Shown: in pieces, positions 1 through 53,304 of the stretch | How the letters are laid out: every line of letters begins with the position of its first letter | How positions within the stretch are numbered: position 1 is the first letter of the stretch | Virus record (IMG/VR): IMGVR_UViG_3300037606_000271 | Span: 1-53,304 of that record | DNA from: a virus | Lineage: Duplodnaviria > Caudoviricetes | Strand: one strand, 5' to 3' | Length of the DNA stretch: 53,304 nt | The notes under the pieces: model-generated | Database searches by the model: none | What the model saw: only the letters and a program-made list of their open reading frames with translations | Told to the model about the DNA's origin: nothing | Made by a program: the position numbers and the translations under genes

Positions 1-1
1 C

Positions 2-256
2 TACAAAGTAGATGAGTTTGGCAGCATTTATTTTCATGGCAAGAAAATAGTAAATTGTAGACGATTACATAATGGAAACGATCCTACATTTCAGCCTTGG
101 TTGGATGTAGAAAAGCGTTCTTTGCTTACTATGATTCATCAGAATAAAGTTCACGACCAAACCAGTTTGCAAAAGCTGGTAAACGACGTACAATACTTTT
201 TTCACAGACCAAAAGCTGCAATTCTAAGCAAAGCTTATAACTTGCTAAAAAAATAA
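2..256 (+). CDS. Hypothetical protein, 5'-truncated by the window edge
   Basis: Frame 2 is open from base 2 (YKVDEFGSIYFHGKK...) to TAA at 254-256; followed by a strong hairpin. Confidence 0.7.
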   Translation, partial: YKVDEFGSIYFHGKKIVNCRRLHNGNDPTFQPWLDVEKRSLLTMIHQNKVHDQTSLQKLVNDVQYFFHRPKAAILSKAYNLLKK

Positions 257-261
257 CAATT

Positions 262-299
262 TCACTCAGGTTATCTTAAATCCAAGGTAACCTGAGTGA
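262..299. terminator. Long intergenic hairpin (terminator or RNA processing site)
   Basis: TCACTCAGGTTA (262-273) is the perfect reverse complement of TAACCTGAGTGA (288-299), extended inward by TCTT/AAGG; weak U-tract. Confidence 0.55.
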
Positions 300-315
300 C
301 TCTTAAAAATTACAC

Positions 316-540
316 ATGGGAAAATCATACAGAAAACCTTACGCTAGTGTGCCTAAAAAGAAAGACAAGGTAATGATGCATAAAAAAGAAAGAGCTATGG
401 TAAAATCAGCTATGTCAACTGATAACTATGATGAAATAGTTTTACCTGAAAAAGTGTGTCAAGTAACAGATATTTGGTCTTTTAATCAAGATGGTAACTC
501 TAAATACACACCAAATAATGCAAAATTAAAAAGAAAATGA
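316..540 (+). CDS. Small basic phage protein (MGKSYRKP... type), function unknown
   Basis: 74-aa Lys/Arg-rich ORF; ATGA overlap with the next gene. Confidence 0.75.
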   Translation: MGKSYRKPYASVPKKKDKVMMHKKERAMVKSAMSTDNYDEIVLPEKVCQVTDIWSFNQDGNSKYTPNNAKLKRK

Positions 541-944
541 CAGATTACCAAAAAGGTGAAAGAGTAGGTAAAATAGTCTTTAAGAAATCACCTACTCTCA
601 TAATTGACTTCATAAAATCTAATAATGTTTTATTCATTCCTAAGTATCAAGATGAATACACTAGAGTAGAAAGAACTCTAAAACACCATATTGATAATTG
701 TGAATATTCAAAATATTTTAATTTAAGATATTTACCTTTACGTAAAAAAATACAGAAATTCTATTTACCTGAAACATTCAGGTATAAGACTTTTTCTAAA
801 ATTAAAAATATAAATGAATTTAAAGAAGGTCTTTCTGTTGCCTTGTTTGATTCAGATGGTTGTCACTACAACCACATAAAAGAAAAGATTAAAATCAACA
901 CGTCATTAAATTATTCAATCATCACTTTAATTCTAAGTGATTAA
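537..944 (+). CDS. Hypothetical protein
   Basis: 135-aa ORF translationally coupled to 316..540. Confidence 0.75.
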   Translation: MTDYQKGERVGKIVFKKSPTLIIDFIKSNNVLFIPKYQDEYTRVERTLKHHIDNCEYSKYFNLRYLPLRKKIQKFYLPETFRYKTFSKIKNINEFKEGLSVALFDSDGCHYNHIKEKIKINTSLNYSIITLILSD

Positions 945-955
945 ACTTTAACATT

Positions 956-1078
956 ATGTGGTTTAAATTAGTAACCATTGGTTGGGTATATTACTCTGAG
1001 CGTCATCCGCACAGGTACCCAACATATTTCATCACTTGCCTTACTCCCGAAGAGTATAAGGAATCAAAAAAGAAATAA
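956..1078 (+). CDS. Small hypothetical protein (40 aa, MWFKLVTIGWVYYSERHPH...)
   Basis: Read manually; ATG after an AT-rich leader, fills the gap between neighbouring ORFs. Confidence 0.55.
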   Translation: MWFKLVTIGWVYYSERHPHRYPTYFITCLTPEEYKESKKK

Positions 1079-1080
1079 TT

Positions 1081-1275
1081 ATGTATAATTTCTACGGACA
1101 ACTTAAAGTCCACAAAATCAATGGTTTAACCAGTGAAGTTCTTATACATGAAACTGGAGAACACGAATCATGTGTAAACCCAGAGAACCTGGAAGAAGGA
1201 GATGTCATTGACTGGCATTTCAACAAAGATGCAGAGTGGGTAACTGAATTTATAGTTGCACACTCTTTTGGATAA
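1081..1275 (+). CDS. Small acidic hypothetical protein
   Basis: 64-aa ORF in the co-oriented early cluster. Confidence 0.7.
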   Translation: MYNFYGQLKVHKINGLTSEVLIHETGEHESCVNPENLEEGDVIDWHFNKDAEWVTEFIVAHSFG

Positions 1276-1304
1276 CTTAAAGGCTGAGTAGTTCTCAGCA
1301 ATAC

Positions 1305-1377
1305 GGGGGTGTCATACTAACGGATAAGTAGAATGACTTCTAATCATTAAATCAGGGTTCGATTCCCTGCACCCCTA
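1305..1377 (+). tRNA. tRNA-Arg (anticodon TCT)
   Basis: Cloverleaf: acceptor GGGGGTG/CACCCCT, D-stem TACT/AGTA, anticodon stem AATGA-CTTCTAA-TCATT, T-arm CAGGG-TTCGATT-CCCTG; CCA not encoded. Confidence 0.92.
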
Positions 1378-1434
1378 CAAGCAATAAAACTGTAGTAATT
1401 TCATTACAGTTCAATCTTCATTAAAACAAGTAAA

Positions 1435-1818
1435 ATGATTAATTTACCTTTTGATCACACCGGATATAACATTGTCACTGGTAACGGCATCGGCTATGAA
1501 CCAATATCAAACACTTTAATAATGGTTAGTATCAAAGCTGAAGTTAAAGTTGAACTTATTTCCCCAAAGCTTCAAGCAAGACTTAATTTCATTAAAAGTG
1601 AAAACAGGAAAAGCAAGCAACGGGCGGAAATAAAGAAGCAAAAAGCTTTTTTTCAAACGCTAAAAGAAGTGGATAAGTTTGACTTTACAATGAGCTATGC
1701 TCAATGGCATAAGTTTATTGCAAGTCCTAAGTTTCATTTAATTATTCTTGGAAAAGTCTCAATTGTTCCTGGAACAGTAGGTCCCCAAGTAGCAATTCGT
1801 GAAAATTATGACATCTGA
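1435..1818 (+). CDS. Hypothetical protein
   Basis: 127-aa ORF with an A-rich leader. Confidence 0.75.
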   Translation: MINLPFDHTGYNIVTGNGIGYEPISNTLIMVSIKAEVKVELISPKLQARLNFIKSENRKSKQRAEIKKQKAFFQTLKEVDKFDFTMSYAQWHKFIASPKFHLIILGKVSIVPGTVGPQVAIRENYDI

Positions 1819-1930
1819 AGAAAAAAAATGTGTTTTGTGCAAACTCAAAACGGTTGATCCATGTAATACTATTGGAGATGCTAAGTATTGTTGGGCAAGA
1901 CATATTAATCCTAAAAAGATTGCAACCTGA
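1808..1930 (+). CDS. Small Cys-rich protein (40 aa), possible zinc-binding
   Basis: Manual translation MTSEEKKCVLCKLKTVDPCNTIGDAKYCWARHINPKKIAT; overlaps the end of the upstream gene. Confidence 0.5.
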   Translation: MTSEEKKCVLCKLKTVDPCNTIGDAKYCWARHINPKKIAT

Positions 1931-1949
1931 GAAATCAGGATTTTTGTAG

Positions 1950-1975
1950 GTGGAGAGGTAATTGAGCCTCTCCAC
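1950..1975 (+). terminator. GC-rich hairpin, probable intrinsic terminator
   Basis: GTGGAGAGG-TAATTGAG-CCTCTCCAC followed by an AT-rich tail; preceded by a CCTGA-GAAA-TCAGG tetraloop hairpin. Confidence 0.55.
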
Positions 1976-1996
1976 TATTATTTAAATTAACCAAAA

Positions 1997-2167
1997 ATGA
2001 GATTAACAAAAAAACCAAACATTGCCGACTACAACATGACTTTAGTCGGCACAACATACTTTGACAGTTATCCTGGTAATCCAAAAGATTCAGTGCATTA
2101 CATTGATGCTAAAGATGTAAACAAAGAAGGATATTTTTTGTTAATCAATTTAAAAACAATAAAATGA
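1997..2167 (+). CDS. Small hypothetical protein (56 aa)
   Basis: Manual translation MRLTKKPNIADYNMTLVG...; ATGA overlap with 2164..2391. Confidence 0.6.
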   Translation: MRLTKKPNIADYNMTLVGTTYFDSYPGNPKDSVHYIDAKDVNKEGYFLLINLKTIK

Positions 2168-2391
2168 TATTTGTAATCATCTCTGTTGTGTGGATTTTAA
2201 TCTACACATATAAGTCCATGTTGAAGTGGCAAAAAGAAGGAATTGACTCTATTAAAACTAAACCCTTTCCGGGAGTTAGTGATGCGCAAGCACAAAGAGA
2301 GTTTATGGCTAAAGTAGGCAATAAATTTAAAAACGAAAATCCTGAAGGTGGTAACTACATAGGTATTCCACCTAAAGGCAAAGATAGTTAA
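2164..2391 (+). CDS. Small membrane-anchored protein
   Basis: N-terminal hydrophobic helix MIFVIISVVWILIY. Confidence 0.7.
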   Translation: MIFVIISVVWILIYTYKSMLKWQKEGIDSIKTKPFPGVSDAQAQREFMAKVGNKFKNENPEGGNYIGIPPKGKDS

Positions 2392-2393
2392 CT

Positions 2394-2570
2394 CCTCGTT
2401 ATAGATAAGAGGTACATAAAGTGCTTCCCTATGCTGTATGGCGGGGAAGAGAGACAGGTAACTACGTAATGGAAAGATGTATAACTTAAGCTTGGTTGTA
2501 TGTCATGTAAGTCTCTAATTACCCCTGCTAATCTAAGGTTCTGTAATGCATTACAGATTGTCTCGTCACT
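2394..2570 (+). ncRNA. Candidate structured non-coding RNA or leader
   Basis: GC-enriched ORF-free gap with four consecutive helical elements, several relying on G.U pairs on the + strand. Confidence 0.45.
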
Positions 2571-2598
2571 TTTTAATTTAAACTAAATCAAATAACTA

Positions 2599-3066
2599 AT
2601 GAGAGAATTTTTTAACAAATATTTAGAAGGTCAAACTAAAGCAGTTTTATCTTTTGTTGTAACGCTCCTTTTCCTTATAGTACTCATTACACGGTGCTCT
2701 GGAGATGAAGTTGTTGAACCAGTTATCTATGATTTACCTCAAGAAATGGTTCAGAATCCAGTCAACCCTATTTCTAACAAGACTTCTAAGAGTATTAAAA
2801 AGGTTGACCTGAAAGATAGTGGTCAAATTCTTTATGATGCTTTAGAAGTCTCTACACGGAACTATTTAGCCAAACTAGTACCTTCTGATGTCTTGGATAA
2901 TTACGAATTTGATAAAGACGGCAAATTGCGCTTGTCTATATCAGAATTATTTAGATTAACAGAAGAATCTATTATTAACCAATACAAAAATCGAATTGTA
3001 AATCCAGTTACTCTTGACACAATTAGTCAAGATACATTGGATATTAGATCTCTTCTTCAACAGTAA
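2599..3066 (+). CDS. Membrane-anchored or lipoprotein-like protein
   Basis: Hydrophobic stretch AVLSFVVTLLFLIVLI followed by TRC-SG and an acidic linker. Confidence 0.7.
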   Translation: MREFFNKYLEGQTKAVLSFVVTLLFLIVLITRCSGDEVVEPVIYDLPQEMVQNPVNPISNKTSKSIKKVDLKDSGQILYDALEVSTRNYLAKLVPSDVLDNYEFDKDGKLRLSISELFRLTEESIINQYKNRIVNPVTLDTISQDTLDIRSLLQQ

Positions 3067-3071
3067 TTACC

Positions 3072-4100
3072 ATGGAATTTGATATGTCAGACATCTTTTC
3101 CCCCCTAATAGCTTTAGGGTTACTTGTCTTTCTAATATTTGTAATCTACGTGATTATGAAGAGGGAAGATGATGTAGGCGAAGAGGTTACAAAAAAGATA
3201 GGTAATCAATCTCTCTTCCTATTAGAGATTTTGCTTATCATCATGAATGGAGCAGAAATGCTTACAGCTGCTGGTATTGCTGCTGTGAGTACAGCATTTG
3301 AGATTAGCTATTCAGCAAGATTAATTCTTCATGCTGTTTTTGCCTTAGTTTCTGTGCTTGGTGGTTTTGCTCTTTCAAGACAACTTAAAGAAGCTTTTGT
3401 TCACTGGAAACAACCAGTACAATGGGTTCAAGCTTTCTTTTCATTATGCCTTGTTGTTGGTGGACCCTTAGCTAACCTTTTTGTCATGGCGTATAGCATG
3501 AATCAGCTCTCTGCTCTAAGAGGTTATGCTTCAATAGGAACAGGTAGATTTTACACAGATGGTGTAGAAATCATGACTATGAAATATGTTGGACTATTGG
3601 AAAACGTTAATAACAACGTTTTAGATCCAACTTTATTTACTACTCTTATGATTACAATTTTTCATTGCTTTCTTGTTCTTGTCATTTCGGTTATCGCTTA
3701 TGACAAGGTATATGGAAGTTCTGATGTTGTAGTAAAAGTAGAAAATAAAAAAGCAACACCCAAGGTAAAAGATGCAGAGGTTGTTGAAGAAGTTAATGAT
3801 GCAAAAGACAAGAAATCTGATAAAAAACTTGATTACAGAAGTGAATCATTGGATTTAATGTCATTTGCATTAGGGGGAGAACCTAAACCTTTTCAAATAA
3901 ATGGTTTAGTAGTTGGTACTTCAACTCCAGACAACATTAAAGGATGGATTGTCAATGTATCTACTGACTATAAAAAAGCCATTGAAATTCAAAAAATGGC
4001 TGTTGAAAGTGCCAATCAAGCAACTATTCAAAGGGCAAATGAGCACGTTGAAAAACAAGTAGAAAAATTCAAGAAGATTTTAAGTGAAATTGATAAATAA
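3072..4100 (+). CDS. Polytopic membrane protein (~5 TM helices) with soluble C-terminal region
   Basis: About five hydrophobic segments in aa 10-210, charged linker, helical C-terminus. Confidence 0.8.
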   Translation: MEFDMSDIFSPLIALGLLVFLIFVIYVIMKREDDVGEEVTKKIGNQSLFLLEILLIIMNGAEMLTAAGIAAVSTAFEISYSARLILHAVFALVSVLGGFALSRQLKEAFVHWKQPVQWVQAFFSLCLVVGGPLANLFVMAYSMNQLSALRGYASIGTGRFYTDGVEIMTMKYVGLLENVNNNVLDPTLFTTLMITIFHCFLVLVISVIAYDKVYGSSDVVVKVENKKATPKVKDAEVVEEVNDAKDKKSDKKLDYRSESLDLMSFALGGEPKPFQINGLVVGTSTPDNIKGWIVNVSTDYKKAIEIQKMAVESANQATIQRANEHVEKQVEKFKKILSEIDK

Positions 4101-4811
4101 TTGATTATGAATATTAAGGAAAAGAACGTAATAATGACAAGATTTCGCATCTTGTTAGCAGCAGTAAATTCCAAGACAGTAATGCCTGATCAGGAAAAAG
4201 AAAGTATTGTAAATCTTGTTACCAACATGGTTAAAGATTACCCATTCATTGCAGAAGAGTATTCTTCGGAATACAAAATTGTAAATGGTCAAATAGCTGA
4301 AGATGGTCATCTGATGAGCATTGTTCACAAGTACTGGAACGCTGCTTTTAGTGGCGTAATCAACGTCCCTGTAAGGACGTATAAATCACCAGAGGCTTTG
4401 ATTGAGTGGGTTCTCACTGACCGTAATTGGACTCCTGAAGATCGTTGGACCATGTTAACAACATGTGCTAACTTCATGCTTTATAATCGTAACTATGAAG
4501 TATCAGATGATTCACCTGCGCAAACAAAAGCACTTGGCTCAATTAGAGAAATCTACGAGATGTTGCTGCAAACAAAAGGTGCAGAAAATGCAATGACCAT
4601 TAATGGACTTTGGAAACATGTAAACATGTATCTACAGTTTGCTTTTGATCATAAAGTTTACAATGGTATAGACCAAGAAGTGGTAAATGCTATTATATTG
4701 ATCGAGAAAATACACCCTTTAATGAGTAAAGCTTATTGGGACAACCAAGCTCTTATCTCTTCAGAAGAAGAGATTAAAGAAGTCATTGAGAATGACACCC
4801 TAGAAGAATAA
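4101..4811 (+). CDS. Hypothetical alpha-helical protein (ATG at 4107 is the likelier start)
   Basis: 236-aa ORF abutting the upstream stop; followed by a terminator. Confidence 0.8.
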   Translation: MIMNIKEKNVIMTRFRILLAAVNSKTVMPDQEKESIVNLVTNMVKDYPFIAEEYSSEYKIVNGQIAEDGHLMSIVHKYWNAAFSGVINVPVRTYKSPEALIEWVLTDRNWTPEDRWTMLTTCANFMLYNRNYEVSDDSPAQTKALGSIREIYEMLLQTKGAENAMTINGLWKHVNMYLQFAFDHKVYNGIDQEVVNAIILIEKIHPLMSKAYWDNQALISSEEEIKEVIENDTLEE

Positions 4812-4820
4812 AATCTTCGT

Positions 4821-4860
4821 CTCCCCCACTTACAAAACTATAGAGTGGGGGAGTATTTTT
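4821..4860 (+). terminator. Intrinsic terminator
   Basis: CTCCCCCACT (4821-4830) / AGTGGGGGAG (4844-4853) followed by TATTTTT. Confidence 0.7.
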
Positions 4861-4863
4861 ACC

Positions 4864-5424
4864 ATGAAAAACATAATAATATCACTAATAACAATTATAA
4901 CGTTGGCAGGGTCATCAGAAGACAATGATACCTATTTAGCTACGTTACCTCAAATTACAGTTACGGCTGAAATTTTACATGACTATGTCCCAAAAAGACA
5001 TAAGAACAGAAAAGAATTTACAAAGATCAATCAACCAATTATTGACTATGTATCAAAATACACATGGATGTCACCAGCCCAAGTTTACGCTTTACTAATA
5101 ATGGAGCAAGGGTCTGGTAGTAAATTATTAACTGTACATAACAATCCATTTAATATTACATTAGGCGCATCTAAAATGAACAGCGTAAAAGCTGACACTT
5201 GGGAATATTCTATTGACAATAGAACAACAGGTACTTTTAGAAGTTATACAACAATTAAAAAAGGTTTAGACGATGCCATTAAACTTATAAATGGCAGGTA
5301 TAATCGTGAACCAACAGATAATGAAACAGCTTGTAAGCATATTTATAAAAAGGGTTGGCATACTGATCCTAATGTAAAAGCAAGAATAATCTTAAGTAAT
5401 AAATATGACAACTTAAATGTGTAA
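4864..5424 (+). CDS. Secreted peptidoglycan hydrolase, glucosaminidase/GH73 (FlgJ-like) family
   Basis: Signal-peptide-like N-terminus; motifs LIMEQGSGS (catalytic Glu), HNNPFNI, FRSYTT, GWHTDP (variant of GYATDP). Confidence 0.75.
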   Translation: MKNIIISLITIITLAGSSEDNDTYLATLPQITVTAEILHDYVPKRHKNRKEFTKINQPIIDYVSKYTWMSPAQVYALLIMEQGSGSKLLTVHNNPFNITLGASKMNSVKADTWEYSIDNRTTGTFRSYTTIKKGLDDAIKLINGRYNREPTDNETACKHIYKKGWHTDPNVKARIILSNKYDNLNV

Positions 5425-5437
5425 AATATGAAGGGAT

Positions 5438-8400
5438 ATGAAAGAGTATGAAAAAACATTACAGGTTTATGATATTGAAGTTTTTAAAAATGTTTTTCTT
5501 TGGGGTGCAGTTGACATTAAAACAGAAGAAATAAAAATATTTGAAATAAGTAAATGGGTAAATAATAGTAGTTCCTTATACAAACATTTGACTAAAAAAA
5601 CTAAAGGGTTAATTGGTTTTAACAACATAAGCTATGATAATCCTTTGACAAATTTCTTCTTAGCTACAAGAACTACTAATAACCTAAGATACTATGAATT
5701 GTCAAAAAAGTTAATTGAAAATAACAACACATCTTCTATTGAATTTATCCCTCAACTTGATATTTATAAAATTAATCATTGGGATAACAAAGGAGTCTCC
5801 CTAAAGAAATGTGGAGCTAGATTAAACTTTCCTGTTATTGCAGATTTACCTTATAAATATGACGCTGAATTGTCTTTACATCAAGTTAAAAGATTAAGAG
5901 AATATTTAGTAAATGATTTACAAATTACTCTTAAACTTTATAAACTATATGATGAAAAGTATTATTTGAGAAATGTTATACATAAAGAATACGGTTTATT
6001 GTGTCATAATTGGTCAGATTCCAAGATTGGAGAAGAACTGGTCTTAAAGTTATATTGTGACATAACAGGGAATAACCCTGATCATATTAGATCTTTAAGA
6101 ACACCTAGAAATTCTATTAAAGTTAAAGACATTCTTTTTGATTATATTAAATTCAAAGACCCTCTGTTAAAAGAGCAGTTTAATAATATTAAAAAAGAAG
6201 TTATAAGTAATACTAAAGGTGGTTTTAAATATGTGTTTAATTACGGTGGTATAGAAACACATTTAGCTCAAGGTGGCATTCATGCTTGTGCCCCTGGCAT
6301 ATATAAAAGTAATGATACCCATTTTATTATAGACATAGATATTGAATCAATGTACCCAAGTGTAATGATTAGTAATGAATTACACCCAAAGCATTTAGGA
6401 AAAATCTTTTGTGATGTATTAAAAGATAGTATAGTTGGCCCTAGAAATAAGATTCATAAAATTAAAAGCAAAGATAAAAGTTTACATTATACTCAACGTA
6501 GACGGCATGTTGCTTTTTCTGACGGATTAAAATTAGCGGGTAGACAAAACTATTATTAAAAAATTATAATGAATTTTAATAAACAAGACATCCATGAAAA
6601 TAATATTGGAATCTATGAAATAAAGAATATACAAACTGGAAATAAGTATATTGGAAGTACTAGAACATCTTTTGGTAAAAGATTTAAACAGCACTTGTGG
6701 AAATTATCCACTGGAAGACATAAAAACAAACATTTACTTAGAGCGTATAACAAATACGATAAGAAATTTGAATTTAATGTTATTTCAGTTACTACTAAAG
6801 AAAACACATTAGTAGAAGAACAAGTTTGGATTAATTGTTGTGGTTATTATAACATTAATCCTAGTGCTACAGATTTTTCTCATTTACCTCAAGAAATTAT
6901 AGATAAAAGAACAGCTACTTATCGTAAGACTAGGGCTAAAGCTTTAGAATATTTAAACCAAGTTAAAAATAACGAAATTACCGTTGAACAAGTACCTAAA
7001 AAGTATAAGAAAATGGTAAAAGATTTATTTACTAGATCTGCTTGGAATAAAGGTCTTGGCGGTACTTATGACACTGGTGGTTTAAGAGTTCCTAAAACTA
7101 AAACCAAAAAACTTAAGCAAGCTTGGAAAAATACTTCAATTAGATATAGAAAAAAGCTTCCAGAAATTTACGTATATACTTTAGACAAGACGTTTATTAA
7201 GAAATATCACTGCTCAAAAGATATTGAAGAAGAATCTAATAACGAAGATTTTCATATGTATAAATATATGAAATTAAGAAATCCTACTGGAAGAAATGGT
7301 AAATTTTCTTGGTTTTTAGCTTCATGTAATATCAATAAATGTGCAAATGGTATTGTAAAACATTATAAAGGATTAATATTTAGTTATGCCCCTTTGAATA
7401 GTGATATTCAAAGCAAATCGGATGAATTCAGTGGAACTCCTAATGGGACAATACTGAGCGAAGCTTTATCGGGAGATAAAGAACGTGCAACGACTAATAG
7501 CATACCACTAGAACAGTGATGAAGCTAACACGAGCGTCCGACATCTCTAACGAGAGATGATGATATAGTCTGGACTACATGGTAACATGTAGAAGTTTAG
7601 TTTAAATGACTAAGCGATAACAAAATCGAACTCAGTTTATGGCAAGTCAGGTAGTAGATTCTCTTCGCTTTATGACCCTCAATTAATGATGTCTGTAACA
7701 ATTAATGGAGAATTGAGTACTCTAATGTTAATTGAGTCTTTGTACTCACAACTTGATTTAGATATAATTCAAGAGAATACAGATGGTTGTACTTTCTTTG
7801 CAAAAAGAGAAGATGAGACCAAGTTTAGAGAAATTGTTACTGAATGGGAATTACTTACTAAACTTAAAATGGAGTATCAGATTTATGATGCAATGTATTT
7901 GAGAGACGTGTGAAATATTTGCGTCAAAACTCCTTTAATTGCTGGAACATCCTTAGAGCTAGTTAAACTACAATAGTGGAGAAATCACACTATGAATGTT
8001 TGAAAATTAACTAGATTGGACAATCAGCAGCGAAGACCCTTTAAAATGGGTAACGTTCATCGACTATCGAAAACCTTGCATAAAGAGTTAGTAGAGTACA
8101 CTGTAAAAAGTGGAAACGGGGAGCAATTTTAATATTAAAAAATTTATGAAAAACAATTTAACAAAACAAGATAAAGATAAATCAGGTATATATGTAATTA
8201 CAAATCTAGTCAATCAAAAGAAATACGTAGGTAAAACAAAATGTTTTGGAAGCAGAATATACGGACACTCCTCAACATTTAATACATTATCTAAAAAGAG
8301 TATTAATCAGTATCTGATAGATAGTGTAAAAAAGCACGGAAAAGATTTGTTCTTTTTTACTATTCTTGAAGAATGCAGCATAGAAGATTGTCTAGAAAAA

Positions 8401-9337
8401 GAATTATATTGGATTAAAAAATTAAATACTATAGATAAAAATATAGGGTATAATTTAAGAATGGATTCATCAACTAAAATGATTGTCCATGAATCCACAA
8501 AAGTAAAAAATAGCATACATTCTAAACGTTTTTGGGCTAATGGAGATCACAAAGATCATTCTAAAAAGCTTAAAAAACATTGGGAAACTAGAAACAGATC
8601 TAAGCAATCTGATGTTATGGCTAATAATTTTACTAAATACCATTATTTTATTGAGTGCGATAAATTTACAGATTTTGTAACTCCTAAACAATTAAGAGAA
8701 TTAGGGTACAATAATGTAACTCATACGTTTTACATGCACAAGACAGATAGAGTTTTCTTTAAAGGAGCTTTTATTCGTCGTATTAAAATTGAAGATATAG
8801 TCAGTTCTAATGTGAAAACATTAGAGTAAACGAAATAATTTTATTGCCGTTGCTGGTGATTATACTAAACTCAAAGGTGTGTATGAAATTGACAAGAAAG
8901 TAGGTAATGAACCAGCTTTACATAAAAACAACTCAATGACAGTAGTTGCTATTGCTGCTAAAGAATACTTTCTTAATGATACACCTGTTGAAGAAACTAT
9001 ACGAAATCATAAAAACATCTATGATTTTTGTATTACTAAGCACATGAATAAAGGTTGGTTTTTAACTTATCAAGCTACCCCTGATTCACAACCGTTTTTA
9101 CTTAAAAATATAAAAACGCTTAAATATTACGTAAGTAATTCAGGTGGTACAATATATAAAAATCACATAGATGGTAGAATAAACTACTATCTTGAAGCAC
9201 CTTTAAAAGGCAAAGGCAACAAAAATCATTATTGGAAATTAAAAATGTTTAACAAATTTAGGCATAAAGAAGATTATGAAATAGACTATTCTTATTATAT
9301 TAGAGAAGCAAATAAATTAATAAATGGAATCAAATAA
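5438..9337 (+). CDS. polB: Family B DNA polymerase, three exons: 5438-6541, 7629-7909, 8833-9337 (629 aa spliced)
   Basis: Exo motifs YDIE and GFNNISYD; motif A DIESMYPS; splicing restores motif B KLAG|NSVYGK and RDV|NNFIA; motif C NTDG; exon lengths sum to 1890 nt in frame. Confidence 0.93.
6542..7628 (+). mobile_element. Group I intron 1 in polB
   Basis: 5' exon ends in U (GGT), intron ends in G; internal guide AGTTATGCCC (~7382-7391) pairs with both exons; P7 GACTA (7492-7496) / TAGTC (7566-7570). Confidence 0.92.
6569..7519 (+). CDS. Intron-encoded GIY-YIG homing endonuclease with NUMOD1-like C-terminal domain
   Basis: GIYEIKN...KYIGST...RFKQH; starts in the P1 loop and runs into the ribozyme core. 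Confidence 0.9.
   Translation: MNFNKQDIHENNIGIYEIKNIQTGNKYIGSTRTSFGKRFKQHLWKLSTGRHKNKHLLRAYNKYDKKFEFNVISVTTKENTLVEEQVWINCCGYYNINPSATDFSHLPQEIIDKRTATYRKTRAKALEYLNQVKNNEITVEQVPKKYKKMVKDLFTRSAWNKGLGGTYDTGGLRVPKTKTKKLKQAWKNTSIRYRKKLPEIYVYTLDKTFIKKYHCSKDIEEESNNEDFHMYKYMKLRNPTGRNGKFSWFLASCNINKCANGIVKHYKGLIFSYAPLNSDIQSKSDEFSGTPNGTILSEALSGDKERATTNSIPLEQ
7910..8832 (+). mobile_element. Group I intron 2 in polB
   Basis: Exon end GACGT pairs with guide GCGTC (7921-7925); TATTT pairs with exon 3 start AAATA; AATTGCTGGAA/AATCAGCAG core; P7 GACTA (8062-8066) / TAGTC (8798-8802); terminal G8832. Confidence 0.92.
8146..8829 (+). CDS. Intron-encoded GIY-YIG homing endonuclease
   Basis: SGIYVITN...KYVGKT...R, E and GYN motifs; ATG 8146 preferred to GTG 8110; lies between the two P7 strands. 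Confidence 0.9.
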   Translation: MKNNLTKQDKDKSGIYVITNLVNQKKYVGKTKCFGSRIYGHSSTFNTLSKKSINQYLIDSVKKHGKDLFFFTILEECSIEDCLEKELYWIKKLNTIDKNIGYNLRMDSSTKMIVHESTKVKNSIHSKRFWANGDHKDHSKKLKKHWETRNRSKQSDVMANNFTKYHYFIECDKFTDFVTPKQLRELGYNNVTHTFYMHKTDRVFFKGAFIRRIKIEDIVSSNVKTLE

Positions 9338-9818
9338 TAAAACCCAAGCAGCTTATAATAAGCGTAAAGACTTTGAGAAAAAAAACTATGCACAATACAA
9401 AGAACTGGATGTTAAACCCATTAGCATTCAAATCATTTTAGGTAGTATAATGCACAGATGTAATATAGTGTTTGGAGATGGAAACAAACAAAGTTTAGTT
9501 ATTCATAAGATAGATAATAATCTTGTATTATCTCAGCCACGTATGTGGGAATATTCAATGGACAAACTAGCTGTATTAGAATATTTAACTAACATTGTAT
9601 TTTTTAACGATACTTACACTATTGTAGAATGTGCAGAGTTATATAAAGAATCTAAACACCTTAAAAAATATAAGATAATTGGTAGTATAAACTCTTCTGG
9701 TTCTTATATTTATGCTCTTTCTACAGAATCTTTTCAAGAAGAAGATTTTTATGATTACGACATTAGATGTAAAACTATTGTAGCTAAGGTGTTTAAATTT
9801 AAAACTAGATATGGTTGA
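9324..9818 (+). CDS. Hypothetical protein
   Basis: 164-aa ORF overlapping the polB stop and the helicase start. Confidence 0.75.
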   Translation: MESNNKTQAAYNKRKDFEKKNYAQYKELDVKPISIQIILGSIMHRCNIVFGDGNKQSLVIHKIDNNLVLSQPRMWEYSMDKLAVLEYLTNIVFFNDTYTIVECAELYKESKHLKKYKIIGSINSSGSYIYALSTESFQEEDFYDYDIRCKTIVAKVFKFKTRYG

Positions 9819-12024
9819 TATAAGAAATAAAATACAAAGTGAAGCTACAGCATCAATAATTAAAAATAAATTTCAAGGGATTATTGATGTTTCTCCCAGA
9901 GTTGGTAATGATAAAAATAACAATTTAAAAAACAAATAAAATGCCTGCTAAAATAGAGCAGGAAGTGATAAATAAATTAATTACTTTCTATAAAAATAAT
10001 AACTGTACATATAAAGAAGCTTCTAAACATGTTGGAATAAATAGACATATTGGAGCTAAGTATTTAAGAAATAACGGGTTTGGTCGCTCAAAAAATAACA
10101 GGAGAAAATATTATCAAAGACAATTTGAGCATATTAATACAGAAGAAAAAGCGTATTGGTTAGGATTTCTTTATGCTGATGGTAATGTAGCTACTACAAG
10201 ACATGCTACTTCTTTAGGTTTAGCTTTAGTAGATAAAGATCACGTTCAAAAGTTTGCTGATTTTGTATCAAAAGAACACTATAAGGTAAAATTTGATCAT
10301 TTTAGAGCTAGATTTAATGTGGGTAGTAAAGCTATGAAAAAAGATTTAATTAGACTAGGCTGTGTTCCTAGAAAATCTAATATATTAAAGTTTCCAGATA
10401 AAAATCAAGTATCTAAAAAGTTTCAAAGGCATTTTATAAGAGGTTATTTTGACGGAGATGGATGTATGTCAATAACTTTACATGCTAATCTGCATAAAAA
10501 AGACAGATTATCTATGACTTTAGGTATATTAGGTACACATGAATTTATTAGAGATTTGCATCAGTGTGTGAAAATAAATAATGCATATATAGTATTAGCA
10601 AACAAAAGATCTACTGCTAATTGTTACCAAGCTACTTACAAAAAAGACCAAACTGACTTTCTTTTAGAATATATGTACAAAGATTGTAATATTTATTTAA
10701 AACGTAAATTTGATAAAGTTGTTAAATATTGCCGTTTTAATGAGAAATCATTAAAATTATTAGGGAGCAAATACGGTGAAGGCTGAAATGCTAATACCGT
10801 GGTAACTTTAGATAATAACACATCTAAAGAACCGTAACGCATAGGTGGTGAAACTAGAAATAGAATATAATCCACCCACGAGTGTTCCCCTCCTTATTAT
10901 TAAGTTAAAGGAGAAAATGTATGCTGAGCTTGCGCGAATGGATAAGCGTAAGAAGTAGAGGATAAAAAGCCTTTACGATAACATAACTGAAATCTAAGAT
11001 AATAATTGATGCTTTAAAGTTAGTTAAGATAGACATAAAGATTCTTATTACTGTACCTTTTACTAATATAATTGACTCATGGAACAATGAATTTGTTAAA
11101 TGGGAATATAGTAACGATAAATTATCAATAATTAATCAAAGAAGTTTACATAAAATCAAGCTTGATGATTATCAATTAGTTATTGTTGATGAGTGTCATA
11201 GTTTATCAAATAAGCAATTACGCATTTTAAGCTCTTTTAAGGGACAATTGTTAGGTTTATCAGGAAGTATATCAGAAGATACTAAAAGTGTCTTAAAAAG
11301 CTCCCTAGGGATTGTAACAATATTTGAATACAATGTTGATCAAGCAGTAAAAGATAAAATCATTGCTAATTATGAAATCAAGATTGTTACTTTACCTTTA
11401 GATAATTCTGATAAATATATTTTAAGTGGTACAAAAGATAAATCCTTTAAAGTTACAGAAGAAGCTAATTATAAGTATTTTAATAAAAGATTTTATCAAA
11501 TTTCTAAGCAAATTGAAGCGTGTAAAATAAGTAGAGATCAAGGAGGTGTTGAAAAAAACACTAAATATTTAGAGTTTATAATAGGTCAAAGAACAAGGGC
11601 TATTTATGGTTATAAATCTAAAATAGAATTAGTTAAGAAATTGCTTGGTACTATTGACAGTAAAGTTCTTGTGTTTACAGGTTTAACAGCTAATGAAATA
11701 TGTAAACATAAATATGATTCCAAGCAAGGTGAAAACAATCTTGAGTTATTTAAAAAAGGCAAAATACTACAGATGCAAGTAGTTGAAAAAGTTTCAATGG
11801 GTCAGACAATATTAGATTTACATTTTGGTGTTTTCCATCAAGTTAAATCTAATGGTCAAGCTATGTTACAAAAAGCATTGAGAATGTGTAATTATGAGTC
11901 TGGTAAAACAGCTGTAATATACATAGTCTGCTATGAAAATACTCAAGATGAAAAATGGGTTAACAAAGCAATAACAATGCTTGATCCAAACAAAATCACT
12001 TATTTGCACTACAAGAATATTTAA
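9811..12024 (+). CDS. Superfamily 2 (DExH) helicase, two exons: 9811-9906 and 10990-12024 (376 aa spliced)
   Basis: Splicing restores Walker A SPRVG|KS; exon 2 has VIVDECH (motif II) and GLSGS (motif III) and is in frame with ORF 11248..12024. Confidence 0.9.
9907..10989 (+). mobile_element. Group I intron 3 in SF2 helicase (variant P7)
   Basis: Exon ends GGT; guide GCCG at 10731-10734; P2 TTTTAATGA-GAAA-TCATTAAAA; P7 GCATA (10839-10843) / TATGC (10920-10924); terminal G10989. Confidence 0.9.
9941..10786 (+). CDS. Intron-encoded LAGLIDADG homing endonuclease with N-terminal HTH
   Basis: Two motifs, YWLGFLYADG and FIRGYFDGDG; C-terminal YLKRK. Confidence 0.92.
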   Translation: MPAKIEQEVINKLITFYKNNNCTYKEASKHVGINRHIGAKYLRNNGFGRSKNNRRKYYQRQFEHINTEEKAYWLGFLYADGNVATTRHATSLGLALVDKDHVQKFADFVSKEHYKVKFDHFRARFNVGSKAMKKDLIRLGCVPRKSNILKFPDKNQVSKKFQRHFIRGYFDGDGCMSITLHANLHKKDRLSMTLGILGTHEFIRDLHQCVKINNAYIVLANKRSTANCYQATYKKDQTDFLLEYMYKDCNIYLKRKFDKVVKYCRFNEKSLKLLGSKYGEG

Positions 12025-12224
12025 TGCCAAGAAACAACAAAAAAGAATATCCAAAAGGATTTCTAGAAAATGCTACTACGTCCAAAGTAGGACGTAAACA
12101 AGTAGGTATATTAAAAAATAATCCTGAACTTGTTAAGTTTGCTAAAAAGCAAATAATTAAAAGATTTAGAAGACGTAAAGATTATTTACTAAATTTAACT
12201 GAAGAAGAAGAAGATAAAAAATAA
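12024..12224 (+). CDS. Small basic hypothetical protein
   Basis: 66-aa ORF, TAATG coupling to the helicase. Confidence 0.7.
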   Translation: MPRNNKKEYPKGFLENATTSKVGRKQVGILKNNPELVKFAKKQIIKRFRRRKDYLLNLTEEEEDKK

Positions 12225-12228
12225 TTAC

Positions 12229-12720
12229 ATGACAAAAACAGAGATAATTAAATTATGCATTGAGCATAACCAATTTGATCTGTTAAATAAACAAGCTTGT
12301 CAGATGACAATAAATGAATTAATGCAATCTCAAGAAATCACACTTCATGATGGTAAGTTTTATCTTAATTATGACAGCACTGGTGATTTGGGTTTGGATG
12401 AATTTGTTGTGTCGTTTGACAGGCTTTTTTCATTTAAGAGATTAGGTGTTTATGGCAAATCAGGAGATAAAGCAAAAATTAGAAACGACGCGCAAAGGTT
12501 TAGTTTAGAAATGAGTATATCTTATGATAAGCTGTTAGAAATTGGTAAAAAGTATTTAGCAAGTAAACAAGATAAAACTTTTTGCTGTGCTTCCAAATAC
12601 TTTTTTTATAAAAATGACATTAGACGACAAGAGTTTTCTTATGCCAAAGCATTTATTGAAGCAGAAAAAGATGAAGAACAAGACGACATAGATTTTAATA
12701 GAAACATAGATAATGATTAA
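12229..12720 (+). CDS. Hypothetical replication-module protein upstream of DnaB
   Basis: 163-aa ORF overlapping the DnaB start; acidic C-terminus. Confidence 0.75.
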   Translation: MTKTEIIKLCIEHNQFDLLNKQACQMTINELMQSQEITLHDGKFYLNYDSTGDLGLDEFVVSFDRLFSFKRLGVYGKSGDKAKIRNDAQRFSLEMSISYDKLLEIGKKYLASKQDKTFCCASKYFFYKNDIRRQEFSYAKAFIEAEKDEEQDDIDFNRNIDND

Positions 12721-14066
12721 TGCATTAGAAAGATTAGAAACACTAAAGCAGAAAAGATTAGATAAATTAAGTGGTAAACTACAACTAATACCTTTTTATC
12801 ATCATTTACCTAAATTAAGTAAATTTCTTCCTGGAATATTTAAAGGTTCAAAGACAACTTGTATGGCTGGTACTGGTGACGGTAAATCAAAATTTACTAG
12901 ATTTTGCACCATACTTATTCCTTATTGGCTTAAACAAAAAGAAAATCTTGACTATAAAATAATATACTTTTCATTAGAAGAATCAAAAGAAGAATTTATA
13001 GATTCTATGTTTCTTATGTTACTTAAAGTTAATTATGGTATAGAACTTGATTATTTTAAGTTAAACTCTTATGGTCAAGAAACATTAGATGAAGATGTAT
13101 TAGTTAAAGTAGGTTTATGTGCAGCAGAAGTAGATAAAATACTGGAAGATGTTATTGTTGTGGATAATGTTTATAATCCAACTGGTAAAACACCCTTATA
13201 AACAAAAATGAAAAATCTTATTCATTTTTTGGATTATTTGGGAATGCCGTCATGAGAAGTGATTTTCATGATTATTACTGCGGAATTAAGCAAGGAACTC
13301 TGACCGTTGAAAGGCGAAGACAACTTGAACTGAAGGGTTATTTGTAAAATGTAACTCAAGGGCAACGCATAGATACTGAAACTTGAAAAAGAATATAATG
13401 TATCCACGAGGCCGCAGCATCTCTATGAGATGAAAACGTATGCTGAGCTATATAGAAATATATAGAAATAGAGGATAAAAAGCCTTTATGATAACAAAAC
13501 TGATGTACTACGAGTGTCTAAAATATGCTAAACTATGGGGTAAATTAGATGAAGATGGTAGCTACACTTGTGATGATCCTAATTTACAAGTAGTTGTAGT
13601 AACAGATCATGTGTCTTTAATTACAAGAGAAAAAGATTCAGATACTGGCACTTACTTGAGTGAAACACAAGCAATGGCTAAATGGTCAACACACTATTGT
13701 TTAAAATATATTAACAAAAGGCTTAATTGGGCTACTTGGGATGTACAGCAAACAACAATGACTAGTGAAGGTAGTGAGAAAAGAAAAATGAATACTTTAG
13801 AACCTGGCATGGAAGATGCAGCCAATAATAAAGAAATTCTTCGTAATTCTCATATTATACTCACATTGTTTAATCCTTTTAAGAATCGTATAGGTGAATA
13901 CAGGGGGTTTAATATTAGGAAACTTGAAGATGGTTTTAGAAATTTAGGTATAATTAAAAACAGATATGGCATTAGTAATGTCAATATACCTTTATGGTTT
14001 GATGGAGCAGCAGGTTTGTATGAAGAAATAAGTAAAGAAACACAACATAAATATTTTAAAAATTAA
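12713..14066 (+). CDS. dnaB: DnaB-like replicative helicase, two exons: 12713-13186 and 13503-14066 (345 aa spliced)
   Basis: Walker A AGTGDGKS, YFSLEES, junction NPTG|MYYE, Walker B VVVTDH, IIKNRYG. Confidence 0.9.
13187..13502 (+). mobile_element. Group I intron 4 in dnaB, ORF-less (316 nt)
   Basis: Exon ends GGT; guide GCCG at 13246-13249; P7 GCATA (13367-13371) / TATGC (13439-13443); 3' part closely matches intron 3; terminal G13502 restores the frame. Confidence 0.9.
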
Positions 14067-14075
14067 AAAACTATA

Positions 14076-14873
14076 ATGAATATATTTCCAGATGCAATTA
14101 ACGTTACAGAAACACAGAAAAACCCTACACAATTACTCATCATAAAGAAGCCAAAAATAGGTGGCACAAGATTAGTTTGTGATTTGGAAGATAATCACGT
14201 AATCTATTTTGATGGTAGAGCTGATTTTTACACAAGTAAAGCTAAAGTATTTAATGTAACTAGAAATTGGGAAGACTTTAATAAAGATCAAGAAAGAAAA
14301 ATCCCTTTTGATGTTTATGCAGTTAAATATATTACTGAATTAAACAAACATTGTCTAGAACATGGTCCAATTGCAAAGTACATTACTATTGATACAGTAA
14401 CGCGCTTTGAAGAAATATCTAAAAGCCTAGCTCTTGCTAATTACAAGAAAACAGCAATGGGTAAATCTTTTACAGAAGAAGACATTACCTTGCTACCAAT
14501 GGGTGCCGGGTATGGTAGACTAAGATTGGCCTTCCAAACTTTGTATGATTTGTTGAAGCCATGTTGTTCTAAATCTCTTATCTTCTTAGCTCATCCTAAA
14601 TCATCTTCAATTAACATTGATGGTAGTGAAGTAAGTGTACAAGACATTGATCTAACAGGTAAATTAAAGTTGATACTGTCAACTCAAGTAGATGCTGTTG
14701 GCACAATGCATAGAGCTAAAGGTAGAAATGTCAATGTTCTTTCTTTTAAAACGTATGATGATGATTTTGCAACTGGTGGACGATCTGAGCATTTGCAAAA
14801 CAAAGACATAGAGATTTCAGAAATACTCCCTGATGGCACGTTTGTAAGCCATTGGGATAAGATATTCATTTAA
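14076..14873 (+). CDS. AAA_24 / Sak4-like P-loop protein with degenerate Walker A
   Basis: KKPKIGGT, Walker B ITIDTVT, GAGYG, IFLAH, DLTGKL; typical crAss-like position before SSB and primase. Confidence 0.8.
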   Translation: MNIFPDAINVTETQKNPTQLLIIKKPKIGGTRLVCDLEDNHVIYFDGRADFYTSKAKVFNVTRNWEDFNKDQERKIPFDVYAVKYITELNKHCLEHGPIAKYITIDTVTRFEEISKSLALANYKKTAMGKSFTEEDITLLPMGAGYGRLRLAFQTLYDLLKPCCSKSLIFLAHPKSSSINIDGSEVSVQDIDLTGKLKLILSTQVDAVGTMHRAKGRNVNVLSFKTYDDDFATGGRSEHLQNKDIEISEILPDGTFVSHWDKIFI

Positions 14874-14915
14874 GCGAATTTTAACTTTTTTATTTATATA
14901 TTATAATATTATTTT

Positions 14916-15869
14916 ATGTTTGACGATATTCAAGGCGCATTTGATCAACAGGAAAAAGAACGTTTAGAGCGTAGTAAGTCTATAACAAATTTGATGGTAG
15001 GCTCAGCAGCAGTAAAGATTTTAGCTATTCAACCCACAGAAGCTGAACTGGTTGAATTAATTGGTGAAGGAGGTAAGAAATTTGACACCAGGTATCAGAA
15101 ATCTCCAGGTCAGTATAATGATGGTAAACCTCAAAGATCTATTTCTTTTTGGATTACTGACATAAATGACAAAGTTTCTCCTGTTTTAATTTCTTTTGAT
15201 TTAGTTGATTCACAAAGAATTTCAAAAGCAGGTAACCCACAATGGTTCAATATTATGCAGGGTGACAAGTGGAATATGTTGACTACAAAATGGGGCACCA
15301 AGTTTAATGTAGGTTTTACAGAAGAGCGTAATTCTGAAAAGAATAACGCCTATGTTAATAACATTGTAGCACCTGCCAGGGTCAATGAAGAGCGTTACTA
15401 TAAATTGCTTTACAGTCTTCTTAAATGGCCCGATGCCAATACCTTCTTTGATCAAATGAAAAAAGAAAAGTTGGATTTTGACAGTGTGTTTGCTGGTGAC
15501 TTTTCAGGACTTCGTAAACTTCTTCAATACATCAATGAACCTGTAATTACTACAGTTGATGGTGAACAAGTAGAGATTCCTAATGTAAAGACATTTATGG
15601 GCATCTTTACGGTTAAGCAACGTCAAGATGGTAGACTAGTACAATCTTTTGCAAATTCTTCTGATTTGATGTTTGTAAATAACGCTGATGTATTGAGTGC
15701 ACGTGATTTAAACGGAATTAAATTAGCTCAAGAAAATCTTAAAAATAAGAGTGGTGATGACATCATGAAAGATTTTTACACTCTTGAGCCTCTTTGTGTT
15801 TATTCAGAAAAAATAACTCGAAAAACTGTTGCACCTACAGATACTGTAGATGAGTGGTTTAAAAGCTAA
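14916..15869 (+). CDS. Probable single-stranded DNA-binding / recombination protein
   Basis: VKILAIQPTEAEL motif, acidic-aromatic tail (DTVDEWFKS), synteny between the AAA ATPase and primase. Confidence 0.55.
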   Translation: MFDDIQGAFDQQEKERLERSKSITNLMVGSAAVKILAIQPTEAELVELIGEGGKKFDTRYQKSPGQYNDGKPQRSISFWITDINDKVSPVLISFDLVDSQRISKAGNPQWFNIMQGDKWNMLTTKWGTKFNVGFTEERNSEKNNAYVNNIVAPARVNEERYYKLLYSLLKWPDANTFFDQMKKEKLDFDSVFAGDFSGLRKLLQYINEPVITTVDGEQVEIPNVKTFMGIFTVKQRQDGRLVQSFANSSDLMFVNNADVLSARDLNGIKLAQENLKNKSGDDIMKDFYTLEPLCVYSEKITRKTVAPTDTVDEWFKS

Positions 15870-15878
15870 AGGTAACTT

Positions 15879-16820
15879 ATGTTTGAAGATAGCCACGTAG
15901 GTGGTTTATCTATACCAATTATAATTCAGGGCCAGGATAGTGTATTTAATCACTATCTTGGCTCTTTTCCTAATGAATTAGATAGATTTCATTCTCCTTT
16001 TAGATCAGACTCTAATCCAGGGTGTAGGTTTGAATATAGCAATGGAATCTGGTGGTTTATAGATAATGCTACTTATAAAAACAGATTAAGATTTAATTGT
16101 ATTCATTTTGTCCAATGTATGTTTGAAATAGGTTATCAGGAAGCAGCTAATAAGATTTCAGAAGAAGTTGTATTTTCAAAAGACATCTTTCCTGAACCTC
16201 AAATCTTTATACCTGAAATTAAGGTTAAGCTTCAGACAATGCCTTTAAATAATCATTTTACACAGTACGGTTTACCTAATGAATATCTTGAGTCACAAAC
16301 AGTAGGATCAGTAAAATACTATTATGCTAACACAAGAAAGCATAATTACTTAAAACTCAACGCTTATTACACACCTGCTTATCAGCAAATATATTGTTAC
16401 TTCATTGGTGAAAAGATAGAACTTTATTTTCCTGGAGCTGACATTAAATTTGTTAAAGAAACTTTAGGTTCTGATTATTATGGTGATAATAACGAAGAAG
16501 ATTATGTAATAGTAGTAGAAGGTAACTTAGATAGAATGGTTTTTGAATATCATTCAGGACTTAATGTAATAGGTTTACAAAACGTATATGCTTTACCTGA
16601 ATTATTTAATAAAAAGATCATAGTGCTTTTAGACCCGGATGATGCAGGGATGCAGGGTGCAGCAAGAATATTAAAGAAATATCCTGAATCAATTAATCTT
16701 ACATCTTTTTCTAATGAATACGACATTGCTGACATGTATAAATTTAATAAAGAGAAATTTAATAATTTAATAAATGAATGTCGTAAAATAGTTGACCCAT
16801 GCCAAATAAAAATGCAATAA
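15879..16820 (+). CDS. DNA primase (TOPRIM)
   Basis: SPFRSDSNP N-terminal motif; VVEGNLD and LDPDDAG TOPRIM motifs; terminal DIAD. Confidence 0.85.
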   Translation: MFEDSHVGGLSIPIIIQGQDSVFNHYLGSFPNELDRFHSPFRSDSNPGCRFEYSNGIWWFIDNATYKNRLRFNCIHFVQCMFEIGYQEAANKISEEVVFSKDIFPEPQIFIPEIKVKLQTMPLNNHFTQYGLPNEYLESQTVGSVKYYYANTRKHNYLKLNAYYTPAYQQIYCYFIGEKIELYFPGADIKFVKETLGSDYYGDNNEEDYVIVVEGNLDRMVFEYHSGLNVIGLQNVYALPELFNKKIIVLLDPDDAGMQGAARILKKYPESINLTSFSNEYDIADMYKFNKEKFNNLINECRKIVDPCQIKMQ

Positions 16821-17212
16821 AAGGGCATAATCTGGAAAGAGCTGTTGTTAATGATATTAAGCCATTTTGGAAATGGGTAAAGACTAGTAGGTTAGTATCT
16901 AGATTATTAGATAATTGCAAAATAGATTTAGCATTCTTTTTTGCAAATATTCAATGTAAAGCTACAAAAATGAGACCTAATTATCAATCACTTTATGAAG
17001 ATTGTATAAAAGCAATTGATGAAAATTATTCTCCAGATGAGGCTAAGATATTAAAAGAAAAACCTTATATTGTTATTCACAAAGATACTACAAGAAGGGC
17101 AGGGAATAATAAACCTCATGTACAAACCATGACTGTTACTTATGAATTTGGTTTGGAACTATTAGAACTTTACGCAATTAAAATAAAAGAAAATGAATCA
17201 ATATACAAATAA
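16799..17212 (+). CDS. PD-(D/E)XK Holliday junction resolvase-like nuclease
   Basis: KGHNLER, D...ID, IQCK motifs. Confidence 0.75.
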   Translation: MPNKNAIKGHNLERAVVNDIKPFWKWVKTSRLVSRLLDNCKIDLAFFFANIQCKATKMRPNYQSLYEDCIKAIDENYSPDEAKILKEKPYIVIHKDTTRRAGNNKPHVQTMTVTYEFGLELLELYAIKIKENESIYK

Positions 17213-17351
17213 CCTTTTAATTGTAATATGTATTATATTACTATCGGATTACGCCATGACTCATGGAATAGATTTACCTTTTAAAGTGATAACTGTTTTA
17301 GTGATAAGTAACGCTATAGGAAATATAATTGATAAAACTATCAGAAAATGA
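17193..17351 (+). CDS. Small two-TM membrane protein (52 aa)
   Basis: Manual translation MNQYTNNLLIVICIILLSDYAMTHGIDLPFKVITVLVISNAIGNIIDKTIRK; ATGA overlap with the next gene. Confidence 0.6.
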   Translation: MNQYTNNLLIVICIILLSDYAMTHGIDLPFKVITVLVISNAIGNIIDKTIRK

Positions 17352-18292
17352 TTAGTTATTTTGATCACCCTAACATAAGTCAATCTGGTTTAAAAAGATA
17401 TGCTAATCCTAATCCAAGAAGCCTTTATAGGAGCCGTTTAAGCGAAGAATTATATTACAAAGGGAAAAGTATTCACTTTGTTAAAGGAGAGCTCTTAGAT
17501 CGTCTTATAGAGGGCTTAGAGATAGATGAGCATTACTACATTGAAGCAGAAGATTATAAACACCCAACACCAAAGGTTTTGTCTATTGCTCAAGAATGTA
17601 TTGACAATGAATTAGACATTGAAGATTTTGAAGAAATTCTTAAGATTAAGAAAAAGCAACTTTATCAACCTAGATGGCAAGAAGAAAAGAATCTGTCATG
17701 GATTAGTGATACTTTGTTGCCTGTAATCAAAACCAGAAAAGAAGCTGGTGAAAGAGTTGTACTAACTTTTAAAGAATTTAGAGATATTGCAACAATGACT
17801 AATTCAATGTTACAAGGTCAATATACTAAACCTATTCTTGAGGAATATAATGGGGAATTTCAAGTGGCTATTTACATAAAAGGTTTAAAGTGTTTGATAG
17901 ACAAACTTCAAATATGTCATAAAACTAAAGTAGTGCGAATCATAGATTTTAAAACTACTGGTGATTACATTGAAAAGTTTGTAAAAAGCATCAAGAGATT
18001 TAGGTACGATATACAAATGAGTTTTTATTGTCACATAGTTCAACTTAAATATCCAAAATATAAAGTTTTAGATCCCATATTAATTGTTGGTTCAACTAAA
18101 GAAGTAGAATGGTCAGAACCTTTTACTTTGAGCAAGAAAGTTATAAATGATGCAAAAATAGGTTGGATAGATAGATATGGTTTTAAGCACATGGGTTGGG
18201 AAGAAATGTTAACAAAGCATAATAACTATAATGGAGATATGTACAATGATAATTTAATAATTAATAAGACAAATATTATAAATGAACTTTAG
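17348..18292 (+). CDS. PD-(D/E)XK exonuclease (RecB / exonuclease VIII-like)
   Basis: ISQSGLK, EFQ...KCLIDKL...IIDFKTT, YDIQMSFY. Confidence 0.85.
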   Translation: MISYFDHPNISQSGLKRYANPNPRSLYRSRLSEELYYKGKSIHFVKGELLDRLIEGLEIDEHYYIEAEDYKHPTPKVLSIAQECIDNELDIEDFEEILKIKKKQLYQPRWQEEKNLSWISDTLLPVIKTRKEAGERVVLTFKEFRDIATMTNSMLQGQYTKPILEEYNGEFQVAIYIKGLKCLIDKLQICHKTKVVRIIDFKTTGDYIEKFVKSIKRFRYDIQMSFYCHIVQLKYPKYKVLDPILIVGSTKEVEWSEPFTLSKKVINDAKIGWIDRYGFKHMGWEEMLTKHNNYNGDMYNDNLIINKTNIINEL

Positions 18293-18875
18293 TTATAAAG
18301 ACTTACAAACACCAATTGAAATTAGAAATGACACTACGTGGATTAACTTAACAGGAAGGTTTTTGTTACCACAGATTAAGTTATTAGATGAAACATTTAA
18401 TAACAATTATAATAAAACTAACTGGTTAGGATTTGGGTTATGTGATAGGTTATATGATAAATATAATGAATTTGACAATAAACTATTTATGCTTGCTTCT
18501 AACAAAAGTAGTCTTAAATATTGGCTTAATAATTATGAATATTATATTTATCAAGACGGAGAACTAAACAAAGTAATGATTATCATTGATTTACCAATTA
18601 ACAATAGAGATCAATTTTTTATTGGTGAATATTCTAAATTAGGCTATGAACCTAATATTATAGTAAAATTTATTAAATACAAAGGTAAAGAAAGTCTTTC
18701 ATCTTCTTGGTCAGTCATAAATAAAACAGAACAAGCCAGAGTAGCTTTTCAAGAAAAAGTTAATAAAGATTTTAACGTTAATGTAATAATTAGTGATGAA
18801 CAAGAATTTGAATACCCACCGGTCTTACCCAGAGAGATCTTTAACCTCAAAACTGAATTGGTTTTATCTCATTGA
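18282..18875 (+). CDS. Hypothetical protein (crAss-like replication module)
   Basis: 197 aa; FLLP and GEYSKL motifs; overlaps the exonuclease stop. Confidence 0.75.
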   Translation: MNFSYKDLQTPIEIRNDTTWINLTGRFLLPQIKLLDETFNNNYNKTNWLGFGLCDRLYDKYNEFDNKLFMLASNKSSLKYWLNNYEYYIYQDGELNKVMIIIDLPINNRDQFFIGEYSKLGYEPNIIVKFIKYKGKESLSSSWSVINKTEQARVAFQEKVNKDFNVNVIISDEQEFEYPPVLPREIFNLKTELVLSH

Positions 18876-19158
18876 ATTTGATCATGGAACTAGAAAGTGT
18901 TTAATGCTTACTAATGAAATTGATAAAGGTTGGGAAGAAATTGGGGAATACTATGATTACATAGAAGCAATAGTCTATGATGGACCTGTTGAATGGGTTC
19001 AACATATTCAAGATGATATTGCAGAACAGTTAGATGAATACGCTATTCTTGATTATAACTCTCCTTGCTTTTTTCAAGAAAATAAAGAAAAAGTATTAAA
19101 AACATTTAAAAAATCATTAACTTTACGTAATCATGAGTGGAATACATCACCAGATTGA
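18793..19158 (+). CDS. Hypothetical protein (start uncertain)
   Basis: 121-aa ORF; resembles the two downstream ORFs. Confidence 0.65.
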   Translation: MMNKNLNTHRSYPERSLTSKLNWFYLIEFDHGTRKCLMLTNEIDKGWEEIGEYYDYIEAIVYDGPVEWVQHIQDDIAEQLDEYAILDYNSPCFFQENKEKVLKTFKKSLTLRNHEWNTSPD

Positions 19159-19474
19159 GATTCCCTGTAAAAAGTGTTTTTATTTATTTGAATGTAACCT
19201 CAAAGATGTTGATAGACTTTTTATTACTTTTATATATGGAAACTACAAAGAACAATTAAGTACTTTAGAGTATAGAATGATTTTTCAAGTAGAATCAATA
19301 TCACCTAATAGTTGGAACGAAGACATTTTTAAAAGTCTTAGAAAAGATTTACTACCTTATGAAGTGGCCCATAAAGCTATGTTTTTTCCTATTTATAAAG
19401 AAAAGAATAAAAATGAAATTTGGTCTCATATTAGGACTAAAATACACAAACTTAATAAAGAATTTTTAGAATGA
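19133..19474 (+). CDS. Hypothetical protein
   Basis: 113-aa ORF in an overlapping chain. Confidence 0.7.
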   Translation: MSGIHHQIEIPCKKCFYLFECNLKDVDRLFITFIYGNYKEQLSTLEYRMIFQVESISPNSWNEDIFKSLRKDLLPYEVAHKAMFFPIYKEKNKNEIWSHIRTKIHKLNKEFLE

Positions 19475-19782
19475 TAAAAGATAACTGTTTCCTGGTAATT
19501 GAAGTTACGACCAGGAGACTGGTTTATTTTACTTTTATTATGACAGAAGAATATGATTTATTAATAGATACATTTGATTCTTGTGATGTAAGGGCACAAA
19601 TAATGTTTACTGGTCCACCTACATGGATTTATCATGTTTATGAAAGTATTCGTGAAATCAATGAAACATCAGAAGTAGATGTTAAAGAAGGTTTTCCTTT
19701 GTATAAAGCAGAAAGATTTAATCACATATGGCATGTAATTAAAACTAACGTAAATAAAGTAAATAAAGAATCTAATGATTGA
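19471..19782 (+). CDS. Hypothetical protein
   Basis: 103-aa ORF, ATGA overlap. Confidence 0.7.
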   Translation: MIKDNCFLVIEVTTRRLVYFTFIMTEEYDLLIDTFDSCDVRAQIMFTGPPTWIYHVYESIREINETSEVDVKEGFPLYKAERFNHIWHVIKTNVNKVNKESND

Positions 19783-20203
19783 TAAAAAACTACAAGATCA
19801 CATGAGTAAATCTCATGGGTTAAAATTATCTAATGATGAAATAGATATTTTATCTAATATAGTTATTGAAAAGTTGCAAAAAGAATTAGATAATAAATTT
19901 TACAGTTTTTTATCACTTGATGATGTAGTTCAAGTAGCTAAGATCATTGATAATTATGTACTAATGCTTGATAGAAAATTAATACAACGTCGTTGGTTTC
20001 GTCAAGCAGTAACGCAGCTAATTATAAGAAAATCACAAAAAGTTAGTAATCTTGTAGTTGTTGATGTAAAAGAGCCTTGTAAAGAAGTATATGGTTGGTA
20101 TCCTATTAAGTACAGTGAAGGATCAACTCAGTGGTTACTTGAAGGAGGTGAAGAAGCTTATAATAGAGCATTGGAAAAATGGAAAAAGAAGTTTTCAATT
20201 TAA
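19775..20203 (+). CDS. Hypothetical protein
   Basis: 142-aa ORF. Confidence 0.7.
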   Translation: MIDKKLQDHMSKSHGLKLSNDEIDILSNIVIEKLQKELDNKFYSFLSLDDVVQVAKIIDNYVLMLDRKLIQRRWFRQAVTQLIIRKSQKVSNLVVVDVKEPCKEVYGWYPIKYSEGSTQWLLEGGEEAYNRALEKWKKKFSI

Positions 20204-20215
20204 ATAATAATAAAT

Positions 20216-20398
20216 ATGACAGCTGAGCAACTAACCGAATACGCATATGAAAACTTTGAGAATCCATCTAAGGTACTTAAAGATGTAGTGCAACAAGTTA
20301 TAGACAAAAAAGGTATGATTTACAATGCTACTTTTAAAGAAGTTGTACAAATGTATTCCCAGTTACTGGAGAAATTACTAACCAAGTATAAAGAATAA
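20216..20398 (+). CDS. Small hypothetical protein
   Basis: 60-aa helical ORF. Confidence 0.65.
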   Translation: MTAEQLTEYAYENFENPSKVLKDVVQQVIDKKGMIYNATFKEVVQMYSQLLEKLLTKYKE

Positions 20399-20706
20399 TG
20401 CAAAGATTAAATTTTATAATACCTATATATAATGTTAAAGTAAAAGTAAGAGTTGGTAATATAGAAAAGATTATTGAAAAATATGATGCAAATATAGAAG
20501 CTCCTTGCGCAGCATTTCAACAATCTTATGAAGGTTTTGAGTTAATAGCTTTACCAAAAGATTATGATTCTTATTTGAGTCATGAGTGTGGTCATACTGC
20601 TTGTGCAGTAGTTAGACATTTAGGTATGAAAGTTTCTAGTAAAACAGAAGAGTTTATTTTTTATTTACAAGATTATTTAATACAATACATAAAAGAAAAC
20701 TTATGA
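20398..20706 (+). CDS. Minimal zincin-like (HExxH) protein
   Basis: LSHECGH motif followed by EEFIFY (candidate third-ligand Glu). Confidence 0.7.
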   Translation: MQRLNFIIPIYNVKVKVRVGNIEKIIEKYDANIEAPCAAFQQSYEGFELIALPKDYDSYLSHECGHTACAVVRHLGMKVSSKTEEFIFYLQDYLIQYIKENL

Positions 20707-20876
20707 AATTTATAATGATTAAAAATGAAGGAGAAGGTTTTTACACTGTTGAACTTACTCACGCAACTAATTTAGATAATACAACCAAGATTTTTGAAGA
20801 TAAACCAAGTTTAGACAAGTTTATTGTGATTATGAGGAAGAAGGGCTATACTGTAGTAAATGATTCATGGGTGTAA
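20703..20876 (+). CDS. Small hypothetical protein (57 aa)
   Basis: Manual translation MKFIMIKNEGEGFYTVEL...; ATGA overlap. Confidence 0.6.
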   Translation: MKFIMIKNEGEGFYTVELTHATNLDNTTKIFEDKPSLDKFIVIMRKKGYTVVNDSWV

Positions 20877-20877
20877 T

Positions 20878-21024
20878 ATGGACATGATAAAAATTGAAGA
20901 AGAACTTGCTTTATACAGTATTGTTATTATAGCTAAACCTTCTAAAGAAGATTTAAATGATCTTAAAAGAGTGTTTAATGTAACACAACTCAATAATTAC
21001 CAGATACAAATAGCTTACAAATGA
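20878..21024 (+). CDS. Small hypothetical protein (48 aa)
   Basis: Manual translation MDMIKIEEELALYS...; tightly packed with neighbours. Confidence 0.55.
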   Translation: MDMIKIEEELALYSIVIIAKPSKEDLNDLKRVFNVTQLNNYQIQIAYK

Positions 21025-21200
21025 TAATACAATATAATGGTGAAGATGTAGAAGTAACACCTGAATATAATGATGATGGAAGTATTAAAATATTTAGAAG
21101 CGAAACCAGGACTTATCATGCAGGTGCAGTAATTTACCCAGGATGTCCACAAACCAAATACGATGTATATACCAAGCATTCCAGAAAGAAAAAACTTTGA
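21021..21200 (+). CDS. Small hypothetical protein (59 aa)
   Basis: Manual translation MIIQYNGEDVEVTPEYNDDG...; ATGA overlap. Confidence 0.55.
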   Translation: MIIQYNGEDVEVTPEYNDDGSIKIFRSETRTYHAGAVIYPGCPQTKYDVYTKHSRKKKL

Positions 21201-21525
21201 TTTTCTAGTACAAGATGAAGTAGAAGTTTTTGACCAATGCACTATAGAAGATTTAATAGAATTTGACAAAAAAGCAAACGAGCTTAATGTTGACCCAAAT
21301 CATAAAGTTAAATTTACAATTTGGTCAGAAGATGAATATAGTGAAGGCTCAGAAGCTAAAGCAGCTTTTACCTATAAAAGAAAACCTAATAGAAAAAAAA
21401 TATTGTCTTTAAAAAGCATTAGTTATAGAGAAGTTGAGCAGCATAATAAATTTGTTAAAGATCATCCAGAATTAGCTAAAGCTTTAGATAGAAAGTTAAT
21501 GGATCATTTTTCTTACGACATTTAA
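21163..21525 (+). CDS. Hypothetical protein
   Basis: 120-aa ORF. Confidence 0.7.
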   Translation: MYIPSIPERKNFDFLVQDEVEVFDQCTIEDLIEFDKKANELNVDPNHKVKFTIWSEDEYSEGSEAKAAFTYKRKPNRKKILSLKSISYREVEQHNKFVKDHPELAKALDRKLMDHFSYDI

Positions 21526-21571
21526 ATAAATAAAAAAGTCAACTTTCGTTGTCTTTAGATAAATATACAAT

Positions 21572-23836
21572 ATGATTTTTAAAGATGTTAATTCAGAGGC
21601 AACGAAAGTTGGCAATATTAAATCTAATTCAGTATCAATTGACGCTGCTAATTTAGATTTTATTATTAATATTATAAGTAGTGGATTGTACAGTAAACCT
21701 ATTGAGTCTTTTGTTAGAGAGATTGTTTCCAATGCATGGGATGCTCATGTAGAGGCTGGTAATAATAGTCCTATAGCTCTTGAATTAGGCTTAAATACAG
21801 AAGGACAATATTTCTGTAAGATACAAGATTTTGGAGTAGGCCTTTCACCTGAAAGATTTAATAGTGTTTATAAAAATATTGGCAGTTCTACTAAAAGAGG
21901 TACTAATGGTCAAATAGGTGGTTTTGGTATTGGAAGATTTAGTGCATTAAGCTACAGCAATGTAGTTCGGATTATTTCTGTGTTTGATGGAACTGAATAC
22001 ATGTATCTAATGTATAAAGACAACAACAAACTAAGTATTGATTTACTTTATTCCAAACCTACTGAATTACCTAACGGTGTAAGTGTTGAAATAGATGTAA
22101 AAAACCACGATGTTGATAAGTTTGTTGAAGCAATTAAAATTCAATTAAGCTATTTTGATAATTTAGTGGTTATAGAATCTATCCCAAATAAACCATATGG
22201 TATTGAAAATAAGTTTAATGACTCTAATATTAAAAAGTATAAGAACTTTTGCGCCAATACTTTTGATAGTCACATTAACCGAACAGTAAGTATTCTTTTA
22301 GGTAAAGTTCAATACCCGTTAAGATTTACTAGTTTAAATAAGTTTTACGATAGCTTTATTAAAAATTATCCAATTGCGCTTAATTTTGAAATTGGGGATT
22401 TAGGTGTTACACCTAATAGGGAAGAACTTTTATATAATGCTGATTCTATAGGTAAAATTGAAACTGCATTAGATGCTTCTATATTAGAAATTGAAAATTT
22501 ATTTGCAACTCAAAATAAGAAAAATTACACTGACTTTAAGGAATTTGCTGAAAGCATTGGCGTTAGTGAAAAAGTTGTTTTAGTGTCAAATGACACTGAT
22601 TTAGTTAGTATTAAAAAGAGTAATATGCAAGAGTATAAAATGCTTAATGGTGTAAAATATAACACCGCTCAATTCAGTAATCATTTAGATACTTTTAGTT
22701 CTTTAAATTTATCAAAAAATTCTTACGCTTTACTCAATAATAAATTGATTAATAAAAATGGATATAATTTAAACACAACTCATGCGGCAAATAGAAATGG
22801 TCTTTATGTTTGTAATGTAGCTAAATTATCTAATCATAGTAAATCTTATTTAAGAGAAACTTTTTCTAATAATACTATTTTTATTAAGCCCATTAAGTCT
22901 TATGAAGTATTCAAGTTTATTATTAAAGCAATTAAAAAGAATAGTCGCGATTTAAAAACTTTTCAAAGAAATGATACGCATAATCCATTAATTGTAAAAG
23001 AAATTATTAAATATTATGCTGAAGCTTACAATAAATTACCCAGATTTGATGATAGTCAAGTTCCTGTCCAGTTTATAGTTGACAGAAAAGCAAAATTAAA
23101 AAATAGAAAAGTTATTAACGTTAAGTCTAAAGATTACTGGAAACAGTATATTTCTATTAATGTAGTTACATCAAACAGATATGGTAATTACGCAGGAATG
23201 GATACTGAAAATTATAAATTAGGTGATCTTAAAAAGGAATTTAAGAAACTTTCTGTTTATACTTTTAAAGGAGATACTAGGACATCAGATATGTGTGTAG
23301 TTTTTAAAAAGGTAAACTTTATTGAAGTTGCTCCTACAAAAATGAAGTTAATAGAAAATTTAGATAACTTTGTAAAACTAGATGATTTTATGGATAAGAA
23401 ATATAAAGCAATCAGAGATTTAGGTACAGTAATGTATATTAAGGATCATTTTCCAGAATTGGGTAAATTGTATTCAATGAAAAACATTAACCTAATTTCA
23501 AATAATTTATATACTGTAATTACAAGTCTTCATGAATTTGTTTCTGCTACTGCTAACAACTACGATGATAACGCTGTAGCCAATGAAGTATATGAATATT
23601 GTAAAGAACAAAACGCATTTAATGAAGAGATTAAAGGATTGTACACAAAGCATAAAAGACATTTAGATAATGCAAAAAGTCTTATACCTTTTGTTTATAC
23701 TACAGGTTTAGGGCATGACATTCATGGAAGTCTGCTCAATCTTGTTACAGATTATGTATTAGCAAAAAAGCTTTTTACTCCAAGTATGGAAGCAGTTAAT
23801 AGACTTAAGAAAGAAACTATTTTTAACAATAAATAA
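21572..23836 (+). CDS. rIIA: rIIA-like protein with N-terminal GHKL ATPase domain
   Basis: LYSKPIESFVREIVSNAWDAH, IQDFGVGLS, GSSTKR...IGGFGIG, TPNREEL; adjacent to an rIIB-like gene. Confidence 0.88.
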   Translation: MIFKDVNSEATKVGNIKSNSVSIDAANLDFIINIISSGLYSKPIESFVREIVSNAWDAHVEAGNNSPIALELGLNTEGQYFCKIQDFGVGLSPERFNSVYKNIGSSTKRGTNGQIGGFGIGRFSALSYSNVVRIISVFDGTEYMYLMYKDNNKLSIDLLYSKPTELPNGVSVEIDVKNHDVDKFVEAIKIQLSYFDNLVVIESIPNKPYGIENKFNDSNIKKYKNFCANTFDSHINRTVSILLGKVQYPLRFTSLNKFYDSFIKNYPIALNFEIGDLGVTPNREELLYNADSIGKIETALDASILEIENLFATQNKKNYTDFKEFAESIGVSEKVVLVSNDTDLVSIKKSNMQEYKMLNGVKYNTAQFSNHLDTFSSLNLSKNSYALLNNKLINKNGYNLNTTHAANRNGLYVCNVAKLSNHSKSYLRETFSNNTIFIKPIKSYEVFKFIIKAIKKNSRDLKTFQRNDTHNPLIVKEIIKYYAEAYNKLPRFDDSQVPVQFIVDRKAKLKNRKVINVKSKDYWKQYISINVVTSNRYGNYAGMDTENYKLGDLKKEFKKLSVYTFKGDTRTSDMCVVFKKVNFIEVAPTKMKLIENLDNFVKLDDFMDKKYKAIRDLGTVMYIKDHFPELGKLYSMKNINLISNNLYTVITSLHEFVSATANNYDDNAVANEVYEYCKEQNAFNEEIKGLYTKHKRHLDNAKSLIPFVYTTGLGHDIHGSLLNLVTDYVLAKKLFTPSMEAVNRLKKETIFNNK

Positions 23837-23842
23837 TATATT

Positions 23843-25078
23843 ATGACAATTATTCGTTTAGACAATCACCTTACAGTTGTATTTAGTGATAATAAATCTT
23901 TAAGCACAAACACATGTACTGATGATTTATTGTGTTTAGTAAATAAGCACAGAGACGATGAGGAACTTGTGAAGACTTTGTTAGTCCCAGGATATTTTAA
24001 GAAAAAAGAAGAATATGAATTGAAAAAAGATTTAATTAGTGATTACGCTAATTCTAAGTTACTTACTCTTTCCGGTCAAAGCATTTACATTACAAGTGTA
24101 TCTGAGCTAACTGTACCAGAAGACCTTGCTTTGGCCATTCTAAATGCAGAGAAAGAAGGTAATGATGAATTAGTTAATAGCTACATTAACTTTTGGACAT
24201 TGGTTTCTATTAACCCTGACAGCCGTGCTAGAACCAATTTATTTTGGTTTTTACAGAAGTATGGCATGCAAATCTCAGCATCAGGTTTGTTTGTTGCTTA
24301 TCGCAATGTAGTTCTTAAAAAAGATGGTAATGAGATTTCAGAAGCATTTGCTAAAGCTATTAGTAAGTGTTTTACTAAAGTAAAATATACTTACAAGAAA
24401 AAGCCATCTAATTATGTAGTAATTAAAACTAATGATGGTTACGAGCTTGCTAAGAAAGGTGAGTATGACAATGTTACTCTTCAAGATCTTTATACTAAGT
24501 TAGGTGAAGAGAATGCACCTATCTATACAGATGCTTACACTGAAAGCTTTACCATTAAAATTGGTGTTCCTGTCATGATTGATCGCAAAGATTGTGATCC
24601 TAATCAAAACAACACTTGTTCTAAAGGTTTGCATGTAGCTGGAAAAGATTGGTTAGACTCTAACTATTTTGGTAAAATTTCACTTAAAGTATTAGTGAAT
24701 CCAGCTGATGTAGTAGCTGTACCACCTAGTGATGGTTATGGTAAAATGAGAGTATGTGCATACTACCCTGTTGAAATTCTTGACCGAGATGAGGATGGAA
24801 ATTTGATTAACGAACATGGTATTGATGGTTTTGAAGATGATTTTATTGACATGATTTCATACAGTGCTGAAGTTAACAATCAAGATGATGGAAAGTATTC
24901 TGTAAATATTCCAGAAATGCCAGAATTGAACCGTAATAATATTCTTAATCGTCTAAATTTTAACATTAAGGATAAAGTTTCGATTCATGAAGATTATGAC
25001 ACTCAAGAAGATGAAGAAGATTATGAGTATGAAGGAGAAGATGATGGTTACGGATGCGATGCATATGATTGGGAATAA
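23843..25078 (+). CDS. rIIB: rIIB-like protein
   Basis: GLFVAYRNV, TCSKGLHVAG, VLVNPADVVAVP...KMRVCAY; acidic tail. Confidence 0.88.
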   Translation: MTIIRLDNHLTVVFSDNKSLSTNTCTDDLLCLVNKHRDDEELVKTLLVPGYFKKKEEYELKKDLISDYANSKLLTLSGQSIYITSVSELTVPEDLALAILNAEKEGNDELVNSYINFWTLVSINPDSRARTNLFWFLQKYGMQISASGLFVAYRNVVLKKDGNEISEAFAKAISKCFTKVKYTYKKKPSNYVVIKTNDGYELAKKGEYDNVTLQDLYTKLGEENAPIYTDAYTESFTIKIGVPVMIDRKDCDPNQNNTCSKGLHVAGKDWLDSNYFGKISLKVLVNPADVVAVPPSDGYGKMRVCAYYPVEILDRDEDGNLINEHGIDGFEDDFIDMISYSAEVNNQDDGKYSVNIPEMPELNRNNILNRLNFNIKDKVSIHEDYDTQEDEEDYEYEGEDDGYGCDAYDWE

Positions 25079-25091
25079 TTAACAATCATTT

Positions 25092-25132
25092 TAAGGGGGT
25101 GAGAGCAAAAGGCTTTCACCCCTTATTTTTTT
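25092..25132 (+). terminator. Intrinsic terminator after rIIB
   Basis: TAAGGGGGTGAGAGC-loop-GCTTTCACCCCTTA followed by a T-run. Confidence 0.85.
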
Positions 25133-25147
25133 AATAAAAAAACAAAT

Positions 25148-25660
25148 ATGATTTACCCAGAAAGAATTTCTATTATCACGCACTTGTTCAAAGATAATAC
25201 ATTTAAAACAGCAATGATTACTAATCAGTATGGTTGTCAAAGCAATGTAGGTAACGTTGTTATATCACAAACTGCAAAAACAATAAGTAAAATTGTTAAT
25301 AATTGGATTAAAAATGAACATGAAGTTTTAAATTACTGGCTTAAAAATCCAGATTTAAGATTGATTCAAGTATTAATTAATCTTAAAATAGCAAAGCATT
25401 TTTGTCACCATTACAATGAAGATGATTTATGGCTTATGAAACGTGGATTTGTTGATGCAAAAAGCATTTTGTTGTTTGAAGTAACAAAAGATGAGTATAA
25501 TGCATATCTTCCTAAAAGTAAAATTAAACTAGCTAAACAACTTAATAGTTTAGAAATTGAACATTTATTACAATCCCATCGTAGGAAGCAAATAAAACTT
25601 ACTTATCAAGACGTAGATACTTTATCTAAGTGCCTTGAACTACTAAATCAAAAAACATGA
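25148..25660 (+). CDS. Hypothetical protein
   Basis: 170-aa ORF. Confidence 0.75.
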   Translation: MIYPERISIITHLFKDNTFKTAMITNQYGCQSNVGNVVISQTAKTISKIVNNWIKNEHEVLNYWLKNPDLRLIQVLINLKIAKHFCHHYNEDDLWLMKRGFVDAKSILLFEVTKDEYNAYLPKSKIKLAKQLNSLEIEHLLQSHRRKQIKLTYQDVDTLSKCLELLNQKT

Positions 25661-26121
25661 ATTACAAAGTATCAGACTTCAAAAAAGAATTAATTAATTT
25701 ACATTTTGATGTATTTGTTCATGGATGTAATCTTCAAGGTGCATTTGCAGCAGGTGTTGCAGGTATAGTTAGAGAAGTATATCCTGAGTGCTGTGAAGTA
25801 TATGCAGAAGGTGTAGCTTCTGGTGAATACTCTGGTGGTCATGTATTACCGTATGAAATCTGTGAGAATAAAGTAATACTTAATGCTTTTACTCAAATAC
25901 TTCCCGGTAAAAATGGATCATATGATTTAATAGACAAAGCCTTTTCTATTATAGGTAGAGTGTATTCGGGTAACAAAATATGCTATCCTTTGATTGGCTG
26001 TGGTATTGCTGGTCTTAACTGGTCAGTAGTTAAAGAAATTATTGACCACAGACTAAATAATGAAGATCATAATTGTATTGTCAGATTAGATGATATTATC
26101 CAATATAAATTAATGAGGTAA
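25657..26121 (+). CDS. Macrodomain protein (ADP-ribose binding/hydrolase, DarG/TARG-like)
   Basis: VHGCNLQGAFAAGVA, ILNAFTQ, YPLIGCGIAGLNWSVV. Confidence 0.88.
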   Translation: MNYKVSDFKKELINLHFDVFVHGCNLQGAFAAGVAGIVREVYPECCEVYAEGVASGEYSGGHVLPYEICENKVILNAFTQILPGKNGSYDLIDKAFSIIGRVYSGNKICYPLIGCGIAGLNWSVVKEIIDHRLNNEDHNCIVRLDDIIQYKLMR

Positions 26122-26125
26122 TTTT

Positions 26126-26389
26126 ATGGAAAAAGAAGAATTAATCAAAGAACTTAAAGACTTAAGAGATGCTAATAATTACCGATATAGTCAATTAATA
26201 AATTCAGTTTATGAATTGATGTTTGAGGTTATTGTGCGTCCAGAAACAGCAGATGCTTTAAATCACTATTGGCATTATATTACAGAAAGGATTTTAAAAG
26301 ATGATTTAGGAGACATTGAAAAAAGGAATTTAAAACTTACTAAAATCAGACTTGATGCACTTTTATCAGCATTTAATTACTTTAAATAA
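26126..26389 (+). CDS. Hypothetical protein
   Basis: 87-aa ORF. Confidence 0.7.
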   Translation: MEKEELIKELKDLRDANNYRYSQLINSVYELMFEVIVRPETADALNHYWHYITERILKDDLGDIEKRNLKLTKIRLDALLSAFNYFK

Positions 26390-26394
26390 AACAA

Positions 26395-26703
26395 ATGAAA
26401 ATAGTTGAAGGACGATTACCAGAACTTGTAAATCATGGATTTACTTTAATTACTGATGAATATTTAAAAACTCAATATTTAAAAGCTTATGGGTCTTTTG
26501 TAGATAATGAGCTTTGGCATTATAGAGGATCATATGTGTATAACTTAGGTTATTCAAGAAGAGGGCAATGTTATTACATATTAGCTTCTGATTTAGGGAT
26601 AGAAATCCTAGCCACTGAGCCCGATGGAGATGGGGCAGGTGTTATTTTAGATAATGTATTTATTGAGCTTTTTAACGCAAATTTAATTGAAACAAATGAA
26701 TAA
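26395..26703 (+). CDS. Hypothetical protein
   Basis: 102-aa ORF. Confidence 0.7.
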   Translation: MKIVEGRLPELVNHGFTLITDEYLKTQYLKAYGSFVDNELWHYRGSYVYNLGYSRRGQCYYILASDLGIEILATEPDGDGAGVILDNVFIELFNANLIETNE

Positions 26704-27277
26704 ATTAAATTTAACAAAAGAAGAAGCTAAAGAAATGATTTATGGTACTCCCCCAGAAGGATTAGAAGTTGTTCACAATGAACAAATTAGTTCTGGAAGA
26801 TGGCATTCTCACCATATGATTGTAGTAAAAGAGATTGCTACTGGTAGATTGTTTGCAGATGAATATTCTATGGGGTTAACCGAGTCACAAGAAAATGACA
26901 TGTGGGAAAATTATTCACCTGACTTCACAGAAGTATTTCCACATAAAGTAGAAAGTATTAAGTATAGATACGAACCTGAAATTAATAAAATATCTATTAA
27001 GAAAATTAATGAAGCAACAATTAAAGAATTTATTGAATCTAATACCTTATCTAATGTATTAGAAACAAAGTACGTTGGTAATTTACCTTTAAATGAATAT
27101 AATCAATTATTTATTTCTATGGGCTATGAAAATGACATTTATGATAATAACATACTTACTGATTTTGTAAAGGACTTTGTTCATTATTGGAATCATGAAA
27201 CATTACCTACTTTAGTTTTACGCGGTTCATTATATTATGGTAATTATAGATTAGTAAAATACACCAAAGAAACTTAA
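26687..27277 (+). CDS. Hypothetical phage protein, apparently two domains
   Basis: N-half SSGRW...YSMGLTESQE...EVFP; C-half ends LRGSLYYG. Confidence 0.75.
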   Translation: MKQMNKLNLTKEEAKEMIYGTPPEGLEVVHNEQISSGRWHSHHMIVVKEIATGRLFADEYSMGLTESQENDMWENYSPDFTEVFPHKVESIKYRYEPEINKISIKKINEATIKEFIESNTLSNVLETKYVGNLPLNEYNQLFISMGYENDIYDNNILTDFVKDFVHYWNHETLPTLVLRGSLYYGNYRLVKYTKET

Positions 27278-27295
27278 ACTACATAAATAAATATA

Positions 27296-27772
27296 ATGGA
27301 ATTTAAACAATACATTACAGAATCAAGTAGAACTGATTTTGATTTAAAGGAAAGTAACAATTTACATTGGCAATTAGGGCTATTCAATGAATTTGGTGAG
27401 CTTATAGGACCTATTAAAAAGTCTTTGTTTCCAGATAAAATAGTAGATGTAAACAGGTTAACAGATGAGCTAGGAGATGTAGCTTTTTATTTAGCAAAAG
27501 CATGTAGACTATTAGGCTTTGAAATTCCATTTTCTTATGCTTATGAAGAGCAAAATAACATTATTGATATTATTAATAGCTTTAATGAATCTTGGAGTAA
27601 GAAAGATTTAATGGGAATATTCTGCACATTACAGAACTTTTGTTACTTATATAATATAGATTTTGAAGAAGCTTTAGAAAGAAATATAGCAAAGTTAGAA
27701 GTAAGACATCCAAATGGTTTTAACATTAACAATCCAAAACATACAAAAGAAGAACAAGATGCAATCAAATAA
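27296..27772 (+). CDS. MazG-like nucleotide pyrophosphohydrolase
   Basis: LGLFNEFGEL...KK...DELGDVAFY and NIAKLEVRHPNGF. Confidence 0.85.
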   Translation: MEFKQYITESSRTDFDLKESNNLHWQLGLFNEFGELIGPIKKSLFPDKIVDVNRLTDELGDVAFYLAKACRLLGFEIPFSYAYEEQNNIIDIINSFNESWSKKDLMGIFCTLQNFCYLYNIDFEEALERNIAKLEVRHPNGFNINNPKHTKEEQDAIK

Positions 27773-28163
27773 CAAACAACTTATAGACAATCTTTGGGGT
27801 TTAATTACCGCCTTTATTACAAGTCTATTTTCAAAAAGAAGTGCTGAAGATAAAGTAACTATTAATAGCAGTAAACCTGAAATTAAAATATCAAGGGAAG
27901 AAGCAAGAATAGAAATTCAAAAGCTAAAAGAGCAATCTAAAATTAGAAAAAAGATTTATGTTGCTAAAAAAGCTATTAAAGTTGAAAATGTTAAAGTAGG
28001 TAACGCAGTGTATGTTCAACTTTATGATGAATCAAATGCACCATTAGCTGGTAAAAGCAAAGAAGTATTTCTTAGCTATGATGAATTTTTTATTACAACT
28101 GATAAAGGTGCCCACAGTTTCCATGATGTCTACACATATCATGGGAAACCCATAATGGCATAA
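27759..28163 (+). CDS. Hypothetical protein (last gene of the + arm)
   Basis: ORF 27714..28163; ATG 27759 preferred to minimise overlap; amphipathic N-terminal helix. Confidence 0.65.
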   Translation: MQSNNKQLIDNLWGLITAFITSLFSKRSAEDKVTINSSKPEIKISREEARIEIQKLKEQSKIRKKIYVAKKAIKVENVKVGNAVYVQLYDESNAPLAGKSKEVFLSYDEFFITTDKGAHSFHDVYTYHGKPIMA

Positions 28164-28176
28164 CTTGACTAAACAC

Positions 28177-28215
28177 AAAAACCCCCTACTGGCTTGCGCT
28201 GGTAGGGGGTTTTTT
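28177..28215. terminator. Bidirectional intrinsic terminator between the convergent arms
   Basis: AAAAACCCCCTAC...GTAGGGGGTTTTTT, with A-run and T-run flanks. Confidence 0.9.
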
Positions 28216-28243
28216 ATTTGATAGTAAAAAAATTTCAGGTCTA

Positions 28244-31200
28244 TTATCTACTGGATAAGTTGTATAATTCCATTATGTTAGTAGCATTTCTAATACCTTT
28301 AACTATAGGAATAATATCTATTGTCTTCTTTCCTATATAATAAGACCCATCTTGATATTTTCTAAAGGGATTTCCTTCAGTAAAAAATTGAATTGGGTCA
28401 AGTACTACAGGAAAAGTAATAAACTTTTCAATAGCTGAAACCGCTGCTGCTGGAGATCTAAGAATCTCTAGTGTTTGAACTGGGTTAAAAAAGAAAGACA
28501 TTTCTGTTATATGTCTGTTAGCTTGATAAGCTGTGAAAGCTAATAGTTGATTAGCTAAGTCTTCATCATCTTCATCAACTATATTTGTCAATAACAAGTA
28601 TATAGTAAAAGCTCCTAAAACAGTTGCTAATTCTCTCCTTATTCTTAAATAGTTTTGTCTTTGTACATCATCCATTTTAGCCCACTTCTCTTTAAAAGCT
28701 CCACTTAATAGCATTTCTTTATCTTCTCTAGCTAATTGTTTAGCGTCTTGATATATCCTTAGCATAGACCTGTACATTCCTTCTTGTTTAATAGTATTGC
28801 CGTCATCATCTAATCCTTCTTGGTAGTTATATTCCAGTTTACCATATCTACGATTACCGGGAGAAATAATAAATTTTCTAAATGTTTTTAACATTCTACC
28901 CAGTGCAAAATGCTGCATTCTACTTTGATCAACTTTATTGTAAATACCAAACAATCTTTGATTTACAGAATGAATTTTTAAAGATATTGCATCTACGTCA
29001 ACAGGGGAACCATCTAATTCAGTAACGTCTTCTGATATAGAAGACGAGAAATCTTTATGGTCTATGTGATCTAGTAAAGAAACTTTTTCACCTTTATATA
29101 ATACTTTTTTGTTTGCAATGATAGTAAGAGCCATTTTATACGCTCCAAAATGTTCACCTATATTATTAAGAGCATAAGGAGAAGATAATATTCTTTTTAT
29201 AGCAACACTTTCATTAGGACTTTCTTTAATTACTTGCTGCATAAATTCATCTCTAACATTAAATAACCTACCTAAACCTGTTAATGTAGAATCAACTGAA
29301 GGATTATCAAAAGCTCTTAATGACTCCATTAAATGAGTAGTATAAAAAGAATCAGCTTTTGCAAAAGATTCTTTATCGTATATTTTAGCAGCTTTTTCTT
29401 GAGCTATTGATGAATATGCTTGCAATACGTTAGCTGGTGGAGAATATATGTTATAACCCAAACCTAGCAAAGAAGTATAAGCACCTAAAAAATCTAATAT
29501 TTTACCTGTTTTACCTTCGTTCTTTTTAAACTTACCATATATATTAGCGTCAATGTAATCTGTAATTCGCTCAGCTTGATTACCACCAATTAAACCGGGA
29601 GAATCAAGTATTCTCCTTTTGTTAATAACACCTTCCATCATAAGAATAGAAGATTCTATATTTCGCATTTCAATATAATGATTAGCCATATATCCAAATG
29701 AATTTGTTAACATATGAATATCTGTAGACATATCATTTATATTTTCAATTTCATTGATAAAGTACACAGGCAATGTTCTTGTGTTACTATCATAAACTAT
29801 CTCCTCATCGTTAAACCTAAATTTATCCATAAAGTTTTGCTGTAATCCTTTTACATTACCTTCTTTTAATAATTGAGCTAAAGATTTAGTTAATTGAGGT
29901 AACTTATAAAGATGTGCTGGATTTAAAGGTAATTTAGAAGATTTGGCTTTAATTTTTAACACTTGATCTAAGTAACTTTTTTTAGAGTCAGGAAGTTTAT
30001 CATAAGAAAGATCTTCATATAAATCTTTTCTTGGTGTAGCTAAATCCTTAGTAAAAATTAAATCACCATTATTCTTAAAACTATTATCTAATATGTAGCT
30101 ACCTACACCATAAATAACAGTATCAATCTTTTCTTGTTCTCCTAAAGATAGTTTTTTATCATAAGTTTTAAGAAATTCTCTGGTTGAATAGTTATCAATA
30201 ACATAACCTTTTGATGAAATAAATTTGTATAAAACTTCTACTAAGTCACTTTTAGAAACAGAGAATATATCTCTTACAGATTGTTCTATTTGGTTCTTAA
30301 TTACTTGATCTAAATTAGGTAATCGTTCTTGATTATTTTTAAACCAATTATCTTTATTTTCTCTGTACATTTTACTTAATTCAGGATCTTCACCTAATTG
30401 CTTTTTTCTTTCATCATAGTTTTCAGATAAACGTAAACTTACTCTAATTTCACGCATAGCTTTTTTACGAGTTATTTCATATTCTGCAAAATTAATGTTT
30501 TCAGGGTTAACAAAGTATCTGCTTATATTACCTTCAGCGTCTTTTTGAATAAAATCTAAATCATTAAAATCTTCAATTTTAGATCTTAATCTTAATAATT
30601 CTTCAGCTTCATCTTTTGATTTATTAATAACTATTTGCCTTGATCTTTTATAATAAAGATCAAATAATTTTAATACATCATCATTGAGATTTGCTAAAGA
30701 TTGAATCCAAGCTTGAATACCTGATATATTTTTAACTTCTTCTAACAACTTTTTATACTCACCTTCTTTAAAATGAGTCATTAATTTAGTAAAAGGAGAC
30801 ATTAATCTTTCAGATAATTCAATTTCTTTGTTGCGAATTAACCCTTCATATCTTGCTTTTTTACTAACAATATCAGATACTTCTGTTTTAACTCTATCAG
30901 GCATTCTACGAACAGATTTTTCACTGTTAATGTCTTCTATAAATAAATTGAATTGAGCTACTTTTTCTTTAGCTCGTCTTAAGGCATCTACAATCTCTTC
31001 TGTTTTGTTTTCAGATTTATCTAAAGTGTTTAATATGTCAAGAGCATCATCTAAAGCTAAAGAAGTACTATTAAGAGCATTAACTGTGGCAGTTTTATAA
31101 TTACCAGCTGATTGAGGTAATTCTAATTGCTCTATTTTTTTAGTTATTTCTTTCTTAATTGTCTTATTAGTTTGATTTTTCTTGGCTTCATTTAATTCTT

Positions 31201-32047
31201 TTAACAAAGAATCTACTTGGTGACTAAGATCAAAATCTTTAAACTCAGAAGACTTAATTTCATATTGTACATTGCCTTTAAAATCATCACTCAACTTTAA
31301 CTCTTTGTTTTTAATTTTATCTTTTAAATCATTAGCAAAATCTTCTATTAACTTGTTGTCAAAAAATTTCAGGGCTTTTCTAATTAATGTTCTTATAGTT
31401 CTTAATATTCTGGAAGATGTAGATTCCATATCATTATCTAATAACACATCTCTAATTAATTTATCAACAACTTCTTTTCTAGCTAACTGATCTGTGTACC
31501 CTGGAACCTTAATATATTTATTATATATTTCATTAAATTCAGGATGTTGATCTACAATAGATAATATTCTTTTGAATGTAGGATCTTCTAACATAGTAGA
31601 CGTCATCATGTGAGACATTTCTTCTAATTGAGTAGCTTTATCTCCATTATTCCAAGCTATAATTTTATTAATAGGATCTGCTACACCTTGTACATCTAAA
31701 GCATAACCATTTTGCTGTTCAAATTGTTTTGAGTAAGTTGATACAGCTCCCCTTTTAACACCCATACTACTAAGTACAGACCATAAATTATCTATTACTA
31801 AATTAGAATTATCTAATACGTTTATTTTATAATCAGGTTCGCCATTCATGTCTTTAGGTAAATCCTCATTAGAAGATAATTTGCTCCATAGTTTGATAGA
31901 TTTTTCTTCAAATGTACCTGTAATTTTACTACTAAATTCTTTATTGTTATCTATAGTAAATTTAGACTTTTCAAAAAGTAAAGATGGTGCCCCGTTGGGG
32001 GCACTCACCTCTAATTTACCATTATTGTATTTTATTTGACAGCTCAT
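28244..32047 (-). CDS. Large virion cargo/ejection protein (1267 aa) with degenerate N-terminal zincin-like domain
   Basis: APNGAPSLL motif, EEMSH in place of HExxH, C-terminal hydrophobic helices; directly downstream of the virion RNAP as in crAss-like phages. Confidence 0.8.
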   Translation of the reverse strand: MSCQIKYNNGKLEVSAPNGAPSLLFEKSKFTIDNNKEFSSKITGTFEEKSIKLWSKLSSNEDLPKDMNGEPDYKINVLDNSNLVIDNLWSVLSSMGVKRGAVSTYSKQFEQQNGYALDVQGVADPINKIIAWNNGDKATQLEEMSHMMTSTMLEDPTFKRILSIVDQHPEFNEIYNKYIKVPGYTDQLARKEVVDKLIRDVLLDNDMESTSSRILRTIRTLIRKALKFFDNKLIEDFANDLKDKIKNKELKLSDDFKGNVQYEIKSSEFKDFDLSHQVDSLLKELNEAKKNQTNKTIKKEITKKIEQLELPQSAGNYKTATVNALNSTSLALDDALDILNTLDKSENKTEEIVDALRRAKEKVAQFNLFIEDINSEKSVRRMPDRVKTEVSDIVSKKARYEGLIRNKEIELSERLMSPFTKLMTHFKEGEYKKLLEEVKNISGIQAWIQSLANLNDDVLKLFDLYYKRSRQIVINKSKDEAEELLRLRSKIEDFNDLDFIQKDAEGNISRYFVNPENINFAEYEITRKKAMREIRVSLRLSENYDERKKQLGEDPELSKMYRENKDNWFKNNQERLPNLDQVIKNQIEQSVRDIFSVSKSDLVEVLYKFISSKGYVIDNYSTREFLKTYDKKLSLGEQEKIDTVIYGVGSYILDNSFKNNGDLIFTKDLATPRKDLYEDLSYDKLPDSKKSYLDQVLKIKAKSSKLPLNPAHLYKLPQLTKSLAQLLKEGNVKGLQQNFMDKFRFNDEEIVYDSNTRTLPVYFINEIENINDMSTDIHMLTNSFGYMANHYIEMRNIESSILMMEGVINKRRILDSPGLIGGNQAERITDYIDANIYGKFKKNEGKTGKILDFLGAYTSLLGLGYNIYSPPANVLQAYSSIAQEKAAKIYDKESFAKADSFYTTHLMESLRAFDNPSVDSTLTGLGRLFNVRDEFMQQVIKESPNESVAIKRILSSPYALNNIGEHFGAYKMALTIIANKKVLYKGEKVSLLDHIDHKDFSSSISEDVTELDGSPVDVDAISLKIHSVNQRLFGIYNKVDQSRMQHFALGRMLKTFRKFIISPGNRRYGKLEYNYQEGLDDDGNTIKQEGMYRSMLRIYQDAKQLAREDKEMLLSGAFKEKWAKMDDVQRQNYLRIRRELATVLGAFTIYLLLTNIVDEDDEDLANQLLAFTAYQANRHITEMSFFFNPVQTLEILRSPAAAVSAIEKFITFPVVLDPIQFFTEGNPFRKYQDGSYYIGKKTIDIIPIVKGIRNATNIMELYNLSSR

Positions 32048-35000
32048 TAATTACATTTTTTATTATTAGGATTCTCTTTATTAACATCTTCTACTTTGAC
32101 ATCAGTAGTTTTAGCTTTCTTTTTTACTTTTAGTTTAACTCGTGTAATTATTTCTTTTTCTAAATTGAATAATTTAAAATGCTTTCCTTGAACCATGTCA
32201 GTTTTACTAGCTTCAAACCTGAAAGCTATTTCACTAAATTTAATATCATAATTAATGTCACCATTGTTCATTTTTCTCTTTACGTAAATATCTCCATTGT
32301 TAGAATCATAATAATAATCTACATAACCATCAGGACCTTCTTTAGGTAGTCTAGCTATATAACTAGCATTTGCATTATTAGCTAAATGTTGCATTAAAAA
32401 AGTACTTATCATTAATTGATTATCGTAAGAAGATTCTCCATGTTCTTCAGACAAACTTAATTTAATACTGTTACTTTCATCTGAATAATAACCTAAATCA
32501 GCAAAAGCTTGCTGAGGGATTAACTTAGTATATCCAAATGGAGAGTAACCTAATCCATCTAAGTACAAAGCGTACCTAGCTAAATCTTGTACTAATTTAG
32601 GATCTTCTAAATATAAATAACTCATCATATCTTCTTTCATGTGTTCTTCTTCCGCAATCTCATTATTGTTAGACTTATAAAACATAAATTCTTGTGTACC
32701 TTCTTTATCTTTTTGAATAATAAAATCATTTAATAATTCACTATACTCAGGATGTTTAGAAAATCTTTCAATAATACCTTCTGTAATGCTTGTTTCATCA
32801 CCTGTTCCACTTACAAAAGCATTAAAAAACGCTTTATCTTCATTATTAAGAGTAGCTACAAAAGTTTTAAAGTCGTGAAGTATAATTTCTATTTCTCTTC
32901 CAGTAAGTTGATTGCCAGTAACCTTAGATTTAGCATTAGATATATGGTATATCATATTAAAGTAAACTCCTCTATTGTATGCAGGTATGCCTAAATTTTC
33001 CATGACTACCATCATGACGTCTTTTATTTTATTACCATCTTTAACTACTGATTTAGTAGAACGACTAAGGTGATCTTTAATAACTTCTCTAGCTGTATTA
33101 GCTTTTGTATTGTCATCAAGATCAATTAATAACTTAGTTAAATAATAATAAGGTTTAGTATCATCTAATAATAATTCTACAGCTCCTTCAAAAGCGTTTG
33201 GATCATTAATAGCGTCAATAATTTTAAGAATCATGGATATAGATTCTCCGTCAGAAGAACCAATACCATCTTCTGTGGATTTAGTAGCAACAGTTAATTT
33301 TCGCATATATTCACCATATTCTATATATCTACTAAAAGTAGTCATTACATCAAAAGCTTCTTTTTTATTATTCATAATCCATTCTTTAGGATCAGATATA
33401 CCATCTTGAGAAGATTTTAATAAATCACCCTTTTCAAAGTTAACTACAGATTTAACTGCTATTCTCTTTTTTTCTTTATCTGTAGCATCTCTTGGATCTC
33501 CATTATCATCTGTCATAATAAGATCCATCATGTCACCAAAAGCTTTGTCATTAGACATTCTTGTACCTCCATCAAATTTAAATCTTTTTGAATAGTAACG
33601 TAATGCTGGGTGGTTAATAAAATACATTGCAGTATTAAAATCTACACCAGCTGACAACATCGCAATTAATACATTAACAGTAGAAAAGTTAAGATTTAAT
33701 TTACCTGCGTGAGGATTTTTGGTGTTGTCTACAATAGCAGCTAACCAAAGAGATATATTTTGAGATCTAAATCTATAATTAAGCTCATCTAATATAATAC
33801 CTCGATTTGTAAAATCATTATATAAACCACTTTTATTTTCTTTTCTACCTTCCATCAAATTAAACTTAAAACCTACTTCATACGTTTCTGGTGTACCATC
33901 TTCTTTTAAAATAGCATTACCTTCTTCATCTTTAGATGGTTGAGAAGCAATTTTAAGTGTTTTGGCTTGTTGAAAAATACTAATAGTACTGTTAGCATTA
34001 GCTAATGGACCTACTAAAGATGTACCATCAAGAGCATTACTTCTTGATTCAACACTTCTTGAAGGCATACCCATCGTACCAATATTATCGTCAATGCCTA
34101 ATTTAATTTCTAAATCATTAAATATTCTATCAAAAATAGAAGATGGATTTAGTGTTTCAAATGCAGCATCAGAAGATGACATTAAAGCCCTGTAAGCATC
34201 AATTAACTGATTCTGTCTACCTACTTTACTATCTCCTCTAGGAACATGAAACGGCTCATCTTTGAGAACTTCTGTATAAGCTGTCATAATATTTTGAGTA
34301 GCAAGCTGTTCTCTTTTAGTTAAATCTTTAGATGCATCTTCTTGATATGTAGTGTTTAATTCGTAAATATATTTTAATAAAGGGTAATATCCCTTATTAG
34401 AATTTTTAGGTGCTAACATATCTAATTGAAACACATACATAGGGTTATCTCGAATCAATTCTTCTAATGTCATAAATCCTCTAACATCCCCAGCTTTCTT
34501 AGCGTTTTCTTTTATTTTATCAATAACTTTATCCATCATTTTAGGATCATCGTAGCCACGAGAAACAAATGAATAAAAGAAACCATACATTTTATCAATG
34601 TCAAAATCTAGTCCAGCTATGTCTGTAATCTCAGTAGGTAAGTAAACGGCAGAACCTATAGACGTAGGGATAAATCCTATAATCTTAATTGGTGCTGTAG
34701 AATACTTAGCTTCGTTTGGCGTTCTCCATATTAAACCTTTAAATACATCTTCTAGTTCTGGATTCTTTTTTATTAAATCTTCAATAGCTTTTCTATCAAG
34801 AGGTACATTAGGTTTAACATACTTGTATAATCTAGAATCATGAATAGGCATTAAAGCTTCTATGTAATCTATATTTTCTAATTTATTACCTTTACTATCT
34901 TCTTTAAACACAATCTTAGGTCTGGTATCTTCTGTAAATCCAGCAGATGATGCATTAACTAAACCTACACCTTGAAGTTTTTTAGGATTAGTAACTTGCT

Positions 35001-38000
35001 TACTGTAAATTGAATTAATAATTTGCTTAATCTTATGTGAATAAGCTGGAAAATCAAGAGGTGCTAAAGTTCTTAATTCATTATTTTCATCAGTAATAAT
35101 TTGAAGAGCTTCTAAGTAATTATTAGATAATCCTCTTTTAGAAACTTCTGCTTTTATTGTAGCTATAATACCTTTAAAATCTTTTACTTGATTAGTAACT
35201 TCAGCATAAGCTTCAATAATTTCTTGAATTTCTAATCTATTAATTTTTTCTAATAATTTAGCTCCAGTTAAAGTTTGAGAGCCTTGTATTTTAAGATTAC
35301 CTTTTTTATCTAATGAAGTGTATTTGGCTATTGTGTAAGATGCTTCAGGGTTTACATTAGCTGCCATATTCTTTCCTGCTTGTCTTGACAAAGACTTTTT
35401 ATTATCAAGAAAACCAGAAGGTACGTCATTTTGCTTACCGTAATCTTCATTTTTTACTGTTAATGCTGAAGGATTATATCTAGCAAATTGAGTTGGTTTT
35501 TTATCTTCATAAGTAAACTCTTTATTTAAGCCTTTAACAGAATCCCTCATACTTACAGAGATACCTTTTAACATAGTCAGTCTAGTTAAAGGATTAATAG
35601 CTCCATCAACTACTTCTTTAGCGTCATAGGATAGCCCTACAGGGATAATTCCAAGTTTGGTAGGTCTAATACCATATTGGTTAAATAATAGCATAGAATA
35701 GATGTTAAGCTGGTTCTCGTGCTTTTTTCTATTACTTAATTCTCCTTGTTTATAAGCAGTATCATATTTAAGCTTTTTAGTACCTGAATGAACAGCTACA
35801 AACCTTCCATCTACAATCTCATTATCATTGTTAACTTTCATTGATTTAAGATCATAAATACTAAAATTACCTTCTTTATCGTAGGTCAATAAATCAACTG
35901 TACCAGCAATACCCATTTTATCATTATGTAATAAAATTCCATTAGCTACTACTGTTTCTCCATTAGCTTCTAACTTAGCTTTTAATTCTTTTAAAGATTC
36001 TAAAAAAGATTTTACTAAAGATCTATTTGCTAAATTATAACTATTTAAATCTTTTAAATCATCACTAAAAAAATCTCTTACTAAGTTGTCTAAAGAAGTA
36101 CCTAATTTAGACGAAGACCTGAGATTAGTTTTAGTTCTGGCTAAAGACTCTAAATAACTATTTACTTTATCCACATTTTTAATTTTATAATTAGAAATAC
36201 TTTTAAAGCTGTTGTTGAAATAATCATCTAATAACCTAGTTAATTCATTAATATCTTCATTAGAAGATTTATAATCATTAGCTGCTTTTTGCGCAGGAGA
36301 CAATTGAAAACTGGAAGTTGCTCTACCATATAATTTACCTTTAGATTCAACATCATATGTATTGTTGTTTCCTGGGTCAGGTGTAGCTTCAGAAACGTCT
36401 TGAATTATATTAATTACAGAAGAAGGATTGTTAAACTTTCTACTAATAGTATTCAAATCTTTAGCTTGTAAAAACGAATCTGTGAGTACTTGTAAAACTT
36501 CTTTATCTGATAATAATTCAAAAATAAAATTAACAAATTTATTCCACCAATTAAGAGCTTCTCCTTTTTGAACTACTACTTGTTCTCCAATAGCTTGTAC
36601 AAGAGCTTCTTCACTACCCCAACGTTTAAGTCCTTCTTGTACAATAGGAGTATTTCTGAACATTGCAATGTAGTGATGAGCATACTCATGTGGTAAAGTA
36701 TCTTGTTTTTGATTTACAGCGTCAATTAATACTTTTTTAGCATCAATTATAGCTTGACCTACAATTTTACCACTTTCATTTTGATTAAAAACATTTTGCT
36801 GATCAGATTCAGGCTTTTGATTAGATTTTTGAATATCCTCAAAATTAAAATGTCGTAAACCTACGTTTTGAGAAAACTTATCATTATTAGTATTAAATGG
36901 GATGTAATTAGCAAAATCTCTAAGATCTTTTGCTCTACCCATTTTTAATTTAGCTTTAAAAATACTAATCCAATCTTGAAAACCATCATTATTTATAACA
37001 CCTAGTCGATTGTCTTTAGTTAAAAATAAATCAATGTCATAACCCCCTTCAATGCTACCAGTCCAAGTGAATGTTTCATTTTTAGTTCCTCCAAAACTTC
37101 GTACTTTTTTTAAGCTAGGATATTTCTTTTTAATCGCTTTAAACCATTCTGAATTATAAATTAAATTATCACTTATTCCTGTATATTTTTTATATATACC
37201 TGAAACAATCTGATCTCTCAAGTCTGGTACATAAGAAAACTCTTTTTCAGCAGCGCTTATTTCAGCATTTCTATTCTGCTGAATCAACGATAAATCAGCT
37301 TGTATTAAACTATAAGGGACAGTAAAATCTAAATCATGTAAAGTTTCTTTTTCTGATCTGTATATAGTACCTTGTTTACGCAAAGACAAACTACCTGTCA
37401 ATAAAATACCTAATTCTTGAAAATCCTTAACTATAGAATCAGCTTTAGGGTCTTCATTAATAGTTTGTTGATATTCTGTAAGTTGCTGATCACTGCTTAA
37501 AACTGTACCAAATTTCTTAAACTCACTATTAATTACATCTGAAGCAATATCATCTAATAAATCATTTACCTCAGTACTGTTTAATTTATTAGAACCTAGC
37601 AATTCTTTTATAAATCTTTTTAACCTATTAAGCTGATATTTAATTTGCTTTTCTAATTTAGAATTACCTTGTATAGACCAATATTCTGCCGATCTTCCTA
37701 ACTCTACTTTAGAAGGATTCTCAAAGTTATTTTCAATAGCAGCAGATATATAATCTACAACTATTAATTCTTTAATTTTATAATCATTTAAATCTGGACT
37801 TCTTTTCTTATACCTATCATATGCTTTAGCATATCCTTGTATGTTTTCAATTGAACTAACAAGATCAGTTCTTATTTTATTCTTTTTCCCTAGCATAGAA
37901 TACGCTACATAAGCTACTTCTTTAGTTAGTAATCTTAAAGGGTCGCTACTAGATTTTAATAATATAGTTTTATAAATTAAATCAGTAGTAGCTAATGCGT

Positions 38001-41000
38001 TAAATCCTGTTAAAGTTCTTAACTCATCAACTGTTTTAACATTAAAATTTAATTTTGTTAAAAAATCATTAAGCTTATCAAGTCTATTAATTACTTGATT
38101 AAATACGTCAGCATCATAAGAAGCTAAAATCTCGTCAACATATTCCAGGTTAATGTCAGGAAAAAGTTCTTTAAGTTTATTTCTTAATTTATTATCTAAA
38201 TCATAATCAAATTTAGAGCTATTAAATTTTAAACTAGTAGTAACAATATTTTGATCTAAATCTAATATACCACCTTGCTCAGCTTTAAGAGCTTCATTAG
38301 AAGAAAAAGTATCTATATACTTTCTATCATGATTATAAGATCTTTCTTTTTCAAAATTAGGAATAGTTTTTACAGAGTTTTCAGTAAACTCATACCCCAT
38401 TCTTTCTAAAAATAATCTGTATAAAGGATTGTAATAAGTATTAGGTTCTCCGTTTTTAAGAAATCTCATTCCATGCATTGGGTGCATTACCAACTCAGAG
38501 TCTTTTTTTTGAAAAGGCTTAACTTGAGTACCTTCTATCATAGAAAAATGAAATCCTTTTAAAGGATTAAAAAAAGATTCTTTTTGATTAGGAGTTAACA
38601 TTTGAAAATTAAACTCACCCTGTAACATTTTTAAATAAACAAATTCTTTAGTGTCATTCCATTCACCAAGACCTATTAAAATCTGTTTATACCTAAATGG
38701 ATCAATGTAAGATTGACCATCTGTTAAAGAAGAAGATTTAAAGATTTCTGTAATACCATCATACCTACCATCAATGCCAGCATAATGTTCTTCTAACTTT
38801 CTAATATGTTCTTGAAACCCTTCAGTAATCCCTTCAATGTCTTTAAAGCCTTGAATTACATAATTCTCTGATACAGTAGTTACATCACCAGAATAAGGAG
38901 AAGTATAATATGCTCCTACAAACAAAGGGGTTGTTGGTGACCATATTTGTTTAGTACGTTTATCGTAATTAGCTAATGTAGCTAATACATCTTTAGCTTG
39001 AATTTCTCTCTCTGATAAATTAGAAGTATCTCCTTTAAAAGCTTTTTCATAAAAGTTTGGGTGACCATTAAATGTAATAGCAGCAGATGGATATAGCACA
39101 GCATAGTTGTAAACAAAATCTCTAATTTCTTTTCTACCATAATTTTTTAGTGCTTCTCCTTCTTCTGTAGGTACAACAGTCCGCTTTAATACACCAGTCT
39201 TTTTTCTAAGATATTCATGAACTTTAAACACTCCTTCATCAATAAGGTATTGCTCATAATCCTTAGCTCTTTTAACCATTATATCTTTAATGAGCACTTT
39301 TAAATTAGTGTCACTCAAGTTTTCACCTATGTAAGCTTGTAGTTCAGGAAATATATGCAAATTAGAACCTAAAGATCCGTTATTTATTACACTTAATTCG
39401 TTTTTAGCAAGTTTTAACAAATCATCAATTATAGATTCATTTGGTGTGTACAATAAGGTACCATCTTCTAATCTATCTGTTTGACCATTCTTAATAAACT
39501 TTCTGTTGTATCTGATAGCTGTCATAGAGCCACTATCAGAGTGAATAGGTAATTCTATAGCTCTACGCTCATTAAACATAATTAGCTGGTTTATAACTAA
39601 TTGCTGCTTGTTCATATCAGAATAAGCAATTAGTTTTCTTTTTCCAGGAAGTCTAATACCATTAACTACTAGATAAGCAGCTTGCTTATTTGCTATAGCT
39701 TCTATTGTTTTGTTTTCATCATATAAAGGATCTTCTTTGTATATGTTTTCACCATTTTGTATTCTACTAATTTGTCTAGTAGTAAAATTAGAATTGTTAA
39801 ATTGATATACTTTTTCTCCTTTAGAATTTAAATGTGAGTTGTTCATTATACTTAATGAATTTTCACTTAACATTTGAGTGTAAAGTAAAAACGCAGAAGA
39901 AGGTTTACCATTAACTCCTAATAAATCACCATTAAAATTACCATCTTCGTCTTTTGATTTCAAAGTATTGTAAAGACCAAATACTTTTTCTTTAAAATCT
40001 TCTGTTGAAGGGTCACTACCTAAAGTGTAAGTAAACAATCCAAACTCTTCTAACGCTTCAGCTAATGCTTCACCATCTTTATCAAAAGCTTTATCTAACT
40101 TACCAATTAAAGAGTTTCTTTGTGCTCCATCGTATGTGCCATTAGCTATTAGTTTACCTTCTCTAGCTGTTCTTAACACATCAGAATAAATAGATTTATT
40201 ATTATTTTCATAATTAGATGGATTCATTTCACGAATCATCTCTCCATTTTTATTTGTAATTACTGTGTCAAAATAATCATATTTATAATTACTTGCAATT
40301 TTAGCCCATATAAGAGTTTGAAACTTTTGAGCTTCATTACTAGTCATATCTTCTGGAAACAATTCTGCAATTAAAGGATCTTTAGTTCTTAACTCATTTA
40401 TTTTTCTCATCATATTTCTAGATGTTCCACTATTACCTAATAGTTGAATCAGTCTTTTATACGCATAAGAAAATGTATGTACTTCTGGTAACCCCAGAAA
40501 ACCTTTAGCATCCACTAAGTTCCCTTTACTATCAAACTTTTTACGTTTAATGTTGTTTAAAGCAGATTTAAGTTCTTCAGATAAAGATTCGTATTGAGAA
40601 ATAGTGTTAATATCTTTCTGCCATTTTTCTACAGTAGTTTCTGAAGTCTGATCTGTAGTTAGTTCTAAATTAACGTAATACCCTCTTTGCTTAAAATCTT
40701 TAAGTATTTCAATAACTAAAGAATTTTGAAACACATCATTGTTTTCAAAAGATGCTGTGTAACGCAAAGCTTTAATAACATGAGCTAATGTTTGTTGACT
40801 ATCTGGCTCAGAAAGTTTTTGTATTTCTGTACCAAGCATACCAATTACAGTATTAGGATTTTCTTTACTTGGTATAGCAGTTAACGCATTCTTTGTTATA
40901 TCCGGGTTAAAAAACATTTCAGCAAACAACTCTTTCTTTTTTGTAGAACTAGTTAAACCCCGTTTAGAAACTTCTTGTTCAAATAACTGAGTAGCAAATT

Positions 41001-41154
41001 GCACTAAAGTTACTTTCATTTTATGAATTTGATTAGGACGTAACTTGGCGTTATTAGTTAACACATCCATTGTTAACTGTTTAATCTTTCTTCTAAGTTC
41101 TACTCTGTTAATAGCTTTAATTATTCCGTTTTTTGTTTTTACAAAACAGTACAT
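32047..41154 (-). CDS. Virion-packaged single-chain two-barrel RNA polymerase (phi14:2 gp66-like) with a large multi-domain insertion
   Basis: Catalytic GLDFDIDK (DFDID at 34594-34608) preceded by WRTPNEAKYS; TDGQSY, PLKG and VDNTKNP motifs. Confidence 0.9.
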   Translation of the reverse strand: MYCFVKTKNGIIKAINRVELRRKIKQLTMDVLTNNAKLRPNQIHKMKVTLVQFATQLFEQEVSKRGLTSSTKKKELFAEMFFNPDITKNALTAIPSKENPNTVIGMLGTEIQKLSEPDSQQTLAHVIKALRYTASFENNDVFQNSLVIEILKDFKQRGYYVNLELTTDQTSETTVEKWQKDINTISQYESLSEELKSALNNIKRKKFDSKGNLVDAKGFLGLPEVHTFSYAYKRLIQLLGNSGTSRNMMRKINELRTKDPLIAELFPEDMTSNEAQKFQTLIWAKIASNYKYDYFDTVITNKNGEMIREMNPSNYENNNKSIYSDVLRTAREGKLIANGTYDGAQRNSLIGKLDKAFDKDGEALAEALEEFGLFTYTLGSDPSTEDFKEKVFGLYNTLKSKDEDGNFNGDLLGVNGKPSSAFLLYTQMLSENSLSIMNNSHLNSKGEKVYQFNNSNFTTRQISRIQNGENIYKEDPLYDENKTIEAIANKQAAYLVVNGIRLPGKRKLIAYSDMNKQQLVINQLIMFNERRAIELPIHSDSGSMTAIRYNRKFIKNGQTDRLEDGTLLYTPNESIIDDLLKLAKNELSVINNGSLGSNLHIFPELQAYIGENLSDTNLKVLIKDIMVKRAKDYEQYLIDEGVFKVHEYLRKKTGVLKRTVVPTEEGEALKNYGRKEIRDFVYNYAVLYPSAAITFNGHPNFYEKAFKGDTSNLSEREIQAKDVLATLANYDKRTKQIWSPTTPLFVGAYYTSPYSGDVTTVSENYVIQGFKDIEGITEGFQEHIRKLEEHYAGIDGRYDGITEIFKSSSLTDGQSYIDPFRYKQILIGLGEWNDTKEFVYLKMLQGEFNFQMLTPNQKESFFNPLKGFHFSMIEGTQVKPFQKKDSELVMHPMHGMRFLKNGEPNTYYNPLYRLFLERMGYEFTENSVKTIPNFEKERSYNHDRKYIDTFSSNEALKAEQGGILDLDQNIVTTSLKFNSSKFDYDLDNKLRNKLKELFPDINLEYVDEILASYDADVFNQVINRLDKLNDFLTKLNFNVKTVDELRTLTGFNALATTDLIYKTILLKSSSDPLRLLTKEVAYVAYSMLGKKNKIRTDLVSSIENIQGYAKAYDRYKKRSPDLNDYKIKELIVVDYISAAIENNFENPSKVELGRSAEYWSIQGNSKLEKQIKYQLNRLKRFIKELLGSNKLNSTEVNDLLDDIASDVINSEFKKFGTVLSSDQQLTEYQQTINEDPKADSIVKDFQELGILLTGSLSLRKQGTIYRSEKETLHDLDFTVPYSLIQADLSLIQQNRNAEISAAEKEFSYVPDLRDQIVSGIYKKYTGISDNLIYNSEWFKAIKKKYPSLKKVRSFGGTKNETFTWTGSIEGGYDIDLFLTKDNRLGVINNDGFQDWISIFKAKLKMGRAKDLRDFANYIPFNTNNDKFSQNVGLRHFNFEDIQKSNQKPESDQQNVFNQNESGKIVGQAIIDAKKVLIDAVNQKQDTLPHEYAHHYIAMFRNTPIVQEGLKRWGSEEALVQAIGEQVVVQKGEALNWWNKFVNFIFELLSDKEVLQVLTDSFLQAKDLNTISRKFNNPSSVINIIQDVSEATPDPGNNNTYDVESKGKLYGRATSSFQLSPAQKAANDYKSSNEDINELTRLLDDYFNNSFKSISNYKIKNVDKVNSYLESLARTKTNLRSSSKLGTSLDNLVRDFFSDDLKDLNSYNLANRSLVKSFLESLKELKAKLEANGETVVANGILLHNDKMGIAGTVDLLTYDKEGNFSIYDLKSMKVNNDNEIVDGRFVAVHSGTKKLKYDTAYKQGELSNRKKHENQLNIYSMLLFNQYGIRPTKLGIIPVGLSYDAKEVVDGAINPLTRLTMLKGISVSMRDSVKGLNKEFTYEDKKPTQFARYNPSALTVKNEDYGKQNDVPSGFLDNKKSLSRQAGKNMAANVNPEASYTIAKYTSLDKKGNLKIQGSQTLTGAKLLEKINRLEIQEIIEAYAEVTNQVKDFKGIIATIKAEVSKRGLSNNYLEALQIITDENNELRTLAPLDFPAYSHKIKQIINSIYSKQVTNPKKLQGVGLVNASSAGFTEDTRPKIVFKEDSKGNKLENIDYIEALMPIHDSRLYKYVKPNVPLDRKAIEDLIKKNPELEDVFKGLIWRTPNEAKYSTAPIKIIGFIPTSIGSAVYLPTEITDIAGLDFDIDKMYGFFYSFVSRGYDDPKMMDKVIDKIKENAKKAGDVRGFMTLEELIRDNPMYVFQLDMLAPKNSNKGYYPLLKYIYELNTTYQEDASKDLTKREQLATQNIMTAYTEVLKDEPFHVPRGDSKVGRQNQLIDAYRALMSSSDAAFETLNPSSIFDRIFNDLEIKLGIDDNIGTMGMPSRSVESRSNALDGTSLVGPLANANSTISIFQQAKTLKIASQPSKDEEGNAILKEDGTPETYEVGFKFNLMEGRKENKSGLYNDFTNRGIILDELNYRFRSQNISLWLAAIVDNTKNPHAGKLNLNFSTVNVLIAMLSAGVDFNTAMYFINHPALRYYSKRFKFDGGTRMSNDKAFGDMMDLIMTDDNGDPRDATDKEKKRIAVKSVVNFEKGDLLKSSQDGISDPKEWIMNNKKEAFDVMTTFSRYIEYGEYMRKLTVATKSTEDGIGSSDGESISMILKIIDAINDPNAFEGAVELLLDDTKPYYYLTKLLIDLDDNTKANTAREVIKDHLSRSTKSVVKDGNKIKDVMMVVMENLGIPAYNRGVYFNMIYHISNAKSKVTGNQLTGREIEIILHDFKTFVATLNNEDKAFFNAFVSGTGDETSITEGIIERFSKHPEYSELLNDFIIQKDKEGTQEFMFYKSNNNEIAEEEHMKEDMMSYLYLEDPKLVQDLARYALYLDGLGYSPFGYTKLIPQQAFADLGYYSDESNSIKLSLSEEHGESSYDNQLMISTFLMQHLANNANASYIARLPKEGPDGYVDYYYDSNNGDIYVKRKMNNGDINYDIKFSEIAFRFEASKTDMVQGKHFKLFNLEKEIITRVKLKVKKKAKTTDVKVEDVNKENPNNKKCN

Positions 41155-41168
41155 ATTATATTATTTAT

Positions 41169-44100
41169 TTATGCGCAAGAAGGGTTAGTAATAGTTATAC
41201 CTAAACTAGCTAAATAAGCATCTCCAATTGGGTCATCCCCATCTAAAACATTAGTGTCAGATAATGAATTTACTAATGCTTGCCCACTGTCAGTTGTAGG
41301 TAAACCCAATTCTTTTAATTTTCCTAAAATTCTTGTGGGATCATTATTTAATTCTTCAATAAGCTCTTCGTTAGTTTTATTTAATCCATTTTTACGTAAT
41401 CTGTTACCATATCTACGTGCAAATTCTTTTATATTTTTACTATTATTTTTTTCATTATTAACTATTTCTAAAGTTTTACTAGGAGAAGTTTCTTTTTCAC
41501 TTACTTCTGTAGGAATAATGTCTACTGGTAAAAAAGGATTACCTTTATTTGTTTCTACTATAAGATCTTCTACATCTGTAAATATTTCTGTTATATCTGT
41601 AGGTACTTCTGATACAGAACTTTTTACATTTTGCTGCAATATAGCTTCTATTTCTTTAGCAACTTCTTCTCTCATTGCTATTTCTTCTAGAGTTAACACT
41701 TCCCCATTAATAATTTTATTAGCAATATTTTTAATCATTGACGAACTAACAACTCCAGTATCTACAAATACATCAAAATCTGATTTGGTTTTAGGTGTTA
41801 ATTTATTAATAGAATCATTTATAACAACCATAGAAAAGTCGTCTTCTTTAATATTATAAAAAATATCTTTAATTAACTGAGGATTAGTACTCATAACTTT
41901 TATCAATCTTCTTGAATCAGTTGTAAGACCTTTAAGTAGTACATGAGCCATTATTTTTTCATCTACTTTTAATTGAGTTGCTAACTCTTTTAAAGAATAA
42001 CTTACTACATCATCTAAAGATGTTGAAGTTAATAAATCATTAAATGCTATAAGTAATTCTTTTCCTCCTCTACGAGATAACACAATTCCATCTCCAAGAC
42101 CGTCTGATCCAATAATAATATGTTCACCTTTTTTTACTTTAATTATACCTACATGTAAATCATTAGCATTGTTTGCTACAAATCCTTTACTTCCTATAGC
42201 AGCAGGAGTACTGTTGTCTATATCTTCACCTACAATAACAATTAATTTACCATTTTTATCAACTTTATAAATAGGTGAATCACCTATTTGAAAATAAGAA
42301 TAAGTGTTATTACCTGTTTTCTTTACAAGAGATAAAGTAGTTCCTGCTGTTTCTGGATGAGATTTTAAAATTTCTTCTACAAGACTTTTGATTTCAGCTT
42401 TAGAAAATTTATCTAATTTAGATACTTTTTCAAGTATTTCATCTACTAAAGGTTTTGAATCTTTTAAAGAACCTAAACCATCAGCAACCATATACCATCC
42501 GTTATTAACATACACTCCATCTTGCCCTTTACTTCTACTATTATCATTTAAAGCTACATAACCATCTTCTTCTAAATTACCAGTTAAACTGTTATCAAAA
42601 GTTGAGACTTTATTAGGGGCTTTATTTGCAGAAGTATTTTGATTAGCTTTTTTATTAACTTTTTCTGAGGTAAATAACCTAGTAGGTGCCATTAATACTT
42701 TAGGTAATAAATTGCTTTCTATTCTATCTTTAGCTGTTTCATAAGTATCTTCTAAAGATACTTGAACAGGTCTTTCAAGAATATTATGATCATTCATAAA
42801 TTGACTTACGTAATGCATATAATAATTAAATTTATTAGAAGAAGGTACAGTTTTAATGATACCTGTGGGTTTTAAATCCATATCTAATACTTCAACTCTC
42901 ATATTCTCATTGTTTACACTTAATACTTTAAATATTTCTCCACTTTCTTGAGCATCATATAATTTATCTAAAGACTCTTGTTCATTTTTTTTATCAGATT
43001 CGTAGTATTCGTCAATAACAGAAGACATAGTAACACTATCAACAATAATATCTCCTTCATTAGGAGCGACTTTTATTTTTTTAGTATAAAGAAGTTTAAA
43101 TATATTACTAATTGACGGTTGAGATATTTTTGTATTTTCATCTACTTCTTTACTCCATTTCACAATGGCTCTAATATCATCTAAAGATATATCTTCTTTA
43201 AGTAATTCATCAACTAATGCTTGATATAATTCTGGATGATCTTTAAATTTAATTGCATCAGCTATAAAATAAGTACCTGATTCTTCACCATCAAGAAATA
43301 CTATTATGTTAGAAGTCTGATCATTAAGCTTTTCACCAGTATATATTTTATCTCCTATTTTAATAGTATATGGATCAACAACGCCGTTACCGTCACCAGA
43401 TGCATTATTAATAACTTTAATAAAAGGTATAACACCTGTGGGGATTACTTCTTCTAACCGTCTTTTAGTTGATGTTTTTAAGAAATCCCCTTTTTTAGCA
43501 TGTCTTACTTCTATCTTAGCTGTATGAGTTTTATCTTTAACAGCGTTGTTTAAAAATCGTTCTCTAAATTCTTTAAGCGGTCCTTTATCTACACCTCCTC
43601 CTTGAATTATACCAATAGTAATTCCGTTATGCTGAACTTTTAATACAGGTAAATTGTAATTAGTAATCTCATCACCTTCAACGTATTTTTTTAAATTATC
43701 TTCTTCTATAATTACTGTAAGTTCATCTTCTTTACTTAAATCTAATGTTTGGTAATACTCTAAGTCAATACCAAACTCTTCAGCAAATTTAGTATTTAGT
43801 AAAGGTTTGTCATTTTTATCTAACAACATTACTGTATATTTCCCTGCTGAGTTATTAGATGTAATAGCAAAGTTATAATCTTTAGTTAATTCTTCATACG
43901 TAACTGTTTGGTTAGAATTTTCATCGTACTTAGGAAATTTAAAAGAACCCCCTACAATAATTTTGTCTCCATTAGCTAAAATCTCTATTTCAGCATTACT
44001 TACTGTAACTATTCTGTAAGGCAAAGTATGTATTTCTAAATGATGTATTGTAGAATTAGGGTCAGTAGATTTAGTGTTATTTACTTTAGATTTTGCTTTA

Positions 44101-47100
44101 GTTGGTGTTAACATACTAGTAGATACGTTATTGATCTGCTCGCCTGTTATAAGCTCATGTAAGACACTTACAGCCTCACCATAAGCATTAGACTGTTTTC
44201 CAGTTAAAAGCTCTATAATGCGCTTTAAAATGTCTTTTAGAATAGATCCTAAAGAGTAGTTTGTGTTTGTCGCTACATTAGACAACGCATAAACAAAACC
44301 TCCATTACCAAACTCCATTAGCATTTCTCTTACATTACTTATTCCAAATTCTTTTAGTAATTCATCAGGTATTAAATTAAATATATCAATGAGTCTTTGG
44401 TCAGAAACTAAATCAGGATTATTCATTATCTCATTTCTCATTAATGTTTTAATCATGGTATAGGCTAAATACTTTTTTCTAAATGATTCTATTGTTCTAG
44501 CATTACCTATAAGATTAGTTTGAATACCTTCTTTAAATATTTTATCAGCTTTTTCTTTAAATCTTTTAGAATTTAAATAAATAGTGTTAGTTTTTTTATC
44601 ATATACACCATCTTTACCCGCACCTGTAAATACAATTTCCATATCCATACCTAACTTTTCTATTACGTCAATTAACAATTCTCTTAAAGGATCTTGTTTC
44701 ATTGACCGTAAAAAACTTACAACAGACTCATGTGCTATTAACTGTCCTTGCAGCTTATTAAATAAACGCAATGCTTTAATACTTTGCTCACCATTAAGTT
44801 GACTTCTATTAAATATTTCATCCAAGATTAATTTATAATTACCATCATTATCTTTTGCTTCATCATGCAAAGCTTCTAACTCATCTAAATTAAGCTTACT
44901 AAGGTGATGCTCTTCATTAGGGTTTTTTGACGTAGGTGAAGTATTGGTTCCTTCCAAATTTTTAATATAATCTTTTATAACTGTAGAAGAAGTGTATTTA
45001 GAATTGCGTAAAGTATTGCCAATTTTATCACTGCTTTTAGAATTTTTTAGTTCTAATGTAGTAATTACTTTACCTTTTTCTTTTTGAGGTTTACCATCTA
45101 CCCCAATTAAAGGTACTTCAACTAGCTCATCACCTAACTGTTTAGCTATAATATTTAACAGCTCTCTACTTTTTGGATCGGTTTTTTCTTTTAATCTATC
45201 AAAAGCTTTTACTAAAACATACTTTTCTACTTCTTCTTTAGAAACACCTGCGGCGACAGCTATTTCATCTGCCCCTTCAAATATCTCAAAGTCTCCATTA
45301 TTACTATTTTCAGTAAAAGGGTTTACTTCATAATCAACTTCAGGAAGATCTGGACCCAAATCTAAATCTTCCATTTCCAATATAGCGTTTTCCTGTTGAG
45401 CTTTAAATTGATTAAACAAAGCTTGACCAATTTGGGCTACTCCAGGAATACCATCAATAGCATCTACTTGATCTATTTCAAATGTTTTTGCCCCTTGTGC
45501 TTTTTCTAAAGATGTTAACTTTTGTTGATAAGATTTTACTATAGCTTCTTTAGTTTCTTTTTGTTGAGGAGTTTTATCTGGAAGATTTAACGCTTGAGTT
45601 AAACTTAATTTAGTCATTATGTATTCAGTATCTTTTCCAAATACCGGGTCAGCTTTTAATGCTTTTTGAGCAACTGCTACTATTTCTCTAGCTTCTTCAA
45701 ACTCTAATTCTGTAGCTTTTTTTACTACTTTCTTTATGGTAGTAGCTGGGTCATCTCCTTCATTTTTTGAATCGTCTGCTGTTTTACCTAATTGTTGATC
45801 TTGGAGATCAGAAGAGTTTTTAGCAGCTTCAATAGCTTTACTATCAGTGGCTAGTAGTTCAGCTTTATCTTTTTTATCAGGATCTTTTTTTAGCATAGAA
45901 GCTATGTACCCAGGAGAAGCAAAAGCTAATCCACCAATACTACCTTGAACAACTGATTCCCAAAATTCTTTATCTCCAGTAGCGTTTAAAAAGGATTGTA
46001 TTAAACTCTCATCTCTACTTGCTTGCGCGTTTTTAGAAAATGTATATTGTAAACCTTCTTCTAAACCTTCTGAAGCTGAGTCAAAAGCAATTAATTGTAA
46101 AGATTCTTTAATTTTACTATTCATTTTAGTTAGGGAAGGTCCAGCACCTTTAAACATAGACAATAACTTAGTGTATTGTAACATGTCTATAGCTGCTAAT
46201 GACATACCATATCTATAGTTTTTACTAGCTGCTTTAGAAGCAATTTCTTTATGTTCTTCTTCTGATCTTTCCGGGTGAAGTTTCCTACTTCTAGCATATA
46301 CTATATCATAAGTGTCTTTAGATTCACCTAATGTTTCTGCGTTTCTAGATATTACTGATGCAAAAGCTGCTTGAGTAAAACGATCTGATGTACCTAAAGT
46401 TGCGTCAACTTTTATATAATTATCTACTGCACCTCTAATAGATTCTCTTCTTTCCTGAAGTAATTGATTATAATCAACAGAAGCTTTTTCACTATCAGCT
46501 TTTTCTAATAAAGCTAATTCGTCATCAATTTGATTTCGAGTTGGGCCTTTCTTTTTCTTATTGCTTTTTATTATTTTATATAAATCCTCATAAGCTTCTT
46601 TTTGAGCTTTTTGATAAACTTCTTTAAGTTCTTTAGGTGTAGCTGCTTTTTGACCGGATCTTTTTAACTGCTCTTCAAAAACATCAGCTGCTTCTTTACC
46701 AATAACACCAGACTCTCTCCTAGCCAGGAATAAAGAATCTCTTTGATCGGGAGTATCAATAATAGCATTAGCTACTTTGTCCATTAAAGTAGCTCCTTTT
46801 TCTCCATGTTTTGCGCGAGCATTAGCCACTGCTTGTTTAGTTAAACTTTCAGTTTTTTCTCTAGCTATTTTTTCTAATCCATCATCACTTAATTTTATAG
46901 CTTGATTAAATAAACCATCGGAAACACCTTCTCCTAATTTATCTGTAAATCCTTTTGTTGATCTAAGTTTGATTAAATCATCTACATTAGCTTCAAAAAC
47001 ATCTCCTAATTGTTTTCTCAAATTTCTTTTTAAAGAACCTTGTACAACCCCTTTAGCTAATGCTCCAGGAACTTTAGCTATTAAACCAGCACCTAATGAT

Positions 47101-47621
47101 CCTACCATCATACCAAAAGTAGGTCCCCATCCTTCAATAGTTTTAGCCCACCAATTAGAATCTGTAGGATCAAATACACCAGACTCTTTAGTGTACATAG
47201 ATATTATACCATCATTTACACCTTCAATATCTTTACCCCAATCAAGAAACATTTTAGCTACTGGATCAAGATCTTTTATATTGCCGTTTATTGTATCTTC
47301 CGGGTTTAATAGTAGTTGAGCACCGTAGCCAACAGTATTAACAGTCTCTTTAAGAATATTTAAAGGAAGTCTACCAACAGCTCTCATAGATTTACTAAAT
47401 CCATCTTGATTATTAGATCTATTGGCTGCTTGATCTTCTCCAGCAGATAAACCTTCATCATAAGCGTTAAAATCATCATAACGAAGACCTACAACACCAG
47501 ATTCTTTATAGTCTCCCGGCTGATAAACTGTTTGTCCTTCTCGTGTTACTGAGGAGTATGCTTTTGTAAATCTATTATACACATTATCTTCTGGGATATC
47601 ACCCATTAATTCCTCATTCAT
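41169..47621 (-). CDS. Giant virion cargo/ejection protein (2150 aa) with degenerate zincin-like and PP2C phosphatase domains
   Basis: Gly/Ala-rich membrane-like segments, SEGLEEGLQY motif, PP2C motifs near the C-terminus; upstream of the RNAP. Confidence 0.8.
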   Translation of the reverse strand: MNEELMGDIPEDNVYNRFTKAYSSVTREGQTVYQPGDYKESGVVGLRYDDFNAYDEGLSAGEDQAANRSNNQDGFSKSMRAVGRLPLNILKETVNTVGYGAQLLLNPEDTINGNIKDLDPVAKMFLDWGKDIEGVNDGIISMYTKESGVFDPTDSNWWAKTIEGWGPTFGMMVGSLGAGLIAKVPGALAKGVVQGSLKRNLRKQLGDVFEANVDDLIKLRSTKGFTDKLGEGVSDGLFNQAIKLSDDGLEKIAREKTESLTKQAVANARAKHGEKGATLMDKVANAIIDTPDQRDSLFLARRESGVIGKEAADVFEEQLKRSGQKAATPKELKEVYQKAQKEAYEDLYKIIKSNKKKKGPTRNQIDDELALLEKADSEKASVDYNQLLQERRESIRGAVDNYIKVDATLGTSDRFTQAAFASVISRNAETLGESKDTYDIVYARSRKLHPERSEEEHKEIASKAASKNYRYGMSLAAIDMLQYTKLLSMFKGAGPSLTKMNSKIKESLQLIAFDSASEGLEEGLQYTFSKNAQASRDESLIQSFLNATGDKEFWESVVQGSIGGLAFASPGYIASMLKKDPDKKDKAELLATDSKAIEAAKNSSDLQDQQLGKTADDSKNEGDDPATTIKKVVKKATELEFEEAREIVAVAQKALKADPVFGKDTEYIMTKLSLTQALNLPDKTPQQKETKEAIVKSYQQKLTSLEKAQGAKTFEIDQVDAIDGIPGVAQIGQALFNQFKAQQENAILEMEDLDLGPDLPEVDYEVNPFTENSNNGDFEIFEGADEIAVAAGVSKEEVEKYVLVKAFDRLKEKTDPKSRELLNIIAKQLGDELVEVPLIGVDGKPQKEKGKVITTLELKNSKSSDKIGNTLRNSKYTSSTVIKDYIKNLEGTNTSPTSKNPNEEHHLSKLNLDELEALHDEAKDNDGNYKLILDEIFNRSQLNGEQSIKALRLFNKLQGQLIAHESVVSFLRSMKQDPLRELLIDVIEKLGMDMEIVFTGAGKDGVYDKKTNTIYLNSKRFKEKADKIFKEGIQTNLIGNARTIESFRKKYLAYTMIKTLMRNEIMNNPDLVSDQRLIDIFNLIPDELLKEFGISNVREMLMEFGNGGFVYALSNVATNTNYSLGSILKDILKRIIELLTGKQSNAYGEAVSVLHELITGEQINNVSTSMLTPTKAKSKVNNTKSTDPNSTIHHLEIHTLPYRIVTVSNAEIEILANGDKIIVGGSFKFPKYDENSNQTVTYEELTKDYNFAITSNNSAGKYTVMLLDKNDKPLLNTKFAEEFGIDLEYYQTLDLSKEDELTVIIEEDNLKKYVEGDEITNYNLPVLKVQHNGITIGIIQGGGVDKGPLKEFRERFLNNAVKDKTHTAKIEVRHAKKGDFLKTSTKRRLEEVIPTGVIPFIKVINNASGDGNGVVDPYTIKIGDKIYTGEKLNDQTSNIIVFLDGEESGTYFIADAIKFKDHPELYQALVDELLKEDISLDDIRAIVKWSKEVDENTKISQPSISNIFKLLYTKKIKVAPNEGDIIVDSVTMSSVIDEYYESDKKNEQESLDKLYDAQESGEIFKVLSVNNENMRVEVLDMDLKPTGIIKTVPSSNKFNYYMHYVSQFMNDHNILERPVQVSLEDTYETAKDRIESNLLPKVLMAPTRLFTSEKVNKKANQNTSANKAPNKVSTFDNSLTGNLEEDGYVALNDNSRSKGQDGVYVNNGWYMVADGLGSLKDSKPLVDEILEKVSKLDKFSKAEIKSLVEEILKSHPETAGTTLSLVKKTGNNTYSYFQIGDSPIYKVDKNGKLIVIVGEDIDNSTPAAIGSKGFVANNANDLHVGIIKVKKGEHIIIGSDGLGDGIVLSRRGGKELLIAFNDLLTSTSLDDVVSYSLKELATQLKVDEKIMAHVLLKGLTTDSRRLIKVMSTNPQLIKDIFYNIKEDDFSMVVINDSINKLTPKTKSDFDVFVDTGVVSSSMIKNIANKIINGEVLTLEEIAMREEVAKEIEAILQQNVKSSVSEVPTDITEIFTDVEDLIVETNKGNPFLPVDIIPTEVSEKETSPSKTLEIVNNEKNNSKNIKEFARRYGNRLRKNGLNKTNEELIEELNNDPTRILGKLKELGLPTTDSGQALVNSLSDTNVLDGDDPIGDAYLASLGITITNPSCA

Positions 47622-47623
47622 TG

Positions 47624-49798
47624 TTATTGTATTTTAGGTAGTGTAACTAAATTAGCTATCCTGTAATTTTCATCTTGCTTTGCTGAAATAATATCTCCAT
47701 AAGATATATATTGACTCATATCATAAGTGCCGTCTTCTTTTTTTGGGGCAGCTAAATCCAAACCTATAAACTTACCTTCTTTATTAAATTTTAATTCATA
47801 TACTTCAGGTAAAGCTTCTACATCGTTATGTAAATTACGATTTACTTTAGATACAAAAGTTCCTTTCATTTTCTTCATAGAAATAATACCTCCATATCCT
47901 TGTGATAATTTTTCTATATTTTGAGGAGACATATCCCCACTTAATTCAGCCAGCGCTTGTCCTATTGTAAAATTTTCAGCTGACACAGGATTATGATAAG
48001 AATTTGCAAATTGTTGTACAGGTATTGCATCTTGATTTTCTTCTTCGCTAGCATCACTTAATAAAAGTTTAAGTGGTGGTTTACCAGTACCTACATTAAT
48101 TGTAATTTCAGTACCCGTAGGCATTGAATAAAGATCTTTAGCTTCTCCTAAAGCTACATTATTTCCAGGCATTAAATAACCATTTAATGCAATAGCATCT
48201 TCCCCCCATTTAGCCCAATCTGACGCAGTAGCGTCATCAATCTTTACATCATTAATATTATTTACTCCAGCATTTTTTAAAGTAGTTATAATTGGTTGTT
48301 TAGAAGATGGTCCATATTCAGCATTAATATGTGAAGCACTTAATCCTCTTATAGCCCCTTCAGTCACCAAGTTCTTATAAACATCACTGTAACCTGTCCT
48401 GCTAAACTTTTGAACTTGAGTTACATTTTGAGCAAGATGATTTACTAATTTATTAGAAGCTTCAATGCTTCTTTTCAAATGAGCTTCATCAGATTCAATT
48501 CTTCTAGGAGAATAACCTTTACCATCAATAGCTCCTTGAAATAATGCACCCGCAATATCATTAGTTAAATCAACACTCTTTTTAGGAATAGATTGTAGCA
48601 TAAAATTAACTGCGGGATGTTCTATTTTACCTATTGGTGAATTGTAATATGCTAATTCTTCAGTGACACCTCGGACTCCGGCAGAGGTCAAAACAGCTAT
48701 TTCTTCATCTAATTTTGCGATTTTTGCTTGGTCTTTAACAGATAAATTTCTATTAACTTGAGTACTTTGTCCAGGATTATAGCCTCTAATATCTCTTTTT
48801 TGCGCTTCTAAAGCTTGTGTAGCTTTCGTAATAGCTTCTCCATACTTAACAGTGGTTAATCCACTTCTAGAATTATAAGGAGTACTATCTGCATGGCCTG
48901 TTTTAGCTTTTGGTTGTTCAGTTGTGATTGCTTTACTTCTATAATATTCTCTAAGATTTTCTTTAGCTCTCCATTTTTCTACTATTTGTCTAGTAGACTT
49001 TATACCGTCATATTTATCAGCGAGAACTTTCATTGCGGCATCAATTTGAAAATCTGAATTAGATATTCCGTCTTGTCGAGGATCATAAATAAGATCTTGT
49101 TGATTTAAATAAGCTTGAGCTACAGGATCTATAGCCGCCATATTTTTTACAGCTCTTCTAATATCTTCATTAGGAATTCCTTCTTCAGTATCCATATAAA
49201 AATAGTCACCGTTAAAAGTACTACCTATTTCTCTACCTAATGTTTCGGTTAACCAACCCATTAAGTTTTGATCAAAATGAGCAACTAAGTCAAGATCGGC
49301 TGCAGTTTTATACCCATCAAAAGCTTGAAACTTTCCGTTTTCGTCAAATGAGCCGGAAAACTTATTCTTTGAATATTTTACTGCATTTTGATAAGTTTCA
49401 TTAGTAATTCTCCCGGATAAGTAAGCTTGGTTTTGTTCGGCTTCATAAGTTTTAATAGCATCAAAGTTTGTTTGTAACCCATAAGCTTGTCCACCTTGTT
49501 GCCAGTCTTCTTTAGCTTTAAATAATAATTCTTTTCTAGCTATATTACCTTTCTGTAAACCACCAGTAACATAAGATTGTGTTACCGCTTCCATTCTAGC
49601 TTTTTGATCAGCTTTAAATTGAGCTGCAAAATCTTTATCTTTTTCATCATATTCAGGCATCTGGCTAGAGATTTCTTGAGCTACATTATAATTAGTTTGT
49701 TGGTTGTTTAATGCTGATTGGAGTAACTCAAAATTAGGCTGAAAGAATTTTTCCTCATAATCACTTCTTACTCCTTGCAATTGTGTAAATCTATTCAT
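47624..49798 (-). CDS. Virion cargo/internal protein (724 aa)
   Basis: N-terminus MNRF...FFQPNFELL; Cys-free; synteny with crAss-like cargo genes. Confidence 0.7.
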   Translation of the reverse strand: MNRFTQLQGVRSDYEEKFFQPNFELLQSALNNQQTNYNVAQEISSQMPEYDEKDKDFAAQFKADQKARMEAVTQSYVTGGLQKGNIARKELLFKAKEDWQQGGQAYGLQTNFDAIKTYEAEQNQAYLSGRITNETYQNAVKYSKNKFSGSFDENGKFQAFDGYKTAADLDLVAHFDQNLMGWLTETLGREIGSTFNGDYFYMDTEEGIPNEDIRRAVKNMAAIDPVAQAYLNQQDLIYDPRQDGISNSDFQIDAAMKVLADKYDGIKSTRQIVEKWRAKENLREYYRSKAITTEQPKAKTGHADSTPYNSRSGLTTVKYGEAITKATQALEAQKRDIRGYNPGQSTQVNRNLSVKDQAKIAKLDEEIAVLTSAGVRGVTEELAYYNSPIGKIEHPAVNFMLQSIPKKSVDLTNDIAGALFQGAIDGKGYSPRRIESDEAHLKRSIEASNKLVNHLAQNVTQVQKFSRTGYSDVYKNLVTEGAIRGLSASHINAEYGPSSKQPIITTLKNAGVNNINDVKIDDATASDWAKWGEDAIALNGYLMPGNNVALGEAKDLYSMPTGTEITINVGTGKPPLKLLLSDASEEENQDAIPVQQFANSYHNPVSAENFTIGQALAELSGDMSPQNIEKLSQGYGGIISMKKMKGTFVSKVNRNLHNDVEALPEVYELKFNKEGKFIGLDLAAPKKEDGTYDMSQYISYGDIISAKQDENYRIANLVTLPKIQ

Positions 49799-49800
49799 GA

Positions 49801-51231
49801 TTATTGTATTCTAAAGTTTATAGGATCGCCATTTTTTAAAGTTTCTTTTTCCTCAGCTGTTAAAGGTTGTCCCATACCTCTCTTAATTAAAGCATCATTA
49901 AAAGGTGTGCTAGGATCAAAGTCATCATACATAGTGGATAACAAAGCAATAGTTTCTTCTCTTGTAGCGTCTGTAATGTTTTTATTATTCTCTCTTCTGG
50001 AACGTCTATCAAGATCAGAAATAACAGTTTGTAATTGTCTTTCATTATTCATATCAGTAGCTCCTTCGTTTTGCTGATTGTTCATTCTATTCTGCTGTAA
50101 AGTCTGTTTATTATCTTGTCCTACTCCAGCTTCAAACTGAGCTTTTTGAGAAGCTATGTTGTTACTTAATTGCTGCTCTTGCATTGTAATACCAGCTAAA
50201 CCTTGCTGTAAATTACCTACTCTTTGTGCTTCTCTATTAGCAAATGAATTATAACTCCCAGAACTATTACGATTAACATTTCTTAATTGATTTGATGATT
50301 GTGACATTTGTTGACGCATAGGATCCAGGTTAGAATTAAGTTTATTTAATTCTTTTCTTGCTGGTCCGTAATCAGTCATAATAGGATCTTCTCTATCAGC
50401 GCTTTTAAGCATTCCTAAGCTACTCCCAGCTAAAGATAAGTTACGTAGTGTATCTAAAGTTTTAAGTGGATTAGAAGTGCTCTCAGGGGTCTTAGATTCT
50501 ATTGTGGAAGGCACTGGTGGAGTTCTTAGTTTAGCTTCACTTACAAATCTTTTTTCAAGCCCTGTATCTAAAGGTTGAATAATTTGATTAATAGGTTTAA
50601 TTCTAGGATCTGATTTCACTTCTTGAAAAGGTAATTGAGGTATTTTTTGCATTGGCGCATCAGAAGCCAATGAATAATTTTTAGGACTTAAACTAAATAA
50701 ACCTTGTAAAGGATCACTACTTACAAATCCACCAGCATTATATTTCTTAATTACACCTCCTTTGCTAAATTTAGTAGCTTTCATTTGTCCTTCTTGTTTC
50801 TTTTTCATTTCATTATCTTTTTCGATACGTTGTATGCTTAATTCCAAAGCATTTTTTTGTAAGTTATCTGTGTTGGCTTTAGAATACTTTTTAGTAAGCA
50901 TATTAACTTTCTCAGTATCTTCTGGAGTAAATATATAAGTAGGGTTTTTTTTATTTAATCTTGTATAAGTATATTTAGATTCATTAGTTTCAATTTCATT
51001 GTTTCCATTAGGGTCAGGAATACCTTCATTGTTGACTAGTTGCCCTCCTTGCTCATGTGTTGGAGCACTGTACTTATTATTGCCTCTAATTTTTCCTCCT
51101 TTTTTAAACACTTCTCTTGAATTTTCTTGATACTGTTTAGGTGGATTATATGGTCCTTGAAATAAAGACTTTAAAGAATTGATTGTGCTTACTGCTGTGG
51201 GGATTGCCCCTATTAATGTTAATGGGTCCAT
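49801..51231 (-). CDS. Virion cargo/internal protein (476 aa) with repeated aromatic-x-x-GG motifs
   Basis: FKKGG, FSKGG, YNAGG, PTHEQGG...EIE motifs; Gln/Asn-rich helical C-half. Confidence 0.7.
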   Translation of the reverse strand: MDPLTLIGAIPTAVSTINSLKSLFQGPYNPPKQYQENSREVFKKGGKIRGNNKYSAPTHEQGGQLVNNEGIPDPNGNNEIETNESKYTYTRLNKKNPTYIFTPEDTEKVNMLTKKYSKANTDNLQKNALELSIQRIEKDNEMKKKQEGQMKATKFSKGGVIKKYNAGGFVSSDPLQGLFSLSPKNYSLASDAPMQKIPQLPFQEVKSDPRIKPINQIIQPLDTGLEKRFVSEAKLRTPPVPSTIESKTPESTSNPLKTLDTLRNLSLAGSSLGMLKSADREDPIMTDYGPARKELNKLNSNLDPMRQQMSQSSNQLRNVNRNSSGSYNSFANREAQRVGNLQQGLAGITMQEQQLSNNIASQKAQFEAGVGQDNKQTLQQNRMNNQQNEGATDMNNERQLQTVISDLDRRSRRENNKNITDATREETIALLSTMYDDFDPSTPFNDALIKRGMGQPLTAEEKETLKNGDPINFRIQ

Positions 51232-53303
51232 TATCTAATTGATTGTTGTTTGCTTTGTTGTAACAAGTAGTGAGTCATTCTTCTATCTGTTCTAGGTCTG
51301 TAACTTAATCTTGCTATTGTGTACTTTTCTTTAAAAATAGGTTTGTCATAATGCTCTCCTTCTAATCTTACGTTAATAAAGTTCTTATCTGTATAAGCAG
51401 AATTACAAGCTTTTTCTGTGACTATACTTGAAATTGAATTATCCCAGATATTAGATATACTATGATTTTTATCTGTAATTTTAACAGCTCTTGTGTCAGG
51501 TATATAAAATAAAGAATCATATGGTCCTCCAATATAAAGACTTAATCTACCAGATGATTGATTTGAGTTGTAAACAATAAGATCAGAAAATGAGTCAATA
51601 ACTTCATTGTCATTTTCATAAAACTCAGTGTAGTGTTTTAATGATATTAAATTTTGAGTAATCAATTGTTTGGTTGTTTGCTCAATAACAGGATGAAGAA
51701 AATTAGAATCTATTTCGTGAACTTTGATGACATTATTATAAGTAGAATAAAACTGAGTAGAATTATTTAAATAAAAGTCAGGATTATATTCATGCCAACA
51801 AGTGAAAGTTTGAGCATTTAACGAGTAACTTAATGTATGATAAGGTTGACATTCATTATTTCTAATAGTAGCAATTAACCTGTGATAAAAAGGATCAAAA
51901 GCCATAGTCACTTGAGATGATTCAAAAGTATTATTCTTAAACCAATTCATCATACCATTATTAGATATGCTTCTAAATCCGTCTGTAATAGCATTTAAAG
52001 AGCCTCTAAGACCATCTATCCAAAAGTAGCCATACTCATTGTTAATAGTACCTGTCTTTGATTGTAGACCTCCGTAGCCATAGTCTGTTTGTATAATCTC
52101 TTGTGGAGGGATAGATAAAAAGTCTCCTGTTTGTAATTGAGCAACTAATTCATTAGTTGATAAGTATTGAGGATTAGGAGTAAGTACATAAGTAGTTTGA
52201 GTAGTGTGTACATATAACCTACCATTTTTATATTTAAGTCCTGTAATAGGCCCTGTGTTAGCAGGTAAATCAATGTAATCATTTGTATTACTTATAAGAT
52301 AAGAATCACTTAATTCTTCTTGAAATGATTGAGGGGAATATATAATTCTTGTAGGGTTCTTTGATCTACACCGGTTACAATAGTCATAAGTTAATGGCAA
52401 TGGAAAGTAAGATTTAATTGATCCATAAGTATATCCTTGATTAAGAATATATTCTTCTTGAGATACAATAGAGCGACCATCATCACCTTTAGAAGCTACA
52501 TAATTAAGATTACCAGAAGGTAAATAATGTTCTCCAGCTAATAAGTTATAATTAAGTATAGACTCTACGTAAATACCTTCTACTGCTTTGCCTGAAATAA
52601 AAGTACCATTAAGAATTTCAACATCAGCTACATCGTTTGCAAAAAAGCCATTTATTGCATCAGCCTCAAAAAATGAAAAATTAGAGATAAATGTATCACC
52701 TTGATAAAGATTATTTTTTTTAACTAACGGCTTATAAACTAAAGATTGTAAATTTGAATTTACAGATATGATTCTTTTATTTACACTATAAAACATATAA
52801 TCTACAGCTCTGTCTGGTGACGCACCTGCTCCACCAGTATAAGGACCTTGTGAAGATATGTCATAATTATTAGTTGCTCTACTGTTTAAAAAGTTTAATA
52901 TTTCTCTATAAAACGTTGTAGAGTCAGTAGATTTAGGTTGAATATAAGCATTGTTCTCATAAAAATTATAATGATTTACAGTAGCATTAACTTCTAATGT
53001 TTGTTTTAATAATCGTATAAAATCATATCCATTCACATCTTCAATTTGTTCAAACGAACTAAACACTACTTTATACCGAGTACTTATATCAAAGTATTGA
53101 CCTTTAATGTTTTGCTCAAGAAATGATCTAGGTGAGTTAAAATAATGTATTAATCTTTCTTCTCCATTATCAAAATCTTCATTTATATCATAATGAGCAT
53201 GTAAATAACCAGAATCAAGAACTGTAGAATTAGAATCAGTTCTAGCTACATAAAATATTTCATGTGAATCATATCCGTTAGGATAAATAATATTAGTAAA
53301 AGC
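51231..53303 (-). CDS. Tail stabilisation / tail tubular (P22 gp10-like) protein, 5'-truncated
   Basis: Frame stays open past 53066 to the window edge; beta-rich; GDTFIS, RIIYS, GPITGL, YGYFWID, ISNNGMMNWF, FDPFY, WHEYNP motifs. Confidence 0.7.
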   Translation of the reverse strand, partial: AFTNIIYPNGYDSHEIFYVARTDSNSTVLDSGYLHAHYDINEDFDNGEERLIHYFNSPRSFLEQNIKGQYFDISTRYKVVFSSFEQIEDVNGYDFIRLLKQTLEVNATVNHYNFYENNAYIQPKSTDSTTFYREILNFLNSRATNNYDISSQGPYTGGAGASPDRAVDYMFYSVNKRIISVNSNLQSLVYKPLVKKNNLYQGDTFISNFSFFEADAINGFFANDVADVEILNGTFISGKAVEGIYVESILNYNLLAGEHYLPSGNLNYVASKGDDGRSIVSQEEYILNQGYTYGSIKSYFPLPLTYDYCNRCRSKNPTRIIYSPQSFQEELSDSYLISNTNDYIDLPANTGPITGLKYKNGRLYVHTTQTTYVLTPNPQYLSTNELVAQLQTGDFLSIPPQEIIQTDYGYGGLQSKTGTINNEYGYFWIDGLRGSLNAITDGFRSISNNGMMNWFKNNTFESSQVTMAFDPFYHRLIATIRNNECQPYHTLSYSLNAQTFTCWHEYNPDFYLNNSTQFYSTYNNVIKVHEIDSNFLHPVIEQTTKQLITQNLISLKHYTEFYENDNEVIDSFSDLIVYNSNQSSGRLSLYIGGPYDSLFYIPDTRAVKITDKNHSISNIWDNSISSIVTEKACNSAYTDKNFINVRLEGEHYDKPIFKEKYTIARLSYRPRTDRRMTHYLLQQSKQQSIR

Positions 53304-53304
53304 A

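What the first reader, a model, noticed from the sequence alone, without database searches (positions are those of the whole stretch)
32039..41177. Cysteines confined to the abutting termini of the three giant ejection proteins: possible head-to-tail linked chain
Seen: reading the five cargo proteins (476, 724, 2150, 3035, 1267 aa) by eye I find only four Cys: ...NPSCA-stop (2150 aa), MYC... and ...NKKCN-stop (RNAP), and MSC... (1267 aa). Each C-terminal Cys faces an N-terminal Cys of the next gene product; the two free outer ends have none. Known: proteins ejected through the periplasm, such as N4 virion RNAP, are Cys-depleted. Inference: the retained terminal Cys could join the three proteins by disulfide or metal bridge into one ordered string for packaging stoichiometry or sequential ejection, released in the reducing cytoplasm.
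Basis: partly seen in the sequence, partly recalled or inferred. Interest (0 to 1): 0.75.

Follow-up and report, generated by a model that had tools for sequence, protein, structure and literature searches.

The report
Paired terminal cysteines in crassvirus cargo
The three giant proteins that this crAss-like phage carries in its head for injection have cysteines only at the ends that face one another, and this pattern is kept across crAss-like phages and disappears wherever the genes are fused, which suggests the proteins are tied end to end into one thread for delivery.

Summary
The five minus-strand cargo ORFs (476, 724, 2150, 3035 and 1267 aa) hold 4 Cys in 7,652 aa: residue 2149/2150, residues 3 and 3034/3035, and residue 3/1267. 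The rest of the window has 1.31% Cys.

It is not a local oddity:
- 99 of 111 full-length-like, unselected relatives of the 1267-aa protein have a Cys at residue 2-7. For 67 it is the only Cys, and 0 of 111 have one in the last 10 residues.
- In 77 viral loci (34 clusters), gp47-like ORFs end in Cys in 39 of 39 cases. RNAP (gp50-like) ORFs carry it at both ends, and gp49-like ORFs at the N-end only.
- 15 annotated genomes from three Crassvirales families, plus Flavobacterium phage Fpv1 and Dulem virus 41 (neither filed under Crassvirales), fit as well.

The number of Cys pairs equals the number of ORF boundaries in the array. Fused junctions have none, and 10 of 12 giant fusions have no Cys at all. 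Intron-type pseudo-boundaries have none either.

Best reading: head-to-tail Cys-Cys (disulfide) links make one thread for packaging and ejection. The chemistry is untested. I found no report of this in print.

The parts
51231..53066 (-). C-terminal part of the crassvirus muzzle protein (context; marks the start of the cargo block). The ORF runs open to the window end at 53303.
   Evidence: Pfam PF25731 crAss_MUZ, E 2.1e-18; PHROG 15100 virion structural protein, E 1.4e-28; 5 Cys in 611 aa.
49801..51231 (-). 476-aa cargo protein without Cys, in the position of cargo protein C1/C2.
   Evidence: no Pfam or PHROG family.
47624..49798 (-). 724-aa cargo protein without Cys.
   Evidence: no family.
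41169..47621 (-). 2150-aa giant protein, proposed first member of the chain. It sits in the position of gp47 but has no detectable sequence similarity to it. It has a PP2C-like domain at residues 1706-1850. Its only Cys is residue 2149.
   Evidence: no similarity to gp47 by phmmer or by a gp47 C-terminal profile; no relatives in three searches.
41175..41177 (-). TGC codon for Cys2149, second-to-last residue of the 2150-aa protein.
41146..41148 (-). TGT codon for Cys3 of the RNAP.
   Evidence: gp50-like ORFs have an N-terminal Cys in 64 of 71 cases.
32047..41154 (-). 3035-aa virion RNA polymerase (crAss001 gp50 / phi14:2 gp66 family), the middle member of the chain. It has Cys only at residues 3 and 3034.
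   Evidence: Its four nearest relatives P0157-P0160 each have exactly two Cys, one at each end.
34594..34608 (-). DFDID catalytic motif of the RNAP (residues 2183-2187).
   Evidence: invariant D2183, D2185 and D2187 in alignment A2.
32053..32055 (-). TGT codon for Cys3034, second-to-last residue of the RNAP.
   Evidence: gp50-like ORFs have a C-terminal Cys in 73 of 77 cases.
32039..32041 (-). TGT codon for Cys3 of the 1267-aa protein.
   Evidence: 99 of 111 family representatives have a Cys at residue 2-7.
28244..32047 (-). 1267-aa protein (crAss001 gp49 family), the last member of the chain. Its only Cys is residue 3, and its start overlaps the RNAP stop by one base.
   Evidence: E 1.5e-37 to crAss001 gp49. 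In the AlphaFold2 model of residues 1-400 (mean pLDDT 83.7), residues 1-4 are coil ahead of a beta-hairpin at 5-15.

Best explanation
The 2150-aa protein, the 3035-aa virion RNA polymerase and the 1267-aa protein are packaged cargo that is injected into the host. Selection has stripped them of cysteine, as in other ejected phage proteins. One thiol is kept at each terminus that faces the next protein in gene order. I propose two intermolecular disulfides: Cys2149 of the first protein with Cys3 of the RNAP, and Cys3034 of the RNAP with Cys3 of the last protein. The Cys lie only 0-9 residues from the ends, so the product is an almost unbranched thread of about 6,450 residues. Such a thread can be loaded at 1:1:1 and pulled in order, partly unfolded, through the narrow tail channel. 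It would fall apart into its parts when thiol reductants of the host cytoplasm reduce the two bonds. Lineages that fuse the genes reach the same end with a peptide bond. What is shown: the positions, their conservation, their restriction to inner termini, and their loss at fused junctions. What is inferred: that the link is a disulfide, when it forms, the direction of ejection, and reductive release.
For: Window: 4 Cys in 7,652 aa, all at inner termini.

gp49 family, 150 HMMER representatives not selected on Cys: 99 of 111 full-length-like proteins have a Cys at residue 2-7, 67 of them as the sole Cys, and 0 of 111 have a Cys in the last 10 residues.

77 IMG/VR loci in 34 clusters:
- gp47-like: C-terminal Cys in 39 of 39 ORFs (14 of 14 clusters).
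- gp50-like: N-terminal Cys in 64 of 71 and C-terminal Cys in 73 of 77.
- gp49-like: N-terminal Cys in 63 of 65 and C-terminal Cys in 0 of 64.
- Background in unrelated ORFs of the same loci: 6 of 50 (first 10 residues) and 11 of 50 (last 10 residues).

15 annotated genomes (Steigviridae, Intestiviridae and Suoliviridae, plus Fpv1 and Dulem virus 41, which are not filed under Crassvirales): 19 of 20 visible boundaries have Cys on both sides as annotated. The 20th, crAss002, fits if the start is the M-S-C at annotated residues 33-35. Cys is present at 0 of 15 first-member N-ends and 0 of 14 last-member C-ends. phi14:2, the crystallised system, has exactly four Cys in 5,398 aa at the same four places.

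Fusion covariation:
- gp47+gp50 fusions lack the N-terminal Cys but keep the C-terminal one facing Cys 3-5 of gp49 (L044, L064, L076, L078, L080, Fpv1, cr4_1, cr1_1, cr125_1).
- gp50+gp49 fusions keep only the N-terminal Cys, which faces the C-terminal Cys of gp47 (P0039, P0072, L052, the prototype crAssphage, cr3_1, cr8_1).
- 10 of 12 giants of 3,798-5,199 aa have zero Cys. Two of these (P0153, P0102) are shown to be gp47+gp50+gp49.

Pseudo-boundaries made by an HNH-endonuclease insert or by a break carry no Cys.

Relatives of the RNAP fall into the classes both ends 15, N only 12, C only 9 and neither 2, out of 38 clusters.

The termini are free. [quoted passage not shown] Cys3 of the 1267-aa protein is in a coil tip in the model.

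crAss001 virions do contain inter-subunit disulfides, in the tail and portal vertex (PMC10172136, passages read).
Against: - No biochemical datum shows a bond between these proteins.
- Virions assemble in a reducing cytoplasm, often of strict anaerobes, so when and how a disulfide would form is open.
- The 2150-aa protein has no detectable relatives and is not detectably gp47-like. Its C-terminal Cys is supported only by position and by analogy.
- 12 of 111 gp49-family representatives lack the N-terminal Cys. Six are N-truncated or fusion fragments, and six stay unexplained.
- P0187 has Cys at neither end but 3 internal ones.
- Some lineages carry many internal Cys (for example L042 has 30 and L039 has 23 in the RNAP), so the Cys-free background is not universal.
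- The fused forms may be cleaved later, as the gp66 authors suggest. If so, linkage is not needed after delivery, and possibly not before.
- The alignments A2-A4 that show 'invariant' Cys were built from sequences chosen for having them, so only searches are unbiased.
Confidence: 0.62

Rival explanations
1. Same head-to-tail topology but different chemistry. The two facing thiols share a metal ion, or simply sit in a non-covalent terminal interface (for example strand pairing with the N-terminal hairpin), rather than forming a disulfide.
For: All the topological evidence fits equally well. A bridge that does not need oxidation would suit assembly in a reducing, anaerobic cell. The model of the 1267-aa N-terminus has a beta-hairpin at residues 5-15 directly after Cys3.
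Against: There is only one thiol per terminus, and no second conserved ligand nearby. After the N-terminal Cys, His reaches 16 of 99 at one position only, and the C-terminal contexts vary freely (RCNS, DCLGV, KKCN, KLC). A two-ligand metal site is unusual. Cys as the single invariant residue of an otherwise variable tail points to its chemistry rather than its shape.
Confidence: 0.15
2. The terminal Cys do not pair with each other. Each one binds another virion component (portal, capsid lining, small cargo proteins) or another copy of the same protein, or serves as a packaging tag.
For: crAss001 uses many inter-subunit disulfides elsewhere in the virion. Small cargo proteins of Intestiviridae also end in a Cys with no obvious facing partner: prototype crAssphage gp47 at -1, crAss002 gp30 at -7, cr3_1 gp20 at -9.
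Against: This does not explain why Cys is absent from both outer ends (0 of 15 and 0 of 14 in annotated genomes; 0 of 64 and 0 of 111 gp49 C-ends), nor why exactly the two junction Cys vanish together on fusion. All-in-one giants with no Cys at all would then lack the tag or anchor.
Confidence: 0.1
3. The Cys are reactive groups for protein chemistry at the boundary, either ligation of the three chains into a true polyprotein (thioester-type transfer) or self-cleavage, rather than a reversible tether.
For: Cys next to a chain end is the nucleophile in intein-type and N-terminal-nucleophile reactions (general knowledge, recalled). Fused and split forms interchange freely in evolution.
Against: On a reducing gel crAss001 virion proteins ran at about 150 and 270 kDa, the sizes of the separate proteins (PMC6235969, methods passage read), so the bulk is not peptide-ligated. 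The Cys is not at a fixed distance from the end (N: residues 2-7; C: 0-9 from the end), and no intein-like motifs accompany it. A band above 300 kDa on that gel is unexplained, and I could not see its identification because supplements are closed.
Confidence: 0.04
4. It is chance or a nucleotide-level by-product of gene junctions (start, stop or coupling signals).
For: In the window the four codons lie within 10 nt of the start and stop codons at two tight junctions.
Against: The same protein positions carry Cys where the gp47-like gene is convergent and not adjacent to the RNAP gene. Conservation holds across 34 clusters and 111 representatives. The chance figures are 5.7e-13 for the window, 6e-10 for gp47 C-ends and 2e-21 for gp49 N-ends.
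Confidence: 0.01

Closest known systems
Cysteine suppression in ejected virion proteins of N4-like phages (Schitoviridae: N4 gp50 vRNAP, DEV gp71-gp73)
   Same: These are giant virion-packaged RNA polymerases and companion ejection proteins that are almost free of Cys. This is explained in print by passage through the periplasm (PMC11445570, passages read: 0.00075% Cys in gp71 homologues against 0.865% proteome-wide). Here internal Cys is 0 of 7,640 residues in the window and 0.08-0.19% in relatives.
   Different: In Schitoviridae Cys is simply absent and no terminal Cys is described. Here one Cys is kept at each inner terminus, tracks ORF boundaries, and is often the only Cys of a 1,300-4,600-aa protein.
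crAss001 gp47/gp50/gp49 and phi14:2 gp65/gp66/gp67 virion RNAP-associated cargo proteins
   Same: The 3035-aa and 1267-aa proteins are homologues of gp50/gp66 and of gp49. The block lies after the muzzle gene as in crAss001. The fact that the three are fused in some phages is in print (preprint 10.1101/2020.03.07.982082).
   Different: None of the papers I searched or read mentions cysteines in these proteins (see Tried and rejected). The fused form is interpreted there as a polyprotein that is 'likely cleaved'. The window's first member has a PP2C-like domain and no detectable similarity to gp47. The window's RNAP is about 600-850 aa longer and carries extra modules.
Interchain disulfide of two-chain bacterial protein toxins (diphtheria and clostridial neurotoxin type), used as a functional analogy only
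   Same: As recalled from general knowledge and from the abstract of PMC6899712 listed, a disulfide holds two chains together during membrane translocation and is reduced in the target cytosol, which releases the active chain.
   Different: Those chains come from one nicked polypeptide and the bond is not terminus to terminus. Here the genes are separate, the link is end to end, there are three members, and delivery is through a phage tail. There is no sequence relationship and none is claimed.
Structural disulfides of phage virions (crAss001 tail rings, hubs and gp57; siphovirus tail tubes)
   Same: These show that crassvirus particles do use Cys-Cys bonds between subunits (PMC10172136; PMC13576161, abstract in the listing).
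   Different: Those bonds stabilise the fixed shell and tail. The ones proposed here would join mobile cargo into a chain that is meant to come apart.

Membership tests
Crassvirales virion RNA polymerase (crAss001 gp50 / phi14:2 gp66) | DFDxD catalytic motif in a two-barrel polymerase core | tested here: met
   DFDID at residues 2183-2187 of the 3035-aa protein. D2183, D2185 and D2187 are invariant in 24 sequences.
Crassvirales virion RNA polymerase (crAss001 gp50 / phi14:2 gp66) | Sequence homology to gp50 and to the solved gp66 | tested here: met
   phmmer gives crAss001 gp50 against the 3035-aa protein at E 3.4e-26. Profile A1, which includes the window row, hits 6vr4_A at E 4.3e-26.
Crassvirales virion RNA polymerase (crAss001 gp50 / phi14:2 gp66) | Packaged in the virion and injected | not testable with these tools
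   Inferred from its position after the muzzle gene and from published proteomics of crAss001 and phi14:2.
crAss001 gp49 family | Sequence homology over the C-terminal half | tested here: met
   tblastn gives 27% identity over residues 672-1223, E 8e-38. phmmer gives E 1.5e-37. The family search found 1,183 proteins at E<=1e-3.
crAss001 gp47 / phi14:2 gp65 family (zincin-protease cargo protein) | Sequence homology or a zincin-like protease domain | tested here: not met
   The 2150-aa protein has no phmmer hit to three gp47 proteins. A gp47 C-terminal profile gives E 5. Pfam finds only PP2C_2. I therefore file it as a positional counterpart and not as a member.
crAss001 gp47 / phi14:2 gp65 family (zincin-protease cargo protein) | Position between the small cargo genes and the RNAP, giant size, Cys only at the C-end | tested here: met
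   compared.
Cys-suppressed phage ejection proteins (as described for Schitoviridae) | Cys frequency far below that of the proteome | tested here: met
   0 internal Cys in 7,640 residues against 1.31% elsewhere in the window.
Head-to-tail disulfide-linked cargo chain (proposed here) | Cys within 10 residues of every inner terminus and of no outer terminus | tested here: met
   Window. Relatives.
Head-to-tail disulfide-linked cargo chain (proposed here) | Junction Cys lost when neighbours are fused | tested here: met
   Negative control at intron-type boundaries.
Head-to-tail disulfide-linked cargo chain (proposed here) | A covalent, reducible bond between the chains in virions | not testable with these tools
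   This needs non-reducing gels or disulfide mapping.

The most novel reading that the evidence does not exclude
crAss-like phages deliver their transcription and effector machinery as one continuous thread. The thread is either encoded as a single Cys-free giant or stitched together after translation by terminal disulfides. The bonds act as a redox fuse: they hold order and stoichiometry in the capsid and through the tail, and they break in the host cytoplasm to release and perhaps activate the polymerase. If so, a simple 'cysteine code' would read out chain order in any crAss-like genome, including for shuffled modular cargo proteins of unknown function: C-end only means first, both ends means middle, N-end only means last, and none means all in one.
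Probability: 0.5. Interest if true: 0.9.

Novelty: new variant of a known kind. Interest (0 to 1): 0.85.

Why it matters
Crassviruses are the most abundant viruses of the human gut. How their very large cargo proteins are loaded, ordered and passed through a channel narrower than 50 Å is an open question. [quoted passage not shown]

A conserved pair of thiols at each protein boundary gives a concrete physical model that is cheap to test: a non-reducing gel, or a disulfide search in existing non-reduced mass-spectrometry data. It also explains why gene fusion and fission are so free in this block.

It gives a practical annotation rule as well. Real protein ends in the block carry Cys. Boundaries caused by introns, frameshifts or recoded stops do not, and mis-called starts stand out (for example crAss002 gp33, L034 and L072).

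It would be a principle not described for phage ejection proteins in any paper I could search.

Tried and rejected
Complex prediction. I sent the last 300 aa of the RNAP with the first 300 aa of the 1267-aa protein, using alignments A2 and A3. The verdict was 'no answer' (score 0.04, mark 0.32). It counts neither for nor against.

Relatives of the 2150-aa protein. None was found by tblastn against annotated phages, by the word-indexed protein search (self only) or by the metagenome contig scan. Its Cys could therefore not be tested for conservation directly.

Other searches that found nothing:
- Close DNA relatives of the window among annotated phages.
- Viral contigs related to the RNAP as a single sequence.
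- Loci for the zero-Cys giant P0028, so its upstream gene could not be inspected.
- A PDB match for the 1267-aa protein by sequence.

One literature query was rejected for a character in a term and re-sent in a valid form.

Not in print, as far as searched. These full-text searches returned no paper that describes Cys in crassvirus cargo proteins:
- 'crAss001 + cargo + cysteine'
- 'crassvirus / cargo proteins / disulfide'
- 'crAss-like + virion RNA polymerase + cysteine'
- 'Crassvirales + cysteine + RNA polymerase'
- 'ejection proteins / disulfide / bacteriophage / head-to-tail'

Term look-ups found 'cysteine' 0 times in PMC10172136, the gp66 preprint, PMC7886860 and PMC10136315. Supplements, extended-data tables and subscription journals could not be searched, and they may bear on this.

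Rejected ideas:
- Junction-DNA artefact: convergent gene order keeps the pattern.
- Packaging tag: the all-in-one giants have no Cys.
- Lipoprotein-type N-terminal Cys: no signal peptide or lipobox context can precede a Cys at residue 3.


Full report
WHAT IS THERE

The window is a crAss-like phage contig. Replication and early genes lie on the plus strand. On the minus strand a virion block runs from the muzzle gene (Pfam crAss_MUZ, E 2.1e-18) through five ORFs of 476, 724, 2150, 3035 and 1267 aa.

The five proteins hold 4 Cys in 7,652 residues: residue 2149 of 2150, residues 3 and 3034 of 3035, and residue 3 of 1267. The other 25 ORFs of 150 aa or more have 85 Cys in 6,468 residues (1.31%). 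Placing four Cys at random, with one landing within three residues of each of the four inner termini, has P = 5.7e-13. The absence of Cys from the other 7,640 residues at the background rate has P about 1e-44 (both figures are post hoc).

The 3035-aa protein is the virion RNA polymerase. It has DFDID at residues 2183-2187, matches crAss001 gp50 at E 3.4e-26, and a profile containing it hits the solved phi14:2 gp66 (6VR4) at E 4.3e-26. The 1267-aa protein is a gp49 homologue. The 2150-aa protein occupies the place of gp47 but shows no detectable similarity to it. It has a PP2C-like domain and no relatives in any collection I could search.

IS IT CONSERVED?

Yes, to a degree I did not expect.

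(a) A full HMMER search with the 1267-aa protein returned 1,183 proteins at E<=1e-3. The best 150 are representatives of 50%-identity clusters and were not selected on Cys.
- 111 of them look full-length (they start with M and are 1,100-3,000 aa long).
- 99 of those 111 have a Cys at residue 2-7, and for 67 it is the only Cys of the protein.
- None of the 111 has a Cys in the last ten residues.
- Of the 12 exceptions, six are N-terminally truncated or are fragments of fused genes, and six remain unexplained.

(b) A profile of the RNAP core fetched 77 viral-contig loci that fall into 34 clusters at 60% identity. ORFs of 600 aa or more, labelled by homology, gave the counts below. Unlabelled ORFs were left out of the counts although several fit, for example the ORFs downstream of the RNAP in L066, L070 and L079 with Cys at residue 4, 3 and 4.

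| ORF class | N-terminal Cys (first 10 aa) | C-terminal Cys (last 10 aa) |
|---|---|---|
| gp47-like | 0 of 1 | 39 of 39 (14 of 14 clusters) |
| gp50-like | 64 of 71 | 73 of 77 |
| gp49-like | 63 of 65 | 0 of 64 |

Unrelated ORFs of the same loci have a Cys in the first ten residues in 6 of 50 cases and in the last ten in 11 of 50.

(c) Fifteen annotated genomes fit: Steigviridae, Intestiviridae and Suoliviridae, plus Flavobacterium phage Fpv1 and Dulem virus 41, whose records are not filed under Crassvirales. 19 of 20 visible internal boundaries have Cys on both sides as annotated. The 20th, crAss002 gp33, has M-S-C at annotated residues 33-35, so its start is probably called 32 codons too early. 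phi14:2, the phage whose RNAP was crystallised, has exactly four Cys in 5,398 aa, at the same four places as the window.

(d) The four nearest relatives of the window's RNAP (P0157-P0160) each have exactly two Cys, one at each end.

WHY THIS IS A PAIRING AND NOT FOUR SEPARATE FEATURES

First, the pattern belongs to the proteins and not to junction DNA. In crAss001, cr128_1, DAC15 and many loci the gp47-like gene lies on the other strand, convergent with gp49, and still ends in Cys.

Second, the outer ends never carry Cys. First-member N-ends have it in 0 of 15 annotated genomes and last-member C-ends in 0 of 14, and gp49 C-ends have it in 0 of 64 and 0 of 111.

Third, and decisive for me, the Cys track ORF boundaries through gene fusion.

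| Architecture | Where seen | Terminal Cys |
|---|---|---|
| gp47+gp50 fused, gp49 separate | Suoliviridae, Fpv1, L044, L064, L076, L078, L080 | The giant has no N-terminal Cys. It keeps the C-terminal one, facing Cys 3-5 of the next protein. |
| gp47 separate, gp50+gp49 fused | Intestiviridae, L052, P0039, P0072 | The fusion keeps only the N-terminal Cys, facing the C-terminal Cys of gp47. |
| Everything in one ORF | 10 of the 12 giants of 3,798-5,199 aa | No Cys at all. Two of the ten, P0153 and P0102, are demonstrably gp47+gp50+gp49. |

(Sources for the table.)

A peptide bond therefore substitutes for a Cys pair. The pairs that vanish are always C-end of the upstream protein with N-end of the downstream protein. 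This rules against other pairings, such as closing the RNAP on itself.

Fourth, boundaries that are not protein ends carry none. In L023, L033 and L036 the RNAP gene is interrupted just before the catalytic motif. In L023 the roughly 0.9-kb insert encodes an HNH endonuclease (Pfam HNH_3, E 6e-8), and the intact relative L027 reads straight through. L056 has a simple break. There is no Cys on either side in any of these.

HOW IT MOST LIKELY WORKS

Cys suppression in ejected virion proteins is already described for N4-like phages, where it is attributed to passage through the periplasm (PMC11445570, passages read). There Cys is simply absent.

In crAss-like phages one thiol is kept at each inner terminus, 2-7 residues from the N-end and 0-9 from the C-end. 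A single thiol on each side, with no second conserved ligand nearby, is what a disulfide needs and is less than a metal site needs.

The ends are free. [quoted passage not shown] In an AlphaFold2 model of the first 400 residues of the 1267-aa protein (mean pLDDT 83.7), residues 1-4 are coil ahead of a small hairpin at 5-15. crAss001 particles are known to use inter-subunit disulfides elsewhere.

Links so close to the ends give an almost unbranched thread. That suits passage, partly unfolded, through a tail channel narrower than 50 Å (PMC10172136). On a reducing gel the crAss001 proteins run separately at about 150 and 270 kDa (PMC6235969), so any link is reducible rather than a peptide bond.

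I therefore favour a disulfide-stitched chain in gene order, first member then RNAP then last member. It would be loaded 1:1:1, ejected as one thread and released by reduction in the cytoplasm. My confidence is 0.62. The topology is well supported. The chemistry, the timing of oxidation in a reducing and often anaerobic host, the direction of travel and the release step are all inferred.

WEAK POINTS

- No biochemical datum exists for a bond between these proteins.
- The first member in this window has no relatives, so its Cys rests on position and analogy.
- Six family representatives and one RNAP-module relative (P0187) do not fit and could not be examined in their genomic context.
- Some lineages have many internal Cys.
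- The extended-data tables and supplements of the structural and proteomic papers, which could bear on terminal peptides, were not available to me.

NOVELTY

Five full-text searches and term look-ups in four papers found no mention of cysteines in these proteins. The fusion of the three genes is known, but it is read as a polyprotein that is 'likely cleaved'.

The system itself (crassvirus cargo and vRNAP) is known. The terminal-Cys pairing and its interchange with gene fusion appear to be new. I rate it a new variant of a known kind, with high interest, because one gel or one re-search of existing mass-spectrometry data would test it.

Noticed in passing
window 41169-47621 (-), residues 1706-1850: The first giant cargo protein has a PP2C-type phosphatase domain (Pfam PP2C_2, E 1.3e-6, above the curated cut-off) where other crAss-like phages are annotated with a zincin protease. 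It has no detectable relatives in any collection searched.
   Followed up: partly
window 32047-41154 (-), residues about 1021-1440 and 1450-1570: The RNAP carries two modules shared at 44-75% identity with otherwise unrelated giant proteins, at different positions along those proteins. Some of those proteins have helicase, PDDEXK, ParB-like, PF18760 or DUF1768 domains. There is also a PHROG 'exonuclease' hit at residues 1673-1837, and a gp47 C-terminal profile hits residues 1522-1878 (E 9e-24). The cargo proteins look modular and shuffled.
   Followed up: partly
L085 (crAss002) 15088-27825: The annotated start of gp33 is probably 32 codons too early. Residues 33-35 read M-S-C, matching the conserved N-terminus. 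L034 and L072 show the same kind of mis-call in my own ORF calls, with Cys at residue 21 or 22.
   Followed up: partly
L023 11506-12426; also L033 and L036: The RNAP gene is interrupted just upstream of the DFDVDK catalytic motif. In L023, the one locus examined, the roughly 0.9-kb insert encodes an HNH homing endonuclease (Pfam HNH_3, E 6e-8), and the intact relative L027 reads through. L033 and L036 show the same split but their inserts were not examined.
   Followed up: partly
L084 3870-6443 (prototype crAssphage gp47), L085 4393-6066 (crAss002 gp30), L089 4886-5785 (cr3_1 gp20): In Intestiviridae a small cargo-block protein also ends in a Cys (1, 7 and 9 residues from the end) followed by basic residues, with no N-terminal Cys on the next protein. 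cr8_1 gp90 has Cys5. This may be a further link to an unknown partner. The window's 476-aa and 724-aa proteins have none.
   Followed up: no
proteins P0008-P0154 (gp49 family), C-terminal ends: Many family members end in a conserved P-E-E-x-L-K-[FY]-[FY] type motif within the last ~10 residues. The window protein ends differently (...ELYNLSSR).
   Followed up: no
window 6569-7516, 8110-8826, 9941-10783 (+): There are three homing-endonuclease-like ORFs in the early/replication region: two GIY-YIG and one LAGLIDADG.
   Followed up: no
L002 7590-7835 (cr128_1), L084 29260-29538 and 30258-30527 (prototype crAssphage), L092 30957-31226 (cr8_1): Several crAss-like genomes are annotated with thioredoxin or thiol-disulfide isomerase genes near this block. 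No Pfam match to a redox family appeared among the 40 plus-strand ORFs of the window that I scanned. Any role in making or breaking the proposed links is pure speculation.
   Followed up: no
L004 (cr4_1) and L091 (cr125_1): The annotated giant CDSs contain 38 and 78 in-frame stops under table 11, so these phages reassign a stop codon. The terminal-Cys pattern still holds.
   Followed up: partly

Follow-up and report, generated by a model that had tools for sequence, protein, structure and literature searches.

A predicted Pol-beta-fold nucleotidyltransferase domain inserted into a crAss-like phage's virion RNA polymerase

INTRODUCTION

MenT1, MenT3 (TglT) and AbiEii are DUF1814 (PF08843) nucleotidyltransferase (NTase) toxins of toxin-antitoxin or abortive-infection systems. 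The features described for DUF1814 are an extended spacing between motifs I and II, an Arg in motif II, a motif III in which Lys stands in hydrophobic surroundings and is joined by an Arg, and +DxxD as motif IV (Dy 2014). MenT3 transfers NMP to the 3′ acceptor ends of tRNA (PMC7450476). MenT proteins can also phosphorylate their own Ser/Thr; the regulatory phospho-acceptor, T39 in MenT1 and S78 in MenT3, precedes the first catalytic Asp by two residues (PMC11375011).

A Pol-beta NTase has also been described within polyvalent proteins. In Iyer 2017 (PMC5512222) it is a minimal four-strand, three-helix domain related to NTox45 and fused to ArdC-N, stated to be confined to Firmicute conjugative elements and absent from phage-type polyvalent proteins.

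Phage phi14:2 encodes gp66 (PDB 6VR4), a single-chain two-barrel RNA polymerase (RNAP) that is packaged in the virion and whose Connector comprises residues 1095-1238 (phi14:2 gp66 preprint). An earlier note on the phage DNA studied here, made from the letters alone, called a Pol-beta-superfamily NTase domain inside an RNAP insert and took it for a possible virion-delivered NMP transferase. We report a computational follow-up of that call.

RESULTS

The carrier protein

The window is the whole stretch analysed, 53,304 nucleotides of IMG/VR record IMGVR_UViG_3300037606_000271. Its features are collected in Table 1. The carrier, P0001, is translated from the minus strand as a single frame, and the motifs that the earlier note had picked out within 36850-37500 (LLTGSLSL, LHDLDF, YDIDLF and AKLKMGRAKDLRD) all fall in it.

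Table 1. Features of the carrier gene and its product in the window
Feature	Residues (aa)	Window position	Strand	Basis or remark
P0001 ORF	3035 aa	32047..41154	(-)	crAss-like virion RNA polymerase carrying the insert
RNAP N-terminal part incl. first (beta-like) DPBB region	1-970	38245..41154	(-)	P0163 and cr112_1 alignments
Inserted cassette	~971-1591	36382..38244	(-)	degenerate zincin-like, NTase and HExxH domains; RNAP comparison
'pre' domain	971-1189	37588..38244	(-)	helical, co-conserved with NTase; KEVAY in place of HExxH
Pol-beta-fold nucleotidyltransferase domain (predicted)	1190-1460 (core ~1230-1440)	36775..37587	(-)	models, fold searches, conservation
Motif I LLTGSLSL	1251-1258	37381..37404	(-)	strand beta-1 end and helix start; G1254, S1255
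Motif II LHDLDF	1272-1277	37324..37341	(-)	strand with D1274, D1276
Third-carboxylate strand YDIDLF	1372-1377	37024..37041	(-)	D1375, F1377 invariant
Motif III/IV equivalent AKLKMGRAKDLRD	1401-1413	36916..36954	(-)	K1402, R1407, K1409-D1410-x-x-D1413; two helices
HExxH domain	1461-1591	36382..36774	(-)	HEYAH aa 1489-1493; conserved Glu residues downstream
PD-(D/E)xK (Cas4/RecB-like) nuclease domain	~1592-1866	35557..36381	(-)	profile matches
RNAP catalytic aspartate loop DFDIDK	2183-2188	34591..34608	(-)	aligned with DFDVD of cr112_1 and DFDID of gp66

The putative RNAP of cr112_1 matches P0001 at aa 1866-2507 (25% identity, E 2e-35), and its residues 1142-1307 align with P0001 aa 727-896 (E 5e-5). 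A profile built from four RNAPs matches 6vr4_A (phi14:2 gp66) over chain positions 870-2028 (E 1.5e-49), and the TDGQSY...QKKDSE blocks of P0001 correspond to gp66 chain positions ~975-1055. In a tblastn search the RNAP of P0001 matched 106 phage records; among the matches listed, the matched regions are annotated as crAss RNAPs. Judged from the DFDxD loop and the homology to gp66 across both barrels, P0001 is a gp66-type crAss-like virion RNAP, single-chain and two-barrelled, with the same DFDID loop. The two proteins differ just before the Connector, where gp66 has only a short link (chain ~1056-1095), whereas P0001 has ~900 extra residues, made up of the cassette and a PD-(D/E)xK domain.

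The inserted cassette

The cassette interrupts the RNAP at a point after the first DPBB barrel and before the Connector. The nearest RNAP, P0163, aligns on both sides of it (P0163 aa 4-977 with P0001 aa 3-970, 45% identity; P0163 aa 995-2376 with P0001 aa 1634-3025; identity across both aligned parts 42-45%) and has ~24 aa at the cassette site, while P0164 and cr112_1 have 30-45 aa. The placement of the NTase within an RNAP insert, proposed earlier, is thereby borne out. HMMs of the three cassette domains gave no match at E<=1 in P0163 or P0164. A shared PDPGNN motif puts the C-terminal border at ~aa 1591. Base composition of the insert and of its flanks showed no difference. An imperfect direct repeat of 20 nt, with copies at 36248-36267 and 38285-38304 that share 18/20 positions, was considered as a recombination scar and rejected, since the true C-terminal border lies ~40 codons away and two-copy repeats are expected by chance at 29% GC.

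'pre' domain. Compared by hhalign with the HExxH family, this domain gave P 2.4e-5 (probability 76%), and its part of the model matches zincins weakly (PprI, Z 6.9; lethal-factor type, Z 6.1-6.7; PPEP, Z 5.8-5.9). It appears to be a degenerate paralogue of the HExxH domain, and its assignment as a zincin is tentative. A reading as the DNA-binding N-terminus of PolX was ruled out (P 0.25).

HExxH domain. The HEYAHH of this domain is encoded at 36673-36690, and its sole Pfam match is a weak SprT-like one (E 0.14). We regard it as a putative gluzincin-type metallopeptidase.

PD-(D/E)xK domain. Matches were obtained to PF12705 (E 0.0046), the phrog_298 exonuclease (2.4e-6), DruK (3e-6) and Cas4 (5e-5) of PADLOC, and TIGR00372 cas4 (2e-4). 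The domain is also in P0163 and is absent from P0164 and cr112_1.

With an RNAP, two zincin-like domains (tentative), an NTase and a PD-(D/E)xK domain in one chain, P0001 fits a polyvalent-protein architecture, in which a single giant chain tied to the virion or to transfer combines many unrelated effector-type domains around a zincin-like peptidase (Iyer 2017).

Motifs and conservation

Conservation was counted over 142 full-length copies of the NTase domain from 138 proteins. S1255, R1266, D1274, D1276, D1375, F1377 and K1402 are kept in all 142, G1254 and K1409 in 141, D1413 in 140, and H1273, R1407 and D1410 in 139 each, in domains that are otherwise 25-50% identical. The five positions of the hG[GS]...DxD...D signature occur together in 141/142 domains. 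The signature read from the letters of one sequence is real, and the motifs are well beyond what chance would give. One part of that reading has to be amended: in YDIDLF, which had been given a role in the acidic triad, D1375 is conserved, but D1373 is replaced by V, L, A or I in most members, and the strand therefore gives one carboxylate and no second DxD.

In the model, DSSP places motif I on a strand (E292-294) followed by a helix (H295-302), motif II on a strand (E315-320), D1375 on a strand (E413-420), and the motif III/IV equivalent on two helices (H436-446 and H449-457). The three Asp residues are thus on the strands expected for them, which together with the ~150-residue alignment to MenT1 lends indirect support to their predicted clustering. 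A ~65-residue insertion of three helices separates the DxD strand from the third-Asp strand. Readings of HDLDF as an HD phosphohydrolase or HAD (DxDxT) motif were ruled out, because the motif is on a beta-strand after an hG[GS] strand-helix unit and the fold matches are NTases.

Predicted fold

Two AlphaFold2 models of the domain were obtained (pLDDT 84.0, pTM 0.82; pLDDT 80.3, pTM 0.74). With either model, Foldseek found no match in the PDB at E<=1e-3 (E 0.012 and worse, probability up to 0.97), but among the matches listed the NTase fold accounts for 39/39 from Foldseek and 49/50 from VIA-align, and a structure search independent of Foldseek returned it in 13 of the best 16 matches. The best VIA-align match is MenT1 (Z 8.6-8.9, 149-152 of 189-195 residues aligned, rmsd 3.3-3.9), on a scale where a best Z of 7-8 is common for models without clear matches and Z 8-9 is just above. 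MenT3/TglT (Z 7.8-8.1), ANT(2'')-Ia (Z 7.4-8.1), LnuA (Z 7.1-7.9), Megavirus poly(A) synthase (Z 7.1), TM1012 (Z 6.4-6.8) and the JHP933 type (Z 6.4-6.6) follow. Lower scores were obtained by PolX and Pol beta/lambda (Z 4.7-5.5), by TUTases, PAP and CCA enzymes (Z 4.5-5.5), and by CdnC (Z 5.0) and a cGAS-like receptor (Z 4.3). Among BFVD viral structures there was one match at E<=1e-3, to a 180-aa protein; the others were weak and mostly to uncharacterised proteins.

The call of a Pol-beta NTase fold, which rests on the uniform identity of these weak matches together with the VIA-align Z scores, agrees with what the earlier note had proposed. Its AbiEii-like label also held: the DUF1814 proteins MenT1 and MenT3 head the structural matches, and motifs III and IV of DUF1814 have their counterpart in the K...R.KD..D helix pair. 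Because ANT(2'')-Ia and LnuA score level with the MenT proteins, the acceptor cannot be chosen on structure.

Comparison with known NTases

All the DUF1814 features are present in the domain: the longer spacing from GS to DxD (x18 here, x15 in DUF1814), an Arg before DxD (R1266, 8 residues ahead of D1274; in AbiEii R63, 4 ahead of D67), the Lys of motif III and the +DxxD of motif IV. In the last two, F-x-A-K1402-L, R1407 and K1409-D1410-x-x-D1413 align to aEK...sR.rD.yD of AbiEii, although the distance from Lys to the KDxxD is compressed (8 residues from K1402 to D1410, against K173 to D192 in AbiEii). The likeness has clear limits. The site of the MenT phospho-acceptor Ser/Thr is Leu, Ile, Val or Phe in 140/142 domains (at position 1272, L 105, I 23, V 7, F 5), and MenT and AbiEii are without the three-helix insertion. 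No antitoxin gene was seen for the NTase, which is embedded in giant proteins beside a zincin-like domain.

ANT(2'')-Ia, LnuA, TM1012 and JHP933 have the same compact NTase fold (Z 6.4-8.1 over 125-145 residues), but are small free-standing enzymes with a small-molecule or unknown substrate and without sequence-level relation to the domain. The polyvalent NTase of Iyer 2017 resembles the one in P0001 in its setting, since it too is inside an injected multi-domain protein with zincin-like peptidase domains. The domain here is larger, DUF1814-like and phage-borne; being minimal, tied to ArdC-N and stated to be absent from the phage type, the Iyer 2017 NTase belongs to a different family.

In bacterial PolX, YRRSKETLHDLDF is nearly identical to the NTase strand YR.x.KETLHDLDF. 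The helix-GS-DxD segment alone aligns, with a 9-residue gap, and there is no likeness in fingers or thumb. By hhalign the domain matched 11 independently collected PolX palms at P 2.3e-4 over 59 columns, and both GS and DxD were in register. MNT, compared with PolX as a positive control, gave P 3.8e-4. Four of the first PolX rows had come via the NTase-family pattern, and the test was repeated without those four. The C-terminal half gave P 0.76 against PolX, and the third-Asp strand could not be aligned. Against AbiEii, hhalign gave P 0.07-0.1; at P 0.07, motifs I, II and III/IV were in register, and 2/120 block-shuffled controls attained this score. The GS...DxD is thus in register with PolX, MNT and AbiEii.

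Distribution of the family

No model of Pfam, PHROG, NCBIfam or PADLOC covers the domain, which is therefore currently unannotated in these collections. PF08843 gave 0 candidates in the whole record, while control genomes match, and a Pfam scan of the domain and 42 members yielded no PF08843 match at E<=1; a weak PF18765 match (E 0.02) appeared in 1/42 members. Nothing relevant was found among PDB sequences by phmmer or with an hmmsearch profile, tblastn of the domain found no match in 50,697 GenBank phage records, and the family profile found no copy in cr112_1, a Kehishuvirus. A bacterial genome scan returned four PolX genes only, matched over ~70 residues; they were caught via the shared ETLHDLDF word, which indicates likeness at the level of the motif and not a homologous domain.

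When 1.84 billion representatives were scanned in full with HMMER, 233 proteins passed E<=1e-3; 93 of them also passed E<=1e-10, and 22 passed E<=1e-30. Nearly all members are domains of giant phage proteins, where they usually occupy the N-terminus of the giant ORF beside the RNAP gene. Among 158 representatives with the NTase domain, 98 have at least 1500 aa, and 91 of these 98 are without a detectable RNAP core in the chain that carries the NTase. A profile search of proteins of 108-531 aa for free-standing copies gave only three, on short contigs (798-8210 bases), which are likely fragments. The NTase co-occurs with the zincin-like 'pre' domain and often with the HExxH domain too. ART-PolyVal (PF18760) was found in 3/12 carriers scanned (P0020, P0021 and P0111).

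DISCUSSION

From the models and fold searches we think it fairly probable that the domain represents a previously undescribed Pol-beta-fold NTase family whose nearest characterised relatives would be MenT1, MenT3 and AbiEii; the family might stand under another label in the supplementary domain tables of Iyer 2017 or Yutin 2018/2021. To judge from its conserved positions it is almost certainly catalytic. NTP would be held by G1254/S1255, R1266, K1402, R1407 and K1409-D1410-x-x-D1413, and Mg2+ by D1274, D1276 and D1375. NMP would then pass to a macromolecular acceptor, onto one of its hydroxyls; by analogy with MenT we favour an RNA 3′ end, most likely tRNA-like. Since P0001 is homologous to the virion-packaged gp66 RNAP, delivery with the virion is probable, and the NTase is probably an injected effector that would act inside the host once the polypeptide has been ejected together with the DNA, perhaps released by the neighbouring HExxH domain. 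There is a reasonable case, too, that the NTase is the core of a mobile cassette, composed of a zincin-like domain, the NTase and often an HExxH domain, and in most related crAss-like phages this cassette likely heads a giant protein of the virion block whose gene adjoins that of the RNAP. One argument against the preferred explanation is that a toxin-like block of tRNA charging would have no evident use for a phage, which depends on the translation of its host.

Other acceptors have to be weighed. Iyer 2017 propose protein NMPylation for polyvalent-protein Pol-beta NTases (PMC5512222), and the domain may similarly AMPylate, UMPylate or GMPylate Ser, Thr or Tyr of a protein of the host, or else of the phage RNAP or another cargo protein. 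Its company of protein-directed domains, zincin-like and in P0020, P0021 and P0111 also ART-PolyVal, would suit such a role, as would the Ser/Thr self-phosphorylation of MenT relatives (PMC11375011). We consider it rather unlikely nonetheless, as the proposal concerns the minimal family that is stated to be absent from phage-type polyvalent proteins, and none of the best structural matches is a protein NMPylase. The tie of ANT(2'')-Ia and LnuA with the MenT proteins, and the presence of CdnC and a cGAS-like receptor among the matches, would agree with modification of a small hydroxyl compound, or with a nucleotide signal that is made or capped against host nucleotide-based immunity. This is distinctly unlikely: the C-terminal motifs fit the DUF1814 set and not the antibiotic NTases, the CD-NTase-type matches are weak, and the size of the domain (270 residues), its large helical additions and its obligatory neighbour in the cassette suggest a macromolecular partner.

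The NTase sits within the RNAP in this phage and, in others, among the genes of the transcription block. This invites a reading as a cis-acting accessory of the RNAP that tails early phage transcripts at the 3′ end, or that fills or extends DNA ends in the manner of a family-X polymerase together with the adjacent PD-(D/E)xK nuclease. The best profile-profile score is indeed to the PolX palm, with the near-identical YR..KETLHDLDF strand, and Megavirus poly(A) synthase, TUTases, PAP and CCA enzymes are among the structural matches. However, the absence of a detectable RNAP core from most long carriers, the lack of likeness between the 'pre' domain and the PolX DNA-binding N-terminus, the low Z scores of PolX and Pol beta/lambda, and the origin of four first PolX rows in the NTase-family pattern (though the test was repeated without them) leave us to rate it, too, as distinctly unlikely. 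That the NTase is a catalytically dead spacer or a packaging or ejection scaffold is very improbable; the loss of HExxH is clear in the adjoining 'pre' domain, which shows that the cassette can contain degenerate enzyme domains, but the metal- and NTP-binding positions of the NTase are invariant or nearly so in the 142 otherwise divergent domains. There is also an unlikely extension of the MenT-like reading, by which the intact HExxH domain cuts the cassette borders after ejection, freeing the NTase to edit RNA 3′ ends of the host (or the phage) and leaving the RNAP in two pieces. The halves, with one DPBB barrel each, would have to reassemble like beta/beta' of cellular RNAPs, for which we likewise see a small chance. 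The insertion point would, with similarly low probability, be a split site that is tolerated or exploited, and the form seen in other crAss-like phages, in which the cassette heads the giant protein next to the RNAP, could, no more probably, be the ancestral trans-acting arrangement.

Among the viruses of gut and marine Bacteroidota, the crAss-like phages rank with the most abundant. To our knowledge, the greater part, by mass, of their giant 'transcription block' proteins is without assigned function. Concrete chemistry, a predicted Mg-dependent NMP transfer, can now be assigned to one recurrent block with 233 cluster representatives, which travels with zincin-like domains as a cassette. The site of the insertion marks a permissive position between the two barrels of a single-chain RNAP and so bears on its tolerance of splitting and fusion. 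If the preferred reading of the NTase as MenT/AbiEii-like is true, the injected weapon of the phage would be an enzyme of the very type that serves bacteria as an anti-phage or abortive-infection toxin, and the phage version would be without the phospho-switch by which antitoxins silence the bacterial ones.

Conservation of the NTase domain

A HMMER search of 1.84 billion representatives gave 233 proteins with relatives of the P0001 NTase domain (residues 1190-1460) at E<=1e-3. All four motifs read in the earlier note lie where it placed them and form the conserved core of this sizeable family. S1255, R1266, D1274, D1276, D1375, F1377 and K1402 are invariant in 142 full-length domains, while G1254, H1273, R1407, K1409, D1410 and D1413 are each altered in at most three of the 142. 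The YDIDLF strand needs amending: it is present as described, but its first Asp (D1373) is not conserved, the constant one being D1375 (142/142).

Predicted fold of the NTase domain

Sequence libraries and a profile search of PDB sequences gave no model or match for the domain. Profile-profile tests were run against families collected from genomes. The family matched 11 independently found PolX palms with P 2.3e-4, the preceding helix, GS and DxD being in register, and 14 PolX palms (including three usable of four found by pattern) with P 7.3e-5. Positive controls gave P 3.8e-4 (the minimal nucleotidyltransferase MNT vs PolX), 0.07 (AbiEii vs MNT) and 0.19 (AbiEii vs PolX). Family vs AbiEii gave P 0.07; a single alignment brings motif I, motif II and motif III/IV into register, and its score is attained by 2 of 120 block-shuffled templates.

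Structures were predicted for two domains (residues 960-1470, 42 sequences; pLDDT 84.0, pTM 0.82) and for the NTase alone (1190-1470, 49 sequences; pLDDT 80.3, pTM 0.74). DSSP elements follow the expected order: strand, GS helix, short extra strand and DxD strand; next an insertion made up of three long helices; and after it three strands (D1375 on the last) and two helices with K1402 and KDxxD. Foldseek of the NTase model against PDB gave no match at E<=1e-3, the best being 4ok0_B (E 0.012); all 39 matches listed were Pol-beta-fold proteins, with probability up to 0.97, for TM1012 and MenT1. The Foldseek-independent VIA-align search (48,161 chains) ranked MenT1 first (Z 8.7, 149/195 residues, rmsd 3.9), followed by TglT/MenT3 (7.8), ANT(2'') (7.4), LnuA and Megavirus poly(A) synthase (7.1 each), and, lower, TM1012 and a JHP933-type protein (6.4 each); Z of 7-8 is common for models without a match, and weight is therefore placed on uniformity of the list and motif agreement rather than on single scores. 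NTases fill 13 of the top 16 rows, and 49 of 50 in a second look (MenT1 8.9, MenT3 8.1, ANT(2'')-Ia 8.1). With near-uniform matching of the predicted models to NTases, the Pol-beta fold proposed earlier is supported.

The AbiEi antitoxin of S. agalactiae (6y8q_A, chain residues 55-194) also matches the NTase model (Z 5.4-5.7), which is odd for an antitoxin. Separately, PolX-PHP polymerases on Verrucomicrobiota MAG contigs (L009-L012) have a strand, YRRSKETLHDLDF, near-identical to YRSEKETLHDLDF of the phage domain; the likeness may have arisen by convergence on a single active-site strand or may be a remnant of shared ancestry.

Relation to DUF1814

For the AbiEii/MenT NTase toxins of DUF1814 (PF08843), Dy 2014 describes, in the part used here, an hG[GS]-x15-DhD pattern with an Arg within motif II, a motif III centred on Lys (K173, R180) and a +DxxD motif IV (D192). 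The family likewise has GS-x18-DLD, R1266, K1402/R1407 and K1409-D1410-x-x-D1413, but its C-terminal motif spacing is compressed. Two positions ahead of the first Asp, MenT1 (T39) and MenT3 (S78) have a Ser/Thr that acts as an auto-phosphorylation switch (PMC11375011, in part); the family lacks this residue, with a hydrophobic one there in 140 of 142 domains. Among family matches, including a profile search of short proteins, no free-standing form of the domain was seen. The AbiEii-like reading holds: each kind of DUF1814 motif is present and MenT1 is the top structure. The DUF1814 HMM has no match in the window's record. Because HMM, C-terminal spacing, switch residue and free-standing form all fail, we place the domains outside DUF1814, in a new family with the Pol-beta NTase fold whose mode of action would most resemble that of DUF1814.

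Position within the RNA polymerase

P0001, judged by sequence, is a crAss-like virion RNA polymerase (RNAP). It has DFDID at residue 2183, and residues 1866-2507 match the annotated RNAP cr112_1 (25% identity, E 2e-35). In a tblastn search P0001 matched 106 phage records, named mostly for uncultured, Bacteroides, Flavobacterium and Cellulophaga phages, and annotated crAss RNAPs lie under the match in the best 15 of the 106. A profile built from four RNAPs matches phi14:2 gp66 (PDB 6VR4; E 1.5e-49), which the portion of a preprint cited here describes as part of the virion, a Connector (residues 1095-1238) linking its two DPBB barrels.

Two closer RNAPs, P0163 and P0164, were found using the region upstream of the NTase domain. 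That the domain lies within an RNAP insert is borne out by P0163 (2383 residues), collinear with P0001 residues 3-970 and 1634-3025 and having ~24 residues in place of ~620. The insert, here called the cassette, consists of the 'pre', NTase and HExxH domains, and HMMs for these match neither P0163 nor P0164. The C-terminal border, residue ~1591, was set by a PDPGNN motif common to P0001 and P0163. Flanking blocks (TDGQSY...QKKDSE before, NEDYGKQ.D.P after) map the site to gp66 chain positions ~1056-1095, the 6VR4 chain index being 14 ahead of gp66 numbering as judged by the DFDID position; the site is therefore just before the Connector, in the inter-barrel link. The adjoining PD-(D/E)xK domain is common to P0001 and P0163 and absent from P0164 and cr112_1, which implies that at least two insertions have gone into this link.

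A 20-nt imperfect direct repeat (36248-36267 and 38285-38304; 18/20 identical, in frame, both copies encoding SSNE) was rejected as a border mark, lying near the borders and not at them; it is probably due to chance.

Features of the window
Feature	Position	Strand	Remarks
tRNA-Arg(TCT), one gene	1305-1378	+	
DNA polymerase pieces (at least two)	5438-6559 and 8879-9337	+	both phrog_1252
ORFs matching GIY-YIG or homing endonuclease	6569-7519 and 8110-8829	+	between the DNA polymerase pieces
rIIA- and rIIB-like genes	21572-25078	+	phrog_612 1.6e-64; phrog_609 1.1e-26
P0001 (3035 residues), predicted virion RNAP	32047-41154	-	
Cas4/RecB-like PD-(D/E)xK nuclease domain, P0001 aa ~1592-1866	35557-36381	-	adjoins cassette inside RNAP
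HExxH domain, aa 1461-1591	36382-36774	-	HEYAH and conserved downstream Glu residues
'pre' domain, aa 971-1189	37588-38244	-	helical; co-conserved with NTase in most relatives

Flanking domains

Profile-profile comparison identifies 'pre' as a paralogue of the HExxH domain (hhalign P 2.4e-5, probability 76%). In P0001 its metal-binding histidines are lost, with KEVAY in the motif position; close relatives have a degraded xE(V/T/A)AY, and other family members EExxH or true HExxH. In the two-domain model 'pre' weakly matches zincin-type proteases (PprI, Z 6.9; lethal-factor-type domains, 6.1-6.7; Pro-Pro endopeptidases, 5.8-5.9), and since these matches are weak the zincin label is tentative.

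Distribution and genomic setting

Counts refer to 160 listed representatives (of 233), the window's own protein left out; by HMM 158 carry the NTase domain. Ninety-eight of these have at least 1500 residues; in 71 of the 98 the domain begins at or before residue 700, and the RNAP core is also detectable in only seven. Two domain copies occur in five proteins and likewise in P0004, and ART-PolyVal (PF18760) in P0020, P0021 and P0111. Complete relatives have exactly one copy each.

Seven IMG/VR loci were examined. At four (L002, L003, L007, L008) the giant cassette ORF comes after a DFDxD ORF, directly or one ORF on; L004 and L006 give no neighbour verdict. At L005 (record G106, a complete relative of 89 kb with terminal repeats; 9251-20758 and beyond) the cassette heads a single 5489-residue frame with DFDxD ~3155 residues in, a fusion of cassette and RNAP different from the window's. 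Among the arrangements examined, only the window has the cassette nested inside the RNAP.

The window is a 53.3-kb fragment (GC ~29%). Its plus-strand half holds replication and host-takeover genes, including primase, helicase, a Sak4-like protein, exonuclease VIII, rIIA/rIIB and MazG; the minus-strand half has a virion structural protein, then giant ORFs of 2150, 3035 and 1267 residues. Endonuclease-like ORFs separate the DNA polymerase pieces, which suggests intron- or intein-type interruptions across 5438-9337. CheckV puts completeness at 27%, implying a genome of ~200 kb, and complete cassette-bearing relatives are 89-105 kb; either the estimate is off or the window's lineage is much larger.

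Possible function

MenT3 extends tRNA 3' ends with pyrimidines (PMC7450476, in part), and AbiEii is a GTP-binding protein whose NTase activity is specific for pyrimidines (Dy 2014 and a 2026 preprint, each in part). Because these are the nearest relatives, an RNA 3' end is the acceptor we tentatively favour among those weighed. A protein acceptor, which the earlier note had also suggested, seems unlikely; a small molecule or nucleotide signal is less probable still, on a level with cis-acting tailing or DNA-end synthesis, and an inactive domain would be quite surprising. These weights are rough, with the remainder given to none of the five.

Listings and text passages from full-text searches of the polyvalent-protein and crAss literature yielded no description of an NTase domain within the giant proteins of crAss-like phages; in the one crAss paper with the word 'nucleotidyltransferase' (PMC12386605) it refers to a gene for a CCA tRNA nucleotidyltransferase. 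According to Yutin 2021, in the part used, the transcription block comprises several large multidomain proteins; PD-(D/E)xK nucleases are mentioned there too. Iyer 2017 (PMC5512222, in part) makes the case that polyvalent proteins are processed into functional units by their zincin peptidase. Speculatively, zincin-type cleavage of P0001 would release the NTase and leave the RNAP in two pieces, parted between the barrels.

Follow-up and report, generated by a model that had tools for sequence, protein, structure and literature searches.

The virion RNA polymerase encoded in the window (the whole stretch of viral DNA analysed, 53,304 nucleotides) carries a nested, polyvalent-type cassette of ~930 aa just before its Connector, which would probably be co-delivered with the polymerase at ejection. 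The insert occupies aa ~969–1897 (35464..38250, minus strand). Starting from its N terminus it comprises the N-terminal element of a zincin, an inactive zincin paralogue, a Pol-beta-type nucleotidyltransferase (NTase), the zincin core, a linker and a PD-(D/E)XK nuclease. An earlier note on this DNA had placed an insert of five parts at 35460–38270; the borders are practically the same, and all five parts are present in the order proposed.

The polymerase gene and its neighbours

The gene (32047..41154, minus strand) encodes a protein of 3035 aa, P0001, in a frame that is uninterrupted over 3035 codons. The protein P0002, from another contig, is identical to it. P0001 is a single chain homologous to the gp66 family across both barrel regions, and either flank of the insert has its homologous stretch in phi14:2 gp66 and in crAss001 gp50. 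The catalytic motif DFDID is located at aa 2183–2187 (34594–34608), and its fourth position is isoleucine; section 7 of the Drobysheva preprint gives DFDxD with isoleucine or valine at position 4 as the criterion for Crassvirales RNA polymerases. Large cargo genes form a block next to structural genes here; the polymerase gene is part of it, as is the gene of a muzzle protein (PF25731, E = 2e-18). We assign ORF 32047..41154 to the crAss-like virion RNA polymerases on the basis of its sequence. Presence in the virion and ejection are reported for the orthologues of phi14:2 and crAss001 (Drobysheva preprint; Bayfield 2023, PMC10172136), and by analogy P0001 itself is probably packaged.

The adjoining gp65/gp49-like cargo protein (28244..32047, minus strand; 1267 aa) is without the cassette, and has a zincin-like domain lacking HExxH at aa 112–246. 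The upstream large cargo protein (41169..47621, minus strand; 2150 aa) takes the position of phi14:2 gp67 from gene order and contains a PP2C_2 domain at aa 1706–1850; a BLAST comparison with gp67 found no match at E 1e-3. Homing endonuclease genes are present elsewhere in the window.

Position and borders of the insert

The alignment with phi14:2 gp66 and crAss-like polymerases that the earlier note called for separates insert from flanks, the flanks aligning and the insert not. By BLASTP, aa 801–892 and 1894–2519 of P0001 match gp66 951–1035 and 1088–1655, and aa 727–896 and 1866–2507 match gp50 993–1158 and 1202–1785. The conserved block before the insert, on the side of the first barrel, spans aa 727–896 (38467..38976, minus strand) and is 59% identical to P0191. 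The block after the insert (aa 1895–2260; 34375..35472, minus strand) contains the EDYG motif, the Connector and DFDID, and matches gp66 from 1088 and gp50 from 1232 onward.

In a local MAFFT alignment of 15 polymerase segments, '..ALKAEQGGILDLDQ' directly adjoins 'LTVKNEDYGKQ' in gp66, gp50 and eight polymerases from viral contigs, and it is this junction that sets the insert borders at about aa 969–1897, together with the spacing of the flanks. Polymerase relatives in viral contigs numbered 95 confirmed by tblastn, of which 80 were retained. Spacing was measured as the distance equivalent to aa 892..1903, both blocks being matched in 45 of 78 viral-contig polymerase ORFs. The median is 61 aa (n = 45), compared with 1011 in the polymerase of the window; 38 have a spacing of ≤100 aa, six of 101–200 and one, loosely anchored, of 310. 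With strict anchoring the range is 54–183 (n = 23). No counterpart of aa ~969–1897 was found in gp66, gp50 or the 45 viral-contig polymerases. The segments that the earlier note took to be adjacent in relatives are NEALKAEQGG (aa 953–962; 38269–38298) and EDYGKQNDVP (aa 1903–1912; 35419–35448).

The Connector of gp66 comprises residues 1095–1238 (Drobysheva preprint, section 7). Homology restarts at gp66 1088, near the start of the Connector, and the insertion site corresponds to gp66 ~1040–1090. The alignments place the insert in the segment between the two double-psi beta-barrels, just before the Connector. The GC content (0.278) and GC3 (0.143) of the insert resemble those of its flanks, its codon and amino-acid usage is slightly outside that of same-size chunks of the remainder (0.133, maximum 0.126), and no repeats flanking the insert were found.

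Domains of the insert

The zincin is divided into two parts. The N-terminal element, termed pre-A, is located at aa 979–1007 (KFDYDLDNKLRNKLKELFPDINLEY..; 38134..38220, minus strand), with a match to the pre-A HMM at aa 981–1007. The core lies at aa 1449–1575 (36430..36810, minus strand). It contains HEYAH (aa 1489–1493) and the downstream glutamates E1515/E1516; no other canonical HExxH occurs in the window's three large cargo proteins. Both E1490 and H1493 are present in 31/31 aligned rows, H1489 in 28/31 and the two glutamates in 28–29/31. The core is 60–77% identical to >80 otherwise unrelated giant proteins.

The pre-A HMM matches 100 of 132 core-bearing proteins, once per protein and upstream of the core in all 100 (downstream in none). 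Neither 39 proteins without the core (105,916 aa) nor reversed sequences gave a match. The gap between pre-A and core is 4–27 aa, i.e. contiguous, in 40 proteins, and 177–753 aa in 60 of the 100. The zincin family is often split, with its N-terminal element far upstream of the core, and this is new here. No copy of the pre-A/core subfamily was found in the 80 viral-contig loci, so that metagenome proteins are what connects it to crAss-like phages. The interrupted protease is probably of gluzincin type, the break falling between its N-terminal helix/strand element and the beta-sheet.

In the model the core has three strands (505–509, 515–520 and 525–528) followed by a helix (537–549). The fold-search lists were filled by other domains, and none of their rows covers the core; it is related by hhalign (probability 94.3%, E 1.1e-7) to the inactive paralogue, which does match zincin folds. 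Comparison with the Pfam SprT-like family PF10263 fell below the curated cut-off (window E 0.15), and weak SprT-like matches occur in 17/44 members of the alignment (best E 0.012). Over the whole of P0001 no Pfam peptidase family exceeded its curated cut-off, and the polyvalent families were without match. The strand part of pre-A is modelled as helix in the 661-residue model (block pLDDT 60–79), and the core sheet is poorly modelled in model 2, which lacks pre-A (block pLDDT 33–46). The latter could mean that the sheet needs pre-A, or simply that the alignment was shallower. That pre-A packs against the core is proposed from their co-occurrence in sequence.

From pre-A the chain passes into the inactive zincin paralogue with its helical region (aa 1013–1216; 37507..38118, minus strand), in which KEVAY replaces HExxH. 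K1078 is conserved in 16/22 rows, and E1079 and Y1082 each in 19/22. Its fold matches PprI (Z 7.0), the ArdC metalloprotease domain (6.3), lethal factor (5.8) and PPEP-3 (5.6).

The NTase follows at aa 1229–1445 (36820..37470, minus strand). It has the Pol-beta motif G[GS]..[DE]x[DE] and a third acidic residue, formed by G1254, S1255, D1274, D1276 and D1375; D1274 is present in 24/25 rows and the others in 25/25. Most of its 10-residue pLDDT blocks are >85. The model matches six NTases with Z 7.3–9.3, all spanning model residues 280–487, including MenT1 (8an4, Z 9.3), TglT (6j7n, 8.9), LnuA (8.8) and ANT(2'') (8.7). The best score, to MenT, is a tie with ANT and Lnu, and no sequence match to the MenT toxin family was found. 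RNA-directed MenT toxins, TUTases and poly(A) polymerase are among the fold neighbours.

After the zincin core comes a linker (aa 1576–1678; 36121..36429, minus strand), poorly modelled with 10-residue pLDDT blocks mostly 29–62 (model 2); the ends of the insert are also poorly modelled. The final domain is a nuclease of RecB/MGME1/RecE/Cas4 type (aa 1679–1884; 35503..36120, minus strand) with the motifs D, (D/E)xK and QxxxY, comprising D1754 (36/36 rows), D1768, K1770 (35/36), Q1815 (33/36) and Y1819. It is well modelled (block pLDDT mostly 87–97), and its fold matches MGME1 (Z 11.0), AdnAB (10.5), AddAB (10.3), RecE (9.8) and Cas4 (9.6), with 14 chains at Z ≥ 8. Foldseek finds 3l0a (E 2.3e-4), PADLOC finds DruK and Cas4, and the PHROG 298 exonuclease matches at E 2.4e-6. 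Cas4/AddB-type nucleases have four cysteines; reading of the sequence found none in aa 1646–1900, so the nuclease is without an iron-sulfur cluster of that type.

Content of the site in related polymerases

Four further polymerases of the same clade have different sets of enzymes inserted at this DPBB1/Connector position. P0191 has the nuclease only, and HExxH is absent from the entire protein. P0188 has a zincin remnant without HExxH and the nuclease, while P0032 has the split zincin with NTase and no nuclease. In P0187 an ADP-ribosyltransferase (ART-PolyVal, E 4e-8) lies between pre-A and core in place of the NTase, and an ART is similarly located in P0036 and P0057. Homologues also carry ART-PolyVal, ParB, AAA and other domains.

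In many relatives gp65/gp49-like proteins (P0014, P0021, P0028, P0019, P0027, P0031 and others) have the cassette (inactive zincin plus NTase, zincin and nuclease) at their N terminus, and homologous nucleases and zincins occur elsewhere in the polymerase block of other crAss-like phages. The suggestion that the polymerase is a carrier of exchangeable payload is supported by the varied content in P0191, P0188, P0032 and P0187; the payload is not arbitrary, however, the same cassette being found in gp65/gp49-like proteins. The earlier note took zincin insertions in crAss-like polymerases to have been described already. This is not borne out by the available part of the Drobysheva preprint, which puts the zincin in gp65 and fused polyproteins.

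Discussion

Crassvirales are the dominant human gut phages, and their large ejected proteins are known chiefly for early transcription. P0001 suggests that the polymerase core can accommodate an insertion of ~930 residues at one defined site, and that swappable enzymes are slotted in both there and at another position, within a zinc protease.

In the most probable scheme, the surface-linking segment between the two barrels took in a cassette of polyvalent type, in which the zincin is interrupted by its inactive paralogue fused to a MenT/ANT-like NTase, with a RecB/MGME1-like nuclease after the linker. Since the polymerase is proposed to be ejected with the first DNA, the cassette would enter in fixed amounts before phage gene expression, placing the NTase and the nuclease, if packaged, among the first proteins entering the cell. 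All three enzymes may then act early in infection on host or phage macromolecules; we infer their activity, their targets and any processing. The location of the cassette would be free, and not functional for transcription. In most relatives it is found in the gp65-like N terminus or elsewhere in polymerase polyproteins, and within the clade the content of the site varies.

It is possible, but less probable, that the HEYAH zincin, after ejection, cuts within the linker and at or close to the borders of the insert. This would set the nuclease and the NTase unit free and leave the polymerase as two associated halves with one barrel each, like beta/beta'. The HExxH and glutamate are intact and strongly conserved, and the potential sites of cleavage, the ~100-aa linker that separates the zincin from the nuclease, and the insert ends, are poorly modelled. 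Autoproteolytic release is proposed as one role of such metallopeptidases in the text cited from Iyer et al. (2017, PMC5512222), section 8 of the Drobysheva preprint raises proteolysis for polymerase activation and polyproteins, and according to that preprint cellular RNA polymerases have the two barrels on separate subunits. Yet the N4 virion RNA polymerase, which has a domain of this kind, is packaged without processing (PMC5512222, as cited). The contents of P0191 and P0188 imply that a payload at this site needs no protease in cis. Moreover, a conserved external target would explain the 60–77% identity between cores of unrelated proteins no less well than the cutting of variable flanks would.

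We consider it unlikely that the insert stays tethered and takes part in transcription, with its NTase and nuclease acting in cis on template or nascent RNA and the zincin on host proteins. In that case the first two might process the ends of early transcripts, add tails to them or modify them, or else remove host DNA around the incoming genome. Tethering would give a fixed 1:1 ratio to the polymerase, the fold neighbours include RNA-directed NTases and DNA-end nucleases (RecB, AddAB, MGME1, RecE), and RecB-like nucleases accompany the polymerase block in many crAss-like phages (Yutin 2021, PMC7886860, in part). Against a transcription-coupled role tied to the site, in most relatives the same domains belong to another polypeptide, or lie at a distance from the barrels within giant polyproteins, and in P0187 the NTase is replaced by an ART. 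Least probable by far, and largely refuted, is a non-functional insert (intein, mobile-element insertion, chimeric assembly or passenger sequence in decay): some crAss-like phages are rich in introns and inteins (as cited from Yutin 2021, PMC7886860), the window has homing endonuclease genes elsewhere, and P0188 indicates that cassettes of this kind can partly decay, but domain-family searches of the whole of P0001 found no Hint or homing-endonuclease family, the frame is open over its full length with three catalytic motif sets intact and conserved, composition is flank-like without terminal repeats, an identical protein occurs on a second contig, and four related polymerases have inserts at the same site.

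Returning to the co-delivered cassette, a more speculative and rather improbable extension is that carrying other enzymes is the dedicated role of the zincin family. Effectors (NTase, ART and further modules of 450–550 aa) would plug into a conserved 'port' that separates its N-terminal helix/strand from the sheet. They would stay restrained or masked, in zymogen-like manner, until the protease has folded or cut itself, and the polymerase loop before the Connector would be a second port one level up. If so, there would be nesting at three levels, effector in protease in polymerase, with effector release timed to arrival in the cell. The cassette offers expressible domains with intact motifs, usable for questions of self-processing and targets of polyvalent proteins, and the permissive site could serve for tagging or loading virion RNA polymerases.

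P0001 resembles phi14:2 gp66 and crAss001 gp50 in its flanks, DFDID and the gp65/gp49-like gene downstream, and differs from them by carrying ~930 more residues after the first barrel and ahead of the Connector. The HExxH zincin of phi14:2 is found in gp65, and crAss001 has the nuclease and an HExxH in gp47, not in the polymerase. The N-terminal cassettes of gp65/gp49-like proteins (P0014, P0021, P0028, P0019 and others) have the same modules in the same order at 28–50% identity. Those proteins, encoded after the polymerase, are ~2000–2600 aa in length, whereas that of the window is short and the cassette is inside the polymerase instead.

The NTase shares with MenT/TglT toxins and ANT/Lnu enzymes the minimal Pol-beta fold and GS...DxD...D (Z 8.7–9.3, rmsd 3.2–3.8 Å, 128–143 residues aligned). 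Identity is only 10–12%, however, and the P0001 domain has a long helical insertion (model residues 332–395), is fused to an inactive zincin and lacks antitoxin context. The nuclease has the fold and the motifs D, DxK and QxxxY of RecB-family nucleases (MGME1, AdnAB/AddAB, RecE, Cas4), but is embedded in an RNA polymerase and lacks the Cas4/AddB-type cluster.

Polyvalent proteins, in the portion of Iyer et al. (2017, PMC5512222) cited here, combine unrelated enzymatic domains in one virion-delivered polypeptide, with a zincin-like metallopeptidase hub, ART, NTase and nuclease partners, and the N4-type virion RNA polymerase as a carrier. P0001 likewise has several unrelated enzymatic domains and a metallopeptidase hub in a phage virion context. 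In that account Pol-beta NTases occur only in conjugative-element proteins and peptidase inserts only between two C-terminal helices, whereas in P0001 the NTase is in a phage RNA polymerase and the zincin is split after its N-terminal element. The carrier here is a two-barrel polymerase of crAss type, with the domains inside rather than appended, and P0001 adds a variant to the known polyvalent-protein theme.

The virion RNA polymerase and its gene block

The window is a single contig of 53.3 kb with a G+C content of ~29%. The plus strand carries the replication block, while very large genes lie beside structural genes on the minus strand, where an ORF at 51231–53066 matches the crassvirus muzzle protein (PF25731, E 2e-18). 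Three large minus-strand ORFs encode, in transcription order, a protein of 2150 aa (41169..47621), the virion RNA polymerase (RNAP) P0001 of 3035 aa (32047..41154) and a gp65-like protein of 1267 aa (28244..32047) that matches phi14:2 gp65 and crAss001 gp49. Their order is that of g067-g066-g065 in Cellulophaga phage phi14:2. The 2150-aa protein does not match gp67 in sequence at E 1e-3 and is its equivalent by position only. P0001 contains DFDID at aa 2183–2187, the form of the motif described for crAss-like virion RNAPs in the text of 10.1101/2020.03.07.982082.

Residues 1706–1850 of the 2150-aa protein (42072–42506, minus strand) match PF13672, a phosphatase family of the PP2C type, at E 1.3e-6 with 28.5 bits, above the cut-off of 24; the domain would be a further virion-travelling enzyme. 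In the plus-strand region 5438–8829 the match of a 373-aa ORF to the DNA polymerase profile phrog_1252 is confined to the first half of the profile (positions 51–404 of 663), and two ORFs for GIY-YIG homing endonucleases come next (6569–7519 and 8110–8829); the polymerase gene looks to have been split by mobile endonucleases or introns. Genes resembling rIIA (phrog_612, E 1.6e-64) and rIIB (phrog_609, E 1.1e-26) are located at 21572–25078 on the plus strand.

An insert directly before the Connector

BLASTP aligns P0001 with known RNAPs in two separated blocks. In the upstream block aa 801–892 correspond to gp66 951–1035 and aa 727–896 to crAss001 gp50 993–1158; in the downstream block aa 1894–2519 correspond to gp66 1088–1655 and aa 1866–2507 to gp50 1202–1785. 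Thus ~50 residues in the known RNAPs correspond to ~1000 in P0001. Among 80 viral-contig loci with RNAP relatives, the downstream block was matched by 78 ORFs and both blocks by 45. The spacing equivalent to aa 892..1903 in these 45 has a median of 61 residues, being ≤100 in 38, 101–200 in six and 310 in one, the last a loosely anchored match; strict anchoring gives a range of 54–183 (n = 23). None of the 45 has an insert module between the two blocks. The N-terminal 960 aa of P0001 found no tblastn match in the phage collection.

On local alignment of 15 RNAP segments, '..ALKAEQGGILDLDQ' adjoins 'LTVKNEDYGKQ' in gp66, gp50 and eight viral-contig RNAPs, which places the insert at about aa 969–1897 (window 35464–38250). 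These limits are nearly those proposed in an earlier note made from the sequence alone, and the flanking segments are adjacent in relatives as that note had supposed. The gp66 Connector, which lies between the two barrels, is given as residues 1095–1238 in the text of 10.1101/2020.03.07.982082; since homology resumes at gp66 1088, the site is where the first-barrel region ends, directly before the Connector. Six relatives have 103–183 aa here, suggesting that the site is a permissive loop.

RNAP genes that are naturally split close to this position, as in the viral-contig locus L029 and similar loci, were considered as a sign of a tolerated break and rejected, the ORFs being fragmented throughout. 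Under table 11 the RNAP region of L029 reads as many short ORFs, and in L031, L032, L037, L044 and L045 only a short ORF (543–742 aa) covers the catalytic block. Stop-codon reassignment is suspected in all six. Fragmentation of the L029 type looks like another genetic code, and so provides no evidence for a break at the site.

Domains of the insert

Two structural models were used, an AlphaFold2 model of aa 950–1610 (model 1; 44-row alignment, mean pLDDT 82.9) and a model of aa 1440–1910 (model 2; 43 rows, mean pLDDT 69.2). Comparison of model 1 with 48,161 chains using VIA-align matched two regions. Model residues 280–487 (aa 1229–1436) are predicted to form a nucleotidyltransferase (NTase) fold, matching MenT1 (8an4; Z 9.3, rmsd 3.2 Å for 137 aligned residues), TglT (6j7n; Z 8.9), LnuA (Z 8.8), ANT(2'') (Z 8.7), a Helicobacter pylori NTase (Z 7.6) and TM1012 (Z 7.3). 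The closest enzymes by predicted fold transfer nucleotides to tRNA ends or to small molecules. The NTase motif residues G1254, S1255, D1276 and D1375 are present in 25 of 25 rows, and D1274 in 24. The second region, model residues 65–267 (aa 1014–1216), has a predicted zincin fold with modest Z values, the matches being PprI (8sln; Z 7.0), the ArdC metalloprotease region (6sna; Z 6.3), anthrax lethal factor (Z 5.8) and PPEP-3 (Z 5.6). Foldseek with model 1 returned nothing at E ≤ 1e-3, and neither phmmer nor a profile search of PDB sequences gave a significant match (pagR, E 0.41); TM1012 reached only E 0.9 in the profile search, yet aligned on the GS..DxD motif.

This first zincin-like domain has KEVAY at the position of HExxH, with K in 16 and E and Y each in 19 of the 22 rows. 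The profile of the zincin core aligns with it in hhalign (probability 94.3%, E 1.1e-7), placing KEVAY opposite HEYAH, and the domain is an inactive paralogue of the core. In the core itself H1489 is present in 28 of 31 rows (the other three have Glu), E1490 and H1493 in all 31, E1515 in 28 and E1516 in 29. The core is absent from the fold-search lists of both models, which does not speak against the fold.

The nuclease is well modelled, with pLDDT in 10-residue blocks mostly 87–97 over residues 241–400 of model 2, while the linker between zincin core and nuclease, aa ~1576–1678, is poorly modelled. Its fold matches include MGME1 (Z 11.0), AdnAB (10.5), AddAB (10.3), RecE (9.8) and Cas4 (9.6), with 14 chains at Z ≥ 8, and the best Foldseek match is 3l0a (E 2.3e-4). 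In sequence it matches PHROG 298 'exonuclease' (E 2.4e-6), PDDEXK_1 below threshold, and DruK and Cas4 of PADLOC. D1754 is present in 36 of 36 rows, K1770 in 35, D1768 and Q1815 each in 33, and Y1819 in 30. The nuclease sequence contains no cysteine and thus does not belong to the iron-sulfur Cas4/AddB group; as modelled the nuclease is nearest to DNA-end processing enzymes.

A zincin interrupted by whole domains

In many proteins the zincin core is directly preceded by an element of the form F-[DN]-x-x-L-x-x-K-L-x-x-x-L-x-x-L-Y-P-x-I-x-L-x-Y, termed pre-A. In P0001 pre-A is found at aa 979–1007, ~450 residues before the core. An HMM of 29 positions, built from 15 contiguous examples, was searched against 171 proteins chosen by similarity to the insert, and its E-values refer to that small set. 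It matches 100 of the 132 core-bearing proteins, once in each and always upstream of the core, and has no match in the 39 core-less proteins (105,916 aa) or in reversed sequences. The element ends 4–27 aa before the core in 40 proteins and is 177–753 aa away in the other 60. From this distribution the nested reading holds, and such splitting appears to be a habit of this zincin family. The earlier note's description of a zincin interrupted by nested domains, one of them a degenerate zincin-like domain, is thus upheld by the HMM matches and by the KEVAY alignment.

The pre-A helix block has pLDDT 60–79 in model 1, where the expected strand is modelled as helical. In model 2, without pre-A, the core sheet is poorly modelled (block pLDDT 33–46); the alignment there is also thinner. 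Prediction of a complex between pre-A (model residues 22–66) and the core (496–661) scored 0.01 in a run without controls, a result that weighs neither way. Where the nested unit joins the zincin, at aa 1016–1019 and 1454–1457 (window about 38098–38109 and 36784–36795), both junctions read VFNQ and share the 9-nt TTTAATCAA, and contiguous zincins of the family have a single strand of this kind. The repeat could be a trace of the origin of the insertion, or possibly chance in an AT-rich genome.

Exchange of units at the site and in other cargo proteins

An exhaustive search revealed four more RNAPs with content at the insertion site. P0191 (2383 aa), the closest to P0001 with 40–59% identity in four RNAP blocks, has the nuclease only (aa 1040–1207) and no HExxH anywhere. 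The more distant P0188 (2616 aa) has a remnant of the C-terminal part of the zincin core that lacks HExxH (1198–1279) followed by the nuclease (1351–1518), suggesting loss from a fuller ancestral cassette. P0032 (2533 aa; 40% identity around the site) contains pre-A (939–965), a weak inactive-zincin match, the NTase (1126–1329) and an HEYAH core, with no nuclease. P0187 (2041 aa), also more distant and ending within the RNAP part, has pre-A (936–962), an ART-PolyVal domain (1051–1182; Pfam E 4e-8, above cut-off) and an HEYAH core (1629–1757), so that an ADP-ribosyltransferase replaces the NTase within the split zincin. ART-PolyVal is likewise enclosed between pre-A and the zincin core in P0036 and P0057; in a sample of 30 from the 60 proteins with a distant pre-A, the remaining nested stretches mostly gave no Pfam match. 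The replacement of NTase by ART provides the strongest support for the exchangeable payload that the earlier note had envisaged.

With aa 940–1920 as query 237 proteins were found, whose matches were sorted into three units by local BLAST. The unit aa 1026–1440 has ~50% identity to the N-terminal parts of many proteins of 1900–2500 aa and to standalone proteins of 480–530 aa. P0122–P0126 (482–530 aa; P0124 with 11 member sequences) are apparently the standalone inactive-zincin and NTase unit, with 44–50% identity over ~415 aa. The HEYAH unit (aa 1450–1570) is 60–77% identical to >80 otherwise unrelated giant proteins, several of which bear Pfam ART-PolyVal, ParB, AAA or SprT domains; this 120-aa core is conserved to the same degree among giant proteins that share nothing else (e.g. 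P0035, P0037, P0038 and P0127). Such conservation is unusually strong for a domain in fast-evolving phage proteins. The third unit, aa 1675–1850, is the nuclease, for which a word-based search found no standalone homologues of 173–553 aa. When 1.84 billion representatives were searched exhaustively with phmmer, 610 proteins matched at E ≤ 1e-3, of which 452 reached ≤1e-10 and 189 reached ≤1e-30, and the whole insert is covered only by P0002, which is identical to P0001. A search of viral contigs with single-protein patterns found nothing closely related to the insert, phmmer found no match to the zincin core in the ORFs of the 80 viral loci, and the inactive-zincin/NTase unit had no usable match in the ESM Atlas.

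Units in the order of the insert are N-terminal in P0014, P0021, P0028, P0019, P0027, P0031, P0011, P0013 and others. The C-terminal halves of P0014-type proteins match phi14:2 gp65, crAss001 gp49 and the 1267-aa protein of the window, and the giant polyproteins P0022, P0023 and P0010 carry insert units N-terminal or C-terminal to the RNAP part. Homologues of the nuclease in the viral loci occur at the RNAP N-terminus, ~1000 aa past the catalytic barrel, or in an adjacent ORF.

The zincin-core profile also detects divergent zincin-like domains in the post-RNAP ORF of many loci, at aa ~150–350; some of these domains contain HEFGH or HEFSH, and others lack HExxH. HEYAH is the sole HExxH among the three large proteins of the window. 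The gp65-like protein has a zincin-like domain without it at aa 112–246 (31310–31714, minus strand), whose '..LEEMSHMM..' lies in the profile alignment opposite the KExAY helix of the paralogue, where crAss001 gp49 has EEFAH; EEAAH or EEATH is aligned in P0012, P0019 and P0031. This seems to be a recurrent Glu-for-His variant, which may or may not bind metal.

Age of the insert

The insert has a GC content of 0.278 and GC3 of 0.143, the same as its flanks. Its codon-usage distance is 0.133, against a mean of 0.107 and a maximum of 0.126 for same-size chunks of the rest, a slight excess as expected from its differing amino-acid content. Recent mobile insertion was rejected, with neither convincing direct or inverted repeats flanking the insert nor compositional contrast; no Hint or homing-endonuclease family was found in P0001. 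A protein identical to P0001 is on record from a second contig. The insert is old and real.

DISCUSSION

The gp47, gp49 and gp50 proteins are found in crAss001 virions, and partial unfolding at ejection has been argued in the text of Bayfield et al. 2023 (PMC10172136). P0001 would be packaged and ejected as its orthologues are. Each polymerase would then bring one copy of the protease, of the nuclease, and of the NTase together with its inactive-zincin partner into the cytoplasm as the first DNA enters. The position of the cassette varies among cargo proteins, which argues that delivery, not transcription coupling, is what matters.

The earlier note had further proposed that the HEYAH protease may release the modules after ejection. 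The zincin would then free parts of the cassette and thereby also cut the RNAP between its barrels, and proteolysis is mentioned as a possible means of activating RNAP in the text of 10.1101/2020.03.07.982082. We regard such release as rather unlikely. The active site of the zincin is intact and conserved and the linker is poorly modelled, as release would have it; however, P0191 and P0188 carry a payload at the site without any protease, the N4 RNAP is described as unprocessed in the text of Iyer et al. 2017 (PMC5512222), and the extreme conservation of the zincin core fits an external target.

Insertion inside the two-barrel RNAP core, the nesting of whole enzymes between the N-terminal element and the sheet of a peptidase, and the exchange of NTase and ART in one frame were not found in the literature searched, whose figures and supplements may show them. 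The wider setting is known. Polyvalent proteins with a metallopeptidase hub are described in the text of PMC5512222, the N4-type virion RNAP being among the carriers, and zincin and PDDEXK domains of the crAss transcription block in the texts of 10.1101/2020.03.07.982082 and PMC7886860. The first of these last two sources locates the phi14:2 zincin in gp65, and reports that the three large proteins are fused in some phages. In crAss001 the nuclease homologue is in gp47 (28% identity, E 9e-18), whereas in the window it lies inside the RNAP.
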